Shown here piece after piece: positions 1 through 64,000 of a stretch of 64,000 bases of DNA. Location: NCBI GenBank assembly GCA_963666565.1, contig OY762911.1, positions 1-64,000 on the forward strand. The letters run 5' to 3'. Numbering within the stretch: position 1 is the stretch's first letter; every line of letters begins with the position of its first letter. This DNA is from Thermoanaerobaculia bacterium. Lineage in GTDB: Bacteria; Acidobacteriota; Thermoanaerobaculia; Multivoradales; Multivoraceae. The notes under the pieces were generated by a model. The model ran no database searches and was not told the DNA's origin. It worked only from the letters and a program-made list of their open reading frames with translations. The position numbers and the translations under genes were made by a program.

Positions 1-12
1 AGCCTTCTCACC

Positions 13-444
13 GTGACCGCCGCCGCCGACAACCACGGGCCCACGGTGGAAGACCTGGCCTGGATGACCGGAACCTGGAGCGGCCCGGCGCTGGAAGAGA
101 ACTGGGCCATCCCGAAGAACGGCTCGATGGTGGCCCGGGTCCGCGGCTTCTCGCCCGACGGCACGACGAACATGATCGAGCTGATCACGATCGAGGAAGA
201 GAACGACTCCCTGGTGCTGCGTCTCAAGCAGTGGGACCCCGGCATGAAGCCACGCTACGACGGCTTCCTGGTGATGAAGCTCGTCGAGTCGAAGGACCGG
301 ATGATCAAGTTCGAGGACACGGGCGAAGGAGCGCCAATTCTGGCCAAGCTCGGCTACAGCCGCCCCGCCGACGACAAGTTCGTCATCTCGATCGAGACGC
401 CCACCGGCCAGTCGTTCGACATCACGCTCGACGCGGTCAAATAG
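13..444 (+). CDS. DUF6265-like exported beta-rich protein (5' end probably truncated by the window edge)
   Basis: LAWMTGTW..EENW..P..GSM and LRLKQWDP patterns resemble DUF6265; the signal peptide appears to run off the window start. Confidence 0.65.
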   Translation: MTAAADNHGPTVEDLAWMTGTWSGPALEENWAIPKNGSMVARVRGFSPDGTTNMIELITIEEENDSLVLRLKQWDPGMKPRYDGFLVMKLVESKDRMIKFEDTGEGAPILAKLGYSRPADDKFVISIETPTGQSFDITLDAVK

Positions 445-454
445 TCCCGGCGCA

Positions 455-1204
455 GTGACGGCTAGCCGCCTGCGCGGTACGAACTGGGTGCGCCGGCGTC
501 CCCGCCGGCATCCGGCGCGAAGCGCCGGCCTCCGGGGGTGCCGCCACGCCAGCCGCTTCGGATTCGCGACGTCCGCGGCGCTTCTCGTCGCGGGCGCCGA
601 GCTGTTTACGGGGGCCGGCATCGCCGCCGCCCAGGATCGGCCGGCCAGCCCGGCGGGCGCCGCCGCGACCCAGATCGGCGGCTACTTCGACCCGCGCTCC
701 GGCTACGTCAACGGCGGCTGGATCGAAGTCAGGTACGGCCGGCCGCTGCGCCGCGGCCGCGACATCTTCGGTCCGCCCGACTTCATCGCCTTCCTCAACG
801 ACGGCGCCCCGGTGTGGCGAGCGGGCGCGAACCTGACGACCCGGCTGATCACCGAGCTGCCGCTCATCATCGACGAGACCCGCCTCGACCCGGGCGAGTA
901 CACGCTGTTCATCCAGCTCGGCCCGGAGCGGTGGATCCTCATCGTCTCAGAATGGCCGGCGCAGGAGCGCTACGACTACCACGACCGGACGGCGCTCTTC
1001 GGCGCCTACGGCTACACCCCGGACAAGGACGTCCTGCGCACCGACATGACCCTCCAGCCGCTGCCCATGTCCTTCGAACAGTTGTCCTGGCAGTTCCTCG
1101 ACGTGACCCCGGAAGGCGGCCGCCTGGCGCTCTTCTGGGACCGCCAGATGGCGTCGGTGCCCTTCCAGGTCGCCCCGCAACAGGCAGGAGAAACCGATGA
1201 GTGA
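455..1204 (+). CDS. DUF2911-family exported protein
   Basis: IEVRYGRP..RGR.IFG, VWRAGAN.TT.L and GEYTLF motifs; start uncertain because the N-terminus overlaps a REP. Confidence 0.75.
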   Translation: MTASRLRGTNWVRRRPRRHPARSAGLRGCRHASRFGFATSAALLVAGAELFTGAGIAAAQDRPASPAGAAATQIGGYFDPRSGYVNGGWIEVRYGRPLRRGRDIFGPPDFIAFLNDGAPVWRAGANLTTRLITELPLIIDETRLDPGEYTLFIQLGPERWILIVSEWPAQERYDYHDRTALFGAYGYTPDKDVLRTDMTLQPLPMSFEQLSWQFLDVTPEGGRLALFWDRQMASVPFQVAPQQAGETDE

Positions 1205-3476
1205 ATGCGAAGCCACCGCAAGCAGAATGCGGGGCCAGTGCCCGTGCAGCGCCGTGGCGTTCAAGGCCACCGTCGCGGCCGCCGCACTTCTGGCGTTCCT
1301 GGCGCTCGACGCCGCGCACGGGCAGGCCGGCCCGCTGATCGAGCCGGTCACCGACGCCGAACTCGCCGCGACGCCCGACGGCGACTGGCTGAGCTTCCGC
1401 GGCAATCTATCGGCCTGGGGTTACAGCGCGCTCGACGCCGTGAACGTGGAGACCGTCGGACAACTCGACTTCGCCTGGGCGGCGCCGATGGAGGACGGCC
1501 CCAACGAGGCGACGCCCCTCGTGCGCGGCGGCATCGTCTACCTGCCGCAGCCCGAGGACGTGATTCACGCCCTCGACGCGCGGTCCGGCGACCTGATCTG
1601 GGAGTACCGCCGGGAGCACGACTACCTCGACCCCGAGGGGGCGGACCCCGAACGGCGCTTCGGCCAGGGTCTGGGCCGGATCACGCGCAACATCGCGATC
1701 TGGCAGGACGGCCTCTTCGTCGCCACAATGGACGCCTTCATCATCCGCCTGGACGCGAACACCGGCGAGCTGGTGTGGGAAACCCGGGTCGGCGACAGCC
1801 GGATCGCCCATTCCTCCGGTCCGATCGTCGCCGACGGCAAGGTGATCAGCGGGCGCTCCTGCAACATGTCCGTCGCCGGCGGCTGCTATCTGACCGCGCA
1901 CGACGCCGAGGACGGCCGGGAACTGTGGCGCTTCCACACGATCCCGCGGCCGGGCGAACCCGGCGACGAGACCTGGGGCGGCCTGCCGCTGGAGCGCCGG
2001 TTCCACGTCGGCGCCTGGCACGTCGGCTCGTACGACCCGGACCTCGGTCTCGTCTACTGGGGCACTTCGGTGCCCGCGCCGTCGCCGGAAGTGCTGCGCG
2101 GCAGCGGCGCCGGGTCGCTCCTCTACTCCAACAGCACCCTCGCGCTTCGCGCCGACACCGGCGAACTCGCCTGGTACTTCCAGCACCTGCCGCGGGACAA
2201 CTGGGATCTCGACCACCCGTTCGAGCGCATCCTCGTCGACCTGGAGATGGAGCCCGACGAGGAGGCCGCCTGGTCCATCAATCCGACCCTCGAACGCGGC
2301 GACCGGCGGCGGGTGATGACCGGCTTCCCCGGCAAGACCGCCATCCTCTGGACCCTCGACCGGGAGACCGGCGAGTTCCTGTGGGCGCGGGAGACCGTGT
2401 TCCAGAACGTGATCACCCACATCGACCCGCACACCGGCACGGTCACCGTCAACGAGGAGGTCATCCCGAAGGCCCGCGACGAGGAGTACGGCGTCGTCTG
2501 CCCGGCGGCGAGCGGCGGCAAGGACTGGCCCACCGCGGCCTACAGCCCGCTGACCGAGGCGGTCTACGCGCCGCTCCAGGACGTCTGCATGTCGCCGATC
2601 ATCACCGGCGACGGCGAGGGGCCGCCGCAGGGCTACGGCATCAACTTCCGGATGCAACTGGCGCCGAACAAGACGACGGTCGGCCGCCTGGACGCGGTCT
2701 CGGCGCGCACCGGCGAGTCGCTCTGGCGGTTCGAGGAGCCGGCGGGCGTCATGTCCGTGCTGACGACGGGCGGCGGGCTCGTGTTCGCCGGCAACACGAA
2801 CCGGCGTTTTCGCGCGTGGGACGCCGCGACAGGCGAGGTCCTCTGGGAGACGGTGCTGGGCGGCCCGGTCAGCGGCTTCCCGGTCAGCTTCGCGGTCGAC
2901 GGCGAGCAGTACGTCGCGGTGAGCGCGGGCGGCGGCGACCTGCTGAGCGGCCTCTTCAACCGGCTCGGGAACCTGAACGCGCGCTCCGGCGCCAACCTGC
3001 TCTATGCCTTCAAGCTCTCGGACACCGCCGGGCGCGGCCCGATCGAACAGCTGGCCGTCACGGCGGCCGCCGGCGCGGCGACCGCCGGCGAGCCGCCGCC
3101 GATGATCATGATCGACGCGCCGCTGCTCGACGCGGCGGCCCCCTGCGCCGCATTCTCCGCCGAGCAGGCCGAGCGCGGCGCGGCGCTGTACCGGGAACAG
3201 TGCGCCGAATGCCACGGGCCCACGCTGCGCGGCGGCGCCCAGGGCGCGGCGGTCGCGGGCCGCAGTTTCACGAGCTACTGGCGGAACCGCGCCGCCAGCG
3301 GGCTCTACCGGACGATCCGCGAGACGATGCCCCAGGGCCGGGAGGGCACGATCGGCCCGGCGGCCTCGGCCGACCTGGTCGCCTTCCTGCTGAGCGAGAA
3401 CGGCGCCGAGCCGGCCGGCGAGTTCGGCACGGACGTCGACACGCTGGACGGCCAACGCACCTGCTTCCGGCAGTAG
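1197..3476 (+). CDS. PQQ-dependent dehydrogenase with C-terminal cytochrome c (quinohemoprotein-like)
   Basis: Signal peptide, repeated W-docking beta-propeller motifs (DARSGDLIW, DANTGELVW, DAATGEVLW), RDNWDLD, and CAECH heme motif near the C-terminus. Confidence 0.9.
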   Translation: MSECEATASRMRGQCPCSAVAFKATVAAAALLAFLALDAAHGQAGPLIEPVTDAELAATPDGDWLSFRGNLSAWGYSALDAVNVETVGQLDFAWAAPMEDGPNEATPLVRGGIVYLPQPEDVIHALDARSGDLIWEYRREHDYLDPEGADPERRFGQGLGRITRNIAIWQDGLFVATMDAFIIRLDANTGELVWETRVGDSRIAHSSGPIVADGKVISGRSCNMSVAGGCYLTAHDAEDGRELWRFHTIPRPGEPGDETWGGLPLERRFHVGAWHVGSYDPDLGLVYWGTSVPAPSPEVLRGSGAGSLLYSNSTLALRADTGELAWYFQHLPRDNWDLDHPFERILVDLEMEPDEEAAWSINPTLERGDRRRVMTGFPGKTAILWTLDRETGEFLWARETVFQNVITHIDPHTGTVTVNEEVIPKARDEEYGVVCPAASGGKDWPTAAYSPLTEAVYAPLQDVCMSPIITGDGEGPPQGYGINFRMQLAPNKTTVGRLDAVSARTGESLWRFEEPAGVMSVLTTGGGLVFAGNTNRRFRAWDAATGEVLWETVLGGPVSGFPVSFAVDGEQYVAVSAGGGDLLSGLFNRLGNLNARSGANLLYAFKLSDTAGRGPIEQLAVTAAAGAATAGEPPPMIMIDAPLLDAAAPCAAFSAEQAERGAALYREQCAECHGPTLRGGAQGAAVAGRSFTSYWRNRAASGLYRTIRETMPQGREGTIGPAASADLVAFLLSENGAEPAGEFGTDVDTLDGQRTCFRQ

Positions 3477-3490
3477 CTCGCCAGCGACGA

Positions 3491-3599
3491 CGTCACGCAC
3501 TGGGTGCGCCGGCGTGCCATCCGCGCGCCCGATGACGGGCGCGCGGACTGGTTCACGGGTGGACGCGGCTCGCGCCACCCGGGTTCCCGCCGGCTGCCG
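3491..3599 (+). repeat. 109-nt structured REP-derived element, copy A
   Basis: Homologous to the reverse complement of 61063-61171; CTGGGTGC head followed by nested hairpins. Confidence 0.8.
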
Positions 3600-3648
3600 C
3601 CGAAGGCGGCGTCAGAACGCGCGGGCCGTCCGACGCAGACCGCCCGGC

Positions 3649-4746
3649 CTACCCATGATCGTGCCCGTCATGGTCGTCATGACCCGCGTCGCCGTCCTCG
3701 TGATCGTGCCCGTCATGATCGTCGTGGCCCGCCTCGTCCCGATCGTCGCCGCCGGCTTCGCCGTCATCGTCATGGCCGGCCTCGTCGTGCGCGTGGCCCT
3801 CGTGATCTGCCTCGTCGTGCTCGTCGTCCTCGTCGTGAGCGTGGGCCTCCTGCTGCCCATGCGCATGCCCGTGATCGTGACCGTCGTGCGCGTGGCCGGG
3901 ATGCACGTGCCAGATGCTCATGATCGCCATCACGGCGATGCCGATCAGCACCAGCGCGAACTTGAGCCAGCGGTCCCGGTCCTGTTCGGGCATCGGCACG
4001 TCGTCGTCGCCGATCAGCGCGCTCCGCACGTAGTGCGCGATCCGGTCCCGCTCCCGCGAGAGTTCCGCGTCGAGCACGTCCATCACCGCCACGTAGACGA
4101 ACGTGCCGGCAGCGAGCGCGTTGAAACTGCCCTCGAAGACGAGCGACGCCCTGCCCTGAAGCACCTCTCCCGCCACCGTGCCGAGCACGATCCCGATCGG
4201 CGTCATGACCGAGAACAGCGCCAGCGTCTGCCACAACGCCCGGTTGCCCGCGGCGTGCGCGGTCACGATCAGGGCGAACGCGGCGGAGCCCTTGTGGAAC
4301 AGGATGCCGAACATCACCACCAGCGCGGCAGCGGCTTCCGGCTGAAGACCGAGCGCCATGCCGGCGATGATCGAGTGAACGGACAGCACGACGAGCAGGA
4401 CGAAGGCGTAGAAGGGCGGCCTGGTCGGTTCCTCTTCTTCCTGGCCCAGCATCGAGTTGCGGTTCTCGAGCACAACCCGGTCGATCAGGAGCAGCAGGCC
4501 CACGCCGAGGGCCGCCAGCAGCGGGGCCAGCGGATAGTCCACCACTCCCCGCAACGCCTCGTCGGCCTCGGGCAGCAGGTGGACGAACCCGACGCCGAGG
4601 AAGATGCCTCCGGCGAGCGCGTTGCCCAGGGAGAGGTAGCGGCGGCTCGCCTGCTGCCTCGCGACCAGGATGGGGATCATGCCGCCGACGATGGCGATGC
4701 CGAAGATCGACAGGCCGGCGATGACCTTGATGACAAGGGGTGACAT
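3649..4746 (-). CDS. ZIP-family divalent metal transporter with His/Asp-rich C-terminal tail
   Basis: Multiple TM helices; GIFLGVGFVHLLP, SVHSIIAG and LFHKG ZIP motifs; roughly 80-aa His/Asp/Glu tail. Confidence 0.9.
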   Translation of the reverse strand: MSPLVIKVIAGLSIFGIAIVGGMIPILVARQQASRRYLSLGNALAGGIFLGVGFVHLLPEADEALRGVVDYPLAPLLAALGVGLLLLIDRVVLENRNSMLGQEEEEPTRPPFYAFVLLVVLSVHSIIAGMALGLQPEAAAALVVMFGILFHKGSAAFALIVTAHAAGNRALWQTLALFSVMTPIGIVLGTVAGEVLQGRASLVFEGSFNALAAGTFVYVAVMDVLDAELSRERDRIAHYVRSALIGDDDVPMPEQDRDRWLKFALVLIGIAVMAIMSIWHVHPGHAHDGHDHGHAHGQQEAHAHDEDDEHDEADHEGHAHDEAGHDDDGEAGGDDRDEAGHDDHDGHDHEDGDAGHDDHDGHDHG

Positions 4747-4777
4747 CAGCGTGCTCCTCCTGCGTTGCGTCGACCTT

Positions 4778-5488
4778 TCAAGGGGATCCGCCGGCCGCTC
4801 CGGCGTCGCGCAATGAGGGCGGCAGCAACTCCGGCCTCGTCTGGAAATTCGCGGCCGCCGCCCCGACGTAGGCCGGCCGCCCGTTCAGCCGCTCCCGGTA
4901 GGCGGCGAGCCGCGGGCCGATCGGCTCGTTGTAGGCAACCGCCCAGTCCAGGCAACTGCCGAGCAGGATATCGACGCCGGTGAATCGGTCGCCGAGCAGG
5001 AAGTCCCGGCCGTCCGCGAACTCGAGCTCCGCCACGGCGACCTGCTTCGCGAACCCCTCCGAGGCCGCCTGGACCGCCGCCGGCGCCTCGCCGTAGAGGT
5101 GGGCGAGGTCGCGATGCTTGCGGATCACGTAGAGCGTGTGGGCGTCGAGCTCCATCATCACGAAGAAGGACCACTGGTCGTACCGTGCCCGCGCCTCGCT
5201 GCCCGCGGCCGGCGCCAGGCCGTCCGGCCGGCCGTAGGTCTCGGCCAGGTAGTTCACGATCGCCGCGCTCTCGGCGAGCACGAGATCGCCGTCCTGGAGC
5301 AGCGGGATCTTCTGGCGCGGATTGAGCTTCGTGAACTCGTCCGTCTGCGTCTCGCCCGTCCGCGGACCGATCGGCCTGTGCTCGTAGTCGAGCCCGAGTT
5401 CGGCCAGCGCCCAGTGCGCGCGCAATGTCCGGGACGTGCTGCAGCCCCACAGCACCAAGTCCGAGGCCGTAGTCCGCTCGTCTGTCAT
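4778..5488 (-). CDS. Glutathione S-transferase family protein
   Basis: LNPRQKIPLLQDG, ESAAIVNYL and FTGVDILL GST motifs. Confidence 0.9.
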   Translation of the reverse strand: MTDERTTASDLVLWGCSTSRTLRAHWALAELGLDYEHRPIGPRTGETQTDEFTKLNPRQKIPLLQDGDLVLAESAAIVNYLAETYGRPDGLAPAAGSEARARYDQWSFFVMMELDAHTLYVIRKHRDLAHLYGEAPAAVQAASEGFAKQVAVAELEFADGRDFLLGDRFTGVDILLGSCLDWAVAYNEPIGPRLAAYRERLNGRPAYVGAAAANFQTRPELLPPSLRDAGAAGGSP

Positions 5489-5571
5489 CGGGCCGGTACA
5501 GGATGACAGAAAGGCCAGCGGGATGGAACGCTGCGCCGGATTGAAGCAGCGGAAAGGCTGTCACGCCCATT

Positions 5572-5599
5572 GGGTAGAATGGCCGGCAGTCTTCTACCC
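5572..5599 (+). promoter_or_regulatory. vapBC promoter/operator inverted repeat
   Basis: GGGTAGAA-N12-TTCTACCC overlapping a TAGAAT -10-like hexamer, just upstream of vapB. Confidence 0.6.
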
Positions 5600-5610
5600 G
5601 GGTGACCGCC

Positions 5611-5868
5611 ATGAGCCTGAACATCAAGAACGAAGAGACCTGCCGCCTCGCCGCCAAGCTTGCTCGCCTTACCGGCGAGACCAAGACCGGGGCGATCACC
5701 CTCGCGTTGCGCGAGCGGTTGGATCGCGAGCAGCGCGAAAGAAGGGCGGACACTTTGGCACGCGACCTTCGCGACATCGGAGAACGCTGCGCCAAGCTCC
5801 TGAAACCAGGCCCCTCAGCGATCGAGCACGGGAACTTTCTCTACGACGAGCGGGGGCTGCCGAAGTGA
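5611..5868 (+). CDS. vapB: VapB antitoxin (Rv0623-like)
   Basis: MSLNIKN...LA.LTGE.KT.AI..AL.ERL...LYDE.GLP signature; GTGA overlap with vapC. Confidence 0.9.
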   Translation: MSLNIKNEETCRLAAKLARLTGETKTGAITLALRERLDREQRERRADTLARDLRDIGERCAKLLKPGPSAIEHGNFLYDERGLPK

Positions 5869-6251
5869 TCATCGATACGTCCGCCTTGCTGGCGATCCTG
5901 CTCCGCGAGCCGGATGCCGAGCGGTACGAACGCGCCATTGCTGGCGCGTGGCCTCGACGCATCTCGACAGTAGCCCTGCTGGAAGCGGCCATGGTCGTCG
6001 AATCTCGCGGTGGCGCCGCGGCAGGCGAGGAACTCGATGAACTCCTGGCCCGAGCCGAAGTCGAACTGGTCGCGGTAACTCCGGAGCAGGCGGTCGCAGC
6101 CCGGCGTGCATGGCGCAGGTTCGGCAGGGGGAACCACCCCGCGAAGCTCAACTTCGGCGACTGCTTCGCCTACGCGCTCGCCAGCACGACCGGCGAACCT
6201 CTCCTGTTCAAGGGCGAGGACTTCGCCCGCACCGACATCGAGGCCGCGTGA
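5865..6251 (+). CDS. vapC: VapC PIN-domain toxin
   Basis: IIDTSALLAIL..E, LNFGDCFAYALA and LLFKGEDF..TD PIN motifs. Confidence 0.92.
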   Translation: MIIDTSALLAILLREPDAERYERAIAGAWPRRISTVALLEAAMVVESRGGAAAGEELDELLARAEVELVAVTPEQAVAARRAWRRFGRGNHPAKLNFGDCFAYALASTTGEPLLFKGEDFARTDIEAA

Positions 6252-6260
6252 CCGCGCCCT

Positions 6261-7235
6261 TCAGAGACCGGCCACGAACGGGCTCGGTTCGCCGAATCCC
6301 CGGCTCGCCTCGAAGCGCAGGTCGTTCCCGGTGGCCCTTTGCCGCCGGAGACGATGCAGGGCGGCCTCGCAGTACTCCAGGTCGCCATCGAAGAGCGACT
6401 TCGGCGGCCGCGGGACTTCGTCTGGCCGCTCCGGTTCTTTCCTCCGCGCCGCTCGTGCCGAGGAACAGGGCCAGCAGGTCCTCGTCCTCGTTCGACTGCG
6501 GTTGCAGCCGTTCGTCGAACCGCCTCGCCTCCTCGGCGGCGGACGCGTCGAACGAGCGCCGGTACGTCGCGCGGTCCCGGAACGCCTCGCGCACCTGGTC
6601 CTGGATGTCCTTCTTGAACCGGCGAACCACGAGGCCCTTGCCGCCAAAGTCCTCCCTGGAGCAGTCATCGGGATCCGCGATGGCGGTCGCGTCCAGCATG
6701 TTCACCAGGCTCGCGAAGCTCCTCGCCTTGCCGTCGTGGGGAGTCGCCGAGAGCATGATCAGCGTGTCGGAGCGCCGCGCCAGCAGACGGGCCAGGTGGC
6801 TGCGCTGACCAGGATGCCTGCTTACAGCGTCTTGCCGAGGCCGACCGCGTCGGCGATCAGGATGCGCTGCCGCGGCCGGGCGAGGGCCTGTCGAGCCGGG
6901 TCGAGCTGGTACTGGACCAGATCCATGGCGGCCTGATGGCCGACGTGAATGCGGCCGTCGTTGGGCACGGTCGCGCGTAGCTGGCTCTCCATGTAGAGCC
7001 GGCTGTCCCCGAAGGAGGGCGAGAGATCCGGCGTGAGCCGGGTCTCGGCCGGATCGAGGAACTCGATCTCCTCCAGGGAACTGAGGAAGACGGCCTCCTG
7101 CTCGCGGACGAGTTCCGAAACGCCGCCGCAGACGAGCTGGTACCCGCCTTGCGAGGCCATGTCCACCCGGCGCACGATCCACTCCGCGTCCCGGACCAGG
7201 ACGCGGCTGCCGGGCGCGGGAACGGGTGCGGTCAA
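6261..7235 (-). pseudogene. Internally deleted SNF2/DEAD-like helicase (DrmD-like, defence-associated) remnant
   Basis: RILIADAVGLGKTL (motif I) then stop; in another frame LIMLSATPHDGK (motif III) and RRFKKDI; motif II and helicase C domain absent. Confidence 0.8.
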
Positions 7236-7275
7236 GGCGTCACCCGACCCGATGCGTAGCCGAAGAGGCCGGCCC

Positions 7276-7485
7276 CTACCCCGACCGCGGCAACGACGCC
7301 GCCAGCGAGACGGCCAGACACACCATGGCGAGGACGTAGAAGGCGATCGTCACCACGTCGGCCAGCAGCGGCACGTCGACCGGGCCGGACAGGGATCGCC
7401 GGCAGGCGGCTATGGGCAGGCCCGCGCCGATCAGGCCGAGAACGATCCAGCGCGCCCAGGTCAGTCGAGAGTTCGGTTCCGCCAT
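7276..7485 (-). CDS. Small two-TM hypothetical protein
   Basis: 69-aa ORF with two hydrophobic segments in an otherwise empty gap. Confidence 0.4.
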   Translation of the reverse strand: MAEPNSRLTWARWIVLGLIGAGLPIAACRRSLSGPVDVPLLADVVTIAFYVLAMVCLAVSLAASLPRSG

Positions 7486-7614
7486 GGTTTCGCTGATTCC
7501 CCGTCCGGTCGTCGTGTCTTCGGTCCGCGGCGCCCCCGCGCGGCGAAGGGGAGGATGTCACAGATCGCGGAGTTTCGCAGCCGGCGGCTCGCTGCGGGGC
7601 GATAGTCTCCAACC

Positions 7615-8457
7615 ATGCCAAGCATCAACTTCATCCCTCATCCGCTCAGCGGTACGCCGATGGGCGCCGCGCTCGACCTGTGCGTCATCCTGGCGATCCT
7701 GTGCTGGCTCGCCGCCGTCCTCACCCGCGAGTACTCGTGGGTGGACCGGCTTTGGTCGATCTGCCCGCCCGCGTACTGCCTGATCGTGGCCTTCTCCTCG
7801 GGCTTCGAGATGTCGCGGGTCAACGTCATGACCCTCCTCGCGGTGCTGTGGGGAGCGCGACTCACCTTCAACTTCGCCCGCAAGGGCGGTTACGGGAAGG
7901 GCGGCGAGGACTACCGCTGGGAGACCGTCCGCGAGCGCTACGGGCCGATCGGCATCCAGGTCATGAACGCGACGTTCATCGCGCCCGGCCAGATGCTGCT
8001 GATCTGGTGGTTCACCGCGCCGATCCACGCCGCCTGGGAGGCGGGCGACGCGCCGATGGGCGGTCTCGACTACCTGGCTGCCGGGCTGTTCCTGGTGCTG
8101 CTGGTCGGCGAAACGGTCGCCGACGAGCAGATGTGGGCGTTCCAGCAGGACAAGAAGCGGAGGATCGCGGCCGGCGAGGAGGTCGCGCAGCCGTTCATGA
8201 ACACCGGCCTCTATCGCTACAGCCGCCATCCGAACTACTTCTGCGAACTCGGCATGTGGTGCGTGTTCTACCTGTTCGCCGTGGCGGCTTCGGGCGAATG
8301 GCTCCACTGGACGGGTATCGGCTGCCTGGCGCTCATCGCGCTGTTCGCGGGGTCGATTCGACTCGGCGAATCGATCTCCGCGGAGAAGTACCCGGCCTAC
8401 AGCGATTACCAGGCGTCCGTTGCCTGCGTGATTCCGGGGTTGCGGCTGGGGCGCTGA
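7615..8457 (+). CDS. DUF1295 / steroid 5-alpha reductase-like membrane protein
   Basis: SWVDRLWS, WGARLT.NF.RK, EDYRW, GETVADEQ and GLYRYSRHPNYFCE motifs. Confidence 0.9.
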   Translation: MPSINFIPHPLSGTPMGAALDLCVILAILCWLAAVLTREYSWVDRLWSICPPAYCLIVAFSSGFEMSRVNVMTLLAVLWGARLTFNFARKGGYGKGGEDYRWETVRERYGPIGIQVMNATFIAPGQMLLIWWFTAPIHAAWEAGDAPMGGLDYLAAGLFLVLLVGETVADEQMWAFQQDKKRRIAAGEEVAQPFMNTGLYRYSRHPNYFCELGMWCVFYLFAVAASGEWLHWTGIGCLALIALFAGSIRLGESISAEKYPAYSDYQASVACVIPGLRLGR

Positions 8458-8458
8458 T

Positions 8459-8603
8459 GTGGAGCCGGCCTGACGGCCGGCGCGGGTTCCGGCCGCCCGC
8501 GGCGGCAAGCGGGTCGGAACCCGGCTGGCGCGTCCCCGCGCCAGCCGCGTCACAGTCCGAGCGCCCGTCTTCGGGCGGTCGGATGTCAGACCCGCGCACC
8601 CAG
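8459..8603. repeat. Composite REP element
   Basis: GTGGAGCCGGCCTGACGGCCGGC at the left end and GACCCGCGCACCCAG at the right end. Confidence 0.7.
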
Positions 8604-8651
8604 TGGTACGCTCGCGGGCGCTCAGTTCAACCCCGTAAGGAGGATTCTCGC

Positions 8652-9950
8652 GTGATCCGATTGCGTCCTCGGGAGCGGTTCGCCCCGCTCGCCCTCGCTG
8701 CCGCCGCCATGCTGCTGGCGGCCTTCGTCGTCGCGCCGGCGTTCGCCGCCGAGCCCGAACTCCAGCACGCCAAGCCGGCCGACGTCGGCATGGATCCGGC
8801 CGGCCTCAAGAAGCTCAACGAGGCCATGCACGGCATGGTCGACGGCGGCCAGCTCGCCGGCGTCGTCACGATGGTCTCGCGCAAGGGCAAGGTCGTCCAC
8901 TTCGACGCCTACGGCAAGCGGGACATCGAGAACGGACTCCCCGTCGAGAAGGACACGATCTTCCGCATCTACTCGATGACCAAGCCGATCGTCGGCGTCG
9001 CGCTGATGACGTACTACGACGAGGGCCGGTTCACGCTGGACGACCCGGTGTCGAAGTTCATTCCCGAGTTCGCCGATCTCCAGGTGGCGAAGGAGGACGG
9101 GCCGGACGGCAACCCGATCACCGAGGACGCCGACCACCCGATGACGATGCGGGAACTGATGAGCCACACGGCCGGCCTCACCTACGGGCTGTTCTCGCAG
9201 TCGCAGGTCGACACGCTCTACACCAAGGCGGGCATCATCACGGACCCGAGCCAGAACCTGAAGGACATGATCGACAAGCTGGCGAAGATCCCGCTCCGCC
9301 AGCAGCCCGGGTCGATGTGGCACTACAGCGTCGCCGTCGACGTGCAGGGCTACGTCCTCGAGGTCCTCGCCGGCAGGCCGCTCGACGAGGTGCTGAGCGA
9401 GCGGCTGTTCGAGCCCTTGGGCATGAAGGACACCGCCTTCTGGGTGGAGCCGGACAAGGCCGACCGCTTTTCGCACATGTACCAGAAGAGCGGCGACAAG
9501 CTGACCAAGGTCGAGTTCGGACAGTACCTCGACAAGCCGAAGTTCCTCTCCGGCGGCGGCGGCCTCGTCGGCACCGCGACGGACTACATGCGCTTCGCGC
9601 AGATGCTGGCGAACGGCGGCGAACTCGACGGCGTCCGCATCCTGAAGCCGGAGACGGTCGAGCTGATGCACACGGACCACCTGCCGGCCGACGTCGACGG
9701 CATGGGACCTCTCTACCGCGGCAACCGCTTCGGCCTGGACTTCTCGATCGTTACCGATCCGAACCCGGCGACGGACCACGAGCGCGCGAAGGGCGAGTAC
9801 TGGTGGTACGGGATCGGCGGTACCTGGTTCGGCGTCAATCCGGTGCAGGACCTCGTGGTCGTCGGCATGATCCAGAGCCGCGACTTTCAGGCTTCGGCGG
9901 CGGCGCGCTTCACCAGCAAGCGGCTGGCTTACGAGGCGATTGTCGACTGA
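8652..9950 (+). CDS. Exported serine hydrolase (beta-lactamase class C-like)
   Basis: AGGAGG RBS, signal peptide, IFRIYSMTK (SxxK), LMSHTAG, WHYS and SGGGGL motifs. Confidence 0.9.
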   Translation: MIRLRPRERFAPLALAAAAMLLAAFVVAPAFAAEPELQHAKPADVGMDPAGLKKLNEAMHGMVDGGQLAGVVTMVSRKGKVVHFDAYGKRDIENGLPVEKDTIFRIYSMTKPIVGVALMTYYDEGRFTLDDPVSKFIPEFADLQVAKEDGPDGNPITEDADHPMTMRELMSHTAGLTYGLFSQSQVDTLYTKAGIITDPSQNLKDMIDKLAKIPLRQQPGSMWHYSVAVDVQGYVLEVLAGRPLDEVLSERLFEPLGMKDTAFWVEPDKADRFSHMYQKSGDKLTKVEFGQYLDKPKFLSGGGGLVGTATDYMRFAQMLANGGELDGVRILKPETVELMHTDHLPADVDGMGPLYRGNRFGLDFSIVTDPNPATDHERAKGEYWWYGIGGTWFGVNPVQDLVVVGMIQSRDFQASAAARFTSKRLAYEAIVD

Positions 9951-9987
9951 GCGGCCCGCGAAACGCAGTTGCGTCCCGATCGCCGGA

Positions 9988-10078
9988 AGCGGGTCGGAAG
10001 ACCCGCGCACCCAGTCGGATGCGGGTCGGAGGACCCGCGCACCCAGCCGGATGCGGGTCGGAAGACCGGCGCACCCAG
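9988..10078 (-). repeat. Three tandem REP copies
   Basis: GCGGGTCGGA(A/G)GACC(C/G)GCGCACCCAG three times. Confidence 0.85.
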
Positions 10079-10103
10079 TTTTGAACCGTCGAGGAGGTAG
10101 TCG

Positions 10104-11696
10104 ATGAGTTTGTTCGCCTGGTCGTGGATGTTCCTCGTCCTCTACATCGTCGGCATGCTGACGTTCGGCTGGATCGCCAGCCGGCGGATCAGCAACGCGG
10201 ACGACTTCGCCACCGCGCGGAGCAGCTACGGCCCCTACTTCCTGGCGCTCGCCTTCGCGGCGACCACCGCCAGCGGCGCCACCTTCCTCGGCAGTCCCGG
10301 CCTCGGCTACCAGTTCGGGATGGCCAGCGTCTGGGGCAAGTTCCTCTACCCGATGGGGGTCTACTTCGGGGTCCTCATCACGATCCGGCTGGTCGCCAAC
10401 TCGGGGCACAAGTTCGGCAACCGCTCGATCCCGGAGTACCTGGGCGACCGCTACCAGAGCGACGGCGTGCGGCTGCTCGTCTCGATCTTCTCGCTGGTGC
10501 TGTTCTTCTACATCGCCGGCCAGCTCGTGTCGGGGCTGGTCATGTTCGAGATCATGCTCGGGCTGGAGCCGCTGACGGCGCTGATCATCACGTCCGGGGT
10601 GCTGCTGGTCTACGTCGTGCTCGGCGGCGCCCACGCCGACATCCTCACCGACGGCATCCAGGGGATGATGATGCTCGGCGTCGCGATCGTCGTCATCGTC
10701 ATGTTCCTCTTCGCCTCCGGCATGGACGGCGGCCTGTCCGGCATGGTCAGCAACCTGAGGGCGCAGGACGCCCACCTGGTCGGGCCGCTCAACACGTCGA
10801 ACTCGCTCTACGACTCCTGGTGGGCGATCGCCTGCGTGCTGTTCGCGCACATTCCGCTCGGCATGCTGCCCCACATCGGCAACAAGGTGTGGGCGCTCAG
10901 GAACGACGGCGACCGGATGCGCTTCGTCAAGCTCGCCTTCGCCGTCGGCCTGACGATGGGCATGCTCGGGCTGGGCGGCATCCTGGCCCGCGGCGTCCTC
11001 GGCCCCGAGCTGCTGGAGGCCGGCCGCAACCCGAACGAGGCGCTGCCCGCGCTCTTCATCGAGCTGTTCCCGACCTGGCTCGCCGCGCTCATCGGCGTCG
11101 GCATCCTGGCCGCGATCATGTCGACGGCGGACGGGCTCGTCGTGTCGTCGTCGCAGATCGTCGCCAACGACATCTACCGGCGGTCGATCGTTCCGAAGTA
11201 CTCGCCCCACCTGAGCGACAAGGAGGTCGACCGCAAGGTGCTGGTGATTAGCCGCTGGAGCACGGTGGTCGTGTTGATCCTCTGTACCTGGATGGCGTGG
11301 GCGATGCAGGACATGAACATCGCGCTGCTGGTCTGGGTGGGCACCGGCGGCATGATGGCCGCCTTCGCCGGGCCGCTGGTCGTTGGCGGCCTGTGGCGCG
11401 GCGTCACCCTGGCCGGCGCCTACACCGGCCTGGTCACCGGCATGCTGACCTTCGTCCTGCTGCGGAGCGGCCTGCCCTGGATGATCGTCGATCCGGGCGC
11501 GCTCGGCCCCCTGTCGGGCGTAGCGCAGTGGCTGGCGCACTACCAGATCAACCCGTACTCCTGCGCGGTGGTGGGCGAGGTCGTGTCCATCGCCAGCACC
11601 TACGTCGTGTCGAAGCTGACGCAACCGCTGCCGGAGTCCCACGTGGAGCGGCTGTTCAGCGCGCCGGCCGAGACGGCGGAAGCGACGGGAGGTTAG
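10104..11696 (+). CDS. Sodium:solute symporter (SSS; PanF/PutP-like)
   Basis: About 13 TM helices; ATTASGATFLGSPG, SIPEYLGDRY, TDGIQG and AAIMSTADG motifs; GGAGG RBS. Confidence 0.9.
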   Translation: MSLFAWSWMFLVLYIVGMLTFGWIASRRISNADDFATARSSYGPYFLALAFAATTASGATFLGSPGLGYQFGMASVWGKFLYPMGVYFGVLITIRLVANSGHKFGNRSIPEYLGDRYQSDGVRLLVSIFSLVLFFYIAGQLVSGLVMFEIMLGLEPLTALIITSGVLLVYVVLGGAHADILTDGIQGMMMLGVAIVVIVMFLFASGMDGGLSGMVSNLRAQDAHLVGPLNTSNSLYDSWWAIACVLFAHIPLGMLPHIGNKVWALRNDGDRMRFVKLAFAVGLTMGMLGLGGILARGVLGPELLEAGRNPNEALPALFIELFPTWLAALIGVGILAAIMSTADGLVVSSSQIVANDIYRRSIVPKYSPHLSDKEVDRKVLVISRWSTVVVLILCTWMAWAMQDMNIALLVWVGTGGMMAAFAGPLVVGGLWRGVTLAGAYTGLVTGMLTFVLLRSGLPWMIVDPGALGPLSGVAQWLAHYQINPYSCAVVGEVVSIASTYVVSKLTQPLPESHVERLFSAPAETAEATGG

Positions 11697-11825
11697 CGCC
11701 GCCAAGCCTGTCGCAGGCTCCGTTCCGCCCCGGGTGTCGACGGCCAGCCCAGTCGGGTCAGGAGGGGCGGGTTCCTCCCACGCCGCTTCGCTGCGTTCCG
11801 CGGCGCGGGCTTCCAGCCCGACGGA

Positions 11826-12035
11826 TCAGTCGTCCCAGTCGGGCAGCGGCTGGGGGCCCGGCACGATCCCGGCTATGTCGGGGTCTTCGCCGGTCACGTT
11901 CTCCGGCGCATCGAGCGCCGCCTGCTCCTTCGCGATCTTGCGCTGCGCGCGCCGCTCCAGCTTCTCCTGGCGCCTCTGACGCTTGCGCATCTCTCGTTGA
12001 CGTTTCGCGAATGTCGTCGGACCAGGTCTGGCCAT
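11826..12035 (-). CDS. Small conserved basic hypothetical protein
   Basis: MARPGPTTFAKRQRE..KR.RRQEK and C-terminal EDPDIAGIVPGPQP, a recurring small bacterial protein pattern. Confidence 0.75.
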   Translation of the reverse strand: MARPGPTTFAKRQREMRKRQRRQEKLERRAQRKIAKEQAALDAPENVTGEDPDIAGIVPGPQPLPDWDD

Positions 12036-12135
12036 AGGCGATCTCCCCTCTGCCGCGCCGGCTCGCGCCGGGGCGAACCGCGACATCGTACCAAGACCTT
12101 GACAGTCTGTTGGCGGCTACCGCCCGCGACGGGGC

Positions 12136-13764
12136 TCAGGGCGTGTAGTAAGTCGGGGATCCGGGGCCGACCGGCAGCCCCAACGCGAACACCCAGACGT
12201 AGAACAGCGTCACCCAGCCGATCAGGTAGGAGATCGAATAGGGGATCATCGTCGCGATCAGGGTGCCGATCCCGAGCTTCCGGTCGTAGCGCATCGCAAC
12301 CGCCAGGATGAGGCCGAAGTAGCTCATCATCGGCGTGATGATGTTCGTGGTCGAGTCGCCGATCCGGTAGGCGGCCTGAATGACCTCCGGGCTGTAGCCG
12401 ACGGTCATCAGCATGGGCACGAAGATCGGCGCCGTCACCGCCCACTGCGCCGAGGCGCTGCCGAGCATGAGGTTGACGAAGCAGCACATCAGGATGAACG
12501 GCACGAAGACGATCGGCCCGGTCAGGTCGAACCGGGTCAGCAGGTCGGCGCCGACCACCGCCGTGATCGTCCCCAGGTTGGTCCAGTTGAAGAACGAGAC
12601 GAACTGCGCGGCGAAGAAGACGAGCACCAGGTAGGGGCCGAGAGAACTCATCGAGCGGCCCATGCCGTCGATCACGTCGCGGTCGTTGCGGACCGAGCCG
12701 GTGACCCGGCCGTAGACGATCGAGGGCACGATGAAGAAGACGAAGATGAGCGAGACGACGCTACGGAGCATCGGCCGCAGATCGTCGATCAGGAGCGCGT
12801 TCGCCGCCGGGTCGCGGAACCAGCCGTTCTCCGGCAGGGCGAGCAGCGCCAGTCCGCCGAGCATCGCGAGGACCGTCACGCCCGCCAGCTTCAGGCCGCG
12901 CTTCTCCTCGGGCGACAGCGTCTTCAGGCCCTCTTCGGGGTCTTCCAGGTCGTCCGCCGCCTGGCTCGGGTCGAACGCGCCCAGCTTGGGTTCCACGATC
13001 CGGGTCGTCACCAGGGTGCCGATCGCCGTGATCATGAAGGTGCTGACGAGCATGAAGAGGTAGTTCGCGGTGGCCGGGATCTCGTTCGCCGCGCCGGGTG
13101 CGTAGGACGGATCGATGATGCGCGCCGCCTCGGTCGTGATTCCGGCGAGCAGCGGGTCGACGGTGCCGATCAGCACGTTCGCCGAGTAGCCGCCGGAGAC
13201 GCCGGCGAACGCCGCCGCCAGGCCCGCCAGCGGATGGCGGCCGACCGCGCGGAACACGACCGCCGCCAGCGGGATCAGCACGACGTAGCCCATCTCCGAC
13301 GCAGTGTTCGAGACGACCGACGCGAAGACGACAACCGCGGTCAGGAGGTTCCGCGGCGCGCCCAGGACGAGCGCCCGCAGCAGCGCGCCGAGCAGGCCCG
13401 AGCGTTCCGCGACGCCGACCCCGAGCAGCGCGACGAGCACCGTGCCCAGGGGCGCGAAGCCGGTGAAGTTCGTCACCAGGTTCATGGCGATGCGCCGCAT
13501 CCCCTCGGGGTTCAGCAGGCTGACCGCGCGGATCGTCCCGTCCTCGGCGCGGCCCGCGACGCCGGCGGGCCGCGGGTCGGCGACCTGCCAGTCGAGCGCT
13601 TCCGCCAGCCCGGAGACCAGCAAAATGAGCAGCGCCAGCGCCGCGAACAGCGTCACCGGGTGCGGCAACAGGTTGCCGAGGAACTCGACCGCGTTCAGGA
13701 AGCGCTCGAACAGCCCGGGGCCGCGTCCTCGCCGCCGCCTTCGCCGCTTCGGAGCCTCCGCCAT
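12136..13764 (-). CDS. abgT: AbgT family (p-aminobenzoyl-glutamate) transporter
   Basis: GNLLPHPVTLF, NFTGFAPLG, GRHPLAGLAAAFAGVSGGYSAN and AYRIGDSTTNIITP AbgT signatures. Confidence 0.93.
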   Translation of the reverse strand: MAEAPKRRRRRRGRGPGLFERFLNAVEFLGNLLPHPVTLFAALALLILLVSGLAEALDWQVADPRPAGVAGRAEDGTIRAVSLLNPEGMRRIAMNLVTNFTGFAPLGTVLVALLGVGVAERSGLLGALLRALVLGAPRNLLTAVVVFASVVSNTASEMGYVVLIPLAAVVFRAVGRHPLAGLAAAFAGVSGGYSANVLIGTVDPLLAGITTEAARIIDPSYAPGAANEIPATANYLFMLVSTFMITAIGTLVTTRIVEPKLGAFDPSQAADDLEDPEEGLKTLSPEEKRGLKLAGVTVLAMLGGLALLALPENGWFRDPAANALLIDDLRPMLRSVVSLIFVFFIVPSIVYGRVTGSVRNDRDVIDGMGRSMSSLGPYLVLVFFAAQFVSFFNWTNLGTITAVVGADLLTRFDLTGPIVFVPFILMCCFVNLMLGSASAQWAVTAPIFVPMLMTVGYSPEVIQAAYRIGDSTTNIITPMMSYFGLILAVAMRYDRKLGIGTLIATMIPYSISYLIGWVTLFYVWVFALGLPVGPGSPTYYTP

Positions 13765-13823
13765 CCCGCGAACAGTAACCCACGGCCAAGCCGCCCGCTG
13801 AGTGCGCGCGCTGTGTGCGCGGG

Positions 13824-14055
13824 CTGGGTGCGCGGGCTGGGTGCGCGGGCTGGGTGCGCGGGTCTTCTGACCCGCACTGGGTGCGCGGGTCTTCTGACCC
13901 GCATCCGCCAGAAGACGCGCCGGCCGTCAGGCCGGCTCCACTCGAGCCGGCGCCCCGTCTGGCGCGGTCGCCGGCCATTGGCCGGCGGCCCTGTCTTCCG
14001 GGCTGCGCCGCTCCGCGCCACAGCCGCGTGCGGGTCGGAAGACCCGCGCACCCAG
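13824..14055. repeat. REP cluster plus ~190-bp REPIN/MITE-like element
   Basis: Tandem GCTGGGTGCGCGG units, two TGGGTGCGCGGGTCTTCTGACCCGC copies and an inverted terminal copy at ~14030-14055; internal sequence homologous to 33868-34055. Confidence 0.85.
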
Positions 14056-14060
14056 CGGTC

Positions 14061-15722
14061 CTAGGCGCGGCGGGTGACGGCGGTGTGGTACGGCTCCAGG
14101 TCGTCGATCGCCGATTCGGGCTCGCCCGTCTTCCACGCGAAGAGCCGCACCGTGACCTCCGACGGCGTGACGTCGAAGAGCGCGAAGCCGTTCTTCTCGA
14201 AGGTTTCGCCGCGCACGTCCTGCTCGATCGCGGTGGCAGCCATGGGCGGCGTCCCGCGCGCCGCCGACGGCCAGCCGGTCAGCGTGCCCAGCGGACCGGT
14301 CAGCACGGCATGGACCGGGTTGGCCGAGAGATCCATGCTGCCGCTTCGTTCGAGGACGGAGTGGCCGATCGCGTGCAGGTCGCCCGAGAGCACGATGCCG
14401 GGCCGCCGCTCCTGGGACGTCAGCGACTCCAGCAGGCGCTGGTGCTGCCGCCACCAGCCCTCCTGCCAGAAGTACTTCTCGCGTTCAGTCGTCAGCCGGA
14501 AGTTGCTGCCCGCGAAGTCGCCGATGCGCGACACGGTGGCGGCGCCGTCGTCGAGGTCGGCGACGTCCGGGTACCACTCCCGCCACTTCCCCGCCGACCA
14601 GCCGAACGGGTGCGACGGAACGTGGAACACCTGCGCCACCGCCTGGTCCCGCGTGCGCCGGTGCAGCCAGCGCTCGGCCTCCGGCGGCACGAGGCCGGCG
14701 TGGACGCCCTTGAGCGACAGGAAGCGCGCGCAGTCGTAGATCAGGACTTCGGCCAACCGGCCGTAGCGGAACGTGCCGAAGGCCTCGGAGATGCCGGGTT
14801 CCCGGTCGCCGGCGCCGGTGCCGGACATTGCCAGCGGACGTTCCACGTCCGGCAGGAACTCGGGCAGGAAGGCGTTGCGGGTGAACCGCGCGAAGTCGAC
14901 CTGGTAGCGGTCCGGCGGCAGGGTGACCATCTGCGGGTCGGCGTCGTCGTTCTCGTAGTAGTCGTGGTCGTCGCTCACGAAGTAGGACGGGGTCGAGCGC
15001 AGCATGACGCCGTAGAGGTCCGCGATCTGCGGCCCGACCGCGGCCTTGAGCGAGGTCTCGTTGCTGGTCCCGAGCGCCGGCTGGCTCAGGTCCAGCCAGC
15101 CGATCCGTTCGTAGAACTCGCGGGAACGCCGGCCCCGCTCCTCGCCGCGGTTGTAGAGCACCGTGCGCTGATCCCAGTAGACGTGGTCGCCGATCGCGAT
15201 CAGCGCGCGCGGGCGGAACGAGAGCGCCCGGCGAAGGAGGCGGCGGCGAACCGCCAGCGGCAGGAAGAAACCCGACTCGGCGTGGCCGCCCGCGCAGGTG
15301 TAGGCGAGGAACCGCACCGACTCGGGCTCGGCCGAGGGCGGCGGGAACGTGCGGAGCGGCCATGCGTCGCAGAGCGTCTCGCCGCCGCCTTCGAGCTGCA
15401 GGGCGTATTCGGTGTCGGGTTCCAGACCCGGAGCGTCGAAGGAGAAGAACCGCCTCTCGGAGTCGGTGCTCCGGCCCGCGACCCGCCGGCCGCCGATGCG
15501 CAGCTCCGGCACGAAGTCGAGCGGCTCGGCGAAGGAACACTTGATCGCCACGCGGTCGTGGCTGGCCGCAGGGATCAGGTGCCGGAGCGGACCGGCGCGC
15601 CACCCGTCCTGGCCGATGGCGGGCGAACGGCCGAGCCCGGTTCCGGCGGCCGCGGCGGCCGCGGCGGCCGCGCTGGCGAGGAAGCGTCTCCGGGTCCAGG
15701 CGGGACGAGTGGCGTTCGTCAT
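14061..15722 (-). CDS. Tat-exported PhoD-like metallophosphoesterase
   Basis: TRRRFL Tat motif; GDHVYWD, DDHDYYEND and SGDLHA metal motifs. Confidence 0.75.
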   Translation of the reverse strand: MTNATRPAWTRRRFLASAAAAAAAAAGTGLGRSPAIGQDGWRAGPLRHLIPAASHDRVAIKCSFAEPLDFVPELRIGGRRVAGRSTDSERRFFSFDAPGLEPDTEYALQLEGGGETLCDAWPLRTFPPPSAEPESVRFLAYTCAGGHAESGFFLPLAVRRRLLRRALSFRPRALIAIGDHVYWDQRTVLYNRGEERGRRSREFYERIGWLDLSQPALGTSNETSLKAAVGPQIADLYGVMLRSTPSYFVSDDHDYYENDDADPQMVTLPPDRYQVDFARFTRNAFLPEFLPDVERPLAMSGTGAGDREPGISEAFGTFRYGRLAEVLIYDCARFLSLKGVHAGLVPPEAERWLHRRTRDQAVAQVFHVPSHPFGWSAGKWREWYPDVADLDDGAATVSRIGDFAGSNFRLTTEREKYFWQEGWWRQHQRLLESLTSQERRPGIVLSGDLHAIGHSVLERSGSMDLSANPVHAVLTGPLGTLTGWPSAARGTPPMAATAIEQDVRGETFEKNGFALFDVTPSEVTVRLFAWKTGEPESAIDDLEPYHTAVTRRA

Positions 15723-15777
15723 CTTGGGGTTCCTCCGGGGAAGGCGAGGCGGTTGGCGCGGCAGCCGGCGGCGGTTC

Positions 15778-16494
15778 TCATCGCTCGGTCTGTCCGAGGG
15801 AGGCGCGTAGCCGCTCGCGGTCGAGGTCGGTGAGCGGCAGGAATCGCGACGCATCCCCGCCGACTGCCGCCGACGTGTCGCACGGCTGGCACATCAGCAC
15901 GCCCGGCTCGCGAGTGTGCTCCAGGCCGAGGACGTGCCCGAGTTCATGGGCGATCACGTTGCGGACGACGCCATCTCGCTCCTCGCCGGCCGGGACGGCC
16001 ACGAAGTGGCGCCCGTCGTCCGCGTACGACCAGGCGAAGGGCATGAGCGCCTGTGCCGAGAGCAGGACGACGACGTCCGCATCGAGGGCCAGGAGTTCCG
16101 GCGGCGGCGCCGGACCGGGACCGGACGAATGGAGCCGGCCGGCAAGCTGCGAGAGCTGGTGGGCGTAGTTCTCGAACGGCCGGAGTCCTCCGGGCGGCGT
16201 TTCGCGCCGCGGCGCCGAGAAGGGCCCGGCCAGCCCCAGTTCCCGAACCGTCTCGTTCCAGAAGGAAACCGCCTCGCCGACCATGGCGACGCGGTCGTCT
16301 GCCGCATCGGCGACGAGCACGACGACCCGACCGAGCGTTCGAGTCGCGGTGGTCGCCGACGCCCCGACGACCGGGTGCGCCGCCGTCCCCGCCGCGCTAG
16401 GTTTGGGTGCCGCGGCAGGATCCTGCGCGACAACCGGAGCGACCAGGAGCACCAGTGCCGGCCAAGCCGCGACGCGACCGCCAAGCAGCCTCAA
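15778..16494 (-). CDS. Matrixin-like zinc metalloprotease (start uncertain)
   Basis: HELGHVLGLEH metzincin motif followed by a Met-turn (VLM); signal-like N-terminus. Confidence 0.7.
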   Translation of the reverse strand: MRLLGGRVAAWPALVLLVAPVVAQDPAAAPKPSAAGTAAHPVVGASATTATRTLGRVVVLVADAADDRVAMVGEAVSFWNETVRELGLAGPFSAPRRETPPGGLRPFENYAHQLSQLAGRLHSSGPGPAPPPELLALDADVVVLLSAQALMPFAWSYADDGRHFVAVPAGEERDGVVRNVIAHELGHVLGLEHTREPGVLMCQPCDTSAAVGGDASRFLPLTDLDRERLRASLGQTER

Positions 16495-16506
16495 GGAGTC
16501 CGCCCC

Positions 16507-18474
16507 ATGAACCGCTCTCGAAGCCTCAACCTCCCGCGTCCGCTCGTCGTCACGCTCGCTCTCGGCCTGTTCGCTTCCTCGGCCTCGGCGCAGATCCACC
16601 GGACGCCGGACCCGGTGCGCCGGGCCGACCTCCACCGTCTGGCCGAAGTCGATCGGATGGTCATGGTACCGATGCGCGACGGCGTCCGCCTCGCCACCGA
16701 AATCTACCGGCCGCGCGGCGCCCAGGGTCCCGTGCCGGCGATCTTCTGGCGCACGCCGTACAACTTCAGCCCGCTGCCGCCGCCCAACCTGGAGCGGCCG
16801 AGCGCGCTGCTCAAGTTCGGCCTCGACGCGGTCGAACGCGGCTACGCCTTCGTGGTCCAGAACGAACGCGGCAAGTTCTTCTCGGAGGGCGACTGGGAGA
16901 TCCTCGGCCGGCCGCGCACGGACGGCTACGACGCACTGACCTGGATCGCCGGCCAGCCGTGGTCCAACGGCAAGGTCGCCACGCTCGGCTGCTCGTCCAC
17001 CGCCGAATGGCAGATGGGCCTCGCCGCGATGCGCCATCCCGCCCACGCCGCCGCCGTGCCGATGGGCCAGGGCGCGGGCATCGGCCGCATGGGGCCGTTC
17101 CACGAACAGGGCAACTTCTACCGCGGCGGCGCGCTCCAGCTTCCGATGGCGGTGTGGCTGTTCGGCGAACAGAACACCCAGCGCCCGACCTTCCCGCCGG
17201 GCACCAGCCGCGAGGACCTGGAGCGGCTCGCGACGTACTTCGACCTGGCCGCGAGGATGCCCCAGGTCGACTGGAAGCGGGCGCTCTGGCATCTCCCCAT
17301 CCAGACGATCATGGAATCCGTCGGCGGGCCGAAGGGGATCTTCAGCGAGTTCGCGGCGCGCATGCCGGACGACCCGGCCTGGTACGAAGGCGGCCTCTAC
17401 CACGACGACGAACCGTTCGGCGTTCCGGCCCTGTGGGCGAACTCCTGGTACGACCTGTCGGTGGCGCCCAACCTGGCGCTCTACGGCCACGCGCGCGCGA
17501 ACGCCGACGAGGTGGTTCGCGAGCACCAGTACATGGTCGTTGCGCCCAGCCTGCACTGCAACATGTACCGGCTGACGAACCCGCTCGTCGTCGGCGAGCG
17601 GAACTTCGGCGACACCGACTTCGACTTCGACGAGATGCTGTGGGCGTTCCTCGACCGCTTCACGAAGCCCGAGGAGAACGGCTTCGAGGACCGCTACGCC
17701 AAGGTCCGCTACTTCCTGATGGGCGAGGACGAGTGGCGGAACGCGGACGACTGGCCGCCCGCCGGCGTCGAACCGATGACCTTCTACCTCGACAGCGGCG
17801 GCAACGCGAACGGCCTGGGCGGCGACGGCCGGCTCGTCGCCGCGGCGGCGGCCCGCGACGGCGGCGGCGACGGCAGAGGTGCGGGCGGCAGCAGCAACGC
17901 CAGCGCCGATGCCGACCGCTTCGTCTACGACCCGGGTGCGCCCGTGCCGACCCACGGCGGCGCCTTCTGCTGCATGGGCGAGCACGAACCCGGCTCGTTC
18001 GACCAGCGCGGCGTGGAGGCCCGCGCCGACGTGCTCGTCTACACGACGGAACCGCTCGCCGAGCCGCTGGCCGTCGTCGGACCGGTCGAGGTGATCCTGC
18101 ACGTCTCCTCCGACGCGCCCGACACGGACTTCACCGTCAAGCTGGTCGACGTCCACCCCGACGGCCGGGCCTTCAACCTGGACGACACGATCCTCCGCAT
18201 GCGCTACCGCGAGGGCTTCCACCACCACGTCTTCATGGAGGCCGGCGAGGTCTACGAAGCGAAGCTGGGGCCACTCGCCACGGCGAACGTCTTCGGCGCC
18301 GGCCACCGCCTGCGGATCGAGATCTCGAGCAGCAACTTCCCCCGCTACGACCGCAACCTGAACACGGGCGGCGTCAACTACGACGAGAGCGAGTGGCGAG
18401 TGGCCCGGAACGCGGTCCACCACTCGGCGGAGCATCCCTCGCGGATCGTGCTGCTGGGTGCGCGGGTCTTCTGA
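16507..18474 (+). CDS. CocE/NonD family hydrolase
   Basis: AAGGAG RBS, signal peptide, VPMRDGVRLAT, RTPY, NERGKFFSEG, DGYD...WSNGKV and SSSNFPRYDRN motifs. Confidence 0.92.
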   Translation: MNRSRSLNLPRPLVVTLALGLFASSASAQIHRTPDPVRRADLHRLAEVDRMVMVPMRDGVRLATEIYRPRGAQGPVPAIFWRTPYNFSPLPPPNLERPSALLKFGLDAVERGYAFVVQNERGKFFSEGDWEILGRPRTDGYDALTWIAGQPWSNGKVATLGCSSTAEWQMGLAAMRHPAHAAAVPMGQGAGIGRMGPFHEQGNFYRGGALQLPMAVWLFGEQNTQRPTFPPGTSREDLERLATYFDLAARMPQVDWKRALWHLPIQTIMESVGGPKGIFSEFAARMPDDPAWYEGGLYHDDEPFGVPALWANSWYDLSVAPNLALYGHARANADEVVREHQYMVVAPSLHCNMYRLTNPLVVGERNFGDTDFDFDEMLWAFLDRFTKPEENGFEDRYAKVRYFLMGEDEWRNADDWPPAGVEPMTFYLDSGGNANGLGGDGRLVAAAAARDGGGDGRGAGGSSNASADADRFVYDPGAPVPTHGGAFCCMGEHEPGSFDQRGVEARADVLVYTTEPLAEPLAVVGPVEVILHVSSDAPDTDFTVKLVDVHPDGRAFNLDDTILRMRYREGFHHHVFMEAGEVYEAKLGPLATANVFGAGHRLRIEISSSNFPRYDRNLNTGGVNYDESEWRVARNAVHHSAEHPSRIVLLGARVF

Positions 18475-18595
18475 CCCGCTCCGGGCGGAGGCGCGGAGCG
18501 GCGACGCCCGAAAGAAAGGCCGCCGGCCAAGGGCCGGCGACGATGCTGTTCGCCGCCTGCCGCGGCGTGCGGGTCAGGAAGACCCGCGCACCCAG
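18454..18595. repeat. REPIN (inverted REP pair) overlapping the CocE stop codon
   Basis: CTGGGTGCGCGGGTCTTCTGACCCGC ... GCGGGTCAGGAAGACCCGCGCACCCAG. Confidence 0.85.
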
Positions 18596-18613
18596 CATTC
18601 AACCGGCGCCGCC

Positions 18614-20008
18614 CTACGGCTGGAGAACCGGCACCTTCTGCGAGAACTTGACGCCGCTGATCCGGTCCGTGTTGTCCGCTCGCCGCCTTCGGGTGGGCGG
18701 AAAGTCCTCCGTCTCCTCGATCCAGGCATCGAGCACCCGGCTCAACTGCCGGGCAATCCGCGCGACCTCGGGCCGGCCGGCAAGGTTGACCAGCTCGTGG
18801 GGATCCGCCTCCAGGTCGTAGACCTCGATCGCCGGCCGCGGCGCCTCGAACAGGCGTGCCTGACCCGGCGTCAGCGTTCCCGCCTCACGGCGAGCGGTCA
18901 GGCTGTACCAGGAGGCACTGCGCGAGACGTCGGCCGGCGTGCAGAGCGGCAGTTCCGTGTAGGCATTGCGGATCAGCTTGAAGCGCGGGCCGCGAACCGC
19001 CCGGATGTGCTCGTCGCAGTTGTGCCAGTTGCGCTCGGCGAACACGTACTCGCGCCCGGGCGCCGTCCGGTCGGCCAGGGCGGCCGCGAAGCTGGCGCCG
19101 TGGAAGCCGGCCGGAACCTCGGCCCCCGCCGCCTCGAGCAGCGTCGGCGCGAGGTCGATCACGCTCGTCAGCCCGGCGTAGCGGACCCCGGCGGGCGCCG
19201 CGCCGGGCCACGAGACGATGAGCGGCGTGCGGATGCCGGCGTCGTACGCGGTCGCCTTGGCCCGGGGGAAGGGCGCGCCGTTGTCGCTGAGGAAGACGGC
19301 CAGCGTGTTGTCACGTAGCTCCCGCCGGTCCACCTCCGCCAGCATCCGGCCGATCTCGCCGTCCATGCGGGCGATCTCATCGTAGTAGAGCGCCAGGTCC
19401 TCGCGCGTCGCGGCGTCGTCCACGAGGTAGGGCGGCACCTCGACCGCGGCCGGGTCGTGCGGCGGGTCGGCGGCGCCGGCGGAGTACGGCCGGTGCGGGT
19501 CCCGGAAGCCGACCCAGAGGAAGAACGGCCGCTCGCCCGCCCGGTCGAGGAAGCCGGGCAGCGCCTCCCAGGTGTCCTCCGCGTACCAGTCGAACTGGCT
19601 CTCGCCCTCGGGGCCGTAGTGCGTCTTCCGCATGTGCCCGGTGAAGTAGCCCCGCCGCGCCAGGATGCCCGGCAGCAACTCGACTCCCTCAGGCAGCGGG
19701 CTGTGCAGATCCTCGGCGCCGGTGGCGTGCGGATAGCGGCCCGAGAGAATGCTGATCCGCGACGGGCTGCACGACGCGGTCGTCAGGAACGCGTTCTCGA
19801 ACACCACGCCGGACGCCGCCAGCGCGTCCAGGTTCGGCGTCCGCGCGACCCGGTTGCCGTAGGCGCCGAAATCCGACCAGCCGGCGTCGTCGGCGACGAA
19901 GACGAGGATGTTCGGCCGCTCGGCAGCCTCCGCCGGGCCGGCGGGCAGGAACGACGCCGAGGCCGCGAGCAGCGGGCCGGCCCACACGAGCCGGACGCAG
20001 CCCCGCAT
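18614..20008 (-). CDS. Sulfatase (S1, sulfamidase-like)
   Basis: PNILVFVADD, CSPSR FGly motif, DPHRPY, SDNG.PFPRAK and YDLEADPHELVNLA. Confidence 0.92.
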   Translation of the reverse strand: MRGCVRLVWAGPLLAASASFLPAGPAEAAERPNILVFVADDAGWSDFGAYGNRVARTPNLDALAASGVVFENAFLTTASCSPSRISILSGRYPHATGAEDLHSPLPEGVELLPGILARRGYFTGHMRKTHYGPEGESQFDWYAEDTWEALPGFLDRAGERPFFLWVGFRDPHRPYSAGAADPPHDPAAVEVPPYLVDDAATREDLALYYDEIARMDGEIGRMLAEVDRRELRDNTLAVFLSDNGAPFPRAKATAYDAGIRTPLIVSWPGAAPAGVRYAGLTSVIDLAPTLLEAAGAEVPAGFHGASFAAALADRTAPGREYVFAERNWHNCDEHIRAVRGPRFKLIRNAYTELPLCTPADVSRSASWYSLTARREAGTLTPGQARLFEAPRPAIEVYDLEADPHELVNLAGRPEVARIARQLSRVLDAWIEETEDFPPTRRRRADNTDRISGVKFSQKVPVLQP

Positions 20009-20034
20009 CGTTCGACCGGCCCGGCCGGCGACGA

Positions 20035-21123
20035 CTACTCTCCGCCGCCCGCCGCGGCCATCGCGTCGGCCTCCAGCAGCCGGGCGCCGCGCATCACGTT
20101 GCCGAGCGCGTAGTTCCCCTCGTGGCAGGCGTACTCGAACACCTTGTTGGGCGTCGACCGCCACACGTACTCGCCGCTCCAGGCCGTTTCCCAGACGTTC
20201 GGGTCCTCGACCGTGAAGCCGTAGAGCAGGTTGCCGTCCGGCAGGCGCTGGAAGCGCTCGATCACATGCAGGTCGGCCGTCGCCGAGCCGAGGGCCGGCT
20301 CTTCGCCGAAGTTCGTCGTGTCGACGACCAGGGTGTCGCCTTCCCACCAGCCGATGGAATCGCCCATCCACCGCCGCTCCTCGGCCGGCGCATGCTCGCC
20401 GCCGATGCGCACGACGCGGGCGTCGTGGACCATCTCGATCAGGATCATCACGTGGTTCCCGGTCTGCACGATCCGCTTGTGGTTGTTGTAGAGGGCTGGC
20501 AGCATCGGCGGTCCGCCGGTGGAACTGAAGCCCATCAGGCAACGCTCCGGCAGCGGCCGCTGCTCCATGTTGTCGTAGGGGCCGGAACCGTCCTCGTTCT
20601 CCTCCAGCCACCAGGCGGTGCCGGTGTTCTTGTGGCCGAACGCCGCGAACTGGGCGGCGGCGCGCGCCATGCCCGCCGGCGTCATCTCGGGATGCTGGCC
20701 GTTCGGCGGGTCGGTGATGATGGAGGTTCGCCACTTGCCGTCGATCCTGACGACGTTGTCGCCGGGGTCCATGTAGAAGGCGTTGTAGCCGCCGCTGCCG
20801 CCGGAGGCGACCTCGAGCCCCGGATCGAAGATCGGCGCGCCGCCGACGGGAGGCGCCTCGCGGTTCGGATCGCTGGGCCTGAAGTCCGCCTCGTAGATCT
20901 CCGCCTTGCGGCGCGCGATCGCCGCCGCCTCCTCGTCGGTCAGCGTCAGGCGCTCGCCGAACTCGCGCGGCCGCGTCAGCGGGGTCAGCGTGGCGACGTC
21001 GTAGGCGCCGCTCAGATCCGGCTTGCCGTCGGCCCGCCGGGGAACCTCATCCTGCGCCGCCGCCGCCATCGGCGCGGCCAGCAGGATCGCCAGGCTCAGA
21101 AGAAGGGAACGCTCGAACTTCAT
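20035..21123 (-). CDS. Exported conserved hypothetical protein (DGKPDL...G.WEGDTLV...EYACHEGN family)
   Basis: GAGGAGG RBS, signal peptide; paralogous to 29496-31310 and 31261-32103. Confidence 0.8.
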   Translation of the reverse strand: MKFERSLLLSLAILLAAPMAAAAQDEVPRRADGKPDLSGAYDVATLTPLTRPREFGERLTLTDEEAAAIARRKAEIYEADFRPSDPNREAPPVGGAPIFDPGLEVASGGSGGYNAFYMDPGDNVVRIDGKWRTSIITDPPNGQHPEMTPAGMARAAAQFAAFGHKNTGTAWWLEENEDGSGPYDNMEQRPLPERCLMGFSSTGGPPMLPALYNNHKRIVQTGNHVMILIEMVHDARVVRIGGEHAPAEERRWMGDSIGWWEGDTLVVDTTNFGEEPALGSATADLHVIERFQRLPDGNLLYGFTVEDPNVWETAWSGEYVWRSTPNKVFEYACHEGNYALGNVMRGARLLEADAMAAAGGGE

Positions 21124-21177
21124 CCGCCACCTCCTCGTTCGGTGTGTGGTCAACGCCCCAACGCTACCACTTGCCAA

Positions 21178-21326
21178 GTGCGCGGGCCGGGTGCGCGGGC
21201 TGGGTGCGCGGGTCTTCCGACCCGCACACCGCCGCAGGCGGCCAGAAACCGCGGGCTGGGTGCGCGGGTCTTCTGACCCGCACGCCGCCGCAGGCGGCCA
21301 GAAACGCGCCGGCCGTCAGGCCGGCG
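21178..21326 (+). repeat. REP cluster
   Basis: Repeated TGGGTGCGCGGGTCTT(C/T)GACCCGC plus GCCGGCCGTCAGGCCGGC. Confidence 0.8.
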
Positions 21327-21344
21327 GCGCGTCCCGGTTCCGGC

Positions 21345-21806
21345 TCAGCCCGACGACTCCCGGTCGTCGTACGGCGCGCCGGTGCCGGACGATCCGGCGA
21401 ACAGCCGGCGGCCGTCGGGCAGCGTCACGTCGCGGCCGTTGGCGCGCGGGGCACCGTCGATAGCCTGGTAGCCCTCGACCAACACCTCGGTGCCCGGAGC
21501 GACCGAGTTCTTCTTCCAGCCGCGCCGAACCAGGGCGCCCGGCGGGCCGCACTCGACCATCCAGGCGGTAACCGCGCCGTCGTCGTCCGTCACGTCGATG
21601 TGGATCCAGGCGTGCGGGTTCACCCACTCGACCTTCGTCACCTTGCCGCGCAGCCGCACCGGCTTCGTGGCGTCGAACTCGGCCGCAAAGGCGTGGTGCG
21701 CGGCGGCTGGCTCGGGCGGCGCAACGAGAACCAAGGCCGCGGCCAGAGCGAAACCGAGGGCCGGAAAGGCCGCGCGGGCGAGAGATCGCGTCGTGTACAT
21801 GGGCAT
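21345..21806 (-). CDS. DUF6152 family exported protein
   Basis: AHHAFAAEFD, G.VT.VEW.NPH..I.IDV, W..E.G.P..L.R.GW and DGR signature. Confidence 0.85.
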   Translation of the reverse strand: MPMYTTRSLARAAFPALGFALAAALVLVAPPEPAAAHHAFAAEFDATKPVRLRGKVTKVEWVNPHAWIHIDVTDDDGAVTAWMVECGPPGALVRRGWKKNSVAPGTEVLVEGYQAIDGAPRANGRDVTLPDGRRLFAGSSGTGAPYDDRESSG

Positions 21807-21922
21807 CGTCCTGCTTGCTGCTGCCTGTTGCTGTATGTCGCGGCGGGACGGCTACCCTACCACCGGCGCGGCGGCGTGGCGGCGCTGTCTCGCTGCGTGG
21901 CGGCGCTACAACCGCCGAGGGC

Positions 21923-22016
21923 GCTGGGTGCGCGGGTCTTCCGACCCGCCCACGGGGCGAAGCCGCGGAGCGGCGCAGCCCGAAGGAAAGGGCCGCCGGC
22001 CGGAGGCCGGCGACCA
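21923..22016 (+). repeat. REP plus ~95-bp associated module
   Basis: Homologous to 18454-18541 and to the reverse complements of 13963-14055 and 33963-34055. Confidence 0.8.
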
Positions 22017-22050
22017 TAGCCGGCGCCCGCGACCGTCCAATCTTCCGCGG

Positions 22051-23092
22051 CTACGGCGTTGCGTCCGGAACGGACGGCGGCGCCTCGACCCGGCGAAGGA
22101 AGTCCTCCGCGTCGCTGCAACGCACGGCGGCCGTGACCAGTCCGGTCCTGTCCGCCGATGGACCGAGGCCGGCCAGCCAGGCGTCGACCACCGCGGTCAC
22201 TGGAACGCCTCGGCCTTCGAGCGTCCCCCTGATCAGGAGTCGAGCCTCCTCCAACCGGCCCTGCACCACGCCCTCGGCACGGCCCTGCACCACACCCTCG
22301 GCGCGGCCCTGGACGAGGCCTTCCTTCCGGCTCTCCGCGCGCTCAGCGCCTAGGAACGCGTCGTCGTCGGGGCCGGTGCCTTCGGCCATGCCCATCCGAC
22401 GGCCAACCCGCCGCACCGCCGCCACGGTCTCCTCCGACCTCGTCTCCTCGTTCAGCGCCCGGTGGATCTCCGCCGCTTGCCAACCCGGGAAGGCCCGGCC
22501 TGACGGCCGATTCGACGTAGCCGTCCCCCTGCAGCAGGTAGATCGTCAACCGCGGCCGGCCCGAAGTCCGCGGCGCCATCCATGCCGGCGACGGCACCTC
22601 CACCCACACCTCGGGAAAGGCCCAGTTGGCATAGACCTCCAGCCTACGCCGCCGGACATCCGTCGTGTGGTCCACTTCGAGGATCACGTCGGGCAGCGGG
22701 CCGACGTCGACGTCGATCGCCTTGTCGCGTGGCCAGGGCCGGCGCAGGAAGTACGTCTCGTCGGCCTGCATCAGGACTTCCCGCACGCCGTGCTCGTCGA
22801 ACTGGACCAGATCCGTCGAGCCGAGGGCCAGAATCTCCGAACCCCGGACCATCGCGATCTCGCGGATCAACTCGCCAAGCCCGCGCGACGGTACTTCGTG
22901 ATAGGCGGTCGTCGGCTCCGCCACCACGATCGCGGTGGAAGTACGGGCCTCCCAGTACTCGATCCGACCGTCGTAGTCGGCGAGCTCCTCCGCCGTCATC
23001 GAGACGGCGACGCAGCCCGGAAAGTCGCGCGGGTCCAGATCCCGCGCGGGCTCGCGCGGCTTGGACGGGCGCTTGGGGAGGGGATCGGCCAT
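22051..23092 (-). pseudogene. Uma2-like (PD-(D/E)XK) endonuclease-fold protein with +1 frameshift near 22500
   Basis: GRIEYWE, EPT..YHE, QADET, PDVILEVD.TTDV and FPEVWVE; a coherent continuation (RAFPGWQAAEIHRALNE...RAEG repeats) lies in a shifted frame. Confidence 0.7.
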
Positions 23093-23131
23093 GGCGAGCA
23101 ATGTATCGTCCGCTGGCCCCTGGTAGCCGCC

Positions 23132-23527
23132 ATGAAGACACTGAAGATCGGCATCGCCACATACGACGAGATGAAGGCGCGCACCATGGCGATCGCCCGT
23201 GGCGACTACAAGCCGGCCAAGGGCGAACCAAAGGTCTGGTTCACGTCCCTTGAGAGCTTCGCCAAGGTGCTTTCCGAGCGAAATCGCGAACTGCTCGCGC
23301 TCATCGCTCAGCGAAGGCCCGACTCGCTAACTGAGTTGGCGGTGCTCACGGGCAGAAACAAGTCGAATCTCTCCCGCACCCTGAAGACGATGTCACGCTA
23401 CGGACTCGTGGAACTGGACAGGGGCCAGCGCGGCAAGCTGATCCCGCACGTACCGTACGAGCAGGTGAGACTGGACATGTCGTTGATCTCATCCCGGCCG
23501 GCGGCCATGATCACTGGCAACGACTGA
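23132..23527 (+). CDS. HTH (MarR-like) regulator / antitoxin-type protein
   Basis: KIGIA..., WFTSLESFAKVLS..NRELL and SLTELA..TGR.KSNLSRTLKTM..YGLVEL HTH pattern. Confidence 0.85.
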   Translation: MKTLKIGIATYDEMKARTMAIARGDYKPAKGEPKVWFTSLESFAKVLSERNRELLALIAQRRPDSLTELAVLTGRNKSNLSRTLKTMSRYGLVELDRGQRGKLIPHVPYEQVRLDMSLISSRPAAMITGND

Positions 23528-23648
23528 GAGCCGCCAGCACGCCGCCAGGTAGCTCAAGGGCACGCCAACCGACCGACCGCCGAACCGGAACCTCCGCCCC
23601 GCGCTACACTCGCTGGCCTTCCGGCGACACGTCCAAGGAGCGACGCGA

Positions 23649-26147
23649 ATGAAGGAGATGTTCGACTGGGTACCCTGGTTCAACGAACTGGCGAAGAAGA
23701 TCGCTGACGGAGGCCAGCAGTACCTGGACGATCGAGCGAGGGAGGTGATCTGGCACGGCGAGTCACCGCTGCCCAACGCCGATGCCATCGATCCCCTGCT
23801 CTTCATCACCGTCGTCGCGAACGAAAGCGAGAAGACCGACCGCCGCGGCCGCGTCTTCGCGAGTCTGGCTGAGGTCTTCGAGATCCACCCGCTGCAGACC
23901 GACGATTCTCGCGACGTCTGGCACCTTCCCCGCCCCATTAGCCTGTTCGAGTACGGAGATTCCGACAATCCCGTCAACAGGCACCTCGTTTGGCGGTTTC
24001 TGAAAGACGCGGTCGCGGGTTCACTCGACGCCGAGACGTTCGAGTCCGTCGGCAGCCGCCTGCGCGGCATCAACTGGGCCAAGCTCACGACGACGCTGTT
24101 CCTCGTTGACGGGGCCGCCTACCTGCGCCTGTCCAAGAACTATCCCACTGCCTACGGCGTCAGCGAGGTGGTCGGCGCGCCGAACTGGAACACCTACCAG
24201 TCCCGAATCGCAGAGGCGAAAGCCAACTTCCCCGGCTGCGAGACCTACGAAGTCGAGATGTTCGCGCGTCTGCACTCCTCCGGCGCAGCGGCCCTCGTCC
24301 CAGACCTCCTGCTGAGTTCGCGGAGCGGAGGCGGCTGGTTCCTGGCCGCGCGCCCGGACCGCTGCTGGGTTGCTTCGTGCGGGACACAGGCAGACGACCA
24401 ATGGAGGGAGTTTCGCGAGCACAACTGGGTGCGCGTCGAGAACAGCGCCGAGTATCCGGTAGACGAGCCCCAGCCAGGCGAGGTCGTGCTGGCCCGGTTC
24501 GGAAACAGCGGCCCGGGAATCGGCCTCGTGTACAGGAACGACTATGGCGAGGAACGGAAGCCGGACGGGCGAATCCACGTCCTCTGGCTGAACAAGAGCT
24601 CCTGCGAACTTGAGGGACCCGTGCAGCCACGAGCGTTCGACAAGGCTTCGACGCGGGTAGTAGAGGCCTACCGTCAGCCCGCCGAGTACGCTCCGACCTG
24701 GCATGTGCTCGACGGGATTGCGTACCGTCGAGAGGTCGAAGTGGCACTGGCCAAAGACCGTCGCGAACTCGGCGAAGTATGGCGGCGACTCAACGCCGGA
24801 GAGAAGATCTCCGATATCCGGGCGACCAAGGGCAACGCCCATACGATCCGTCAGATCCACCGGCTCCTACTGGAGGGTCGCGTTCCCGAGGCCCCTTCGA
24901 TCAGGAAGGCCGCTTCGCGCTCGGTCGCGAGATTCGCTCGCGAGCACGAAGACGAATTCTCCGAGGCGACGGAGGAGAAACTGGCTGATCTCGTAGCGAA
25001 GTGCAGCGAAGGACGTCCCTCGCCGAGCGACGAGAGCGAGTCGATTCCGGAGGATGACCCTTCGTCAGGGTCGACTTCCCCGCGCCTGGTGAAGCACCAC
25101 CGCAATCGAATCCTGTACGGACCGCCCGGGACCGGAAAAACGTATGCAACCGTCAGCCATGCAATCGCCACAGTCGATGGGGCTCATGTCAGGGAGGTCA
25201 CCGACGCAGACAAGGAGCTACACCGAGACCTCTTGTCCGAAGGCCGGCTCGGCATGGTGACCTTCCACCAGAACTACTCCTACGAGGACTTCGTCGAAGG
25301 CATTCGCCCGAAGCTCGTCGAACCGGACGACCGGAACGGCGATGTGGAGATGATGGAGGCGGCGGAAGCGCAGGCTTCACCCGATCTGGCCTACGAGTTG
25401 AAGCACGGCGTCTTCCGCAGGATCTGCGCGGCGGCCGACCGCGAGCGGCGGGCAGCGAGGAACGAGGGTCGGGAACCGGAGCGGTTCGTCCTCGTCATCG
25501 ACGAGATCAACCGTGGGAACATCCCGAAGATCTTCGGCGAACTCATCACGTTGATCGAGGACTCCAGGCGGCTCGGAGAGGACGACGCGACCACGGTCAC
25601 GCTTCCCTACTCGGGCGACGACTTCGGCGTTCCGGGCAACCTCTACATCGTCGGCACGATGAACACCGCCGACCGCTCCATTCAGCAGCTTGACACCGCG
25701 CTGCGACGCCGCTTCAGCTTCGTCGAGATGATGCCCGATCCTGACCACGATCTCGTCCCCGAGGATCTGGCCGGCGTGAACTGCCGGACGATGCTGCGCG
25801 CAATGAACGAGCGCATTGCGCTGCTCATGGACCGCGAGCACGAGATCGGACACACGTACTTGCTCAAGGTCGAGTCGATCGAGGACCTTGCCGACCGATT
25901 TCGGAACCGGATCTTCCCGCTCCTGCAGGAGTACTTCTACGACGACTGGAGGCGAATCGACGCCGTGCTTGCCGGCAACGCCTTCGTCCAGAAGGCTAAG
26001 GCAGGCGACGGCTACTCGAAGCGACTCATCGAGGAGCTCGACCTCTTTGACGAGGATCGGACGATCTACTCGCGCCTCCCGGACGACAATCCGGCTTGGA
26101 CAGACGCCGGGGAGTACCAGAAGATCTACGAACCGAAGAACGGCTGA
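23649..26147 (+). CDS. mcrB: McrB-family AAA+ GTPase, copy 1 (long N-terminal region)
   Basis: AAGGAG RBS; ILYGPPGTGKT, VTFHQNYSYEDFVEG, IDEINRGN, GTMNTADRS and ALRRRF. Confidence 0.92.
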   Translation: MKEMFDWVPWFNELAKKIADGGQQYLDDRAREVIWHGESPLPNADAIDPLLFITVVANESEKTDRRGRVFASLAEVFEIHPLQTDDSRDVWHLPRPISLFEYGDSDNPVNRHLVWRFLKDAVAGSLDAETFESVGSRLRGINWAKLTTTLFLVDGAAYLRLSKNYPTAYGVSEVVGAPNWNTYQSRIAEAKANFPGCETYEVEMFARLHSSGAAALVPDLLLSSRSGGGWFLAARPDRCWVASCGTQADDQWREFREHNWVRVENSAEYPVDEPQPGEVVLARFGNSGPGIGLVYRNDYGEERKPDGRIHVLWLNKSSCELEGPVQPRAFDKASTRVVEAYRQPAEYAPTWHVLDGIAYRREVEVALAKDRRELGEVWRRLNAGEKISDIRATKGNAHTIRQIHRLLLEGRVPEAPSIRKAASRSVARFAREHEDEFSEATEEKLADLVAKCSEGRPSPSDESESIPEDDPSSGSTSPRLVKHHRNRILYGPPGTGKTYATVSHAIATVDGAHVREVTDADKELHRDLLSEGRLGMVTFHQNYSYEDFVEGIRPKLVEPDDRNGDVEMMEAAEAQASPDLAYELKHGVFRRICAAADRERRAARNEGREPERFVLVIDEINRGNIPKIFGELITLIEDSRRLGEDDATTVTLPYSGDDFGVPGNLYIVGTMNTADRSIQQLDTALRRRFSFVEMMPDPDHDLVPEDLAGVNCRTMLRAMNERIALLMDREHEIGHTYLLKVESIEDLADRFRNRIFPLLQEYFYDDWRRIDAVLAGNAFVQKAKAGDGYSKRLIEELDLFDEDRTIYSRLPDDNPAWTDAGEYQKIYEPKNG

Positions 26148-26149
26148 CG

Positions 26150-26275
26150 ATGCCCTTGCCCGACACCGCCGAACACATGCGGACGACGGCCTCCCCGTTC
26201 GGCGATTCCGCGTCCTTTGGGCGTGCCATGGCCAAGCTGACCCGGACAAGACCCGAACTGCGAAGGAGACGCTAG
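26150..26275 (+). other. 41-codon remnant ORF starting like mcrC (duplication scar)
   Basis: MPLPDTAE matches the McrC start MPPADTAE at the same 2-nt spacing after the mcrB stop. Confidence 0.55.
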
Positions 26276-26278
26276 CGG

Positions 26279-27928
26279 ATGCGCAAGGACATGGAGCTCT
26301 GGTCCGAGTTCCTGGGGGTCTGGTCACCGGACCGGGTCCGTGGCATGTCTCTGGAGGAGTACACCAATCTCAATCGGGATGACGCCTTCTCCTACTGGCT
26401 TGAGCAGAGGACCAAGTCCCTTGGTGACATCCGGGGAGGATCGGCCTTCAAGTTCGGCATCTTCCGCCAGGCCAAGAAGGAGACGAAGGCACCCAAGGGC
26501 GCCATCATGGCGCGTGACGAGTACGCCTGGATGCGCAAGTACGGCGGCACGCCAGAGGCGGCTTATGCCGAGGTGCGGTCTCGACTGACCCACGTACTCG
26601 ACGCGGTCAGGTCGGGGGACCTCCAAGCGGTTGAGAGGGTCGACTTTTCTCCCACCGTCAAGTGGAAGGTCGCTTTTCTCTATCAGGCCCGGGACGATCC
26701 CAAACTCCTGGCGATCTACTCAGAGACCCTGCTGAGGGCTTGCCACGGCGAGGTATTCCCGGATGCGGAAGAGAGGCCTTTGCGCCAACAACACGCGGCG
26801 CTGATTGAACGCTACTCAGGACTGGGCGACATCCTCGACATAAGCCGGAAGATCTGGACCGATCATCGGGCGTCCGACGACAGGCCCAAGGCATCCCATC
26901 CTCGCAACCGGATCCTCTATGGGCCACCGGGAACCGGCAAGACATACAGCACCGTCAACCATGCGCTGGCGATCATCGACGGCGTCAAGCCCACTCCCGA
27001 AGTTGCTGAGCCGGACCGGCAGCGGTTCCGCCGCCTCGGTTTCGAGCATGCTGCCGATTCGGCACCGGCTCGGGGACGCATCGCCATGGTGACCTTCCAC
27101 CAGAACTACGCCTATGAAGACTTCGTGGAGGGCATCCGGCCACGGCTCGACAGCACGAACAACACCGTGAACGGGGCGTCCTCTGGCGGAGAGCTCGGTT
27201 ACGAACTTCGGCCGGGGATCTTCAGGGAGATCTGCGAGTCAGCCATGGCCGCCGACGAAGAGCGCTTCGTCCTGATCATCGACGAGATCAACCGCGGCAA
27301 CATTCCGAAGATCTTCGGCGAACTGATCACGCTCATCGAGGATTCGCGACGGCTTGGCGCGACTGACGAGACCAGAGTGACGCTGCCCTACTCGGGCGAT
27401 GACTTCGGCGTTCCGGACAACCTCTACATTATCGGCACGATGAATACGGCCGACCGCTCCATTCAACAACTCGACACGGCGCTGCGGCGCCGCTTCACGT
27501 TCGTCGAGATGATGCCCAATCCGGAGCACCCTCTGGTATCCGAGAACGTAGCCGGGGTGAACTGCCGGCGAATGCTGCGCGCGATGAACGAACGCATCGC
27601 GCTCCTCCTGGACCGCGAGCACCAGATCGGCCACACGTACCTACTCAACGTGGAGTCGATCGAGGATCTCGGCGACCGGTTCCGGAACCGGATCTTCCCG
27701 CTCCTGCAGGAGTACTTCTACGACGACTGGCGGCGCATCGGCGCCGTCCTTGGCGGCAACGCCTTCGTCCAGGAAGCCAACGCAGGCGACGGCCGCTCGA
27801 AGACGTTGATCGAGGAGTTCGACCTCGTCGACCAAGGCCGGGTGATCCACGAGCGCCTCCCAAACGACGACCCGGCTTGGAACACAGCCGAGGAGTACCA
27901 GAGGATCTACGAACCGAAGAGCGGCTGA
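26279..27928 (+). CDS. mcrB: McrB-family AAA+ GTPase, copy 2 (different N-terminal domain)
   Basis: AAGGAG RBS; intact GPPGTGKT, IDEINRGN and NTADRS; N-terminus YWLE..T..LG.IRGGSAFKFGIF. Confidence 0.92.
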   Translation: MRKDMELWSEFLGVWSPDRVRGMSLEEYTNLNRDDAFSYWLEQRTKSLGDIRGGSAFKFGIFRQAKKETKAPKGAIMARDEYAWMRKYGGTPEAAYAEVRSRLTHVLDAVRSGDLQAVERVDFSPTVKWKVAFLYQARDDPKLLAIYSETLLRACHGEVFPDAEERPLRQQHAALIERYSGLGDILDISRKIWTDHRASDDRPKASHPRNRILYGPPGTGKTYSTVNHALAIIDGVKPTPEVAEPDRQRFRRLGFEHAADSAPARGRIAMVTFHQNYAYEDFVEGIRPRLDSTNNTVNGASSGGELGYELRPGIFREICESAMAADEERFVLIIDEINRGNIPKIFGELITLIEDSRRLGATDETRVTLPYSGDDFGVPDNLYIIGTMNTADRSIQQLDTALRRRFTFVEMMPNPEHPLVSENVAGVNCRRMLRAMNERIALLLDREHQIGHTYLLNVESIEDLGDRFRNRIFPLLQEYFYDDWRRIGAVLGGNAFVQEANAGDGRSKTLIEEFDLVDQGRVIHERLPNDDPAWNTAEEYQRIYEPKSG

Positions 27929-27930
27929 CT

Positions 27931-29349
27931 ATGCCGCCTGCCGACACCGCCGAGCGCGAGCAGACGAAAGCCTACGCCGGCAAGCGGTCGGTTCCGCGCT
28001 CGCCGGCGAGAAGCGCCGGGACGAACCGCGGAAAGACCCGGATCATCGCGGTCCGCGAGTACGAGGAGTTCGACCGTGAGCGGTTGAGACTCGACGAGCA
28101 TGAGTGGAACAGCCTGGAAGCGTTCGCCCGCAAGAACCAGCACGACAAACGCGGCAACTACCGTCCGGTCCTCGCCTTCGGAAGCGGAGGCCGCACGCTC
28201 AAGGCGACGAACTTCGTGGGCGTCCTCTCGACGAGTCGCGGCACGCCCATCGAGATCCTCCCGAAGATCGATCTGGTCCACGGCACCAGCGTCACGGACG
28301 ACGAACGGACACGCGAGATCTTCCTCCAGATGCTCCGCACCTGGCGAGGGCTGCGTCACGCCGAACTGCCTCCGAGCGCCATCCGATCGCTCCGGCGTTT
28401 CCCGATGCTGGAGGTGTTCGCGCACCTGTTCCTCCAGAACCTCGCCCACTTGGCGCGCCACGGCCTCGCTCGACGGTACGTCCGCGTCGAAGACAACCTG
28501 CCCTACCTTCGGGGACGTCTCCTGTTCCAGCAGCATGTGCGGGAGAACCTGACCAACCGGGCGCGGTTCTACGTCGCGCACGACGAGTTCAACCCGAACC
28601 GGCCGGCGAATCGGCTGATCCGCAGCAGTCTGGACCACCTCGGGCGAACCGTCCGCAACGAGGAGAACCGGCGGCTGCTTCGCGAGCTGACCGACGCGTT
28701 CGCAGACGTGCCGCCAACGACCGATAAGGCGAGCGACTGGCGGCGACACTCGGTCGACCGAACGATGCAGCACTACCGTCCCGTCATGGCCTGGGTGCGG
28801 CTCTTCCTGTTCGGCCATGGGCTCGCCACGTACCACGGCGAGCACGAGAACCAGTCGTTGCTGTTTCCGATGGAGGAGATCTACGAGGACTTCGTGACGC
28901 AGTGCTTCCGGCGTTGGCAGAGCGAGTACGGCGTCCGGGCGCAGGGGCCGCGGAAGAGGCTGACGCGCTGCCCGCAGGCTTTCGAGATGAAGCCGGACAT
29001 CACGCTCCTGAGACGAGGATCCGCGAAGTTCATCCTGGACGCGAAGTGGAAGCGGCTCAAGTCAGCGTCAGACGATCCGAGGAAGCGCGGCATCGTCCAA
29101 GCCGACATGTACCAGTTGTACGCCTACGGCAGCCGCTACGGCTGCCGGACCGTGGCACTCGTCTATCCTCGAACGGACGACTTCGACGAACCGCTGAGGT
29201 TCGTCTTCGACGACGACCTCGCGCTCCTCTGCCTGCCCTTCGACGTTTCTGAGGCGAAGTCGAGCGTCCATCGGGGCCTCGCGGCGCTGAAGTCACCTGA
29301 GCGCGCGGCGGAGGCCTGGCACGAAGCTGTCGGCGCCGAAGCGTCCTGA
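27931..29349 (+). CDS. mcrC: McrC-family nuclease subunit
   Basis: NFVGV, IEILPKI, LPYLRGRL, NRLIR, LLFPMEEIYEDFV, KPDI..ILDAKWK and ADMYQLYAY (PD-(D/E)XK). Confidence 0.92.
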   Translation: MPPADTAEREQTKAYAGKRSVPRSPARSAGTNRGKTRIIAVREYEEFDRERLRLDEHEWNSLEAFARKNQHDKRGNYRPVLAFGSGGRTLKATNFVGVLSTSRGTPIEILPKIDLVHGTSVTDDERTREIFLQMLRTWRGLRHAELPPSAIRSLRRFPMLEVFAHLFLQNLAHLARHGLARRYVRVEDNLPYLRGRLLFQQHVRENLTNRARFYVAHDEFNPNRPANRLIRSSLDHLGRTVRNEENRRLLRELTDAFADVPPTTDKASDWRRHSVDRTMQHYRPVMAWVRLFLFGHGLATYHGEHENQSLLFPMEEIYEDFVTQCFRRWQSEYGVRAQGPRKRLTRCPQAFEMKPDITLLRRGSAKFILDAKWKRLKSASDDPRKRGIVQADMYQLYAYGSRYGCRTVALVYPRTDDFDEPLRFVFDDDLALLCLPFDVSEAKSSVHRGLAALKSPERAAEAWHEAVGAEAS

Positions 29350-29387
29350 TTCGGGTTCGCCTGACGGAAGGGCGTCGTGGCTCCGTA

Positions 29388-29488
29388 GTGGAGCCGGCCT
29401 GACGGCCGGCGCGAGCTTCTGGCCGCCTCCGGCGGCAAGCGGGTCAGAAGACCCGCGCACCCAGCGGGTCAGAAGACCCGCGCACCCG
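29388..29488 (-). repeat. Composite REP cluster
   Basis: GTGGAGCCGGCCTGACGGCCGGC plus two GCGGGTCAGAAGACCCGCGCACCC. Confidence 0.85.
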
Positions 29489-29495
29489 GCGGGGG

Positions 29496-31310
29496 CTACT
29501 GGGCGCCGCCGCCTGACTCCGCCGCCACGGCGGCGGCTTCTTCGCGGTCGCGGGCCCTGGCGCCGGAGAGGATGTTCGTCATCCCGTAGTTGCCTTCGTG
29601 GCAGGCGTACTCGACGAGTTCGTACTGCTCGTTGTCGAGCTCGAACTCGAAGCGGCCGGTCCATGGGCGGGTCCAGACGGTCGGGTCCTCGACGGTGAAT
29701 CGGTACTCCAGCCGATTCGGCCCGAGGCGCGTGTAGCGCTCGGTGAGCTTCATGCTCTCGCTCGAGCCGCGGTAGTTCGCGCGGCCGTTGAAGCCCGCCG
29801 TCTCCACTACCAGGGTGTCGCCGTCCCAGCGGCCCTGGGGATCGCCGAGCCACTGCCTGATTCCCGGGCCGAGCGGCTCCCGCTCTTCGGTGGGCACGAC
29901 ACGGGTCTCGTGGATCATCTCCTTCTGAATCGCCACGTAACCGGGGCTCTGGCTGATCTGCAAACCGTTGTTGTAGATCGAGGGCATCATCATGCCCGGC
30001 AGTCCCCGGCTGATGCAGCGGACGTAGGCGCTCAGGTCTTCGGGACCCGCGGGGCGGCGCCTCACGTAGTCGCCGAACGACTCGCGAGCGCTGCGCTGTC
30101 GTTCCATCGCCTCCTCGGTGAGCGGCGGTATGCGCCCGTCGGGTGGATCGACGATCATCGCGACCTGGCGCGACGGCGCCGACTTGACGTAGCCGAGCGT
30201 CGTGTCGCGCCACTCGCGCTCGTAGCCCCAGATGCTTCCGAGGGTGCCCCGCTCGCGCCGCGCGGCGGCCTCCTCGGCGGTCAGTTCCTCGACGTCGGCC
30301 AGCTCCTCCGGCCGCTCGAGCGGGATGCCGTGGGCCTTGTTGCCGGACCACATCCCCTGCAGGTCGGGGGTGCCCCAGGGCGTCCGCGGCACGACGTACG
30401 GCTCGGCCGAGGCGACCTCGGCGGCGTCCGATCCGAAGTCGGCGTCGACGCCCCGCCAGCCCGGTTCGAGCACCGCCACGCGCACGTTGTCGGGCGCGGA
30501 GACGAAGCCGCGCTTCGCCTCCGAGCGGCCCCCCGCCGGCCGCTCGGGATCCGCCGTGAAGCGGACGCCGCGGTCGCGCAGACCGACCGCCGCCGTGTCG
30601 AGATCGGCGACCTCGAAGGCCAGGTGATCGATCGCCCGGCCGGCGCTCGGCGCGGGCTCGCCCTCCAGGTGCTCCGAAGCGAACAGCCAGACCTCGCCGA
30701 AGCGCAGGCCGTCCTGCGCGCCGCGCAGGCTCTCCGGCGCGCCGCCGAAGGTCTCCCGGTACCAGCCGAGGGTCCGCGCCGGGTCGCTCGCGCTCAGGTG
30801 GACGTGGTGGAAGCCCAGGGTGTCCGTGTCTTCGACGACCTCGATGCGCGTGCCCCAGGGATCGAAGATGCGGCCGACCTTGAACAGGCCGGGCTCTTCG
30901 CGGAGCGTCGAGCCGTCGTCGTAGCGCTGCAGGCGAACGCCGGAGCCGCGCACGCCGACGGCCTCCAGCTCGGCCATCTTCTCTTCGAGATCCGCGAAGG
31001 AGAAGCCGATGTGGTCGATGCCGGTGCCCTGGCTGGCGCCCATGATCGGGCCCTGGGCGAACTCGATCACGGCGTTGCCGCAATCGACCGCCTCGGCACG
31101 GCCTTCGACGGGCTCGCAGCCGAGGTGCCGCGCGTACCATTTGACCGCCTCGCTGCGGGCGGACGTGGTCAACTGCACGGTGACGTCGCCGGCCGCGGCC
31201 GGGACCGCCGCCAGTCCGAGCAGGAGCGCGGCGGCAACCGCCGAAGCGCCAACGGAGGCGCTAGGGATCGTCGTCGGTCGGGGGTTCTTCGCGTCGGCGT
31301 AGGTGGCCAT
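29496..31310 (-). CDS. Exported fusion of tandem VOC/glyoxalase domains and an EYACHEGN-family domain
   Basis: IDHIGFS, DPWGTRIEV, FHHVHL and IDHLAF VOC motifs, then RTPWGTPDLQG...GRWDGDTLV...EYACHEGN; GAGGAG RBS before ATG 31310. Confidence 0.8.
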   Translation of the reverse strand: MATYADAKNPRPTTIPSASVGASAVAAALLLGLAAVPAAAGDVTVQLTTSARSEAVKWYARHLGCEPVEGRAEAVDCGNAVIEFAQGPIMGASQGTGIDHIGFSFADLEEKMAELEAVGVRGSGVRLQRYDDGSTLREEPGLFKVGRIFDPWGTRIEVVEDTDTLGFHHVHLSASDPARTLGWYRETFGGAPESLRGAQDGLRFGEVWLFASEHLEGEPAPSAGRAIDHLAFEVADLDTAAVGLRDRGVRFTADPERPAGGRSEAKRGFVSAPDNVRVAVLEPGWRGVDADFGSDAAEVASAEPYVVPRTPWGTPDLQGMWSGNKAHGIPLERPEELADVEELTAEEAAARRERGTLGSIWGYEREWRDTTLGYVKSAPSRQVAMIVDPPDGRIPPLTEEAMERQRSARESFGDYVRRRPAGPEDLSAYVRCISRGLPGMMMPSIYNNGLQISQSPGYVAIQKEMIHETRVVPTEEREPLGPGIRQWLGDPQGRWDGDTLVVETAGFNGRANYRGSSESMKLTERYTRLGPNRLEYRFTVEDPTVWTRPWTGRFEFELDNEQYELVEYACHEGNYGMTNILSGARARDREEAAAVAAESGGGAQ

Positions 31311-32103
31311 AGAGCAGCTCCTCGGAAAACTCGACACACTTGTACTCCAGCACCCGGACGTTCTCCTCCAGGCGCCGATAGAGCGGCATGCGGATCGTCC
31401 AGGGACGGGTGAAGACGTTGGGGTCTTCGAGCGTCGCCTCGTAGGTCATCGCGTTGGGGCCGGCCGGCGTGTAGCGCTCGGTGACGCGCAGCGTGTCGCT
31501 GGCGAAGTTGCCGGCCCGGTCGAACCACGCCTGGCCGGTGAAGCCGGCGGCCTCGACGACGAGGGTGTCGCCCTCCCAGCGGCCGTGCGAGCGGCCCATC
31601 CAACTGTCGATGGGCGGCGGCTCGGGATTCTCCTTGTCCATGTGGATCGTCCGGTTCGCCTCGGCGAAGCCGTAGACGATCATGACGTGGGTGTCGCCCT
31701 GGAGGATCCGGAACGGGAAGGGCATGTAGGTCGCCCGCGGCACGCCTGGCAGGTAGCACTTGGCCTCCGGGTCTTCGCGCCAGCGGTTCTCGAAGTTCTG
31801 CCGCTGTTGCTCGCGTGCCCAGTCCTGGTAAGGGATCTCGCCGCCAACGACCACGCCCTGGCCGGGCGGCGTCGTCGTGAGCGTGCCGTACTCGGACGGG
31901 CCGCCGGCCGCGTTGTGGTCCTCCAGGTTCCAGTGCGCCGTGTTGATCGCCTGCCAGACGCCGTTGATGTCGGGTGAGCCGTCGTAGTGGCGGGGAATCG
32001 CGTCGTCGCCGTCCTGGGCCAGGGCGGGCGCCAGCAGGGCCGACATGAGAGCGGCGAGCGACAGCGCCTGCCGCCATGACTTCGAGTGGCGTCGTTTCGT
32101 CAT
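31261..32103 (-). CDS. Exported conserved hypothetical protein (same family: DGSPDINGVW...GRWEGDTLV...EYKC)
   Basis: Signal peptide; paralogy with neighbouring family members. Confidence 0.8.
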   Translation of the reverse strand: MTKRRHSKSWRQALSLAALMSALLAPALAQDGDDAIPRHYDGSPDINGVWQAINTAHWNLEDHNAAGGPSEYGTLTTTPPGQGVVVGGEIPYQDWAREQQRQNFENRWREDPEAKCYLPGVPRATYMPFPFRILQGDTHVMIVYGFAEANRTIHMDKENPEPPPIDSWMGRSHGRWEGDTLVVEAAGFTGQAWFDRAGNFASDTLRVTERYTPAGPNAMTYEATLEDPNVFTRPWTIRMPLYRRLEENVRVLEYKCVEFSEELLYGHLRRREEPPTDDDP

Positions 32104-32210
32104 TTCGTCTCAGTTCGGAATGGACGCGGAGCATACCAATCGTCGTCGCCTCGCGGGCGGGCGCGGAATACACTCGGCGCTCTTCTTTCTGCACCTGTGG
32201 AGATCCAGCG

Positions 32211-32999
32211 ATGATCGACCTGAACCTGACCGGCCGCCGTGCGGTCGTGACCGGCGCCAGCCTCGGTATCGGCGCCGCCGCCGTTCGCTTGCTCGCCGAC
32301 CACGGCGCCGAGGTCGCCTTCTGTGCCCGTAGCGAAGACGCCGTCAACGCCCTCGACGGCTACCAGCCGCCATCGGGCGACGGCAGCGCCCGCGGGCACA
32401 CAGCCGACATGGCCGACCGCGACTCCATCGACGCCTTGTTCGAGACCGTGCTGGCGGACGGCGCGGTCGACATCCTGGTCAACAACGTCGGCGCCTCGCC
32501 CTCCCGCAACTTCCTCTACATGAGCGACGACGACTGGGAGGAACTGTTCCGGCTCAACCTGCTGTCGGCCGTGCGCAGCACGCGGCACTGCCTGCCGGGG
32601 ATGCGCAAGCAGAAGTGGGGCCGGGTCGTGATGATCGCGAGCGCCGCCGCGAAGTACCCCGGCGCCGCGCTGATCGACTACGGCGCCTCGAAGGCGGCGA
32701 TGGTCGCCACCGGCAAGGCCCTGTCCGGCAAGTACGGACGCGACAACGTGCTGTTCAACTCCGTGCTGCCCGGCCTGATCCACACGGCGATGTGGGAGCG
32801 GGCCGCGAAGGAGATCGCGAACGCCCGCGGCGGCGACTGGGAGGACGTGATCCGCAACAACGGCAAGAACGTCCCCGTCGGCCGCTACGGCACCTCGGAA
32901 GAGGTCGCCAACATGATCGTCTTCCTGTGCTCGGAGGCCGCGTCGTATGTCAACGGCGCCGTGATCGACGTCGACGGCGGCCAGGGCCGGCACATCTGA
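32211..32999 (+). CDS. SDR oxidoreductase
   Basis: TGASLGIG, NNVG, YGASK and PG motifs. Confidence 0.92.
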   Translation: MIDLNLTGRRAVVTGASLGIGAAAVRLLADHGAEVAFCARSEDAVNALDGYQPPSGDGSARGHTADMADRDSIDALFETVLADGAVDILVNNVGASPSRNFLYMSDDDWEELFRLNLLSAVRSTRHCLPGMRKQKWGRVVMIASAAAKYPGAALIDYGASKAAMVATGKALSGKYGRDNVLFNSVLPGLIHTAMWERAAKEIANARGGDWEDVIRNNGKNVPVGRYGTSEEVANMIVFLCSEAASYVNGAVIDVDGGQGRHI

Positions 33000-33117
33000 A
33001 GGTTGGCGGAGCCAGCCTACCGGCCAGCCCGAATCCCCCACCGCCTGCGGCGGCAGCCGGCGCATCCGGTGTGGGGCTTCCGCGGCCCGACATGGCCGTC
33101 GGTTTGGGGGCGCTTCT

Positions 33118-33510
33118 TCAGTTGCGCAGCACGGAGATGTCGGACGCCCCGGCGATCTGGGCGTCGGAGGTCACCAGCGTCAGATCCATCACCTTCGCCG
33201 TCGCGACGAGGAAGCGGTCTGCGGGATCCCGGTGAGGAAGATCGACCGTACGGCTCGCCAGCGCGATCTGGTGCGTTAACGGAGCCTCGCGGGTCGGCAT
33301 CTCTTCCATCGCCTTGTCGATCCAAACCTCGACGGGATGATCGAGTCCGAGCCGGTCTTTCTCGACCAGCAGGACCAACTCCCAGAGACTGATCGGCGAG
33401 AGCCAGAGGGCGTTTTCCGCGGAGCCGACAGCTGACGCGACCTGCTCCGACAGGCGCTCCGGCTCCAGTTGACTCCAAACCCAGATGTGCGTGTCGAGCA
33501 GAAGTCTCAA
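33118..33510 (-). CDS. vapC: PIN-domain (VapC-like) toxin
   Basis: LLLDTHIWVW, SPISLWE, HRDPADRFLVATA and LVTSD. Confidence 0.9.
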   Translation of the reverse strand: MRLLLDTHIWVWSQLEPERLSEQVASAVGSAENALWLSPISLWELVLLVEKDRLGLDHPVEVWIDKAMEEMPTREAPLTHQIALASRTVDLPHRDPADRFLVATAKVMDLTLVTSDAQIAGASDISVLRN

Positions 33511-33749
33511 GACCGCAGGACCTCCCACTCCTCCTCGTCCACGACCGGCGAGACGATGTCACCGAGAATGCGGCCCGTACCCCGCATTCCACCGAGCACC
33601 CGTCGAGGCCGAACGGCCGGCGATGGCGGCACGATCTCGGCCACCGGCTTGCCGAAGCGCGTGACGAGCACCGGTTCCCCGCTTCGGTGGACCTGTTTCA
33701 GCACCGCCAGACAGGTCGCCTTGAACTTTGAAACGGCAATCTCTTCCAT
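33507..33749 (-). CDS. Phd/YefM family antitoxin
   Basis: GGAGGAGG RBS; SKFKATCL.VL..V...GEPVLVTRFGKPVAEIVP; TTGA overlap with the toxin. Confidence 0.9.
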   Translation of the reverse strand: MEEIAVSKFKATCLAVLKQVHRSGEPVLVTRFGKPVAEIVPPSPAVRPRRVLGGMRGTGRILGDIVSPVVDEEEWEVLRS

Positions 33750-33794
33750 CGTTCCTCCTCCGATGCTTGAAGCGACACTTGTACCATCTCCTGA

Positions 33795-33820
33795 GACCAT
33801 GGTCAATCATCATGGTCAAC
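33795..33820 (-). promoter_or_regulatory. Putative phd-vapC operator
   Basis: GACCATGGTC palindrome and a repeated CATGGTCAA (TTGACC on the minus strand) upstream of the antitoxin. Confidence 0.5.
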
Positions 33821-33867
33821 TTCGCTCTCCGTTTCCACGAAACTGGTTACAGGCGGCATCTTCCGCC

Positions 33868-34056
33868 GGGTGCGCGGGTCTTCTGACCCGCTGCCGCCGG
33901 AGGCGGCCGGAGAACAGCGCCGGCCGGAGACTGGCTCCGCTCTGGCGGCGGCCTTGGCTGGTGCGGTCGCCGGCCTTTGGCCGGCGGCCCTTTCCTCCGG
34001 GCTGCACCGCTCCGCGGCTTCGCCCGTGGGCGGGTCGGAAGACCCGCGCACCCAGC
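33868..34056. repeat. ~190-bp REPIN/MITE-like element
   Basis: Terminal inverted REPs; internal modules homologous to 13866-14055. Confidence 0.85.
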
Positions 34057-34061
34057 GGAGG

Positions 34062-35054
34062 CTACTGGTTCTCCGAGCCCTCGATCTCGGCGATCCCTGA
34101 CGCCGTCTCCTCAAGCAGCGCCTGGGCGCCGCGGCGGATCAGGTTGCCGACGCCGGGGGCCTGGAAGAAGCTGAAGCCCTCGCGGTCCCGCCAAGCCAGC
34201 GGACCGCCCAGCTTGAGGCCGGCGCCGAGCACGGCGTCGCGGATGCGGTCGACCATCGCCTCGTACTCCGGCTCGCCCTGGCGCTTGCCGGAGAAGCTGT
34301 AGAGGTCGGTCGAGGCGGCGAACACGACGTCGACGCCGGGCACGGCGGCGATCTCCTCGACCGCCTCGACACCCGCCGGCGACTCGATCATCGCCACGAT
34401 CAGGATGTTCTCGTTGGCGGTCGCCCGGTAGGCGCGGCCCCAGAGCGCGCCGTACTGGCCGCCGCCGAGGCTGCGCCGTCCCTCCGGCGGGAACTTGGCG
34501 AAGCGCACGGCCCACTCCATCTTCTCGGCGGTGCGCACCATCGGCACGACGATGCCGAGCGCTCCGAGGTCCACCGCCTTCTGGATGTCGCCCTCCGTCG
34601 CGTCCGGCACGCGGATGAAGGGAATGGCGGAGGCGTCCCGGCAGGCCCAGAGCATCCGGGCCACGTCCTGGTAGGTCAGCGGGCTGTGCTGCATCTCGAT
34701 CCACGTGAAATCGAAGCCGGCGTTGGCCGCGGCGCAGTAGCTGTCGGGATCGGGCGAGGAGATGCTGACGCCGACGATTCCCTCGCCGCTCATCAGCTTC
34801 TGCTTGGCCGTGTTGTACATCCGCGCGCCTTCGTCCTGACCGGCGGCCGGCGCGGCCGCCACGAGCGCGAGACTCAGACCCAGTGCGGCCGCGGCGGCGG
34901 GGCCGGCGGCTCTCGCGCGTCTCGTCTGGCCGGGCCGGTTCGTTCCGCGTCGCGCGGCCACGCCAACAGGCCGAACACCTCTCACGCGTCCTCCCGCTCC
35001 AGGCCGGTTTCTCGTGCGCCGGGCGGTCCCGGCGGCGCGTGGAATCGCTCTCAT
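34062..35054 (-). CDS. HpcH/HpaI aldolase family protein with apparent signal peptide (start uncertain)
   Basis: GFDFTWIEMQHS, IRVP, DLGALGIVVPMV, FPPEGRRS and MIES..GV..VEEIAAVPGVD. Confidence 0.85.
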   Translation of the reverse strand: MRAIPRAAGTARRTRNRPGAGGRVRGVRPVGVAARRGTNRPGQTRRARAAGPAAAAALGLSLALVAAAPAAGQDEGARMYNTAKQKLMSGEGIVGVSISSPDPDSYCAAANAGFDFTWIEMQHSPLTYQDVARMLWACRDASAIPFIRVPDATEGDIQKAVDLGALGIVVPMVRTAEKMEWAVRFAKFPPEGRRSLGGGQYGALWGRAYRATANENILIVAMIESPAGVEAVEEIAAVPGVDVVFAASTDLYSFSGKRQGEPEYEAMVDRIRDAVLGAGLKLGGPLAWRDREGFSFFQAPGVGNLIRRGAQALLEETASGIAEIEGSENQ

Positions 35055-35914
35055 GCGTCCTCCCTGGCTTCCGAAGGATCGGCCGTGCCCGCCGGCGTCT
35101 GCCCGGCCCGGCCGCCGCGCTGGCCGCGCAGCGCCAGGTCGACGCCGACGAGCCGCCGGTTGCCCTCGACCCGGCTGGAACTGCCGCGGATCTCGCGCAG
35201 CACCAGGTAGTCGGCGAAGGCGGCCTCGACGTTCGCGCTGTAGCCCATCGCGTCCTGCGCCTTGTTCACGGCGAGCTTGCCCAGCCGCAGCACCGCCGGA
35301 TCGTTCTCGGCGATCCGTTCGGCGTAGGCCATCGTCTCGCGTTCCAGTTCGTCCTCGGCGTAGACGCGGTTGACCAGGCCCAGTTCCCGCGCCTCGTCCG
35401 CGTCGATGAAGCGGCTCTCGAAGAGCAGCTCCTTCGCCTTGCGGGGATGGATGTCCCAGGGCACGGTGAAGGTCTCGAACAGGCTGGCGAGGAACCGCGC
35501 GCTCGGCGCCGCGAAGATCAGGTCCATCGACGCGGCGATCATCCAGCCGCCGAAGATGCAGTAGCCGTGCACCATCGCGATCGTGGGCTTCGGCAGGTTG
35601 CGCCACTTGACCGTGTTATCCAGGTTGTACCAGCGGAACGCCTCGTACCAGTCCATGCCGACCCACTGGGTCAGCCCCCGTGCCTCGATGTCCGCCTGCT
35701 GCTCCGGCGTGCCCAGGTCGTGCCCGGAGGAGAAGTGCCTGCCGTCGCCCTTCAGCACGACGACCCGGACGTCTTCGTCGGCCATCGCCCGATCGAGCTG
35801 CAGGTCGAGGTCGTCGAGCAGCTTCCAGCTCTGCGCGTTGTGGTACCGGGCCCGGTCCAGCGTCAGCACCGCGACCGGGCCGCGCCGTTCGTATCGAACC
35901 TCTTCTGCTGCCAT
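35051..35914 (-). CDS. Enoyl-CoA hydratase/isomerase
   Basis: FSSGHDL, KPTIAMVHGYCIFGG and A.EA..LGLVNRV crotonase motifs. Confidence 0.92.
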   Translation of the reverse strand: MAAEEVRYERRGPVAVLTLDRARYHNAQSWKLLDDLDLQLDRAMADEDVRVVVLKGDGRHFSSGHDLGTPEQQADIEARGLTQWVGMDWYEAFRWYNLDNTVKWRNLPKPTIAMVHGYCIFGGWMIAASMDLIFAAPSARFLASLFETFTVPWDIHPRKAKELLFESRFIDADEARELGLVNRVYAEDELERETMAYAERIAENDPAVLRLGKLAVNKAQDAMGYSANVEAAFADYLVLREIRGSSSRVEGNRRLVGVDLALRGQRGGRAGQTPAGTADPSEAREDA

Positions 35915-35949
35915 ATCCTGTCCTCGAACCGTGATCTGGAGGGGAACCG

Positions 35950-37806
35950 ATGAAGCGTAGCGCAGAGTCCGCCGCCGTTCTGCTCGCCGCCTTCGCCCTC
36001 GGCTGCACAGCCGGCAGCGACGCTCCGGCGCCCGGCGAAGGCGCGCAGCCCCCCAACATCGTCCTCGTCGTGACCGACGACCAGGGCTACGGCGACTTCG
36101 GCTTCGCCGGCAACCCGGTCCTCCAGACGCCGCACCTCGACGCCCTGGCCGCCCAGAGCGCCACCGTCGAGCGCTTCTACGTGAGCCCGGTCTGCACTCC
36201 GACCCGCGCCTCTCTCATGACGGGCCGCTACAACTACCGCACCCGCGCCATCGACACCTACATCGGCCGCGCGATGATGGAGCCCGAGGAGGTGACGATC
36301 GCAGAGTTGCTGCGGGACGCCGGCTACGCCACCGGCATCTTCGGCAAGTGGCACCTGGGCGACAACTACCCGCTGCGCGCCATGGACCAGGGCTTCGAGG
36401 AAAGCCTGGTTCACCGGGGCGGCGGGATCGGCCAGCCCTCCGACCCGCCCGGCGGCGAGGGCAAGTACACGGACGCGGTGCTCTTCAGGAACGGAAAGCG
36501 GGTGGAGACGACCGGCTACTGCACGGACGTCTACTTCGACGCCGCGTTCGACTTCATGGAACAGGCGGCCAGCGAGGGGCGGCCGTTCTTCGCCTACGTC
36601 CCGACGAACGCGCCCCACGGTCCGTTCCACGACGTGCCGGAAGAGCTGCTGAAGCGCTATCGGCAAGCGGACCTGCGCGCGGCGCTCCCGGATCCCGGCC
36701 AGGCCAGCGAGCAGGCGCTCGACCGGCTGGCCCGCAGCTACGCGATGATCGGCAACATCGACGACAACGTCGGACGGCTGACCGCAAGGCTCGAGGAGCT
36801 GGGTCTCGCGGACAACACGCTCGTCGTCTTCCTGGTCGACAACGGACCGGACCGCGACCGCTACAACGCGGGGCTCCGCGGCCGCAAGGGAACCGTGTTC
36901 GAGGGCGGCGTCCGGTCGCCCCTGCTGGCGCGCTGGCCGGGGCGGCTGCCGGCGGACGCGCCGCCCGTCGACCGGATCGCGGCCCACATCGACATCGCGC
37001 CGACCCTGCTCGACGCCGCCGGCGTCGAACCGCCCGCCGGGTTGCATCTGGACGGCCGCAGCCTGCTCGGCCTGCTCTCCGGCGAGGACGACGCCGCGGA
37101 CTGGCCGGACCGGGCCATCTACCTGCAGTTCCACCGCGGCAACGAACCGATCCCGCTCCACTCCTTCGCCGCCGTCGGCCAGCGCTACAAGCTGGTCCAC
37201 CCGTCCCCGCGCGGCGAGGGGGACTGGAACGGCGAACTGGCCCTCGAGCTCTACGACCTCGAGACCGACCCGGGCGAGAGCCGCAACCTGATCGCCGGCA
37301 CCCGCGTGGCGCATTCCGCCGGGACCGCGACCGCCGCCGCGAGCCCGCCGGCGGACTCGCCGGACGAGATGTCCGAGGTCGCGGCCGGGATGCGGAACGC
37401 CTACCTGGCGTGGTTCGAGGACGTGAGCTCCACCCGGCCGGACAACTACGCGCCGCCACGGATCGTCGTCGGCACGGACCGCGAACCGGTCACCGTACTC
37501 ACCCGCCAGGACTGGCGGCGGATCACCGACGACCAGGGCTGGCGGCCGACCTCGCGCGGCCGTTGGCTGCTGAGAGCCCTGGACGACGCGACGTTCGACA
37601 TCGAGGTGCGGCTCGTCGCCGGCTCCAGCGGTCCGGTCCTCCTGGAAGTCGACGATCGGAAACTCAGCCAGGACCTGAACCCGGATCGGCAGACCGCGAC
37701 GTTTGAAGAGGTCCCGGTCCCCGCTGGCGACTTCGGGCTCAGCGCCGCGGCCGGCGAAGGCGAGGAACAGCGAGGAGCGCATCAGGTAGTGCTGCGGCAG
37801 CGCTAG
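35950..37806 (+). CDS. Arylsulfatase (lipoprotein)
   Basis: Lipobox ALGC, PNIVLVVTDDQGYGD, CTPTRASLMTGRY, GKWHLG and NAPH. Confidence 0.93.
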   Translation: MKRSAESAAVLLAAFALGCTAGSDAPAPGEGAQPPNIVLVVTDDQGYGDFGFAGNPVLQTPHLDALAAQSATVERFYVSPVCTPTRASLMTGRYNYRTRAIDTYIGRAMMEPEEVTIAELLRDAGYATGIFGKWHLGDNYPLRAMDQGFEESLVHRGGGIGQPSDPPGGEGKYTDAVLFRNGKRVETTGYCTDVYFDAAFDFMEQAASEGRPFFAYVPTNAPHGPFHDVPEELLKRYRQADLRAALPDPGQASEQALDRLARSYAMIGNIDDNVGRLTARLEELGLADNTLVVFLVDNGPDRDRYNAGLRGRKGTVFEGGVRSPLLARWPGRLPADAPPVDRIAAHIDIAPTLLDAAGVEPPAGLHLDGRSLLGLLSGEDDAADWPDRAIYLQFHRGNEPIPLHSFAAVGQRYKLVHPSPRGEGDWNGELALELYDLETDPGESRNLIAGTRVAHSAGTATAAASPPADSPDEMSEVAAGMRNAYLAWFEDVSSTRPDNYAPPRIVVGTDREPVTVLTRQDWRRITDDQGWRPTSRGRWLLRALDDATFDIEVRLVAGSSGPVLLEVDDRKLSQDLNPDRQTATFEEVPVPAGDFGLSAAAGEGEEQRGAHQVVLRQR

Positions 37807-37839
37807 CGCCAGCCGCGGCTCTGCTAACCTCCGCGGCCA

Positions 37840-38217
37840 ATGCTGCGCCGGACCGGTTCGCCACTCGCCATCGTCAACGCTCTCGCGCTGACGCTCGCCA
37901 CCCTGCTCGCTGGAGCCTGGGACTCGAGCGGCCACGGCCACGGCCTGGCCGCGGCGAACGCCGCCTACTGCGCGGTAGATCACGAGGCCGAGGCCAGCGG
38001 CGCCGCCAGCCGGGCCGCGGTCAGTCAGGCCGCGGCGACGCACGATCATTCCTGCGTCGCCTGCAATCTGGGACGTTCCAAGATCGTCGAGGAGCGCAAG
38101 ACCTCGATCGCCGGACTCCTGGACCTCCCCTCGGCCGCGACGGGCTCGGAGGACGGGGGCTGCCCCACCAGCGGCGAGCGCTGGCGGCACACCGCTCGCG
38201 GGCCGCCCCTGGGCTGA
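37840..38217 (+). CDS. DUF2946/CruR-like leader protein 1 (signal segment, HDHSCVAC, C-terminal RGPP)
   Basis: Hydrophobic N-terminus, CxxC and ARGPPLG-stop; paralog at 44114-44506; directly upstream of a TonB receptor. Confidence 0.8.
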   Translation: MLRRTGSPLAIVNALALTLATLLAGAWDSSGHGHGLAAANAAYCAVDHEAEASGAASRAAVSQAAATHDHSCVACNLGRSKIVEERKTSIAGLLDLPSAATGSEDGGCPTSGERWRHTARGPPLG

Positions 38218-38449
38218 GTCGATCCGACTCCGCCCGCGCTGCACAGCGCGACGCGTCGGAGTCGTGAAAAGAAAGGTGAGCGCCCCTCGTCGGGGTGACC
38301 GCGACGACCCGTAGCGGTCAGCTCAAGCTGACGCATCCCGGTCGTCCAACGGCGCCGCCGGCGATTCGGTGCGATCCCACCGCCGCGGAATCCGCGGCCT
38401 GCGCTACGGCACTCTTCGACTCGGACTGAACGACCCAGGAACCACAACC
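38214..38449 (+). promoter_or_regulatory. Structured intergenic leader 1 (putative translational switch)
   Basis: Hairpins conserved with 44503-44801; CTGAGTCGA (38214-38222) complementary to TCGACTCGG (38416-38424). Confidence 0.55.
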
Positions 38450-41044
38450 ATGATCGCCAACCGCACAAAGGCCTCGAACTCCTATCCGCGGCGCCGGCAC
38501 CACCGGCGCCAGGCGGCGACGGGCGCCGTTCTCTGCGCCCTCGCCCTTCTTCTCATTCCAGCGACGGCCGGCGCCCAGGAAACCGGCTCCGTCGCCGGGT
38601 CCGTCGAAACGCACGGCGAGAGAATCGTGCTCGCCGTGGCGCGCATCCCCGCGCTCGGCATCAGCGCCGCGGTGTCCACGGACGGCACGTTCCGCTTCGA
38701 CGAAGTGCCGGCCGGCACGTATCTCGTCGTCGTCGACATTCCCGCCTTCGGCACGGCCAGCGAGACGGTCACCGTGGCGGGCGGCGACGAGGTGGATCTC
38801 CAGCTCGAAATGCGTCACGGAACGCACTTCGACGAGGTCGTGGTCACCGCGACCGGCGACCTGCGCCGCGCCTCCGAACTGGCGAATCCCGTCTCCGTGC
38901 TGTCCGGCACGGACCTCCAGTTGCGCCTCGGCGCCACGCTGGGCGAAACGCTGGAGAACGAACCCGGCGTGTACTCGACGGCGTTCACCCCCGGCGCCGG
39001 CCGGCCGATCATCCGCGGCCTGACGGGCGCACGTGTGCGCGTCATGGAAGGCGGACTCGACACCGGCGACGCCTCCACCGTCAGTGCGGACCACGCGGTG
39101 ACCTTCGAACCGGCGCACGCCGAGCAGATCGAGGTTCTGCGCGGCCCCGCCACGCTCCGCTTCGGGTCGGAGGCCATCGGCGGCGCCGTCAACATCGTCG
39201 ACGGCCGGATTCCGACCGAGAAGCCCGTCAGCGCGCTGAAGGGCACGATCGACCTTCGCGGCGGCACCAACGCCGACGAGCGGATGGGCGCCATCCATCT
39301 CGACGGCGGCGGCGGCGAATGGGCTTGGCACCTGGGCGCCGTCAGCCGGGAGACCGATCCGTACGAGATCCCCGGCTACGCCCGCGTCGAGGAGGAGCAC
39401 GACGATCACGACGAGGACCATGACGAAGACCACGACGAGGATCACGACGAGGACGAGGATCACGACGAGGACGAGGACCACGACGACGAGGACCATGACG
39501 AAGATCACGACGAGGATGACCACGACGAACACGAAGAAGAGAACACCTTCGGGATGGTCCCGAACACGGATCTGAAGACGGAGAGCGGCCGGTTCGGCTT
39601 CACCCGCTTCTTCGGCGATCGCGGCTCGATCGGCGTTTCGGTCAGCGGCTTCGACACGAACTACGGGATCCCGCCTGGCGGGCACGCTCATCACGAGCAC
39701 GACGATCACGACGACGAGGACCACGACGAGGACCACGACGACGAGGACCACGACGACGAAGATCACGACGACGAAGACCACGACGACGAAGACCACGACG
39801 ACGAAGACCACGACGACGAAGACCACGACGACGAAGACCACGACGACGAAGATCACGACGACCACGAGGAAGAGGAAGTCCCGATCCGCATCGACATGCA
39901 GCAGCGCCGCGTCGACCTGCGCGCCGAGGCCCTGCCGGCGTCCGGCGCCTTTCAGAAGATCGAGGTCCGGATGGCGGGAACCGACTACGAGCACGTCGAG
40001 CTCGAAGGTCCCAACGTCGGCACGACCTTCTTCAACGAGTACTTCGAGACCCGGCTCGAGATGTTCCAGCGCGAGCGCGGCCGCAGTCGCGGCTCCGTCG
40101 GTCTCCAGTACTCGGACCGCAACCTGGAGGCCTTCGGCGAGGAGGCCTTCGTTCCTCCGACGCAGTCCGAGGGATTGGCGGTCTTCACCTCCCAGGAAGT
40201 CGAGGCCGGCGCCGTTCGCTGGCAGTTCGGGGCCCGCTTCGAGCAACTCGATCAGAACCCGGCGACTACCAGGGATACCTCGCACGACGGGGTCTCCGCC
40301 TCCGCCGGCCTCGTCTGGGACGCGGCCGACGACTGGGTGCTCGGCGTGTCGCTGGCTCGTTCGGTCCGCCTTCCGTCAGCGGAAGAGCTCTTCTCGGACG
40401 GCGTGCATGTCGCCACGCAGAGCTACGAGGTCGGCGACCCGAACCTCGACAACGAGGTCGGCACCGGCATCGACGTGTCGCTGCGCAAGACGGAGGGACC
40501 GCTGACCGGCGAACTGACGATCTTCCGCCAGAGCTTCAGCGACTTCATCTACCAGGCCTTCACCGGCGAAGAGGAGGACGGTTTCTCGGTGCTCCAGCAC
40601 AGCCAGGCCGACGCCACCACCGAAGGCGCCGAACTCCGGCTCCGGCTCGAGCTGCTCGACCGCAACGACCATCACCTGCACCTCCAGGCGATCGCCGACA
40701 CCGTCGACGCCGAGCTGGACGCGGGTGGCAACCTGCCGCGGATTCCGCCAATGAGCTTCGGCGCCGGCCTCCACTACCACGGCCACCATTGGCGCGCCGC
40801 GGTGGAGGGTCGCTGGTTCGACGACCAGAACGACGTCGCGGAACTGGAGACCCCGACCGAGGGCTACACTCTGGTGAACGCCCACGTCGGGCGGCGCTTC
40901 ATCGTCGGCAACCAGATCCTCGACGTGCTCCTGCGGGGCCGCAACCTGACGGACGAGGAGGCGCGCGTGCATACCTCGTTCCTGAAGAACTTCGCGGCCC
41001 TGCCCGGCAGGGACATCACCCTGTCGGCCCGGTTCTGGTTCTGA
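38450..41044 (+). CDS. TonB-dependent receptor, ZnuD-like, with His/Asp-rich loops
   Basis: Signal peptide, carboxypeptidase-like N domain, EVVVTA, RPIIRG, SADHAV, IEVLRGPATL.FGS.AIGGAVN and C-terminal F. Confidence 0.92.
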   Translation: MIANRTKASNSYPRRRHHRRQAATGAVLCALALLLIPATAGAQETGSVAGSVETHGERIVLAVARIPALGISAAVSTDGTFRFDEVPAGTYLVVVDIPAFGTASETVTVAGGDEVDLQLEMRHGTHFDEVVVTATGDLRRASELANPVSVLSGTDLQLRLGATLGETLENEPGVYSTAFTPGAGRPIIRGLTGARVRVMEGGLDTGDASTVSADHAVTFEPAHAEQIEVLRGPATLRFGSEAIGGAVNIVDGRIPTEKPVSALKGTIDLRGGTNADERMGAIHLDGGGGEWAWHLGAVSRETDPYEIPGYARVEEEHDDHDEDHDEDHDEDHDEDEDHDEDEDHDDEDHDEDHDEDDHDEHEEENTFGMVPNTDLKTESGRFGFTRFFGDRGSIGVSVSGFDTNYGIPPGGHAHHEHDDHDDEDHDEDHDDEDHDDEDHDDEDHDDEDHDDEDHDDEDHDDEDHDDEDHDDHEEEEVPIRIDMQQRRVDLRAEALPASGAFQKIEVRMAGTDYEHVELEGPNVGTTFFNEYFETRLEMFQRERGRSRGSVGLQYSDRNLEAFGEEAFVPPTQSEGLAVFTSQEVEAGAVRWQFGARFEQLDQNPATTRDTSHDGVSASAGLVWDAADDWVLGVSLARSVRLPSAEELFSDGVHVATQSYEVGDPNLDNEVGTGIDVSLRKTEGPLTGELTIFRQSFSDFIYQAFTGEEEDGFSVLQHSQADATTEGAELRLRLELLDRNDHHLHLQAIADTVDAELDAGGNLPRIPPMSFGAGLHYHGHHWRAAVEGRWFDDQNDVAELETPTEGYTLVNAHVGRRFIVGNQILDVLLRGRNLTDEEARVHTSFLKNFAALPGRDITLSARFWF
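39731..39850 (+). repeat. Coding 15-bp tandem repeat (DHDDE x8)
   Basis: GA(C/T)CACGACGACGA(A/G) eight times; five consecutive identical units at 39776-39850. Confidence 0.9.
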
Positions 41045-41066
41045 GTCGGGCAAGGAACTCAACGCC

Positions 41067-42323
41067 TTGCTCCCCTGCCGGGAAAAGACCACGCAGCGCT
41101 CCCTGACGTCCCGTTTCCGCGAGGCGTCTCTTCCCGCGGCGCTCTTCCTGTCTGTCTGCCTGATTGCCTGCGGGTCCGGCGTGCCCGTCGATCCGGGATC
41201 CGTCGAAGGCGCGACGCCCGCGGCGTCCTACGCGGAGACCTTCAGCGTCGTCGAACGGGACGGCTACCGCGTTGTCGACATCGAAGCGTCCGTCGTCGCC
41301 TGGGGCGGATCGGCGGGCGGACCGCCGCAACGCGTCCGCCTGGTGCTGGTCCCAAAGGGCGGAACGCCGCCAGCGCTGACGGGAGAACTGGCAGGCGCCT
41401 CGTTGATCCGAACGCCCGTCGAGCGGATCGCCGTCAACGATCAACCGCATGAGGCCATGCTGCGCGCACTCGGAGTGGAGAGCCGGATCGTCGCGGTCGG
41501 CGGGCGCGACAGCTACGACGACGGCCTGCGCCGCAAGGCCCGGTCACGTGAGATCCAGCAGATCGGCTACGCGTGGCACATGCCGCCTACGCTCGATGCG
41601 CTGGTGGCGTCGCGGCCCGAAGTGCTGATCGCGCGCATGGCCGACCTCACGCACACGCAGCACATGGAGCGCGTCGAGTCGCTCGGCATCGCGGTCGTGC
41701 CGACCTTCATCGATGCGGAGCCGCACTACATGGGGCGTGTCGAGTGGATCCGTCTGATGGGTCTGCTGACCGGTACGGAGGCGGAAGCCGATGAGTTCGT
41801 CCAGATGGTCGCGCAAGAGGTCGACCGCCTGAAGGCCATTGCGAACGGGCATCCCCGACGATCGGTTCTCTGGGCCTGGTACCGGAGCGCGGGCAATCGC
41901 TGGGCCGTCACGCAGCGCAACGCCGATGCGGCCCTCATTCGCGACGCCAACGCGGAGCTTGTCATGGGCGCCGAGGACGATCCGGAGCTCGACGCGTTCT
42001 CCGATCTCTCCACGGAACGGCTGCTGCGGGACGGTACGGATGCCGACTGCTGGATGATCCGCGACCCGCTCTCCGGAGTGTTCGACGATCAGGCCGTGCT
42101 TTCTCGCTTCAAGGCCTATCGGGACGATTGCGTGTTCTGGGAGTCCGGCAAGCGCCATCCCACCGCCGATTCGTGGGAGCTGTGGGAGATGGGCACCATC
42201 CGGCCGGACTGGCAACTGGCCGACATCATGAAGATGATGCATCCGGCACTGCGTGACGGCGAGTGGCGTTACCTCGCGCCGGAGACGTGGGAAGCGGACC
42301 ATGCCCTCGCGGGTCGGCACTAG
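41067..42323 (+). CDS. ABC transporter substrate-binding lipoprotein (BtuF/Fe-chelate class III type)
   Basis: LIAC lipobox, RTPVERIAV, E.HYMGRVEWIRLMGLL and RPDWQLADI. Confidence 0.85.
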   Translation: MLPCREKTTQRSLTSRFREASLPAALFLSVCLIACGSGVPVDPGSVEGATPAASYAETFSVVERDGYRVVDIEASVVAWGGSAGGPPQRVRLVLVPKGGTPPALTGELAGASLIRTPVERIAVNDQPHEAMLRALGVESRIVAVGGRDSYDDGLRRKARSREIQQIGYAWHMPPTLDALVASRPEVLIARMADLTHTQHMERVESLGIAVVPTFIDAEPHYMGRVEWIRLMGLLTGTEAEADEFVQMVAQEVDRLKAIANGHPRRSVLWAWYRSAGNRWAVTQRNADAALIRDANAELVMGAEDDPELDAFSDLSTERLLRDGTDADCWMIRDPLSGVFDDQAVLSRFKAYRDDCVFWESGKRHPTADSWELWEMGTIRPDWQLADIMKMMHPALRDGEWRYLAPETWEADHALAGRH

Positions 42324-43332
42324 CGTCGTCGTTCTGGTCGGCGCGCTCGCCGCGCTCTCGCTGCTCACCCTCACCTATGGGCAGATCGCGCTGCCACTGG
42401 CCGACACGGTCGGCGCGCTCACCGGAACGCTGTCGACCGACCTTGCGCGCCAGATCGTCCTCGACATTCGCCTTCCGCGAGTCGCCGCCGCGATCATCGC
42501 CGGCGCCGCGCTCGGCATGGCGGGAGTGCTGATGCAGGCCCTCTTCCGGAACCCGGTGGCCGACGGCTGGTCTCTCGGCCTGCTCGCGGGCGGCCAGCTC
42601 GGGGTCGCACTCACGGTGACCGCGGCGGCTTTTGCGGGTCCCGCGGCCGTGTCCTTCCTGACCTTCTTCGAGGGCCCCAGCATCACGCTGGCGGCCGCCG
42701 CCGGCGTAGCGGTTGCGGCATTCGCCATGCTCGCGCTCGGCCGCCGCGTCGGCGCCATCACGCTGCTCGTCATCGGCCTGATGCTCGGCTTCACCTCCCA
42801 GGGCCTCACCAGCGTTCTTCTTCACTTCGCCGCCCGCGCCGGCGGCCGGATCTATGGCGGATGGCAGGATGCGAGCTTCGCCGGCGTCGCCCCTTCGGCG
42901 CTGGCGTGGCTCTCGCTGCCGATCCTCGTCGGCGCCTGCGTCGCCGTCGCGACGGCCAAGCCGCTCAGTTCGCTGCTTCTCGGCGAGGCCTACGCGCGCA
43001 GCCTCGGGGTCAAGGTGACGTCGCTCCGACATGCCGTCCTCGCGGCTACCGTACTCCTGGTGGCGCCGGTCGTGGCCTTCTGCGGTCCGGTCAGCTTCGT
43101 CGGCCTCATCGCACCGCACTTCGCGCGCGCACTGGCCGGGACGGCGCGAATCCTCCCGCTCCTGCCGCTTGCCGCGCTTGGCGGTGCGCTGCTTGCCCTT
43201 GCCGGCGACGCCATCGTTCATGCGCCGTGGGAACAGCACTTCCTGCACCTGAACGCGATCCTCGCCATCGTCGGCGCCCCGGTCGTGATTCTCATCCTGA
43301 TCCTCTCACCGGCCGTGAGACAGTGGCGCTGA
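42301..43332 (+). CDS. FecCD/BtuC-type ABC permease
   Basis: IRLPR, G.LMQ.LFRNP.A, LGE.YARSLG and CGPVSFVGLIAPH. Confidence 0.92.
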   Translation: MPSRVGTSVVVLVGALAALSLLTLTYGQIALPLADTVGALTGTLSTDLARQIVLDIRLPRVAAAIIAGAALGMAGVLMQALFRNPVADGWSLGLLAGGQLGVALTVTAAAFAGPAAVSFLTFFEGPSITLAAAAGVAVAAFAMLALGRRVGAITLLVIGLMLGFTSQGLTSVLLHFAARAGGRIYGGWQDASFAGVAPSALAWLSLPILVGACVAVATAKPLSSLLLGEAYARSLGVKVTSLRHAVLAATVLLVAPVVAFCGPVSFVGLIAPHFARALAGTARILPLLPLAALGGALLALAGDAIVHAPWEQHFLHLNAILAIVGAPVVILILILSPAVRQWR

Positions 43333-44117
43333 TGCTGGATCTGCGATCCCTCGCCGTGGGCTACCGCAACACACGGAACATCGTTCTTTCCGGCATCGAC
43401 CTGGCGGCCGCGCCTGGCGACTTCATCTGCATCCTCGGCCGCAACGGGTCCGGGAAGTCGACGCTCATGCGCACGATCGCGGCGCTGCAAACCTCGCTCG
43501 ACGGCGCCGTGCTGCTCGACGGCGAGGACGTCGCCTCCATGCGTCCGGCGACCCGCGCGCGCCGGATCGCGGTCGTGCTGACGGAGCGGCAGTTCAATCC
43601 GGGCCTGCGCGTCGAGGACGTCGTCGCACTCGCCCGGCAGCCCTTCACGGGTTGGCAGGGTGGACTGGCGGACGACGACCGGGCGGCGGTCGCCGACGCC
43701 GTCGCGACAGCCGGCGTCGGGCCGTTCCTGCGCCGTTTCTTCAGCGATCTCAGCGACGGCGAGCGACAGCGCGTGATGATCGCGCGGGCGCTCGCACAAA
43801 CCCCGCGCCTCATGGTCCTCGACGAGATCACGGCCTTCCTCGACCTTCCAAGCCGGGTCGAGATCACGGCCCTCCTGCGCTCCCAGGCGAAGCAGAAAGG
43901 GCAGGTCATCCTGCTCTCAAGCCACGACCTCGACCTTTCGCTTCAGCTCGCCGACAGCGTCTGGCTGCTCGACGGCACCGGCGGCTTTTCGGTCGGCACG
44001 CCGGCGGCCCTGAGCGAGAGTGGCGGGCTCGGCCGTGCCTTCGACACGGAGGCGATCCGGTTCTCGCCCTCCCACGGGCGGTTCGAGATCCGGATGTCCC
44101 CATCCGCGAATCCATGA
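43332..44117 (+). CDS. ABC ATPase (FecE/BtuD-type)
   Basis: GRNGSGKST, LSDGERQR, LDE and SHD. Confidence 0.92.
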   Translation: MLDLRSLAVGYRNTRNIVLSGIDLAAAPGDFICILGRNGSGKSTLMRTIAALQTSLDGAVLLDGEDVASMRPATRARRIAVVLTERQFNPGLRVEDVVALARQPFTGWQGGLADDDRAAVADAVATAGVGPFLRRFFSDLSDGERQRVMIARALAQTPRLMVLDEITAFLDLPSRVEITALLRSQAKQKGQVILLSSHDLDLSLQLADSVWLLDGTGGFSVGTPAALSESGGLGRAFDTEAIRFSPSHGRFEIRMSPSANP

Positions 44118-44506
44118 TAAAAGGCCCCTCCGTGCCGCACCGATCCCACTCGCCGCTCGTCATCGTCAACGCACTCGCGCTGACGGTCGCGACGCTCGTC
44201 GCCGCCTGGGACGCGGGCTGCCACGACCATGACGAGCCGGCGGCAAGGGACGCCCGGTACGCGATCAACCAGGAAGCCGCGGCCTCCGGGGCCGCGAACC
44301 CCGCCAGCCTCGCCAGCGCCGAGGCGCCGCACGAACACTCCTGCGTCGCGTGCAGGATCGGATGCTCGAAGTCGGCCGAGATCGCCAGGAACTCCGCTTC
44401 CAGGCCGCTCGACCTCGCTTCGGCCGCGGCAAGGCCCGAGAACGACGGCAGCGCCCGACGCGGCGCGCCCAGGCTGCAGGCTGCTCGCGGTCCGCCGCTG
44501 GGCTGA
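44114..44506 (+). CDS. DUF2946/CruR-like leader protein 2 (HEHSCVAC, C-terminal RGPP); start 44114 or GTG 44132
   Basis: Clear paralog of 37840-38217 (SPL.IVNALALT.ATL, H.HSCVAC, LDL, ARGPPLG-stop). Confidence 0.8.
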   Translation: MIKGPSVPHRSHSPLVIVNALALTVATLVAAWDAGCHDHDEPAARDARYAINQEAAASGAANPASLASAEAPHEHSCVACRIGCSKSAEIARNSASRPLDLASAAARPENDGSARRGAPRLQAARGPPLG

Positions 44507-44801
44507 GTCGAACAGCGGCGCCGACCCGCGCGGCAACGCGCGGCGTCGGAGCCTCCAGAAAGCAAACCAGGCGTCGCCCGCCCCACTTCGGGGCGATGGC
44601 GACGACGCCATCGCGGTCAGCCGTTGCTGACCCGAACGGAGTCGCAGCATCGCGCGACCGACGAGTTCGGCACGCCGCAAGCGCTGCGAATCCTCAGCCA
44701 GCGCCACACAAGCTCCCTTGACCCGGAGGGCCTTCGATCCGAAGGGCCTTCGACTCGGAGGGACCCTCGACTCGGACCGAACCATGCAGGAACTCAAGAC
44801 A
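44503..44801 (+). promoter_or_regulatory. Structured intergenic leader 2
   Basis: Same hairpin order as leader 1; CTGAGTCGA (44503-44511) complementary to TCGACTCGG at 44750-44758 and 44767-44775. Confidence 0.55.
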
Positions 44802-47348
44802 ATGCTCGCTACCTTCACCAAGCTCTCGAACTCCAATCCACGGCGCCGGCCCCGCTGGCGCCAAGCAGCGACGGGCGCCGCTCTCTGCGCCCTTGCCCTC
44901 ATCCTCCCCCCGCCGCCGGCCAACGGTCAGGCGACGGGATCCGTCGCCGGAACGGTCACGAGCCCCGGCGAAGCCGGCATCTCGCTCGCCGTCGCCCGTC
45001 TCTCCGAGTTGTCCCTCAGCGCCCCGGTGGCCGCGGACGGGACGTTTCGGTTCGACGCCGTGCCTCCCGGCACGTATCTCCTGGTCGTCGACATTCCGTC
45101 GGTCGGCCTGACCAGCCAGCCGGTCACCGTCTCGGCCGGCCAGCAGACGACCCTCGAACTGGAACACGATCACTTCACCCACTTCGACGAGATCGTCGTC
45201 ACCGGCTCCGGCGATCTCCGGAACGAGTCCGAGCTGCCGAACGCGATCTCCGTGCTGGGCGGCGCCGACCTGCAACTGCGCCTGGGGGCGACGCTGGGCG
45301 AGACCCTGGCGGGGGAACCGGGCCTGTCCTCCACCGCGTTCGTTCCGGGAGCGGCGCGGCCGGTCATCCGCGGCCTTTCGAGCGCGCGCGTTCGTGTGCT
45401 CAACGGCGGCATGGGAACCGGCGACGTTTCCGTGGAGAGCGCCGACCACGCCGTGACGACCGACCCGATCCTGGCGGAGCAGGTCGAAGTGCTGAGAGGT
45501 CCGGCCACGCTCCGCTACGGCTCGGGCGCCATCGGCGGCGCCGTGAACGTCGTCGACGGTCGCATTCCAGCGAACCGGGCGGCAAGGACCGTTGGCGGCA
45601 GGATCGACCTGGTCGGCGGTTCGGTGGCCGACGAGGAGACGGGCGCGGTCCAACTCAACGGAGGCGGCGGCGAATGGGCCTGGCACATCGGGGCCGTCAG
45701 CCGGAAGACCGATCCGTACGAGATCCCCGGCTACGCCCGCCTCGAGGAGGAGCACGACGACCACGACGACCACGGCCACGAGGACGAGGACCACGAAAAC
45801 GACGACCACGACGACCACGAAGAGGAGAACAGCTTCGGCATCGTCCCGAACACGGACCTGAGGACCGAAAGCGGCCGGGTCGGCGTCACGCGCTTCTTCG
45901 GCAACCGCGGTTTCCTGGGCGTCTCGTTCAGCGGTTTCAGCACCGACTACGGCATTCCGCCAGGCGCACACAGCCACGCAGGGCACGATCACGGCGGAGA
46001 CGGCCACGACGAGGACGGGGATCACCACGACGAGGACGGGGATCACCACGACGAGGACGAGGACCATCACGACGAGGATGACGACCACCACGGCGACGAC
46101 GAGGACCACCACGACGAGGATGACGACCACCACGACGAGGATGACGACCACCACGACGAAGAGGAAGAGCACCATGACGACGGCGACATTCGCCTCGACA
46201 TGAAGCAGCAGCGCTTCGACCTCAGAGCCAGCGTCAACCTGCTCGCACCCGCCTTCGAGAGGCTCGAACTGCAAACGTCCGGAACGGACTACGAGCACGT
46301 CGAGTTCGAAAGCGGCCACACCGGCGTCCTCTACACGAACGACCTCTTCGAGACCCGGGTCGAGATGTTCCAACGCGAGCGGGGCGCCAGCCGGGGCAGC
46401 GTCGGCTTGCAGTACGTGGACCGCGATCTCGCCGCGGTCGGCGCCGAGGCCTTCATCCCCCCGACCCGCTCGAACACCTGGGCGGCTTTCACCTCCCAGG
46501 AGATTCAGAGGGGATCGGTTCGCTGGCAGTTCGGCGCCCGCTTCGAACAGGCCGAGCACGACCCGGCAAACGGACCGGCCTGGTCCGGCGACGGCGTTTC
46601 CGCCTCGACCGGCATCGTCTGGACGGCCGGAGACGCGTGGAACCTCGGCGTGTCGGCCTCGCGCTCAGTTCGCCTTCCCAGTCCGGGCGAGCTGTTCTCC
46701 CACGGTGCTCACATACCCACCCGGACCTTCGACATCGGCGATCCCGACCTGGACGCGGAAGTCGGCGCCGGCCTGGACATCACGCTTCGCAGGGAGGAGG
46801 GCGCCGTCCAGGGCAAGTTGACCCTGTTCCGGCAGGACTTCCAGGACTTCATCTACCACGCGTTCACCGGCACGGAGCTCTCTGGCTTCCCGGTCACCGT
46901 CTACAGTCAGGCCGACGCGACGATGACCGGCGCGGAGCTCCACGCGCGGATAGAGCTCGCGGAGTGGAACGGGCACGACCTGCACATGGAGATCGTGGGC
47001 GACACGGTCGACGCGGAACTGGACGAAGGCGGCAATCTGCCGAGAATTCCGCCGCTGAGCCTGGGCGCCGGCGTCCACTACCACGGCCACGACTGGCGGG
47101 CAGCGGTCGAGTGGCGGTGGGTCGACGACCAGAACGATGTCGCCGAGCAGGAGACGCCGACCGACGGCTACGCCATGCTGAACGCGCACATCGGCCGGCG
47201 CTTTACGGCGAACGACCAGATCTTCGACCTGCTCCTGCGGGGGCGGAACCTGACCGACGAGGAAGCCCGGGTGCACACGTCCCTGCTCAAGACGTTCGCG
47301 CCCCTGCCCGGGAGGGACATCACGCTGTCGGCGCGGTTCTGGTTCTGA
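44802..47348 (+). CDS. TonB-dependent receptor, ZnuD-like paralog 2
   Basis: Colinear with receptor 1, including both His-rich loops and the identical C-terminus LPGRDITLSARFWF; start chosen by homology and AGGA RBS. Confidence 0.92.
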   Translation: MLATFTKLSNSNPRRRPRWRQAATGAALCALALILPPPPANGQATGSVAGTVTSPGEAGISLAVARLSELSLSAPVAADGTFRFDAVPPGTYLLVVDIPSVGLTSQPVTVSAGQQTTLELEHDHFTHFDEIVVTGSGDLRNESELPNAISVLGGADLQLRLGATLGETLAGEPGLSSTAFVPGAARPVIRGLSSARVRVLNGGMGTGDVSVESADHAVTTDPILAEQVEVLRGPATLRYGSGAIGGAVNVVDGRIPANRAARTVGGRIDLVGGSVADEETGAVQLNGGGGEWAWHIGAVSRKTDPYEIPGYARLEEEHDDHDDHGHEDEDHENDDHDDHEEENSFGIVPNTDLRTESGRVGVTRFFGNRGFLGVSFSGFSTDYGIPPGAHSHAGHDHGGDGHDEDGDHHDEDGDHHDEDEDHHDEDDDHHGDDEDHHDEDDDHHDEDDDHHDEEEEHHDDGDIRLDMKQQRFDLRASVNLLAPAFERLELQTSGTDYEHVEFESGHTGVLYTNDLFETRVEMFQRERGASRGSVGLQYVDRDLAAVGAEAFIPPTRSNTWAAFTSQEIQRGSVRWQFGARFEQAEHDPANGPAWSGDGVSASTGIVWTAGDAWNLGVSASRSVRLPSPGELFSHGAHIPTRTFDIGDPDLDAEVGAGLDITLRREEGAVQGKLTLFRQDFQDFIYHAFTGTELSGFPVTVYSQADATMTGAELHARIELAEWNGHDLHMEIVGDTVDAELDEGGNLPRIPPLSLGAGVHYHGHDWRAAVEWRWVDDQNDVAEQETPTDGYAMLNAHIGRRFTANDQIFDLLLRGRNLTDEEARVHTSLLKTFAPLPGRDITLSARFWF

Positions 47349-47352
47349 CGGG

Positions 47353-47358
47353 TATACT
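47353..47358 (+). promoter_or_regulatory. -10 box for tRNA-Glu
   Basis: TATACT followed by a GC-rich discriminator about 47 nt upstream of the tRNA. Confidence 0.45.
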
Positions 47359-47404
47359 CCGCGGCTCGACAGCGGTCGGCACCGCGGCCACGGCCCGAAT
47401 CCGC

Positions 47405-47481
47405 GTCCCCATCGTCTAGCCAGGTCAGGACTCCAGCCTTTCAAGCTGGCAACACGGGTTCGAATCCCGTTGGGGACGCCA
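47405..47481 (+). tRNA. trnE: tRNA-Glu(TTC)
   Basis: Acceptor stem GTCCCCA/TGGGGAC, anticodon arm CCAGC-CTTTCAA-GCTGG, T arm ACGGG-TTCGAAT-CCCGT, encoded CCA. Confidence 0.95.
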
Positions 47482-47492
47482 TCGCGCCGGAT

Positions 47493-47961
47493 GGCGCGAT
47501 GGCGGCCACAACGGGTTCGGTCGACGCTGCTCGCCTACGGCTCGCCGCTCTGGAACGTATCCCGTTGGGGACGAAGCCCTGCCGGTCGGCGCGATGGCGG
47601 CCACAACGGGTTCGGTCGACGCTGCTCGCCTACGGCTCGCCGCTCTGGAACGTATCCCGTTGGGGACGAAGCCCTGCCGGTCGGCGCGATGGCGGCCACA
47701 ACGGGTTCGGTCGACGCTGCTCGCCTGCGGCTCGCCGCTCTGGAACGAATCCCGTTCAACGCGAAACGTCAACACGCCGGATCGGCGCGATGGCGGCCAC
47801 AACGGGTTCGGTCGACGCTGCTCGCCTCCGGCTCGCCGCTCTGGAACGAATCCCGAGCGAGACGTCAACCCGCCGACTGGCGCGATGGCGGCCACAACGG
47901 GTTCGGTCGACGCTGCTCGCCTCCGGCTCGCCGCTCTGGAACGTATCCCGTTGGGGACGCC
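47493..47961 (+). repeat. tRNA-linked tandem array: 5 x 72-nt conserved unit with 23-29-nt linkers
   Basis: Units start at 47493, 47588, 47683, 47784 and 47879; each carries ACGGGTTCG...CG(T/A)ATCCCG of the tRNA T arm. Confidence 0.92.
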
Positions 47962-47988
47962 GGGCGGGCGGTTGGTACCCTGAACGGG

Positions 47989-49962
47989 ATGAAGGTGATC
48001 GCGAACTCGGGGGTTCGGCGTCGGGCTGGGCGGCGAGCCCTCGTTGCGTGGGCCGGCGTGCTGGTGCTGGGGTCGACGCTGGCGGCGCAGGAGGGCGAGT
48101 GGCCGTACTTCGGCGGTGACCGCACCTTCAAGCGCTACTCGCCGCTCGACCGGATCGACGCCTCGAACGTCGGCGATCTGCGCATCGTGTGGCGGCGGCC
48201 GGGTCTGGAACCGGAGCTCAGGGAGGAGTTCCCCGAGTTGCGGCCGGGCAACAACCTGCGATCGACGCCGATCATGGTCGAAGGTCGCCTCTTCCTGACC
48301 AACCTCGTCGGCCTGCTGCGCGCCGTCGACCCGGCGAGCGGCGAGACCCTGTGGGCTCAGGCGCCGTTCGAGCCGACGATCGAGGAGGCACGCGGCTTGA
48401 GCCCACGAGGCGTCGACCTCTGGACCGGCGGCGAGCGGCAACGACTGTTCCTCGCACGCGGCAACTACCTGTACTCGGTCGACGCCTCGAGCGGCGAGCT
48501 CGACGGCGACTTCGGCGACCAGGGACGCGTCAGCCTCCGCCTCCCGGGACCGCTTGCCGGCGATTTCACCTGGACCGCCGGGCCGATCGTCGTGGGCGAC
48601 GTCGTCGTGACGGCCGGATACACCGGAGGCGCCGGCGACGGCGGCAGCAAGAGAGAAGCGACGCCGGAGGACGTGCGCGGCTACGACGTCCGCACGGGCC
48701 GCCGGCTGTGGACGTTCCACGTCGTGCCGCGGCCGGGCGAGCCGGGCAACGAGACCTGGGGCGACGGCTCGTGGGAGTACTCGGGCGACCTCGGGTCGTG
48801 GTGCTGCCTGTCGGCCGACGAGGAACTCGGCCACGTCTACGTCCAGCTCTCGGCCCCGACCGCGGCGTACTACGGCGGCCACCGGCCCGGCGACAACCTG
48901 TATTCCAACTCGCTCGTGGCGCTGGACGCCGGGACGGGCGAGCGAGTCTGGCACTTTCAGATGGTGCGCCACGACGTCTGGGAGTGGGACACGGTCGGTC
49001 CGGCGACCCTCGGCGAGATCACGGTCGACGGGAGGCGGATCGACGCCGTCATGCAGCCCTCGAAGACCGGCTTCCTCTACGTCTTCGATCGCCGTACCGG
49101 GGAGCCGGTGTGGCCGATCGAGGAGAGGGCCGTGCCCGGCTCACGGGTCCCCGGGGAGCAACTGTCGCCGACCCAGCCGTTCCCGACGAAGCCGCCGCCC
49201 TTCGACCGGCAGGGATTCGTGGAGGACGACCTGATCGACTTCACGCCGGAGCTCCGGGCACGCGCCCTGGAACTCGTCAAGCCCTTCCGTCTCGGGCCGA
49301 TGTTCACGCCGCCCGGCCTGATGGACGACGAGCAGGGGAAGATCGGCACCCTGACGAACCCGGGATGGTGGGGAACGGGGAACTGGCATACCGGCGCCTT
49401 CGATCCCGAGACCGGCGTGTACTACGCCGTGTCCCACACCTGGCCGAGCGTGTACTCCCTGACACAGCCGGAAGGCAGCGACGCGACACTCGGCTACGTG
49501 GTCGGCTACGACGGTCCCGACGTACCGACCCTCGACGGACTCCCGATCGTGAAGCCACCCTACGGGCGAATCACCGCAATCGACATGCATCGCGGCGAGC
49601 ACGTGTGGATGGCGGCCAACGGCGACGGGCCTCGAGACCATCCCCTGCTCGAAGGCCTCGACGCGCCGCCCCTGGGAGTCGCCGGGCGGCCGGCGCCGCT
49701 GGTGACGAAGACGCTGCTGTTCATCGGTGAAGGCAGCGACGCCATCCCCGGCATCGAGGGGGAAGAAGGCCGCTACTGGGGCAGGAAGTTCCGCGCCTAC
49801 GACAAGGCCACGGGCGAGGTCGTGTGGGAAACGGAGCTGCCGTCCGGCACCACCGGCGCGCCGATTACCTACATGCACGAGGGTCGCCAGTTCATCGTCG
49901 TCGCGATCGGCGGCAACGAGTCCCCGGCGGAATTCGTGGCGTTTGGCCTGCCGCTGGACTGA
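47989..49962 (+). CDS. PQQ-dependent dehydrogenase (glucose/quinate dehydrogenase-like)
   Basis: Signal peptide, RYSPLDRI, STPIMVEG, RGV..W, RPGDNLYSNSLVALDA.TG, SPTQPFP and KPPYG. Confidence 0.9.
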   Translation: MKVIANSGVRRRAGRRALVAWAGVLVLGSTLAAQEGEWPYFGGDRTFKRYSPLDRIDASNVGDLRIVWRRPGLEPELREEFPELRPGNNLRSTPIMVEGRLFLTNLVGLLRAVDPASGETLWAQAPFEPTIEEARGLSPRGVDLWTGGERQRLFLARGNYLYSVDASSGELDGDFGDQGRVSLRLPGPLAGDFTWTAGPIVVGDVVVTAGYTGGAGDGGSKREATPEDVRGYDVRTGRRLWTFHVVPRPGEPGNETWGDGSWEYSGDLGSWCCLSADEELGHVYVQLSAPTAAYYGGHRPGDNLYSNSLVALDAGTGERVWHFQMVRHDVWEWDTVGPATLGEITVDGRRIDAVMQPSKTGFLYVFDRRTGEPVWPIEERAVPGSRVPGEQLSPTQPFPTKPPPFDRQGFVEDDLIDFTPELRARALELVKPFRLGPMFTPPGLMDDEQGKIGTLTNPGWWGTGNWHTGAFDPETGVYYAVSHTWPSVYSLTQPEGSDATLGYVVGYDGPDVPTLDGLPIVKPPYGRITAIDMHRGEHVWMAANGDGPRDHPLLEGLDAPPLGVAGRPAPLVTKTLLFIGEGSDAIPGIEGEEGRYWGRKFRAYDKATGEVVWETELPSGTTGAPITYMHEGRQFIVVAIGGNESPAEFVAFGLPLD

Positions 49963-50003
49963 GCCCGCCCGCTCCGCCGACCACCTCACCCAGGAGTCCA
50001 CCC

Positions 50004-50441
50004 ATGAAGAGAAGAGTCCTCATCGTCCTCTGTGCAACGGTCCTCGGGAGTTCCATGATGGCGGCAAGCGACGAGACCGTTCGGCCGGCGAAGATCGGCA
50101 AGCCGGAACTCGGCGGCAAGATCTTCGAGCGCCCGGACACGGTCGAACAGACCCACGCCGACGGGCACGTGACGCAGACGGCCACGTCCCTGGTATCGAG
50201 CGACAGGAGCTTTTCGTCCGGCATGTACAGGTCCGGGAAGACGCGGATCGAGATCGACCAGCCGTACGGCGTCGACGAGTTCATGTACTTCCTCGAAGGC
50301 GGCGTCACGCTGACGTCCTCCGACGGAACGGAACTCACGATCGACGCCGGGGAGGCGGTAACGATCCCCAAGGAGTGGACCGGAGTCTTCGAGACGGACG
50401 GCTACACGAAGATCTGGGTCATCTACTCCCCGCGTGAGTAG
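50004..50441 (+). CDS. Exported cupin (DUF861/EutQ-like)
   Basis: AGGAG RBS, signal peptide, SGMY, DEFMYFLEG, AGEAVTIPKEWTG and KIWVIY. Confidence 0.85.
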   Translation: MKRRVLIVLCATVLGSSMMAASDETVRPAKIGKPELGGKIFERPDTVEQTHADGHVTQTATSLVSSDRSFSSGMYRSGKTRIEIDQPYGVDEFMYFLEGGVTLTSSDGTELTIDAGEAVTIPKEWTGVFETDGYTKIWVIYSPRE

Positions 50442-50565
50442 GCGGTCCCCGTACACCGAAGCTCTGGGGAACAAGTCGCGCCGACGGCGAGATACTGCCG
50501 GCCCTCTACCCGGCAGGCGATGAGGTTCGAGTGAGCGAGTCGCGCCGTTCCCGGCGAGCGCCGGT

Positions 50566-51078
50566 TCAGGCCGCGGCGGTCTCGATCAGGTCGCCCTTGC
50601 GCTGCAGGACGGTAACGCCCTGCTCCAGGGCCGCGCGCTTGAGGTCGTCGTGGACGTGGAAGGCCGCCAGCACGAAGCGGTGTTCGCGATCCGCGTACTC
50701 GGGAAACAGGCGCCGGAAGTTGGGCGCCTTGACCTCCAGCAGCCGCCGCAGATCCTTCTCGTGCGCCTTGTACTTGACCTCCACGACGAACACCGTCCGT
50801 CCGTTGACAAACAGCAGGTCGAACTCGTCCTCCAGCCCGGCGTGGCTGCGGGTGCGGTTCTTTTCGACGAAGTCGAAGCGCACCCCGCCGAGAACCGGGT
50901 CGCCCTTCAGGCTGTTGTAGTAGAACTCCTCGGCCACCGCGCCCTGGTTGTTGCCGACGCCGCCGTACATCTCCGCGAGCCGGTCCAGTTTGGCGTCGGT
51001 CTTCGCCATCTGGGCGTCGGTTCGCTCCTGCGCCGCGGCGATGCGGACTACAAGAGCCTTCAGTTCGTCGTCGGTCAT
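50566..51078 (-). CDS. Coiled-coil plus PD-(D/E)XK-fold hypothetical protein (DUF3782-like)
   Basis: QERTDAQMAKTDAKL coil, G.NQG.VAEEFYY and EFDLL..N...VEVK. Confidence 0.75.
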   Translation of the reverse strand: MTDDELKALVVRIAAAQERTDAQMAKTDAKLDRLAEMYGGVGNNQGAVAEEFYYNSLKGDPVLGGVRFDFVEKNRTRSHAGLEDEFDLLFVNGRTVFVVEVKYKAHEKDLRRLLEVKAPNFRRLFPEYADREHRFVLAAFHVHDDLKRAALEQGVTVLQRKGDLIETAAA

Positions 51079-51289
51079 GGCCAGCCGTCCAATCTCCGCG
51101 AGCCAGTGTATCCGAGGCAGGCTCACTGCGGCGGCAAAATGCCGAACGGTCCGTCGTTCGACGACGGCCTCGTTGGACGCGGCGCTCCAGGCGCCGCCCG
51201 TTCCCCGTCGACCGCGCCATCGCGGCGCCGCCGCTCCGGCGCCGCGGCCCATCGACCCTCCAGGGCGACGAGAAGCGACCGGGCCGTAC

Positions 51290-52048
51290 TCAGTTCCACC
51301 AGGGCTTGTCGTTGTAGGCGCGCACGTCCAGCTCGAAGGTCCAGGTGGATCGGTGCTGTCGCACGAGATGGACGTAGGTCTCCGCCACCTGCTCGGGCAG
51401 GATGAGGCCGTCGGCCGCTCCCTTCGTGCTGCGGAGGGCTTCGAAGCGCTCCGGGCCGAGCATCTTGCCCAGCGTGTCCGGTGCGTCGACCGTTCCGTCC
51501 ACGAGCACGTGAGCCACGTGGATTCCCTTCGGAGCGAACTCGGCGTTCAGCGTCTGGCAGAGCAGGCGGCGGCCCCCCATCGCGGCCGCATGGGAGTGCT
51601 GCCCCGCGTTGCCGCGCGCCGCGGCCGTGGCCGAGGTGACGATCAGGGTTCCCTGGCCGTGCTCGACCATCCGGGGACAGAGCGCGGAGGCCGTGCGGAA
51701 CAGCCCGAACGTCGCCATGCGCCAGCCGAGCTCGAAGGCCTTGTAGCTGGTGTCGGCGAGCGCCCGATCGCCGATCTGGGCGCCGAGGTTGTATATGAAC
51801 ACCTCGATCGGGCCGATCTCCTCCTCCACGTGGGCGATCCGATCCTCGATGGCGTTCTCCTCGACGGCGTTCAGGAGGAAGCCGGAGGCTTCCCCTCCCT
51901 CGTCGCGAATGCCGGCGACCAGGGCGTTCAGCCCGTCTTCGTCGCTCCGGCGACAGAGAACCGCGTGGTACCCCTCGCGAGCGAACCTCCGGCCCGCGGT
52001 ACCGCCGATCCCGGCGCCGGCGCCCATGACAAAGCAGACTGGTTTCAT
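51290..52048 (-). CDS. SDR oxidoreductase (atypical)
   Basis: GAGAGIG, YNLGA, TSATAA.RG and IHVAHVLVDG..D; HAAAM in place of YxxxK. Confidence 0.88.
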   Translation of the reverse strand: MKPVCFVMGAGAGIGGTAGRRFAREGYHAVLCRRSDEDGLNALVAGIRDEGGEASGFLLNAVEENAIEDRIAHVEEEIGPIEVFIYNLGAQIGDRALADTSYKAFELGWRMATFGLFRTASALCPRMVEHGQGTLIVTSATAAARGNAGQHSHAAAMGGRRLLCQTLNAEFAPKGIHVAHVLVDGTVDAPDTLGKMLGPERFEALRSTKGAADGLILPEQVAETYVHLVRQHRSTWTFELDVRAYNDKPWWN

Positions 52049-52791
52049 TGTCGTTCTCCCTGGTCGTTCCCGGACGGGGTCCTCTTCAGCCACAGGTCCT
52101 TGAACTCGACCCGCATCCCCGCGTCGTGGATCTGCAGGCCGATGGCACCCTTGTCCAGGCGTTCTTCGTTCGCGTTGTCGGTGAACTCGGAGGCGAGCTT
52201 GCCGTTGATGAAGAACCGGTAGTGCCGTCCTTTGGCGACGACGCGGACCCGGTTCCAGCCATGACGTGTGATGTCGCTCTCGCTCACGGCGTCCTCGATC
52301 TCGCTGGTGTGCGTCGTTCCGTCCGGATCGATCACCAGGCTCGTGCCGCGAAAACAGGCGTACTCTTCCCGCGCGACGAAGTGGAAGTCCCACGCGCCGA
52401 GAACGTGCGGCCCGATGCCCAAGTGGCCGAGATCCGCGTGGTAGCCCACGAACGGCCGCTTGCCGCTCGGATCCTCCACGGCGTGGATCTGGATTCCGCT
52501 GTTGCCGTTGCCGGGAAAGCGGTAGCTCGCTTCCAGTTCGAAATCCGTCAGCTCGACGTCGTCGTAGACGAGGTAGACGAGACGATCCACGCTGCCCTGT
52601 CCGACGATGACGCCGTCTTCGACGGACCAGTCCGAGATGGAGTCGGCCGGCACCGCGTGCCAGCCGTCCAGCGTCCTGCCATCGAACATGGAGACGAGTC
52701 CGTCGTCCTCCTGCTCCTGCGCCGTTGCGGTCCACGCGGTCCCGGGCGCCAGGACGAGTACGGCAATGACGGACTTCCACATCTTCTTCAC
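52045..52791 (-). CDS. DUF1080 (3-keto-disaccharide hydrolase) protein
   Basis: Signal peptide, MFDGRTLDGW, WSVEDG, DFELE, GNSGIQ, WN and G.IGLQIH..VEFKDL. Confidence 0.9.
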   Translation of the reverse strand: MKKMWKSVIAVLVLAPGTAWTATAQEQEDDGLVSMFDGRTLDGWHAVPADSISDWSVEDGVIVGQGSVDRLVYLVYDDVELTDFELEASYRFPGNGNSGIQIHAVEDPSGKRPFVGYHADLGHLGIGPHVLGAWDFHFVAREEYACFRGTSLVIDPDGTTHTSEIEDAVSESDITRHGWNRVRVVAKGRHYRFFINGKLASEFTDNANEERLDKGAIGLQIHDAGMRVEFKDLWLKRTPSGNDQGERQ

Positions 52792-52844
52792 CTGGGTGCG
52801 CCGGCGGTCCCGCCGGCATCCGGCGCGAAAGCGCCAGCCTCTGG
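52792..52844 (+). repeat. REP variant (GCCGGC stem)
   Basis: Near-identical to 484-534: CTGGGTGCGCCGGCG..CCCGCCGGCATCCGGCGCGAA(A)GCGCC.GCCTC.GG. Confidence 0.75.
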
Positions 52845-52857
52845 AACTTCTACCACG

Positions 52858-55800
52858 CTAGCTCCTCGTGCCCAGGGTCGTGACGTACTTGAAGAGGTCC
52901 AGAAGCTGAGCCTGCGACAACAACGACGTCAAGCCGGTGGGCATCGGGCTTCCCGTCTCTCGGACTTCCTCGATGTCTTCGGCCTTGATCGTGACGAGTT
53001 CCCCCGTGGCGAGGTCCTGGATCACCAGATCGCCGGTCGTCGCGCTCTCCTGCGTCCAGCGCTTGTACCCCTGGTAGATCGTGAAGTCCCGGGTCACGAT
53101 CTCCAGTGCGGTGAATCCTTCCTTGATCTCGCGATTCGGCCACAGCGTCTCTTCGACGATGCGTTCGGCGGAGAGCGTCGTGCCGACCGCGGTCAGGCTC
53201 GGCCCGACGACGCCTCCCCGCTCGCCGACCCGGTGGCACGCGTCGCAGCCGAAGTCGACGAAAAGCGTGGCGCCCCGCGCTGCATCGCCCCGTGCGGCGG
53301 CGTTCTCGGCAAGGCTCTTCACCAAGTCCGCATCGTAGTCCAGCTCCAGCGATGCCCCTCCGCTTGCGGTGTTGAGAGCGGCCAGAAGGACGCTGTCCGA
53401 ACGGCCGCTCGCGTAGAAGGAACGGAGCAGCGACTTCGCTGCGTCGTGCCCGAGTTCGCCAGCCTCGATCGCCGCGGTCAAGGCCGGCACGCCACCTTCG
53501 CGGTTGAGAAACGCGACGAGTGCCCGAACGGCCGTGGCCCCGTCCAGATCGGGTTCTCCGAACAGGCCGACCGCCAGCTTCGCCGCCGATCTCGAGTCGA
53601 GGGTAACGAGCGCTTCGATCGCGGAGACGCGCAGCGCGGGTGCGTGCGGTGCCTCGGCATGTTCCGCGAGCAACTCTCTCGCGCCGTTGGCCCCGAGCTC
53701 CGCGACGGCGCCGAAAGCGGCGGTCCGCGCGAACTCGGGAAGCGACTCGTCCCCGGCCATCGCGAGCAGACTCTCCCACGTGTCCTCGGCCCGCCAGACC
53801 CCGGCCAGGACGGCGGCATTGGCGCGGAGCCGGTGATTCGGGTGCTCCAGCATCTTCGCCAAGCCCCAAGGCTTGTCGTACGGATCGAGACGTCCGGAAC
53901 GGGTCGCCGTGGCGGCGGCGGCCAGGATCCGCGCGTGCGCATCGGCGTCGTACCTGCCGGCGCTCACGTAGCGATCCGGCATGAGGACGAACTCTTCGAT
54001 CTCTTCCTTCCCACCTTGCCCCAGCAGATTCTCGATCGCGCCCAGCCGCGTGTCATCGTCGAGGTGGTACGACAGGGCGATCCGGCGAAGGTCGGCGATT
54101 CGGTCCCTTCCCCCGGCGCGGTTCAGCACCTCGGCGAGATGGTCCGGCTTGTCGAACCGGAGGTCTCCGCGTTCGTGCGCCGCTTCCCAGTGCGGCTTGA
54201 GGTGCTGGATCGCCTGCGAGAAGACGTACTCCATCGAGTCGTCCATGGGGCGGTCCGCCGCGTGCGCGACCACGGTGACGGACTCCGGTTGGGGAATCGC
54301 GGCTGCCGCGGCGACGGCCTCCATCCGCACCTGCGCGTCGTCGTCTTCCACCCGCCTGGCGAGGAGCGCCAGCGGATCCTCCAGGCGGTCGTGCCACCGG
54401 CCCACGATGCGCGACGCGAAGGCACGTCCGCCCGGCGCCTTCGCTTCCAGCAACTTCGCCAGGACCGCCGGCGCCGGAACCTCGATCGTGGCGTAGGCGC
54501 CGACCGCCTCGTAGAGGTGGCGCTCGTACTCCGCGCCCTCTGGATCCAGGCTCCCGACCCACGTTCCGAGGGCGGCCGCGACCTTCTCCGTTTCGCGGCG
54601 CGTGAGTTCGCGCTTCGCCTGATAGCGCGTCCAGTGCTCCGGCGCTTCGAGGGCGGCTACGACCTCCTGAAGCGGCGCGTCCAGGAGCTTCGGAGGCTTC
54701 ACAAGCGGCGCCGAGGAAGCGGCGATCCGCCAGATCCGACCGTGCGCCTTGTCGCGCGTGGGATCGCGGTACTCGTCGTCCTGGTGGCAGATGATCGGGT
54801 TGTACCAGTCGACCACGTAGACGGCGCCGTCGGGCCCGACCTTCACGTCGATCGGACGGAAGTTCCGGTGACTCGAATGGATGAGCGGCTCTTCCCACTT
54901 CAGAGCTGCCCCTGAACCGTCGGCTACAACGGAGAACCGCTTCACCCGATTCGCCTGGTAGTCGCCGATCGCGAATTGGCCCCGGTACTCCGGCGGCAGA
55001 TGACGACCGTCGAGAAAGGCGATGCCGGCGTAGCCGCCGGGCTCGCCGATCGTGTCGAGGCGGCGCCGGTGAGTGGTCGGGATCTGGCCAAGGGACAGAT
55101 GCGTTACGCCGCCCGCGCCGTCGACGCTGAAGATCTGCCCCCATTCGCCGAACGCGACGCCCCAGGGATTGCCGGGGCCCATGAAGTCGTACAGAAGGGG
55201 ATGCATCTGCAACAGACGCGGCCGCAGCCGGAAGAACCCGGACTGGTACAGGTCGGCGGACCCCCAGGGAGTTTCGACACGCGACTCGATGCCGTCTCCC
55301 TGGCCCATGTACAGCTCGCCGCCCGGACTCCAGACGAAGGAGTTGATCGTCTGGTGGGCATCTCCCGTTCCGAATCCGCCCAGCAGGACGCGCCGCGCAT
55401 CCGCCCTCCCGTCGCCATCCGTGTCTTCCAGGAACAGCAGCTCGTGACCCTGTCCGACGTAGACGCCGCCGTCGCCCAGTTCCATTGCCATCGGCATGTT
55501 CAGTCCGTCGGCGAAGACGGTCGAACTCTCCGCGACGCCGTCGCGGTCGGCGTCTTCCAGCACGACGATCTTGTCGTTCGGCGCGTCGCCGGGGAACACA
55601 TGCGGATAGGCCGTCGTGACCGTCACGTACGCGCGGCCGGCCGTGTCCCAGCGAATCGCAAGCGGATTCGTGAGGCCGTCCGCCTCCGACGCGAAGAGAT
55701 TGACCTTCATGCCGTCCGGCACGGTGAACGAAGCAAGCTCCGCCTCGATGTCCGCTGCAGGATGACCGAAGAGCTCTTCGGGCTCGGGGCGTTGATGCCC

Positions 55801-56727
55801 CGGATCCGGACCGCCATTCGCCACTGTCCAGACCCGCTCTTCCGTCTTCTCGATCATGCCGACGAGCTGCTGCCACTCCTCGCGAAAGGAGAGATAGCCG
55901 TGGCTCGACCTGGTAAAGCGCCGCGTCGAGTCGTCGCCGTGGAGCAGCTTCCAGTTGGCGGGTCGCCAGTAGTCGAACCACAGGCGTTGCTTCTCGACGA
56001 CCGCAGCACGAAGCGTGGCCAACCGGTCCCAGGCAGGGACCTCGAAGCCGAGCTCCTGCGCGATCGTCTCGGAGACCCGCCGCAGCGACTCTTCCTTGAG
56101 GTGCATGCCGTTTTCGGTCAAGTCCGGCTCAGCGTCCGAAAAGAGGTCGACGAAGAGGAGGCCTCGCTGCGCGGCGATCCTCTTCGTTGCCCGGACGTAC
56201 CGTGCAAGAGACCGATTGTGGTGCTCCAGGTTAGGCAGAAACTCGCTCGCCGGCTTCTCGAAGGGCGTGGGAGACACGAGCACGACCTGGTCGGCGTGCT
56301 TCAGAAATCCGTCGACCAGGGCGTTGTACGCCGACTTGAACGACTCGAGCCCTTCGCTTCCCGACATCGATTCGAGCTTGCCGAACTGCGCGACGACAAC
56401 CGTGGCGCCGACGCGTTCGAGCTGAGCGTCCCAGTCGCCGAAGCCGTCTTCGCGCCAGCGTTCCAGCGAGGAGCCCTGCCGGAAGACGGTGTCCGCTTCC
56501 CAGGAGAGATCGCGGAACACGGGACGAACCCCGGCGAAGGCGTCCGTCAGGACGGTCTCCAGGTAGCCCGCCCGCTGCAGACGCACCATGTCGGCGCCGC
56601 CCGCGACCACGACCACTTCGCCTTCGCCCAGGTCCAGCGGAGGCGGCGCCTGCGTGCAGCTCGCCAGGAGGATTCCCGACAGGATCAAGGTCGCCGGGAA
56701 CCGTGGGCGGGAGAGTCTTCTCGTCAT
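52858..56727 (-). CDS. PVC-type membrane-bound dehydrogenase/heme-binding protein (SGNH-like + beta-propeller + HEAT + cytochrome c)
   Basis: Lipobox LASC; F.VPDG..VNLFASE, LEDTDGDGRAD, FRPIDVKVGPDGA.YV.DWYN, GRIWR, CDACH, GPSL and S.MP.GL. Confidence 0.88.
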   Translation of the reverse strand: MTRRLSRPRFPATLILSGILLASCTQAPPPLDLGEGEVVVVAGGADMVRLQRAGYLETVLTDAFAGVRPVFRDLSWEADTVFRQGSSLERWREDGFGDWDAQLERVGATVVVAQFGKLESMSGSEGLESFKSAYNALVDGFLKHADQVVLVSPTPFEKPASEFLPNLEHHNRSLARYVRATKRIAAQRGLLFVDLFSDAEPDLTENGMHLKEESLRRVSETIAQELGFEVPAWDRLATLRAAVVEKQRLWFDYWRPANWKLLHGDDSTRRFTRSSHGYLSFREEWQQLVGMIEKTEERVWTVANGGPDPGHQRPEPEELFGHPAADIEAELASFTVPDGMKVNLFASEADGLTNPLAIRWDTAGRAYVTVTTAYPHVFPGDAPNDKIVVLEDADRDGVAESSTVFADGLNMPMAMELGDGGVYVGQGHELLFLEDTDGDGRADARRVLLGGFGTGDAHQTINSFVWSPGGELYMGQGDGIESRVETPWGSADLYQSGFFRLRPRLLQMHPLLYDFMGPGNPWGVAFGEWGQIFSVDGAGGVTHLSLGQIPTTHRRRLDTIGEPGGYAGIAFLDGRHLPPEYRGQFAIGDYQANRVKRFSVVADGSGAALKWEEPLIHSSHRNFRPIDVKVGPDGAVYVVDWYNPIICHQDDEYRDPTRDKAHGRIWRIAASSAPLVKPPKLLDAPLQEVVAALEAPEHWTRYQAKRELTRRETEKVAAALGTWVGSLDPEGAEYERHLYEAVGAYATIEVPAPAVLAKLLEAKAPGGRAFASRIVGRWHDRLEDPLALLARRVEDDDAQVRMEAVAAAAAIPQPESVTVVAHAADRPMDDSMEYVFSQAIQHLKPHWEAAHERGDLRFDKPDHLAEVLNRAGGRDRIADLRRIALSYHLDDDTRLGAIENLLGQGGKEEIEEFVLMPDRYVSAGRYDADAHARILAAAATATRSGRLDPYDKPWGLAKMLEHPNHRLRANAAVLAGVWRAEDTWESLLAMAGDESLPEFARTAAFGAVAELGANGARELLAEHAEAPHAPALRVSAIEALVTLDSRSAAKLAVGLFGEPDLDGATAVRALVAFLNREGGVPALTAAIEAGELGHDAAKSLLRSFYASGRSDSVLLAALNTASGGASLELDYDADLVKSLAENAAARGDAARGATLFVDFGCDACHRVGERGGVVGPSLTAVGTTLSAERIVEETLWPNREIKEGFTALEIVTRDFTIYQGYKRWTQESATTGDLVIQDLATGELVTIKAEDIEEVRETGSPMPTGLTSLLSQAQLLDLFKYVTTLGTRS

Positions 56728-56741
56728 GCGACCTGCTTTGT

Positions 56742-57032
56742 CTACCCGAGTTCCCCAGTCGCGTATCTGTGCAGGATGCTGGAGATGAGAGTCTGGTACG
56801 GAACTCCCTCGCGGGCCGCCAGGCGCTTGATCTCGACGAGGTCGTGGCTCGGTAGGCGGATGTTGATTCGCTTGTCCTTACGGAGCGTCTCGCGAGCGGC
56901 AGACTCGAGAAGCCGGGCATCCCGACGAGAGCCCGAGGCTCTTCGCAGACTTCCTTCCTCGTACGCTCTCAGGATCTCGCGCTCTTCCGGGTCGAGTCCT
57001 TCTGAATCGAGTTTCGTCGTCCCCTGGGTCAT
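56742..57032 (-). CDS. CopG/RHH antitoxin (BrnA-like)
   Basis: LDPEEREIL..YE.G and KDKRINIRL..DL..IK..A..EG.PYQTLI.SILH. Confidence 0.88.
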   Translation of the reverse strand: MTQGTTKLDSEGLDPEEREILRAYEEGSLRRASGSRRDARLLESAARETLRKDKRINIRLPSHDLVEIKRLAAREGVPYQTLISSILHRYATGELG

Positions 57033-57313
57033 TCCTCGCTCCTCTCCCTCAGGTACTTCTTCGTCGCTTTCCGGCTTGGGATGATCGTCTTCAGGAAGAA
57101 GTCGCCTCCTTCGGTCTGGACGTAGGGAACCAGGGAGGCGTACCTGCTCACCTCGATCACGGCGATCCGCTGGTGAGACCGTTCTGGACTCGGATGGTCG
57201 AGGACATCAACCAGAGCACCCGATTCGATCAGCGTTGCAACCTCCTCGAAGCTGACCCCGCGCTCGGCGATCAGGCGTCTGTTCTTCGCAGGATCCCATA
57301 GGCAACGGCTCAT
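57029..57313 (-). CDS. BrnT-like toxin
   Basis: WDPAKN..L..ERGVSFEEV, HP...HQ, LVPYV and FLKTIIPSRKATKKYL; ATGA overlap with the antitoxin. Confidence 0.88.
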   Translation of the reverse strand: MSRCLWDPAKNRRLIAERGVSFEEVATLIESGALVDVLDHPSPERSHQRIAVIEVSRYASLVPYVQTEGGDFFLKTIIPSRKATKKYLRERSEE

Positions 57314-57364
57314 ACCAATCGGCGCTCATTGTCGCCCATTGTGTGCCGATCGTCAACTCGCCCG

Positions 57365-58597
57365 TCAACCGAGCGGGAAGAGTCGGCGTCGCACCACGAG
57401 ACGTCCGGGCTTGCGGAACTCGTGGCCGTAGGGCGGTAGCGAAGAGGCTCGATCGAGTTCGACGCCGGGCCACCGCTTGAGCAGGGTCCGCAGCGCGGAG
57501 CGGGTTTCGGCGCGGGCGAGTTGGGCGCCCAGGCAGAAGTGGTTGCCGAGGCCGAAGGCCAGGTGCTTGCGGACGTTGGTCCGGCCCGGCTTGAAGCGCT
57601 CGGGGTCTTCGAACACCACCGGGTCCCGGTTGGCGCCGCCGACCATGCACTGCACGGTCTCGCCGGCGGCGATCTCCGCGCCGCCCATGCGGACCGCCGT
57701 CGTCGTGTGCCGGGTGAGCGTCTGCACCGCCGGGTCGTAGCGCAGCGACTCCTCCATCACGTCCTCGACCGCGGCCAGGAAGGCCGCTTCCCCCTCGTTT
57801 CGGGAATCGAGCACGGCCTCCACGAGCCCCGGCTCGTTCAGCAGGTAGTGGAGAGCGTTGCCGATCATCGACTCCGTCGTCTCGATGCCGCCGAAGAGGA
57901 CGATCAGGAGATTCGCCAGCGTCTCGGAGCGGGGGAGCGTTCCGCTTGGCCCGGAGAGGACTTCGATCAGCGTGCCGCCATCCGCCCCACCGGCCGGCTG
58001 GTGCCCGTCCAGCTTCTCCGCCAGGTACTCGCGCATCGCGGCCGCGGCCTCCTGGCCGGCGCGATGAAGCTCGGCGTCTCCCTCGAAGTTCGCCAGCGAC
58101 CGGGCGAACACCTCGTACCAGGCGCGCACCCGCGGCAGGTCGCCGGACGGCAGGCCGACCACGATCCCCATCGTCTCCAGGGCGATCGGCGCGGCGTAGT
58201 CCGCCATCAGGTCGACCTCGACCGCCCCACCGGCGGCCGCCCGTTCGGCGGCCTCGAGGAGTTCCGCGCAGAGCCGGTCGACCCGCGGCTGCCAGACCTC
58301 CCGCGACGCCTTGCCGGCGAAGGGAGCGAGGCACGCCTGCTTGTGACGCTTCTGTTCCTCGCCCTCGACCGACAGCATCTGGCGGCCGAAGGTGGCCTGG
58401 ATGAGGGACTTCGGCGAGTCGTTGGTGAAGATCTCGGGATTGCGGAGCACGGACACCGCGTCGTCATAACCGGCGACCACCCACATGCCCAGGTTCGGCG
58501 CCCACACCGCGGCGCCCTCCGACCGCAGCTCCGCCAGGTGCGGATAGGGATCGACCGCCAGGTCCTCGAGCCGGAGCGAAGCGGCGACGGCGGACAC
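57365..58597 (-). CDS. Cytochrome P450
   Basis: DPYP, GGIETT I-helix, EESLRY (ExxR), ANRDP and HLAFGLGNHFCLG heme motif. Confidence 0.93.
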   Translation of the reverse strand: MSAVAASLRLEDLAVDPYPHLAELRSEGAAVWAPNLGMWVVAGYDDAVSVLRNPEIFTNDSPKSLIQATFGRQMLSVEGEEQKRHKQACLAPFAGKASREVWQPRVDRLCAELLEAAERAAAGGAVEVDLMADYAAPIALETMGIVVGLPSGDLPRVRAWYEVFARSLANFEGDAELHRAGQEAAAAMREYLAEKLDGHQPAGGADGGTLIEVLSGPSGTLPRSETLANLLIVLFGGIETTESMIGNALHYLLNEPGLVEAVLDSRNEGEAAFLAAVEDVMEESLRYDPAVQTLTRHTTTAVRMGGAEIAAGETVQCMVGGANRDPVVFEDPERFKPGRTNVRKHLAFGLGNHFCLGAQLARAETRSALRTLLKRWPGVELDRASSLPPYGHEFRKPGRLVVRRRLFPLG

Positions 58598-58617
58598 TGG
58601 CGCTCGGCTCTGCCCGG

Positions 58618-61059
58618 TCACGGCTGCGGGAGGCTGTAGCCGGAGGGTGGCTCCGCTCCGAGCAGGTGCCTGACGAAGTAGTCCCAGCGCCGGCGAATGA
58701 AGTACGGCTCCTGGGTATAGAAGTGATCGCGATTCGGCAGGAGCAGCAGGTCGAAGTCCCGGTTGGCGTCGATCAGCGCGTCGATCAGGGTGACCGTCGA
58801 GGCCGGCAGGCTGTTCTCGTCGTGCTCGCCGTAGACGATCAGCAGCTTGCCCTGGAGTCTCGACGCGAGCGCCGCGTGCGGGGTGAGATTGACCGGCCGG
58901 GCGGCGGCGTCCGGCGCGAACCGGCCGCCGTCCTCGTACTCCGGCCAGCCCGTCCACTTGACGAACGGCGGATAGAGGTAGCGGTAGTCGTACGGCCCCG
59001 CGGACGACACGGCGACCTTGTAGACGTCCGGGTAGCGGAGCATGGCGAGCGCCGAGGAGTAGCCGCCCCAGGAGTGGCCGGTGATGCCGATCCGCTCCAT
59101 GTCGAGCCACGCGAAACGCTCGCCGAGCTGCTCGAGCGCGGCGACGTGATCCTCGAGCGCGAACTCGTCGTGCTTCTTCCACATGACGTCGTGGAACGCC
59201 TTGGAGCGCCAGGGCGTGCCCCTCGCGTCGATCGTGACGACGGCGAACCCGAGGGCGGTGAAGGTCGAGATGTCGCCCTGCCCTCCGATCCGTTCGACCC
59301 CCGCCGCACTGGCGAAGCTGCGTGGGACGACGTTGGTTTGCGGCCCGCCGTAGATGTGCTCGATCACCGGGTACTTCCGGTCTTCCTCGAAGCTCTTCGG
59401 CCGCCAGAGCACGCCGTACAGGTCCGTCTCGCCGTCCGCCGCCTTGACCGAGAAGGGCAGCGGCGGCTTGTAGCCTCGGGCGAAGAGCTCGCCGGCGTCG
59501 GCCCGCTCCAGGGTTGCTACGACCGAGCCGTCGCTCCGGCGAAGCCGCGACACGGGAGGACTGTCGAGGGTCGACGAGTTCGAGACGAAGTAGCGTCCGC
59601 TCGGCGCGAACGTCGAGGCGGCGCCGATCAGGGCCGGGGCGGCGACGGTGACCGCGTGATCGGCCGGCTCGGGGGTCAGGAGCTCGACCTCGGCGTCGCC
59701 CTCGAGCGGCACCCGGTAGACATGCCGCCAGTACGGGTTCCGCCCCGGCTCGCGCCCGCCGGCCGTGAAGTAGACAAAGCCGCCGCCTTCGCTCTCGACG
59801 ACGGCCACGATGTCGTGGACCACCCATTCGCCGCGCGTGAGTTGCCGGACATCGCCGCCGCCTTCCAGGTCCACCACGTAGAGATGTCCCCAGCCGTCCC
59901 GCTGCGAGAAGGTGATCGCCTGCCCGCCGCCCGCCAGCACGCGGACGTTGGCGCCCATCGACCGGTAGAGGCTGTGATTCAGGTCGAGGAAAGAGCCCGC
60001 CTCCTCCTCGAAGACGGTCGCGGTGCGCCCGGAGGCGAGCTCGTACCGGACCAGATCGAAGCGGCTCGCGTCGGGAGCGAGGCAGAGGAAGAAGATCCGG
60101 CGCGAGTCGGGCGTCCAGATCGCCTGCGGCGGCGTGGCGCCCAGCTCTCCGAAACAGTCGTCGGGAAGCGGCACTTGGCGGCTCGCACCGCTGGCGACAT
60201 CGAAGACGAACATCGGGAACCGCGGGATCTCCCGGTCGCCGATCAGGGCGACCCGTTTCTCCAGCGTCCGCGGCCGGGCGCTGCCGTCGGCCGGCAGCAG
60301 GTCCAGGTAGGGGTACGCGCCGACCTTCCTCTCGTCCGTCCGGGAAATGAGCAGCTTCGCCGAGTCAGGCGACCACGAGGCGCCGGTCAACGGTCCTTCG
60401 AGGCCCTGCCGCAGAAGCTGGAGCTTCGCGCTCCAGCCCGGCAGCGCGCCGTAGCCGAAGTGCTCCTTGCCGTCCTGCGAGAGCCGCCGCTCGGCGCCGT
60501 CGTCCAGGTCGCGCAGCCAGACGTCGTGGCTTCGGGCGAAGGCGGCAACGGACCGGTCCGGCGCCGGGAGTTGAAGCGGATCGGTGACGAAGCCCGGCAG
60601 GGCCTCGCAGGTGTAGGTTTCCAGGTCGCAGCGGGCGGCCGAGGTCGCGGTCCGGACCACCGCGCCGCCCGCGCCACCGTCGAGTGCGAAGTCGAGGGAA
60701 ACGACGCCGAGGTCCAGCGGATCGTGCGCGATGTCGGTCGCCTCCGACAGCGCCTCGGCCAGGCGCTCCTGGTCGAATGCCGGGCGCTTCCCGCCCGTGG
60801 CGCCGTCGACGATCACGATCTCGGTGCCCCGGTCCGTGTCGCGCTCGTACCAGAACTCGTCGCGGTCGCCGATCCAGTGGGGGACGACTTCGACGTTCCT
60901 GACCGTGCCCTGGACGTTCCGGGAGAGCAGGCTGGCGGCTTGGTCGTAGGCGGCTCGGGTCACCCGATCCGGAGCGTGGGGCTCCTGTGCCGCGGCTGCG
61001 GGCGGAGCGGCCAGAAGAGGCAGCGCCCACATCAAGGTCGCCGCTGCGCGGCGTGTCAT
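58618..61059 (-). CDS. S9 family (DPP IV-like) peptidase
   Basis: Signal peptide, WSPDS, RDGWGHLY, YPVIEHIYGGP, GHSWGG, DEN and RDH. Confidence 0.92.
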   Translation of the reverse strand: MTRRAAATLMWALPLLAAPPAAAAQEPHAPDRVTRAAYDQAASLLSRNVQGTVRNVEVVPHWIGDRDEFWYERDTDRGTEIVIVDGATGGKRPAFDQERLAEALSEATDIAHDPLDLGVVSLDFALDGGAGGAVVRTATSAARCDLETYTCEALPGFVTDPLQLPAPDRSVAAFARSHDVWLRDLDDGAERRLSQDGKEHFGYGALPGWSAKLQLLRQGLEGPLTGASWSPDSAKLLISRTDERKVGAYPYLDLLPADGSARPRTLEKRVALIGDREIPRFPMFVFDVASGASRQVPLPDDCFGELGATPPQAIWTPDSRRIFFLCLAPDASRFDLVRYELASGRTATVFEEEAGSFLDLNHSLYRSMGANVRVLAGGGQAITFSQRDGWGHLYVVDLEGGGDVRQLTRGEWVVHDIVAVVESEGGGFVYFTAGGREPGRNPYWRHVYRVPLEGDAEVELLTPEPADHAVTVAAPALIGAASTFAPSGRYFVSNSSTLDSPPVSRLRRSDGSVVATLERADAGELFARGYKPPLPFSVKAADGETDLYGVLWRPKSFEEDRKYPVIEHIYGGPQTNVVPRSFASAAGVERIGGQGDISTFTALGFAVVTIDARGTPWRSKAFHDVMWKKHDEFALEDHVAALEQLGERFAWLDMERIGITGHSWGGYSSALAMLRYPDVYKVAVSSAGPYDYRYLYPPFVKWTGWPEYEDGGRFAPDAAARPVNLTPHAALASRLQGKLLIVYGEHDENSLPASTVTLIDALIDANRDFDLLLLPNRDHFYTQEPYFIRRRWDYFVRHLLGAEPPSGYSLPQP

Positions 61060-61062
61060 TTC

Positions 61063-61171
61063 CGGAAGCCGGCGGGAACCCGGGTGGCGCGATCCCGCGC
61101 CACCCGTGACCCGGTCCGTGCGCCCGTCAGCGGGCGCACGGACGACACGCCGACGCACCCAGTGTGTGACG
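61063..61171 (-). repeat. 109-nt structured REP-derived element, copy B
   Basis: Reverse-complement homolog of 3491-3599 with a compensatory stem substitution. Confidence 0.8.
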
Positions 61172-61190
61172 CTCAACTTGCCGGCCACGA

Positions 61191-62651
61191 TCAGCCGCTA
61201 CGGCGCATCGCGAAGACGCCATTCAGGTAGTGCGTGGCGCGGCCGTTGCCGTCGTCTCCCCAGAACGCCACGTCCCAGCCGCGGTTGCCGCCCATCGCCG
61301 GGTCGCGCGGCAGGAACCGGTCGCTTCCGAGCGGAATCAGCTCCGACTTGAGCACGCCGCCGCCCAGCGACCGCGCCATCAGCCGGTCGCCGTCGGCGAA
61401 GAACGAGAAGCGACTGCCCACCGCCTCGAACTGCCCGACGTAGCGCTCGAGGTCGACCTTCACCGGCGTCACGGAGTCCGGCGTGGGGGTTTCCGGCTTG
61501 TCGATGCCGAAGACCTCCGGGAAGAGGGTGTCGAAGACCCGGTCGGCGAGCGGGTAACCCTGGCTCGGCACGTTCGAGATCGTCGCCGCGGCGACGCCCT
61601 TGCTCGGGCACCAGAGCAGCAGGGACGAGCCGCCGCTGTTCGTGCCGCTGTGGCCGTAGATCACCTCACCGCCCCAGCGCTTCCAGTAGGGCCCGGGGCA
61701 CCACTTCTGGGCGATGACCCGGGCCGGCATGTCGATCTCGGGCGTGTGCATCGCCTCGACGGCCTCCCCGGAGAGCACCTGCCGGCCCTCGGCCGACTGT
61801 CCACCGCGCAGGAACAGGGCCGCGAACCGCACCAGGTCGCCGGCGCTGCAGCACAGGGTCGCACCCGCCGGCGCCATGCTGCGCGGCAGACCCCAGAACG
61901 GCACCCGCCGGCCTTCGGGAGTGGCCGGCGTCTGCGAGTAGCCGAGGGCCACCGGATGGTAGAGCAGGTCCTCCGGGAAGTTCGCGGAGTGCTCGAGCCC
62001 GAGCGGCTCGAGGATCCGTTCGGCGAGCAGGGTCTCCCAGTTCTTCCCCATCACCCGCTGGGCCGCGAGCCCGGCTACGCAGGTGCCCGCGTTCGAGTAG
62101 CCATACGCCGTGCCGGGCTCGAAGATCCCGGGAATCCCGGCAAGTGAAGCGACGTACCGGCCGAGGGCGTCGTCGCCGCGCCCATGATCCGTGTACGGTC
62201 CGTTGTCGAGTCCCGACGACATCGAGAGCAGTTGACGGAGCGTCATGTCCACCGGCGGCTGGTCGCTCGTCAGTGGCGCGCCGTCGAGGTAGCTCCCGAC
62301 GGGTTCGTCGAGGTCGAGCGTTCCCTCATCGACCAGCGCCAACACCACGGCGGCGTTGAAGACCTTCGTCGTCGATCCGATCTGGAACAGCGTGTCGGGC
62401 GCGACCGCCAGGTCGCGTTCACGGACCGCGAGGCCGGTCGCGACCTCGTGGACCGCCTCGCCGTCGAACACCGCGAGCTGGGCGCCGACGATGCCGAGGC
62501 TGCGAGCGGACTCGTCGAGGAGCTGCTGGAGGACGGCCGGGTCGACCGCGACCTCCGGCGCGGCCGCGACCAGTCCGAAACCCCGCGCCTGCGAGACGAT
62601 CGGCATTGCCGCGACGGCCGCGCCGGCTTTCAGGAAAGAGCGTCGGTTCAT
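61191..62651 (-). CDS. Tat-exported serine hydrolase (beta-lactamase-like)
   Basis: RRSFLK Tat motif, FQIGSTTK (SxxK), YSN and GHSG. Confidence 0.9.
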   Translation of the reverse strand: MNRRSFLKAGAAVAAMPIVSQARGFGLVAAAPEVAVDPAVLQQLLDESARSLGIVGAQLAVFDGEAVHEVATGLAVRERDLAVAPDTLFQIGSTTKVFNAAVVLALVDEGTLDLDEPVGSYLDGAPLTSDQPPVDMTLRQLLSMSSGLDNGPYTDHGRGDDALGRYVASLAGIPGIFEPGTAYGYSNAGTCVAGLAAQRVMGKNWETLLAERILEPLGLEHSANFPEDLLYHPVALGYSQTPATPEGRRVPFWGLPRSMAPAGATLCCSAGDLVRFAALFLRGGQSAEGRQVLSGEAVEAMHTPEIDMPARVIAQKWCPGPYWKRWGGEVIYGHSGTNSGGSSLLLWCPSKGVAAATISNVPSQGYPLADRVFDTLFPEVFGIDKPETPTPDSVTPVKVDLERYVGQFEAVGSRFSFFADGDRLMARSLGGGVLKSELIPLGSDRFLPRDPAMGGNRGWDVAFWGDDGNGRATHYLNGVFAMRRSG

Positions 62652-62655
62652 CGGG

Positions 62656-63405
62656 TCAACCCCTGCCCATGAAAGGCATCTGGTTCGCCATCACCGTCAG
62701 GAAAGGCACGTTCGCGTCGAGCAAAAGCGCCGCCATGTAGCGCACCGCGTCGACGACGGCGCGCACGTCGATCGTGGGTTCCGGCTTCGTGGAGCCGTCG
62801 GGCTGGGCCGCGCCCTCGGACATCCGGGCGGTCATTCGCGTCAGGGCGTTGCCGATGTCGATCTGTCCGCAGGCGATGTTGAATCTCCGGCCGTCCAGCG
62901 AGGTCGACCGCGTGAGCCCGGTGATCGCGTGCTTCGTCGCGGTGTAGGGGGCGGAGTTGGGGCGCGGCACGTGTGCCGAGATGGAACCGTTGTTGATGAT
63001 GCGTCCGCCCTGGGGGTCCTGTTCCTTCATCAGCCTGACGGCCCGTTGCGTGCAGAGAAAGGCGCCGGTCAGGTTGACCCCGACCACCCGGTTCCACTGT
63101 TCGAGCGTCAGGTCTTCGATCGGCACGGGCGGCGCGCCGGTGCCGGCGTTGTTGAACAGCAGGTCCAGTCGGCCGAACGCGCTCGCCAGGCGGTCGAACA
63201 CCGCCTGGACGCCCTCCACGGTGCCGATGTCCGCGGCTACTGTCGAGACCGTCCCGGGATCACGCGCGCCGCTCTTCGTTTCGACCAGCCGATCTTCACG
63301 GCGGCCCGCGATGAGCACGTGGTAGCCGTCCTCGACCAATCCGTGCGTGACGGCCCGCCCGATTCCGCTGCCGCCGCCGGTGACGATCGCGACTTTCTCC
63401 GCCAA
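62656..63405 (-). CDS. SDR oxidoreductase
   Basis: [19 protein letters not shown] and YTATK. Confidence 0.92.
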
Positions 63406-63541
63406 GCCCGTGCTCCCCGTTCCGCGAACGCAGCATACTACGCTCGGTCAGAGGAGAGGACGACGGTCAGGCGTCGCCCGTTGTAGGCTGGCTCGACGCC
63501 GCCTCGCCCGAACTGGTCATCGACCTTTAGAAACGAAAACA

Positions 63542-64000
63542 ATGTTACCCCCCCCCCCCCCCGGAAAACTCCAAATCCCAAAAGTCTGCCGCCATTCTCG
63601 GCGGTCTGGTGGGCGCGCTCGTCAATGAGGACCTTGTCGGCCTGATCTGTCTCGACCGCCGAGGCTGCATCGTCGAAGCGAACGAGCGCGGGCGGGAGGT
63701 ACTGCGCCAGGAGGGCGGATTGCGAGCCTCCCTGGCCAACGACGCCAGAGGGCGACTCACTTCCCACCTGCCCGAGGAAGCCGAGGCCATCGAGCGTCTG
63801 CTCGAAGCCGCGCTCGGCCGGCACGCCCGCGGGAGACCGGGCGCATCGCTGGTCCTCGGCGAGTCGGACAACCGGCCGAGCCTGGCGCTTCACTGCCACG
63901 CGGTAATCGGCGGTCCGCACGGTGCCTCCGGCGTTGGCGCCATCATGGCGATCGTCCCGGTCCGGCTTCCGGTGAGCGCCGTGGCAGTCCGCCGGGCGCT
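63542..64000 (+). CDS. PAS-like/LuxR-type regulator N-terminal part, out of frame across a C15 tract; runs off the window
   Basis: Open frame 63561-64000 reads ...GLICLDRRGCIVEANERGREVL...; ATG 63542 joins it only if the C tract is C14 or C17; no HTH visible in the window. Confidence 0.5.

Follow-up and report, generated by a model that had tools for sequence, protein, structure and literature searches.

Two RGPP leader peptides upstream of ZnuD-like receptors in an Acidobacteriota locus as candidate nascent-chain metal sensors

In a stretch of 64,000 nucleotides of Thermoanaerobaculia DNA, called the window in the following, a FecCD-type ABC importer is flanked by two colinear modules, in each of which a leader ORF and, after it, a long conserved intergenic RNA precede a ZnuD-like TonB-dependent receptor (Table 1). 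Judged from the sequence, the leaders are rather likely to be CruR/CutF-like cis-acting nascent-chain metal sensors that control the receptors via ribosome arrest, and the receptors would probably be switched by them according to the metal supply. The layout of two modules around the importer had been described in a first-pass annotation of this DNA and was confirmed by the ORF map and by the leader and receptor similarity between the modules.

Table 1. Positions of the features of the two modules and of the importer in the window.
Feature	Position	Strand	Basis or remark
Extended -10-like element TGCTAACCT (TGnTAnnnT)	37822..37830	+	Ends 9 nt before leader 1 ATG
Leader 1, 125 aa, class 1	37840..38217	+	ORF, GC3 0.87 (coding-like), sub-threshold DUF2946 match
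Codons for Arg120-Gly-Pro-Pro123, predicted arrest site	38197..38208	+	RGPP conservation; analogy with CruR
GAGUCGA, 5' arm of candidate long-range helix, overlaps leader 1 UGA stop	38216..38222	+	Predicted folds
Intergenic region 1, 232 nt: GC-rich hairpin chain, then C-rich, G-poor, largely unpaired 3' segment	38218..38449	+	
Hairpin H3 GGUCAGC-UCAA-GCUGACG, best supported intergenic helix	38316..38333	+	Covariation
Distal conserved box: UCGACUC (3' arm, 38416-38422), then GGACUGAACGACCC, then Shine-Dalgarno AGGAA (38437-38441)	38416..38442	+	
TonB-dependent receptor 1: CarboxypepD_reg, plug and barrel, ZnuD-like	38450..41044	+	Domain, NCBIfam and structure matches
Periplasmic binding protein Peripla_BP_2, lipoprotein-like N-terminus	41067..42323	+	Pfam domain
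FecCD-family ABC permease	42253..43332	+	Pfam and NCBIfam matches
ABC ATPase	43329..44117	+	Pfam and NCBIfam matches
Leader 2, 130 aa, class 2, operon-internal	44114..44506	+	ORF, similarity to leader 1
Intergenic region 2, 295 nt: region-1 hairpin series plus 16-nt tandem repeat (44716-44776)	44507..44801	+	
Region 2 candidate long-range arms; Shine-Dalgarno AGGAA	44505-44511 and 44767-44773; 44788-44792	+	
TonB-dependent receptor 2, ZnuD-like	44802..47348	+	Alternative in-frame ATG at 44784

Leader 1 carries a hydrophobic N-terminus followed by GHGH (residues 31-34), YCAVDHE (43-49), HDHSCVAC (68-75) and RGPP (120-123), after which only Leu-Gly and the stop codon follow. Leader 2 is 52% identical and contains GCHDHD, HEHSCVAC and RGPP (codons 44486-44497), again followed by Leu-Gly-stop, and it lacks the class-1 C-x-x-D-H motif. 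The alignment bears out the shared N-terminus (mean Kyte-Doolittle hydrophobicity 2.25 and 2.47 over 15 residues), the identical HxHSCVAC and ARGPPLG-stop and the divergent middle noted before. The ligands regarded as distinctive for the second copy are so only to a degree, as the extra Cys of its CHDH is class-wide and the Cys of RIGC is present in only some homologues. The two RGPP motifs are more than a chance occurrence: a six-frame translation of the window contains 37 R[AG]PP tetrapeptides, and a position close to the C-terminus of a long, high-GC3 ORF is found for those of the two leaders only.

Upstream of the leader 1 ATG, a Shine-Dalgarno sequence is not apparent. The element TGnTAnnnT is present 7-11 nt before the ATG in 40/43 class-1 and class-3 leaders (9 nt in 32, 8 nt in 5) and absent in all 12 class-2 leaders with a settable start; as background, the 64-kb window contains seven matches on the two strands together. 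A generic sigma-70 scan found no promoter at TGCTAACCT. The element is regarded as a candidate promoter, and the leader 1 mRNA may be leaderless or nearly so. For leader 2, the TGA stop of the ABC ATPase overlaps the leader ATG (ATGA, 44114-44117), and the adjacency of ATPase and leader recurs in the loci L011, L012, L029, L041 and L043.

The leader peptide is conserved at few but fixed positions. Among 65 leader ORFs from 45 related Acidobacteriota loci and the window, (R/L)GPP is kept in 64 (63 with Arg, one with Leu), exactly two residues before the stop in 63/64, and CxxC and RGPP are separated by 44 residues in 57 leaders and by 43 in seven. In 30 distant representatives (P0060-P0089) both motifs are present in 28, with the 43-44 residue gap in 27/28 and two residues after RGPP in 23. 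In a 36-sequence alignment reaching down to about 22% identity, H34, C72, C75 and R120-G-P-P123 are invariant and H32, H48, H68 and H70 nearly so, while the 44 residues between CxxC and RGPP diverge freely. Both motifs are kept down to relatives of about 22-30% identity, and the lack of conservation that the first-pass annotation had named as evidence against its proposal was not found. The RGPP Arg codon is CGC in 62 of 64 leaders and CGT in one, with CTC (Leu) in the remaining leader; for Gly, GGG (14), GGT (21), GGA (17) and GGC (12) are used, and both Pro codons vary. The use of all four Gly codons and of several Pro codons shows that selection acts on the peptide and not on the RNA.

Leader-receptor synteny in Acidobacteriota is very strong: a TonB-dependent receptor lies downstream of 63 of the 64 assessable leaders, 56 being ZnuD-like and seven of a second type. 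The receptors of the window are 65% identical over 386 aligned residues, and their homologous starts are ATG 38450 and ATG 44802, which sets the lengths of the intergenic regions. For both, the best match is the ZnuD model NF038289 with 351 and 364 bits, its cut-off of 950 lying far above, and the top solved structure is ZnuD (4rdr; E 1e-47 and 9e-51). Receptor 1 has two long His/Asp/Glu tracts from tandem DNA repeats (39395-39540 and 39699-39862); receptor 2 has His/Asp tracts from the repeats 45739-45820 and 46004-46180, the second of which aligns with the ZnuD His-rich loop region. The binding protein between the modules has no NCBIfam match and no solved relative at E <= 0.01. The importer is of the FecCD/Peripla_BP_2 type and not ZnuABC, which weakens a simple reading of free zinc uptake. 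Zinc is put forward tentatively as the sensed metal, at somewhat less than even chances; copper is rated slightly lower, and the same holds for another metal or a metal chelate.

Possible, with about the same reservation, is a plain copper system like CruR, in which the leaders would sense copper via CxxC and the ZnuD-like receptors would import copper or a copper chelate. CruR and CutF are both copper-responsive and share the classical copper ligand type of paired Cys, as in CxxC (PMC9426467; bioRxiv 10.1101/2025.02.05.636593), CopL was tied to copper-regulated expression (PMC9973294), and TIGR01778, a model of copper receptors, matches receptor 2 weakly and in second place (58.9 bits, cut-off 472). 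However, the receptors are nearest to ZnuD and not to OprC (E 6e-4), CrtA clusters apart from receptors of known structure in the analysis described in PMC12914433, and no copper enzyme or copper chaperone gene is found among the annotated genes of the operon. Moreover, the leaders conserve five His beside two Cys, whereas the DUF2946 logo given in PMC9426467 contains only CXXC, RAPP and one semi-conserved Cys.

The first-pass annotation had called the intergenic RNA structured. This is borne out only in part: the folds beat shuffled sequences in region 1 (MFE -128.7 kcal/mol, z -3.4) and region 2 (-160 kcal/mol, z -4.5), and some hairpins have compensatory changes, but no Rfam family matches at E <= 1. 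Region 1 is alignable with 44 homologous regions and contains no terminator-like site on the + strand; across homologous loci the length is about 150-300 nt. In hairpin H3, both partners are changed in 4/7 pairs, with 95% of cells paired, and an alignment of class 1 only also gives 4/7. A long-range helix between the leader stop and the distal box is predicted for both regions of the window and for one class-3 region by their MFE folds, and when 45 sequences were folded singly, its pairs were present in 18-28 of them. With 90% of cells paired, 0/8 compensatory pairs and variants that break it, this helix is an unproven candidate. The class-2 consensus (n=20) contains an 11-pair long-range helix with one compensatory pair, enclosing hairpins with one to three each; the class-3 intergenic region (150 nt, z +0.79) folds no better than shuffles. 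In the consensus structure the Shine-Dalgarno sequence is not sequestered and no conserved helix lies over it. The box GACTCGGACTGAACGACCCAGGAAC (38418-38442) is found, at up to five substitutions, in 52 copies in the 45 loci and the window, all within 400 nt past a leader stop, and is absent at receptors that have no leader.

Beyond this anatomy we infer the arrest, the metal sensing, its polarity and the device coupling it to the receptor. The leader peptide would be short and probably exported, and metal would be sensed by its nascent chain. Its C-terminal RGPP would arrest the ribosome when two codons remain ahead of the stop. If the arrest resembles that of CruR, whose toeprint places two Pro codons in the P and A sites (PMC12992588), these sites would hold Pro122 and Pro123 of leader 1, respectively. 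With the peptidyl-transferase centre at Pro122/Pro123, the HxHxCxxC motif 44 residues upstream would lie just beyond the exit tunnel and the HxH and CxxDH motifs farther outside. Persistence or release of the arrest would depend on the metal loading of these ligands, and the arrested ribosome, which would occupy the stop codon together with the very start of the intergenic RNA, would set expression of the receptor 232 or 295 nt downstream. The polarity of CruR is most likely: when metal is scarce, the arrest would persist and the receptor would be made, and when metal is sufficient, the arrest would be released and the RNA would close and/or Rho would terminate on the C-rich, G-poor distal segment, switching the receptor off. 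Leader 1 would head the operon on a leaderless message from the probable extended -10 promoter, and leader 2, translationally coupled to the ABC ATPase, would gate receptor 2 a second time within the operon. Unlike in CruR, a C>G bubble is missing from the 3' half of the leader. A clear C>G stretch is present only 150-200 nt beyond the arrest site, starting at about 38365 and continuing into the receptor 1 gene, where a stalled ribosome cannot shield it directly; this counts against the CruR-like reading, as do the lack of compensatory pairs in the long-range helix, the class-3 fold that does not beat shuffles, the unsequestered Shine-Dalgarno sequence and the Pfam scores below gathering level.

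The inverse polarity, that of CutF, is unlikely. Metal on the exported nascent chain would induce or prolong the arrest, the RNA would be opened and the receptor made with metal present; CutF behaves in this way and requires its signal peptide (bioRxiv 10.1101/2025.02.05.636593), the leaders have a hydrophobic N-terminus, and a ribosome at RGPP would cover the GAGUCGA arm of the predicted long-range helix. However, a metal-induced uptake receptor with large metal-scavenging loops makes physiologically little sense, the Shine-Dalgarno sequence lies outside any conserved helix, and the long intergenic regions resemble CruR (162 nt, PMC9426467), a length that PMC9973294 counts as a difference between CruR and CutF.

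Less probable still is a role of the leaders as conventional exported proteins that bind metal, for instance a periplasmic chaperone or a metallophore-like peptide, and that act in trans with the receptors; RGPP would then be incidental or would merely slow translation. The signal-like N-terminus, the many conserved His and Cys and the position next to receptors, as expected for an accessory protein, would fit. Against it, both the spacing of RGPP to the stop (two residues) and that to CxxC are fixed while the intervening 44 residues diverge, and RGPP is reported to be the most avoided tetrapeptide in bacterial proteomes (PMC12992588); moreover, the distal RNA box is found only after leaders, and CruR and CutF were reported to be undetectable or poorly structured (PMC9426467; PMC9973294). 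A metal or metabolite riboswitch, to which the leader merely delivers ribosomes, is very improbable despite conserved regions that fold better than shuffles and several hairpins with compensatory changes, given the missing Rfam match, an interior that differs strongly by leader class (150 nt in class 3, 232-295 nt in the window), peptide ligands and spacing left unexplained, and a CruR mRNA that sensed no copper in vitro (PMC9426467).

The proposed cis-acting leaders resemble DUF2946 proteins (PF11162), as the first-pass annotation had suspected, to a limited extent: leader 1 shows a weak match over model positions 3-117 of 117 (E 0.0042, 18.3 bits, gathering score 23.7) and leader 2 has no Pfam match. 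In the leader family, E <= 1 is reached by 21/28 members (lowest E 4.6e-4) and the gathering score by none; these sub-threshold matches span the full length and were counted as a family link. An alignment-seeded search of 5.8 billion proteins gave 90 clusters, none with PF11162 and hence no bridge to true DUF2946 proteins, so that homology and convergence are not separated.

The closest known system is CruR of Bordetella pertussis (Bp2923; DUF2946), a uORF that controls the TonB-dependent transporter BfrG/CrtA through copper-relieved arrest and Rho (PMC9426467). As in CruR, a small first ORF with signal-like N-terminus carries an invariant CxxC 43-44 residues (CruR 45) before R-x-P-P, which ends two residues (CruR three) from the C-terminus, and a long intergenic region (232 and 295 nt, against 162 nt in CruR; long ones are also on record for the homologues of cruR) leads to a TonB-dependent receptor; no Fur/Zur-type box was seen at the locus. 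The receptor target had been presented as a departure from CruR, which was overstated; the real difference lies in the receptor family, which is ZnuD-like here, CrtA falling into a separate cluster (PMC12914433). Furthermore, the leaders have RGPP instead of RAPP, five extra conserved His and a Pfam score below gathering, lack a C>G bubble in their 3' half and include a second, operon-internal copy; no PepSY_TM gene is present, and the host belongs to Acidobacteriota, whereas CruR relatives were surveyed in Proteobacteria and a few Planctomycetes, Firmicutes and Deinococcus (PMC9426467).

CutF, the cutFOG leader of Rhodobacter capsulatus, is likewise exported, acts only in cis and senses metal as a nascent chain, combining a Cys motif with a Pro-rich arrest motif at the C-terminus (bioRxiv 10.1101/2025.02.05.636593; PMC9973294). 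It differs by CxxxC and PPP, copper-induced stalling, a multicopper oxidase target and a stem-loop over the cutO ribosome-binding site, whereas no conserved helix covers the Shine-Dalgarno sequence here. Non-copper CutF-like leaders were already proposed (PMC9973294), and to this extent the earlier non-copper proposal was overstated. The RAPP/RGPP arrest peptides (ApdA, ApdP, ApcA variants and seven Streptomyces lividans peptides) share the C-terminal R(A/G)PP, the small secreted protein and a co-directional downstream gene, but the characterised ones monitor protein localisation or belong to Actinomycetota (PMC12992588). In reporter and PURE assays the arrest by RGPP was the strongest and depended least on context, being seen in several sequence contexts, and TonB-dependent receptors are among the enriched downstream genes (PMC12992588). 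An HxH...CxxDH...HxHxCxxC family before ZnuD-like receptors is not known to be described in PMC12992588, whose source data or supplements may list such ORFs. SecM is similar in that a ribosome stalled near the end of an upstream ORF reshapes the mRNA and controls secA (bioRxiv 10.1101/2025.02.05.636593), but it senses secretion activity rather than a metal and its helix lies directly over the secA ribosome-binding site. ZnuD, the zinc-piracy receptor of Neisseria meningitidis, is the best NCBIfam model and solved relative, with a His-rich loop region where the receptors here have a His/Asp-rich tract. The receptors here differ from it by the low scores against its model, the extra N-terminal CarboxypepD_reg, two much longer, tandem-repeat encoded His/Asp/Glu tracts, the FecCD-type partner importer and, as far as visible, leader regulation rather than Zur. 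As a summary, a copper switch of this kind and RGPP/RAPP uORFs before TonB receptors, which were already surveyed (PMC12992588), are known, and the modules described here differ by RGPP, the extra His ligands, the sub-threshold relation to DUF2946, the ZnuD-type target, the internal second leader and the likely leaderless start.

Two modules, each composed of a small open reading frame (ORF) that ends in RGPP, an intergenic region and the gene of a TonB-dependent receptor, flank an ABC importer. The two small ORFs, leader 1 and leader 2, are 52% identical and have the HxHSCVAC block and the terminal ARGPPLG-stop in common, the two receptors show 65% identity across 386 aligned residues, and the DNA alignment of both modules begins in the leader, spans the intergenic region and continues into the receptor. 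The duplication of leader/receptor modules proposed in the first-pass annotation is borne out by this layout and by the alignments, and the start codons of the receptors alone had to be moved.

Features of the two leader/receptor modules, the intervening importer and the tRNA gene on their 3' side
Feature	Position (nt)	Strand	Length and remarks
Leader 1	37840-38217	+	125 aa
Intergenic region 1	between leader 1 and receptor 1	+	232 nt
TonB-dependent receptor 1	ATG 38450 to 41044	+	
Peripla_BP_2 binding protein	41067-42323	+	
FecCD permease	42253-43332	+	
ABC ATPase	43329-44117	+	
Leader 2	44114-44506	+	130 aa; start codon and ATPase stop overlap (ATGA)
Intergenic region 2	between leader 2 and receptor 2	+	295 nt
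TonB-dependent receptor 2	ATG 44802 to 47348	+	
tRNA-Glu (UUC)	47405-47481		3' of the region 37840-47348

After the tRNA gene, a 95-nt unit that opens with the tRNA 3' end is repeated in 5.2 tandem copies (47464-47959), and the long N-terminal extension of a PQQ-dehydrogenase ORF (47470-49962) over this array is probably not real. A lanthanide link of the module via this adjacent dehydrogenase was dropped, since the tRNA gene and the repeat array stand between the two. Elsewhere, the window encodes a metal transporter of the ZIP family (3649-4746, −), a further PQQ dehydrogenase that has a cytochrome c domain (1197-3476, +) and, in an island with a GC content of 0.63-0.64 compared to ~0.70 (23649-29349), two AAA_5 (McrB-like) proteins with weak restriction-enzyme matches in PADLOC together with a McrBC-component protein.

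The leaders belong to a compact family. A search with leader 1 resulted in 59 proteins at E ≤ 0.001 out of 217 candidates, and the named ones among these are hypothetical proteins from Holophagales or Acidobacteria MAGs. In an alignment of 26 of the 59 matches to both leaders of the window, M1, S7, A14, L17, W27, H34, C72, A74, C75, G121, P122 and P123 (leader 1 numbering) are invariant in all 28 sequences and R120 is nearly so. Moreover, scanning contigs with the HSC-x-AC block as pattern yielded 45 related loci (L001-L045) with 47 of 54 pattern matches confirmed, all of them in Acidobacteriota MAGs (Candidatus Multivorans, Thermoanaerobaculia, Holophagales, Vicinamibacteraceae); because of the pattern used, only fairly close relatives can be found in this way. 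The regular expression H-x-C-[VIL]-A-C identifies 65 leader ORFs in these loci and the window, and one further leader, carrying CVGC, was picked up by tblastn alone. The conservation of RGPP and CxxC in homologues, on which the first-pass annotation had staked its proposal, is present: C72 and C75 are invariant in the aligned sequences, and 63 of the 65 leaders contain RGPP and one LGPP (L036, 10001-10378), the remaining one being the second leader of L033 (13264-13539), which is cut off before the motif.

The position of the motif hardly varies, with exactly two residues between it and the stop codon in 63 of 64 leaders (ten in L040, 10001-10417) and a gap from CxxC to RGPP of 44 residues in 57 and of 43 residues in seven of 64 leaders. 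The codons used at the motif vary, i.e., CGC (62) and CGT (1) for arginine, GGG (14), GGT (21), GGA (17) and GGC (12) for glycine, CCG (58), CCA (4) and CCC (2) for the first proline and CCC (43), CCG (13), CCT (4) and CCA (4) for the second. This codon variety shows that it is the amino acids of RGPP that are under selection. Within the window, R[AG]PP near the end of a long ORF with high GC3 occurs in leaders 1 and 2 alone. The leader N-terminus consists of basic residues followed by a 15-residue stretch with a mean Kyte-Doolittle value of 2.25 and 2.47 in leaders 1 and 2, respectively, and this hydrophobic segment is conserved across the family.

The family extends to distant members. At E ≤ 0.001, a profile search against 1.84 billion representatives returned just 33 proteins, each of them belonging to the RGPP type. 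Of these, 30 serve as distant family representatives (P0060-P0089), and both motifs are found in 28 of the 30, the other two being fragments; the gap measures 43-44 residues in 27 of these 28, and two residues follow RGPP in 23. In an alignment of 36 sequences reaching down to ~22% identity, H34, C72, C75 and RGPP are invariant and H32, H48, H68 and H70 nearly so. CxxCH, the heme-c attachment motif, is present in eight of the distant sequences (P0066, P0068, P0072, P0073, P0075 and P0085-P0087), and the window leaders have CxxC(N/R). A reading as c-type cytochrome was dropped, since the solved-structure profile search led to cytochromes c only, at a non-significant E of 0.6-1.5; this reading is also contradicted by the window leaders, in which the His after CxxC is missing.

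For the kinship to DUF2946 (PF11162) suggested in the first-pass annotation, the matches stay below the threshold: leader 1 matches the model with 18.3 bits (E 0.0042, model positions 3-117 of 117) and leader 2 gives no match. Among the close relatives, 21 of 28 match at E ≤ 1 (best 4.6e-4), and among the distant representatives E ≤ 0.01 is attained by seven of 29 (at most 22.8 bits), none of either set reaching the gathering score of 23.7 bits. A bridge to true DUF2946 proteins was not found among the 90 clusters from an alignment-seeded search, none of which carries a precomputed Pfam domain or PF11162, nor was a bona fide DUF2946 protein found among eight small ORFs of plasmid pMOL30. The CXXC hallmark of DUF2946 is kept, C72 and C75 being invariant in the 28 and the 36 aligned sequences. 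Judged from these comparisons, the leaders are read as a distinct RGPP clade, which may be a distant DUF2946 branch or a convergent look-alike. Since the family lies below the Pfam threshold, it would escape any survey that relies on PF11162.

Leader/receptor synteny was found at nearly all leaders of the Acidobacteriota loci, a TonB-dependent receptor following 63 of 64 assessable leaders. After 55 leaders, and likewise in L001, this is a ZnuD-like receptor, with an implied start 100-520 nt downstream of the 55; seven leaders precede another type of TonB-dependent receptor, which resembles siderophore receptors and has no His tracts. The L039 leader lies at the contig end, and the L024 leader (2497-2874) is followed by an aminotransferase and no receptor. 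The intergenic regions between leader and receptor measure ~150-300 nt. The tandem order leader 1, receptor 1, leader 2, receptor 2 is common, and the ABC importer stands between the modules only in L011, L012, L029, L041, L043 and the window.

Three leader classes can be distinguished. Class 1, before receptor 1, carries (S/N/G)GHGH(D/E), YC(A/V)VDHE and HDHSCVAC(K/N)LGR; class 2, before receptor 2, carries (G/V)CH(D/L)HD with an additional Cys ahead of the first His motif, W(C/S)xxD(H/R)E, in which CxxDH is frequently lost, and HEHSCVACR; class 3, before the second receptor type, carries NNHGH, HCTVDH and HDHSC(I/V/L)ACQ. The difference in ligands that had been noticed between the paralogues thus holds as class-specific Cys/His sets, whereas the Cys of 'RIGC' is not class-wide. 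Class 3 is found in L020, L027, L028, L030, L034, L036 and L038 (leader at ~10001-10378), with the receptor, two ABC-2-type ATPases, a protein of 1145 aa that matches no family and an ABC2_membrane/DUF3526 permease downstream. By annotation only, this gene content is like that of znuK-znuGHI of Caulobacter, which is listed as a Zur-regulated cluster (PMC4176598).

Each receptor has a CarboxypepD_reg, a Plug and a barrel domain. In NCBIfam, ZnuD (NF038289) is the model that fits both best, with 350.8 and 363.6 bits, far below the curated cut-off of 950 bits. Among solved structures, ZnuD (4rdr) is likewise the closest relative with E 1e-47 and 9e-51, and OprC, a copper porin, attains just E 6e-4. 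Based on these scores, 'ZnuD-like' is the right word for a resemblance and does not denote membership in the ZnuD equivalog. In receptor 2, the second His/Asp/Glu tract aligns with YGLP-AHSH...HDDDNAH in the His-rich loop region of ZnuD, a zinc-binding segment. The His/Asp/Glu tracts of the receptors are encoded by tandem DNA repeats with a period of 12-36 and up to 11 copies (39395-39862; 45739-46180), so that loop length likely differs between strains via repeat slippage. The importer is of the FecCD/BtuCD type, and its binding protein has neither an NCBIfam match nor a solved relative. No Zur box was seen in the window in a search that had no Acidobacteriota Zur motif behind it, and a scan of 29 further window ORFs revealed neither a Zur nor a Fur gene.

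Directly upstream of class-1 and class-3 leaders, irrespective of the upstream gene, a conserved element, (G)GCTCTGCTAACCTCCGC(A/G)GCCA, is present. The core of this element, TGnTAnnnT, is found at a distance of 7-11 nt from the ATG in 40 of 43 of these leaders (9 nt in 32, 8 nt in five) and is missing from all 12 class-2 leaders with a settable start; ten further class-2 leaders have no ATG in the expected range and stand outside this count. The background amounts to seven matches in the window on both strands (128 kb). The core looks like an extended -10 element, and transcription would start at the ATG or a few bases off, resulting in a leaderless message. A generic sigma-70 and terminator scan gave no site on the + strand. 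Class-2 leaders sit inside the operon and are not its first gene. Since leader 2 of the window is without TGnTAnnnT and overlaps the ATPase stop, it is a putative internal gate inside one operon. In seven loci without importer (L003, L005, L021, L025, L026, L042, L044), a GC-rich hairpin (GGGCTGTCCGG...CCGGACAGCCC) with a T-rich tail is located between receptor 1 and leader 2; as it resembles a terminator, leader 2 may be transcribed separately in those loci.

The intergenic RNAs of the window fold more stably than shuffled sequences, with -128.7 kcal/mol compared to -111.0 ± 5.2 in region 1 (z -3.4; 1 of 200 shuffles as stable) and -160 compared to -136.6 ± 5.2 in region 2 (z -4.5; 0 of 100 shuffles as stable). 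A receptor start was assignable for 55 of 65 leaders, and 45 of these 55 regions were aligned (alignment A4); left out were the near-duplicates L009_10375, L026_10375 and L044_1007, L010 (Ns), L012_5641, L032_13644 and L045 (long insertions) and the short class-3 regions of L028, L030 and L038. The class-wise folds exclude L036. In a structure built from the pairs that 40% or more of the single-sequence folds predict, the paired cells make up 90% overall, and changes on both sides occur in 10 of 37 pairs, which is reached by 10 of 500 shuffles. Compensatory pairs amount to 4/7 in hairpin H3 (38316-38333), 3/7 in hairpin H5 and 1/8 plus 1/3 in the hairpin right after the stop codon. RNAalifold on the 45-sequence MAFFT alignment predicts just 17 pairs, and Rfam 15 over 35000-50000 at E ≤ 1 returned the tRNA and a chance plastid match on that tRNA only, and no intergenic family.

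A candidate long-range helix joins GAGUCGA, which overlaps the stop codon, with UCGACUC ~25 nt before the Shine-Dalgarno sequence. It has 90% of cells paired and 0 of 8 compensatory pairs and is broken in variant sequences. It appears again in the class-2 consensus (11 pairs, one compensatory) and in one class-3 region with a quite different interior, the complete fold of which is not more stable than that of shuffled sequences (z +0.79). All loci and the window together contain 52 copies of the distal box GACUCGGACUGAACGACCCAGGAAC, each after a leader; the box and was not found at receptors without leader. In intergenic region 2, a 16-nt tandem repeat (CCTTCGACCCGGAGGG, 3.8 copies, 44716-44776) duplicates the UCGACUCGG box, and a similar insertion is found in L019. 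The sole C-rich, G-poor stretch comprises the distal intergenic region and the receptor 5' end (C 38-46%, G 19-32%). A CruR-like rut site in the leader 3' half was dropped, there being no C>G bubble, and so was a sequestering of the Shine-Dalgarno sequence by the last leader codons (CCUGGG/CCCAGG, predicted for module 1), since the last two codons vary in homologues.

The ribosomal exit tunnel holds 30-40 residues, and the footprint of a ribosome extends about 12-15 nt beyond the P site in the 3' direction. An arrest on leader 1 would put 38203-38205 in the P site, and both the stop codon and the start of GAGUCGA would be covered by the arrested ribosome, with CxxC 47-50 residues from the peptidyl-transferase centre, i.e., just outside the tunnel. 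RGPP is reported to cause the strongest and least context-dependent arrest, being functionally equal to RAPP or stronger in assays, and when CruR, a copper leader peptide of Bordetella, arrests, the P and the A site are occupied by its two Pro codons (PMC12992588). Without copper, the RAPP arrest of CruR holds Rho off and the receptor gene is expressed, and copper relieves the arrest (PMC9426467). CutF of Rhodobacter is described as the mirror image, in which copper induces stalling and a stem-loop that covers the ribosome-binding site is thereby melted (bioRxiv 10.1101/2025.02.05.636593; PMC9973294). Taking these precedents together with the geometry of leader 1, the leaders are probably cis-acting, metal-sensing arrest leaders as regards the class of mechanism, and CruR polarity is favoured as the most likely one, with about an even chance of being correct. 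Coupling to the receptor might occur via RNA closure or via Rho acting on the distal C-rich segment.

Regarding the sensed metal, zinc is the tentative first choice. The receptors are closest to ZnuD and have an expanded His/Asp loop, five conserved His accompany the two Cys in the leaders, and the class-3 operon resembles, by annotation only, a Zur-regulated cluster (PMC4176598). Copper is somewhat doubtful; it is suggested by the characterised relatives CruR and CutF, which are both described as copper-responsive (PMC9426467; bioRxiv 10.1101/2025.02.05.636593). Another metal or chelate has the same rather low probability as copper when the three are estimated jointly: His-only CutF-like clusters beside HupE/UreJ are proposed to bind Ni or Co (PMC9973294), and the importer here is of the FecCD type. 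It is improbable that the whole of a more specific picture applies, in which nascent-chain sensing of zinc, or of another metal than copper, would be seen for the first time in the RGPP leaders. In this picture, the three paralogous classes, whose Cys/His sets differ systematically, would control at least three TonB-dependent receptors of this Acidobacteriota lineage as one regulon that is purely post-transcriptional, in the role that Zur fills elsewhere; the messages would be leaderless, and the arrested ribosome would directly block the pairing of the stop codon with the box located 25 nt ahead of the Shine-Dalgarno sequence, a long-range helix by which the entire intergenic RNA is otherwise closed.

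Arrest peptides that respond to metals have come to light only recently (CruR 2022; CutF 2021-2025), and to our knowledge copper is the only metal shown for them so far. The RGPP family, compact and well conserved, with another ligand set (HxH, CxxDH, HxHxCxxC) and located ahead of zinc-receptor-like transporters, provides a concrete test case for whether nascent-chain sensing reaches beyond copper, its three paralogue classes representing natural specificity variants and leader 2 a predicted arrest leader serving as internal operon gate. The practical value is modest and consists of a better annotation of 'hypothetical' ORFs in Acidobacteriota metagenome assemblies and of a possible metal-responsive expression element.

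Parts of this arrangement are known. Already described are DUF2946 uORFs before TonB-dependent receptors (PMC9426467), a variety of Cys/His motifs among CutF-like clusters together with the idea of non-copper metals (PMC9973294, in the main text of which the word 'zinc' is absent), and small secreted RGPP/RAPP uORFs enriched upstream of TonB-dependent receptors in Gram-negative phyla (PMC12992588). Furthermore, CrtA is a separate receptor family, and cruR heads more than 40% of CrtA operons (PMC12914433). As far as the accessible texts go, ZnuD together with ribosome stalling led to one review only (PMC11672702), and CruR with TonB-dependent and zinc to Bordetella copper work only (including PMC13038864). 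The RGPP family, or an arrest leader before ZnuD-like receptors, is not described in the literature searched, supplements aside.

Compared to known systems, the leaders differ from RAPP peptides of the ApdA/ApdP type, which monitor Sec/YidC and precede sec or yidC genes, whereas the leaders described here precede TonB-dependent receptors. CruR has RAPP, as has DUF2946, where the present family has RGPP, and its CXXC-to-RAPP gap of 45 residues compares with 43-44 residues here; its rut site lies in the leader 3' half, whereas the C>G stretch of the window lies in the distal intergenic region and the receptor 5' end (PMC9426467). The CruR/CutF-type layout, with the leader as first gene, a long intergenic region and a metal-related gene, is shared by the leaders, with class 2 being internal instead.

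Follow-up and report, generated by a model that had tools for sequence, protein, structure and literature searches.

Long-range pairing of a leader stop codon with a receptor start region in Thermoanaerobaculia: a candidate stall-opened anti-SD clamp, displaced from the SD in the window's genus

Upstream open reading frames (uORFs) with a terminal RGPP or RAPP motif are widespread in front of genes for TonB-dependent receptors. A 2025 survey followed them across Gram-negative phyla, and its discussion leaves the mechanism of the downstream regulation open (PMC12992588). Two mechanisms are known from published work on CruR and CutF, Rho attenuation for the former and a local SD-hiding stem-loop for the latter (PMC9426467; 10.1101/2022.11.11.516240). 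Long spacers had been taken to rule out the stem-loop mechanism, and the long spacer of CruR was called "incompatible with translational coupling" (PMC9426467). In the window, the whole stretch of 64,000 nucleotides analysed here (Thermoanaerobaculia bacterium, contig OY762911.1, positions 1 to 64,000), two such leaders precede receptor genes across long spacers, and an earlier note had described a pairing between leader stop codon and receptor start region. Can a ribosome at the end of the leader act on the distant start through this pairing?

Leaders and receptors

The two small ORFs (Table 1) are CruR/CutF-like leaders of a known arrest-peptide class; judged by their sequences, they would arrest the ribosome at RGPP and sense a metal. 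Both N-termini are of the SPLAIVNALALTLATLLAGAW type, hydrophobic and signal-like on reading of the translations, and the TGA stops lie at 38215-38217 (uORF 1) and 44504-44506 (uORF 2). In an alignment of ten diverse members (A2) the cysteines of the CXXC motif (C72, C75), H70 and RGPP were invariant; CXXC and RGPP were invariant in 17 distant leaders too. The stop followed exactly two residues after RGPP in 76/76 copies of the genus and in 19 of the 23 distant copies, so the assignment to RGPP arrest-type uORFs made in the earlier note holds. A receptor homologue was located downstream of the leader in 62/76 genus and 18/23 distant cases. RGPP has been reported as the strongest arrest motif (PMC12992588), and the stalled ribosome holds the first proline codon in its P site (PMC12992588, PMC10951233). 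The affiliation to Pfam family PF11162 (DUF2946) was marginal: uORF 1 scored 18.3 bits, below the cut-off of 23.7, uORF 2 gave no match, and 4 of the 10 members of A2 matched at E <= 0.05. A PF11162 search of the whole own genome yielded 0 matches.

The receptor genes start 232 and 295 nt past the leader stops on the same strand. ZnuD was the best NCBIfam match of receptor 1 (E = 1.8e-104), and the scores of the two receptors for this family (NF038289), 351 and 364 bits, are both below its cut-off of 950; they are therefore named ZnuD-like only.

Table 1. Coordinates of leaders, helix arms, spacer hairpins and receptor genes in the window
Feature	Position	Strand	Description and basis
Leader uORF 1	37840..38217	+	125 aa; signal-like N-terminus, HDHSCVAC (CXXC), C-terminal ARGPPLG*; ORF list
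RGPP codons of leader uORF 1	38197..38208	+	CGC GGG CCG CCC; sequence; putative stall site
5' arm, copy 1	38214..38222	+	CTGAGTCGA, across TGA stop; sequence, MFE fold
Hairpin 1	38226..38263	+	outer CUCCG/CGGAG stem, inner GCGC stem; RNAalifold of 55 spacers, covariation
Hairpin 2	38282..38296	+	CCCC/GGGG; RNAalifold, covariation (helix 4)
Stem enclosing hairpin 3	38301..38345	+	GCGAC/GUCGU around GGUCAGC-loop-GCUGAC (38316-38333); RNAalifold, covariation
Hairpins 4 and 5	38357..38404	+	CCGGC/UCGG; CGCGG-AAU-CCGCG within outer stem; RNAalifold, covariation (helices 8, 9, 11)
3' arm, copy 1	38416..38424	+	TCGACTCGG; -34..-26 from receptor ATG
Receptor 1 start region	38437..38452	+	AGGA 38437-38440, ATG 38450-38452
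Receptor 1	38450..41044	+	ZnuD-like TonB-dependent receptor; Pfam Plug, barrel, CarboxypepD_reg; two long His/Asp/Glu-rich inserts
Leader uORF 2	44114..44506	+	130 aa; HEHSCVAC; ARGPPLG*
5' arm, copy 2	44503..44511	+	CTGAGTCGA, across TGA stop; sequence, MFE fold
3' arm, copy 2	44750..44775	+	TCGACTCGG at 44767-44775, extra copy at 44750-44758; sequence
Receptor 2	44788..47348	+	AGGA 44788-44791, ATG 44802; ZnuD-like TonB-dependent receptor

The helix and the spacer in the window

The two arms pair at nine of nine positions with one U-G pair in both copies, exactly as the earlier note had described them down to the base, and the distance from 3' arm to AGGA is 12 nt in both copies. The strands are separated by 193 nt (copy 1) and 255 nt (copy 2). 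The 3' arm lies inside a very conserved receptor leader block, TTCGACTCGGACTGAACGACCCAGGAAC, which is more conserved than the leader protein. For comparison with chance, the best ungapped helix between a stop window (stop-9..+15) and a 3' window (start-45..+3) was scored and compared with the scores from 300 dinucleotide-shuffled versions of the latter; RNAduplex with internal loops had been dropped as a statistic because it is too permissive in GC-rich RNA. The observed score of 22 stood against null means of 13-15 (p = 0.023 for copy 1, p = 0.007 for copy 2). The spacer and the last 200 nt of the leader were also divided into tiled windows; of these, 2/58 (copy 1) and 0/68 (copy 2) equalled the stop window in their pairing with the 3' window. 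Both MFE folds of the spacers include the helix (z = -4.4 and -4.2). Its ensemble probability varied with the flanking RNA that was folded, 0.98/0.71/0.32/0.78 for copy 1 and 0.87/0.01/0.17/0.47 for copy 2. In copy 1 only, the helix is extended by CCUGGG (codons P-L-G) with CCCAGG, and this extension reaches the SD.

Nine base pairs are short, and many helices are expected in GC-rich spacers, as the null means illustrate. Yet the p values of the single copies, the use of the same position in 40/74 genus spacers and, with other sequences, in 9/23 distant loci make chance complementarity highly improbable. The same low standing applies to a DNA inverted repeat, whether it served as an operator or bordered a small mobile element: in the 4.79-Mb genome the pair of arms is found only twice, each time at the leader-receptor junction, and arms 190-255 bp apart are unlike an operator. 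A mobile element or repeat was ruled out on the two genomic copies.

The spacer enclosed by the arms is a structured RNA. The order of hairpins given in the earlier note, a CGCG stem, CGCCCC/GGGG(T/C)G and GTCAGC-N4-GCTGAC with the loops TCAA and CGTT, was recovered in a pairwise alignment of the two copies. RNAalifold found no consensus pairs in the 74-row alignment A3, because this alignment is too gappy; thus a realigned subset of 55 rows was used, excluding the 19 rows that are the most divergent or indel-rich of A3 (L013, L017, L021, L023, L026, L027, L033, L035-L038, L045, L048, L106, L109-L112, L116). The consensus of these 55 genus spacers contains the long-range helix and the local hairpins. 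For the 50 local pairs, 135 cells were changed on both sides, compared to 51.7 +/- 8.2 in shuffled data (0/500), and the covariation score was 0.150 versus 0.107 shuffled (0/500) and 0.04-0.05 with partners slid. Pair 298/330 of helix 6, in the region of hairpin 3, for example, had counts of 31 for GC, 16 for AU and 15 for GU. This strong covariation identifies the enclosed hairpins as real. An Rfam scan of 37000-46000 (E <= 10) gave three matches, all with E >= 2 and below the gathering score and none in either spacer. An attenuator-like 1-2-3-4 arrangement, with the copy-1 pairings GAGUCG/adjacent CGACUC and 3' strand of hairpin 1/3' arm, was considered and dropped, because the local hairpin is missing in most homologues.

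The helix in the genus and in distant relatives

Inside the window, "conserved" refers to two paralogues of one genome. Once homologous spacers were aligned, the conservation of the pairing claimed in the earlier note did not extend to covariation: in the long-range helix, 0 of 651 cells were changed on both sides among 74 distinct genus spacers. The share of paired helix cells was 87.7% versus 87.5 +/- 0.2% in shuffled data, a value reached by 114/500 shuffles. All nine pairs were intact in 29/74 spacers and a run of at least 8 pairs in only 40/74; a run of at most 6 was left in 30/74. At least ten different uncompensated arm variants were present across the spacers. Changes on one side that kept the pairing were C-to-U, giving G-U (5 cells), and G-to-A, giving U-A (5 cells). 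Ranked against the other segments as partner of the 3' window, the stop window held first place alone in 36/75 genus loci and a place among the top 10% in 44/75. When the 5' arm was masked in a partition-function model, the accessibility of positions -16..+3 stayed at 0.64 in the genus (change 0.00 +/- 0.08, n = 75), with shifts from 0.62 to 0.70 for copy 1 and from 0.70 to 0.68 for copy 2. The earlier note was right to place the RBS outside the helix, as the arm stops short of the AGGA and masking does not alter the predicted accessibility of the start region in the genus. In the window neither SD nor start codon is part of the 3' strand; in 9/23 distant relatives the SD is.

These observations would fit a relic without function in the genus, in which each arm is retained for a reason of its own and their complementarity is inherited from an SD-masking ancestor. 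The bases after the stop may matter for termination or for the arrest context, which would preserve the 5' arm, and the 3' block is conserved beyond the leader protein. Compensatory changes are lacking, the pairing equals the shuffled expectation, the helix has decayed in 34/74 spacers by many independent-looking routes, and a masked 5' arm has no predicted effect on the start region. This reading does not explain why the stop window ranks so high as partner of the 3' window, why one-sided changes have kept the pairing, why the pair outlasted the loss of the SD function through a change from the C-G of other families to G-C, or why the stop is invariantly two codons past PP. We regard the relic as possible and lean against it. 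The pairing in the window is real, located off the SD, not covarying and being lost in close relatives; its function is uncertain and it may be only a remnant.

Alternatively, the helix might gate Rho or RNA decay instead of ribosome binding, in a CruR-like Rho-dependent attenuation. A closed helix would tie up part of a C-rich, G-poor and weakly structured stretch from the 3' arm to the first receptor codons; with the helix opened or the receptor untranslated, this stretch would be exposed as Rho loading or cleavage site. The GC skew near the receptor starts lies between -0.12 and -0.28 over 38340-38600 and between -0.30 and -0.35 over 44760-44860, and the G+C content falls locally to 0.55-0.59. 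The 162-nt intergenic region of CruR contains a Rho-dependent terminator (PMC9426467), and a scan of 37600-38600 for sigma-70 promoters and intrinsic terminators yielded 0 and 0. However, the arm contributes only 9 nt to a C>G bubble that exceeds 150 nt, this bubble is found past the spacer whereas that of CruR starts within the uORF, and the lack of covariation at the genus level counts against this function as well. A Rho-gating helix is quite unlikely, clearly less probable than the relic.

The relation to the SD is different in other genera and families of the same order. Twenty-three homologous loci were collected, with start codons set by rule and manual fall-backs for L087, L096, L099 and L101. 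In nine of them the stop region pairs with the SD region of the receptor in an ungapped helix of at least 8 pairs: 11 bp in L028 and L096, 10 bp in L094, L097 and L105, 9 bp in L084 and 8 bp in L029, L099 and L103. The helix sequences vary between loci; L094, L096 and L105 have identical arms and are thus non-independent kin. Own partners reached a mean helix score of 17.13, deranged partners 14.92 +/- 0.60 (p = 0.0002, or 0.0014 when the 3' window was widened), and nine helices of at least 8 pairs were observed versus 4.7 expected (p = 0.009). When 39-69 tiled windows per locus were ranked by their pairing with the start region, the stop window led alone in 7/23 loci and belonged to the best 10% in 8/23. 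The helix appears to covary at the level of the order, with compensatory differences between helix types: L028 has A-U in place of G-C, L084 lacks one pair that is deleted from both arms, and the window's genus carries G-C where other families have C-G. With the stalled-ribosome footprint masked, the predicted accessibility of the distant start regions increased on average from 0.38 to 0.46; the largest rise was +0.31. A convincing stop::SD helix was absent from 14/23 distant loci, and in L093, L095 and L098 another segment pairs better with the SD than the stop window does. The distance between the strands ranges from 105 to 270 nt over the loci studied, with several covarying hairpins in between.

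A draw over the phylum with profile A2 matched 10/401 genomes, only one of them (G386) outside the order. A draw over the class with profile A4 matched 44/401; four weak matches inside ORFs of 600-730 aa were set aside, and among the rest G734 was the one uORF-like candidate outside the order, with G064, G186 and G037 as additional ones within it. Among these four and G386, five further relatives, L159 and L160 show no helix. A profile search of genome contigs returned the same genus again plus one weak deltaproteobacterial match, and a search of metagenome contigs one weak match of 16 residues, which was not used.

Known switches and a proposed mechanism

In CruR-bfrG of Bordetella pertussis a DUF2946 uORF carries CXXC and RAPP, and copper relieves the arrest and permits Rho-dependent termination (PMC9426467). 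The order of leader, long GC-rich spacer and TonB-dependent receptor is the same here, CXXC and R(A/G)PP near the stop are shared, and both are uptake systems for which a shut-off is expected when the metal is plentiful. In contrast to CruR, RGPP is followed by a tail of two instead of three residues, the leaders do not reach the Pfam cut-off for DUF2946, and the main text of PMC9426467 does not describe a stop::start pairing. Since the receptor is ZnuD-like and has His/Asp-rich inserts, the metal may not be copper.

The leaders resemble that of CutF-cutO in their small size, a Sec-signal-like N-terminus, a Cys motif and, at the C-terminus, a PP stall motif. In CutF the anti-SD strand starts at the very end of the leader ORF, as the 5' arm does here, and the ribosome opens it, which is conjectural for the present loci; the 3' strand is the SD, as in the nine distant relatives. 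The systems differ in that the strands in the window are far apart and enclose several covarying hairpins, that the 3' strand in the window misses the SD by 12 nt, and that the downstream gene encodes an uptake receptor and not a multicopper oxidase. SecM-secA, MifM-yidC2 and VemP-secDF2 likewise use an arrest near the end of an upstream ORF for the disruption of an RBS-hiding helix, and RGPP and RAPP are assigned to the same family of arrest cores (PMC12992588); in those switches, local stem-loops respond to secretion force, whereas here the helix is long-range, the signal likely a metal and the SD unmasked in the genus. Pairing of an upstream coding segment with a downstream start region, opened by translating ribosomes, occurs in rpmI-rplT of the E. 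coli IF3-L35-L20 operon and in MS2 coat-replicase. These coupling helices are not known to involve an arrest peptide or a fixed stall-site geometry.

The 5' arm starts at 38214, +11 from the first base of the P-site proline codon (38203). With the first proline in the P site, the leading edge of the ribosome would lie about +11 to +15 from 38203 and thus reach the first 1-5 nt of the arm. The earlier note had a stalled ribosome covering the 5' strand: the strand is within reach, but by the published geometry the cover is partial, 1-5 of 9 nt only. We propose that the small, exported-looking leader (CXXC ... RGPP-X-X-stop) is the peptide half and the helix the RNA half of a CruR/CutF-type switch. 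The sequence from one base before the leader stop would fold over the structured spacer (190-250 nt) to the vicinity of the receptor start. Because the arm lies ~11 nt past the arrested P-site codon, a ribosome stalled or terminating at the leader end could hold the helix open, and the vacated end would let it close. In related families, with the SD as 3' arm, a long-range anti-SD clamp would tie receptor translation to the ribosome occupancy of the leader end; there, the reading of the pairing as a long-range version of the known stall-opened clamp is convincing. In the window's genus the helix would have been kept with a G-C for C-G swap. Its 3' arm lies 12 nt upstream of a presumably newer SD and therefore could no longer hide it; the helix would at most close the spacer and cover positions -34..-26 at the upstream margin of the zone where ribosomes land, and control would probably act via arrest plus Rho/polarity, as for CruR. 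The anatomy of the locus, its conservation and the covariation, of the inner hairpins and across the order of the helix, are observed in the sequences; arrest at RGPP, the sensing of a metal, an opening of the helix by ribosomes and its regulatory consequences are what we infer. The proposal as a whole, an arrest-peptide switch with a long-range helix that clamps the SD in relatives and is displaced in the window's genus, is tentative, its chances falling slightly short of even.

The Acidobacteriota loci offer a concrete, mutable long-range helix from the edge of the stalled ribosome to the SD in several families. A general use of such a clamp by RGPP/RAPP leaders before TonB-dependent receptors, across folded spacers of 100-300 nt and with the window's genus as a derived case that moved its SD out, seems to us rather unlikely. 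Under such a rule, arrest at metal limitation would unmask the distant start, and release would mask it again and pass the RNA on to Rho. The published view that a long spacer excludes the unfolding of a stem-loop would then be contradicted, and a widespread uORF class would gain its missing effector step.

At the second junction uORF 2 begins in an ATGA overlap, its ATG sharing bases with the stop codon of the ABC ATPase gene upstream. The extra 3' arm that the earlier note had listed is present there, with a helix probability of 0.00 in all four folded contexts. It is situated within a local expansion of CCTTCGA(C/T)(T/C)CGGA(G/A)GG-like units.

Closing helix and genes of the two modules

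Every coordinate that the earlier note had given for the arms matched the window sequence (see table), as did its 12-nt distance to AGGA and its 9-bp helix with one G-U pair. The TGA stops of both leaders, the uORFs upstream of the receptor genes, lie inside the 5' arm CTGAGTCGA, and this arm pairs with the 3' arm TCGACTCGG at 9 of 9 positions, one of them U-G. The ribosome binding site was confirmed to lie outside the helix in both copies. A common hairpin order in the diverged spacers, also claimed, was upheld by their pairwise alignment (78 % column identity).

Features of the two leader-receptor modules
Feature	Copy 1	Copy 2	Strand	Remark
Leader uORF	37840-38217	44114-44506	+	125 and 130 aa; both end ARGPPLG-stop
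5' arm CTGAGTCGA	38214-38222	44503-44511	+	read from sequence
3' arm TCGACTCGG	38416-38424	44767-44775	+	read from sequence
Extra 3' arm TCGACTCGG		44750-44758	+	read from sequence
AGGA (Shine-Dalgarno, SD)	38437-38440	44788-44791	+	exactly 12 nt past 3' arm end
Receptor ATG	38450	44802	+	read from sequence
His/Asp/Glu-rich inserts	39380-39580, 39700-39900	45840-45930, 46000-46200		encoded by imperfect codon repeats

The copy 1 spacer folded at -122.9 kcal/mol (z = -4.4) and the copy 2 spacer at -152.7 kcal/mol (z = -4.2), with 0 of 200 and 0 of 100 dinucleotide shuffles as good, respectively. The long-range helix was present in both minimum free energy structures. When the stop window was matched without gaps to the 48 nt preceding the start, the best helix reached p = 0.023 and 0.007 against shuffles. 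The predicted ensemble probability of the long-range helix varies with the folding context (0.98, 0.71, 0.32 and 0.78 in four contexts for copy 1; 0.87, 0.01, 0.17 and 0.47 for copy 2). A dispersed repeat is ruled out, because the 4.79-Mb genome (one contig) holds only the two copies of the window. In copy 2, a local expansion (44720-44775) of two or three CCTTCGAC(T/C)CGGAGGG-like units, seen also in some orthologues (L047, L053), duplicates the 3' arm and forms small hairpins of its own; the extra 3' arm had a predicted helix probability of zero. In copy 1 alone (38218-38259), the 5' arm can also pair locally with adjacent bases (GAGUCG-AUC-CGACUC), and the 3' arm with the 3' strand of hairpin 1. 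The result is an attenuator-like arrangement of four segments that exclude one another, absent from most homologues.

The downstream genes code for TonB-dependent receptors with Plug, barrel and CarboxypepD_reg domains, their best NCBIfam match being ZnuD (E = 1e-104 and 1e-108, both far under the curated cut-off). Each has two very long low-complexity inserts with runs such as HDDEDHDDEDHD..., a composition suggestive of loops for the capture of divalent metals, at a length well beyond the usual. The N-termini of the leaders are signal-like, and H-x-H-x-C-x-x-C and RGPP are invariant. The resemblance to Pfam DUF2946 is only weak: uORF1 scored 18.3 bits at a cut-off of 23.7, uORF2 had no match to this family. 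A Peripla_BP_2 protein, a FecCD permease and an ABC ATPase sit between the modules. Since the ATG of uORF2 overlaps the TGA of the ATPase gene (ATGA, 44114-44117), uORF1, receptor 1, binding protein, permease, ATPase, uORF2 and receptor 2 may form one transcription unit with an internal second leader. Further downstream, the 3' end of a tRNA-Glu(UUC) gene (47405-47481) is overlapped by a tandem array (47464-47959; 5.2 copies of a 95-nt unit, 88 % matches), whose units may be repeated tRNA-derived segments.

Conservation within the genus

Homologous leaders were found in 23 of 24 same-genus genomes of a first draw and in 38 of 41 by the order-wide search, with 2-5 copies in many genomes. We extracted 99 distinct leader-to-next-gene spacers, counting identical ones once and leaving out five leader copies without a downstream start under the start-codon rule; one spacer masked with N was removed afterwards, and the 74 distinct genus spacers were aligned. 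The nine long-range pairs were paired in 87.7 % of 651 cells at a partner-shuffle expectation of 87.5 ± 0.2 % (114 of 500 shuffles as high), and 0 of the 651 cells were changed on both sides. Covariation within the genus gives the pairing no support: at this depth the closing helix is accounted for by the conservation of both arms. All nine pairs were intact in 29 of the 74 spacers, 40 had a run of at least eight and 30 a run of at most six. Uncompensated arm variants were many, e.g., TTGAGCCGA with TCCACTCGG, CTGAACCGA with TCGACTCGA, or CTGAGT-GA. The RNAalifold consensus of a 55-row subset includes the helix, and in 36 of 75 genus loci no other window paired with the 3' window as well as the stop window did. 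The helix of the window is real, off the SD, without covariation and eroding in close relatives.

On the same alignment, fifty local spacer pairs had 135 cells changed on both sides versus 51.7 ± 8.2 after shuffling (0 of 500 as high), and a covariation score of 0.150 compared with 0.107 for shuffles and 0.04-0.05 for slid partners. The spacer is a genuine structured RNA, because its local pairs covary beyond shuffles. In one relative (L078, G201:C226), a (CTAG)n microsatellite has expanded within the loop of hairpin 3, whose GGUCAGC/GCUGACC stem covaries. Large insertions are tolerated in this loop, with the stem retained.

Predicted pairing of stop codon and SD in related families

The order-wide profile search gave matches in 64 of 300 genomes. 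Twenty-three out-of-genus loci were analysed; L085 (cut by a contig end) and L102 (no RGPP ORF) were dropped, and two weak matches (G156, G285) lie outside this set. Starts were assigned by rule with a few manual fall-backs. RGPP stands at the end of all 23 leaders, with a two-residue tail in 19, and a receptor homologue follows in the chosen frame in 18; L087 was added after a homology-based start correction. Often the sequence around the stop codon complements the SD itself, through arms that differ between loci.

Stop-SD helices of out-of-genus loci
Locus	5' arm	3' arm	Pairs
L028	GCUGAAUCCUU	AAGGAUUCAGU	11
L084	GAUCCUUUU	AAAAGGAUC	9
L094	AGCUGAGUCC	GGACUCAGCU	10
L096	GCCUGAGUCCU	AGGACUCAGGU	11
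L105	GCUGAGUCCU	AGGACUCAGU	10
L097	CGAUCUCCUG	CAGGAGAUCG	10
L099	GAGUUUCC	GGGAACUC	8
L103	UCUCUCCU	AGGAGAGA	8
L029	AGUCCUUU	AAAGGAUU	8

At least eight ungapped stop-SD pairs were present in 9 of the 23 loci and p < 0.05 against shuffles was reached in 7; L094, L096 and L105 share arms and are therefore not independent. The mean helix score was 17.13 for own versus 14.92 ± 0.60 for swapped partners (p = 0.0002; with a wider window p = 0.0014), and helices of at least eight pairs numbered 9 versus 4.7 (p = 0.009). Among 39-69 windows tiled over the last 200 nt of the leader and the spacer, the stop window outranked all others as partner of the start region in 7 of 23 loci and lay in the top 10 % in 8. 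A convincing stop-SD helix was absent in 14 of the 23; for the SD of L093, L095 and L098 a different segment is the better partner. With the stalled footprint masked, the start was predicted to be more accessible (mean 0.46 instead of 0.38; maximal gain 0.31). Five relatives found later were inspected by eye: L162 has a 12-pair helix with two single bulges over SD and start, L163 (a RAPP leader outside the order, next gene a non-receptor) 6 pairs on the SD, L161 6 pairs starting from the last leader codons (five-residue tail), and L159 and L160 no convincing pairing. RGPP/RAPP-type leaders also precede genes for a Tat-signal-like protein, an unidentified exported protein, an ABC ATPase and a FAD-type oxidoreductase (L032, L033/L035-L037, L159, L163).

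A long-range SD clamp formed by the stop-codon helix is credible in several related families. In the window's genus the helix lies off the SD and does not covary, and the note's interpretation is partly supported overall. The common distant type pairs CUGAGUCC with GGACUCAG, the genus type CUGAGUCGA with UCGACUCGG. The sixth base past the T of the stop sets them apart: C-G is swapped for G-C, a change that would turn the GGA of the putative old SD into CGA with the pair retained; the present genus SD (CCAGGAAC) lies 12 nt further on. We infer that the helix of the window is a homologue of the clamp, shifted off the SD.

Stall geometry and known arrest systems

Each RNA began 30 nt ahead of the stop, reached 21 nt into the following gene, and was folded either free or with all positions through P-site +15 forced unpaired. 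In the genus the mean unpaired probability of -16..+3 was 0.64 in both states (delta 0.00 ± 0.08, n = 75); masking changed it from 0.62 to 0.70 in copy 1 and from 0.70 to 0.68 in copy 2. The receptor start is therefore predicted to be open regardless of the stall. From helicase and published toeprint positions, the downstream edge of a ribosome lies about +11 to +15 from the P site. With the proline codon 38203-38205 in the P site, the predicted edge falls at 38214-38218. The note's stalled ribosome would thus reach the 5' arm, but cover only 1-5 of its 9 nt; a terminating ribosome is predicted to cover all of it. Exactly two codons and the stop follow RGPP in 76 of 76 genus copies. This invariant tail places the stop at the predicted ribosome edge in almost every copy, the strongest hint of a mutual tuning of stall site and helix start.

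Among arrest-peptide uORFs, the DUF2946 leaders form a known class. RGPP has been reported as the strongest arrest core, stalling, CruR included, with Pro1 in the P site and Pro2 in the A site, and RGPP/RAPP uORFs ahead of TonB receptors as widespread (PMC12992588; PMC10951233). CruR of B. pertussis, which shares the gene context of the window loci, is a CXXC and RAPP DUF2946 leader before a TonB receptor; copper relieves the arrest, leading to Rho termination in the 162-nt spacer, and long spacers were called "incompatible" with translational coupling (PMC9426467). In R. capsulatus, stalling on CutF melts a stem-loop hiding the cutO SD (10.1101/2022.11.11.516240; 10.1101/2025.02.05.636593), an unfolding that the CutF work expects for short spacers only. 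The proposed working principle, an anti-SD helix opened by the arrested ribosome, is shared with SecM, MifM, VemP and CutF. A long-range version spanning 100-300 nt was not found in the consulted papers on DUF2946, CruR and arrest peptides, whose supplements may hold predicted folds; relative to the CruR and CutF descriptions consulted, the principle is known and the long-range form appears new. Regulation at the window loci more likely rests on arrest and Rho or polarity. The RNA running from the 3' arm to within the receptor's first codons is C-rich and G-poor (GC skew down to -0.28 and -0.35), a candidate for the kind of RNA used by Rho.
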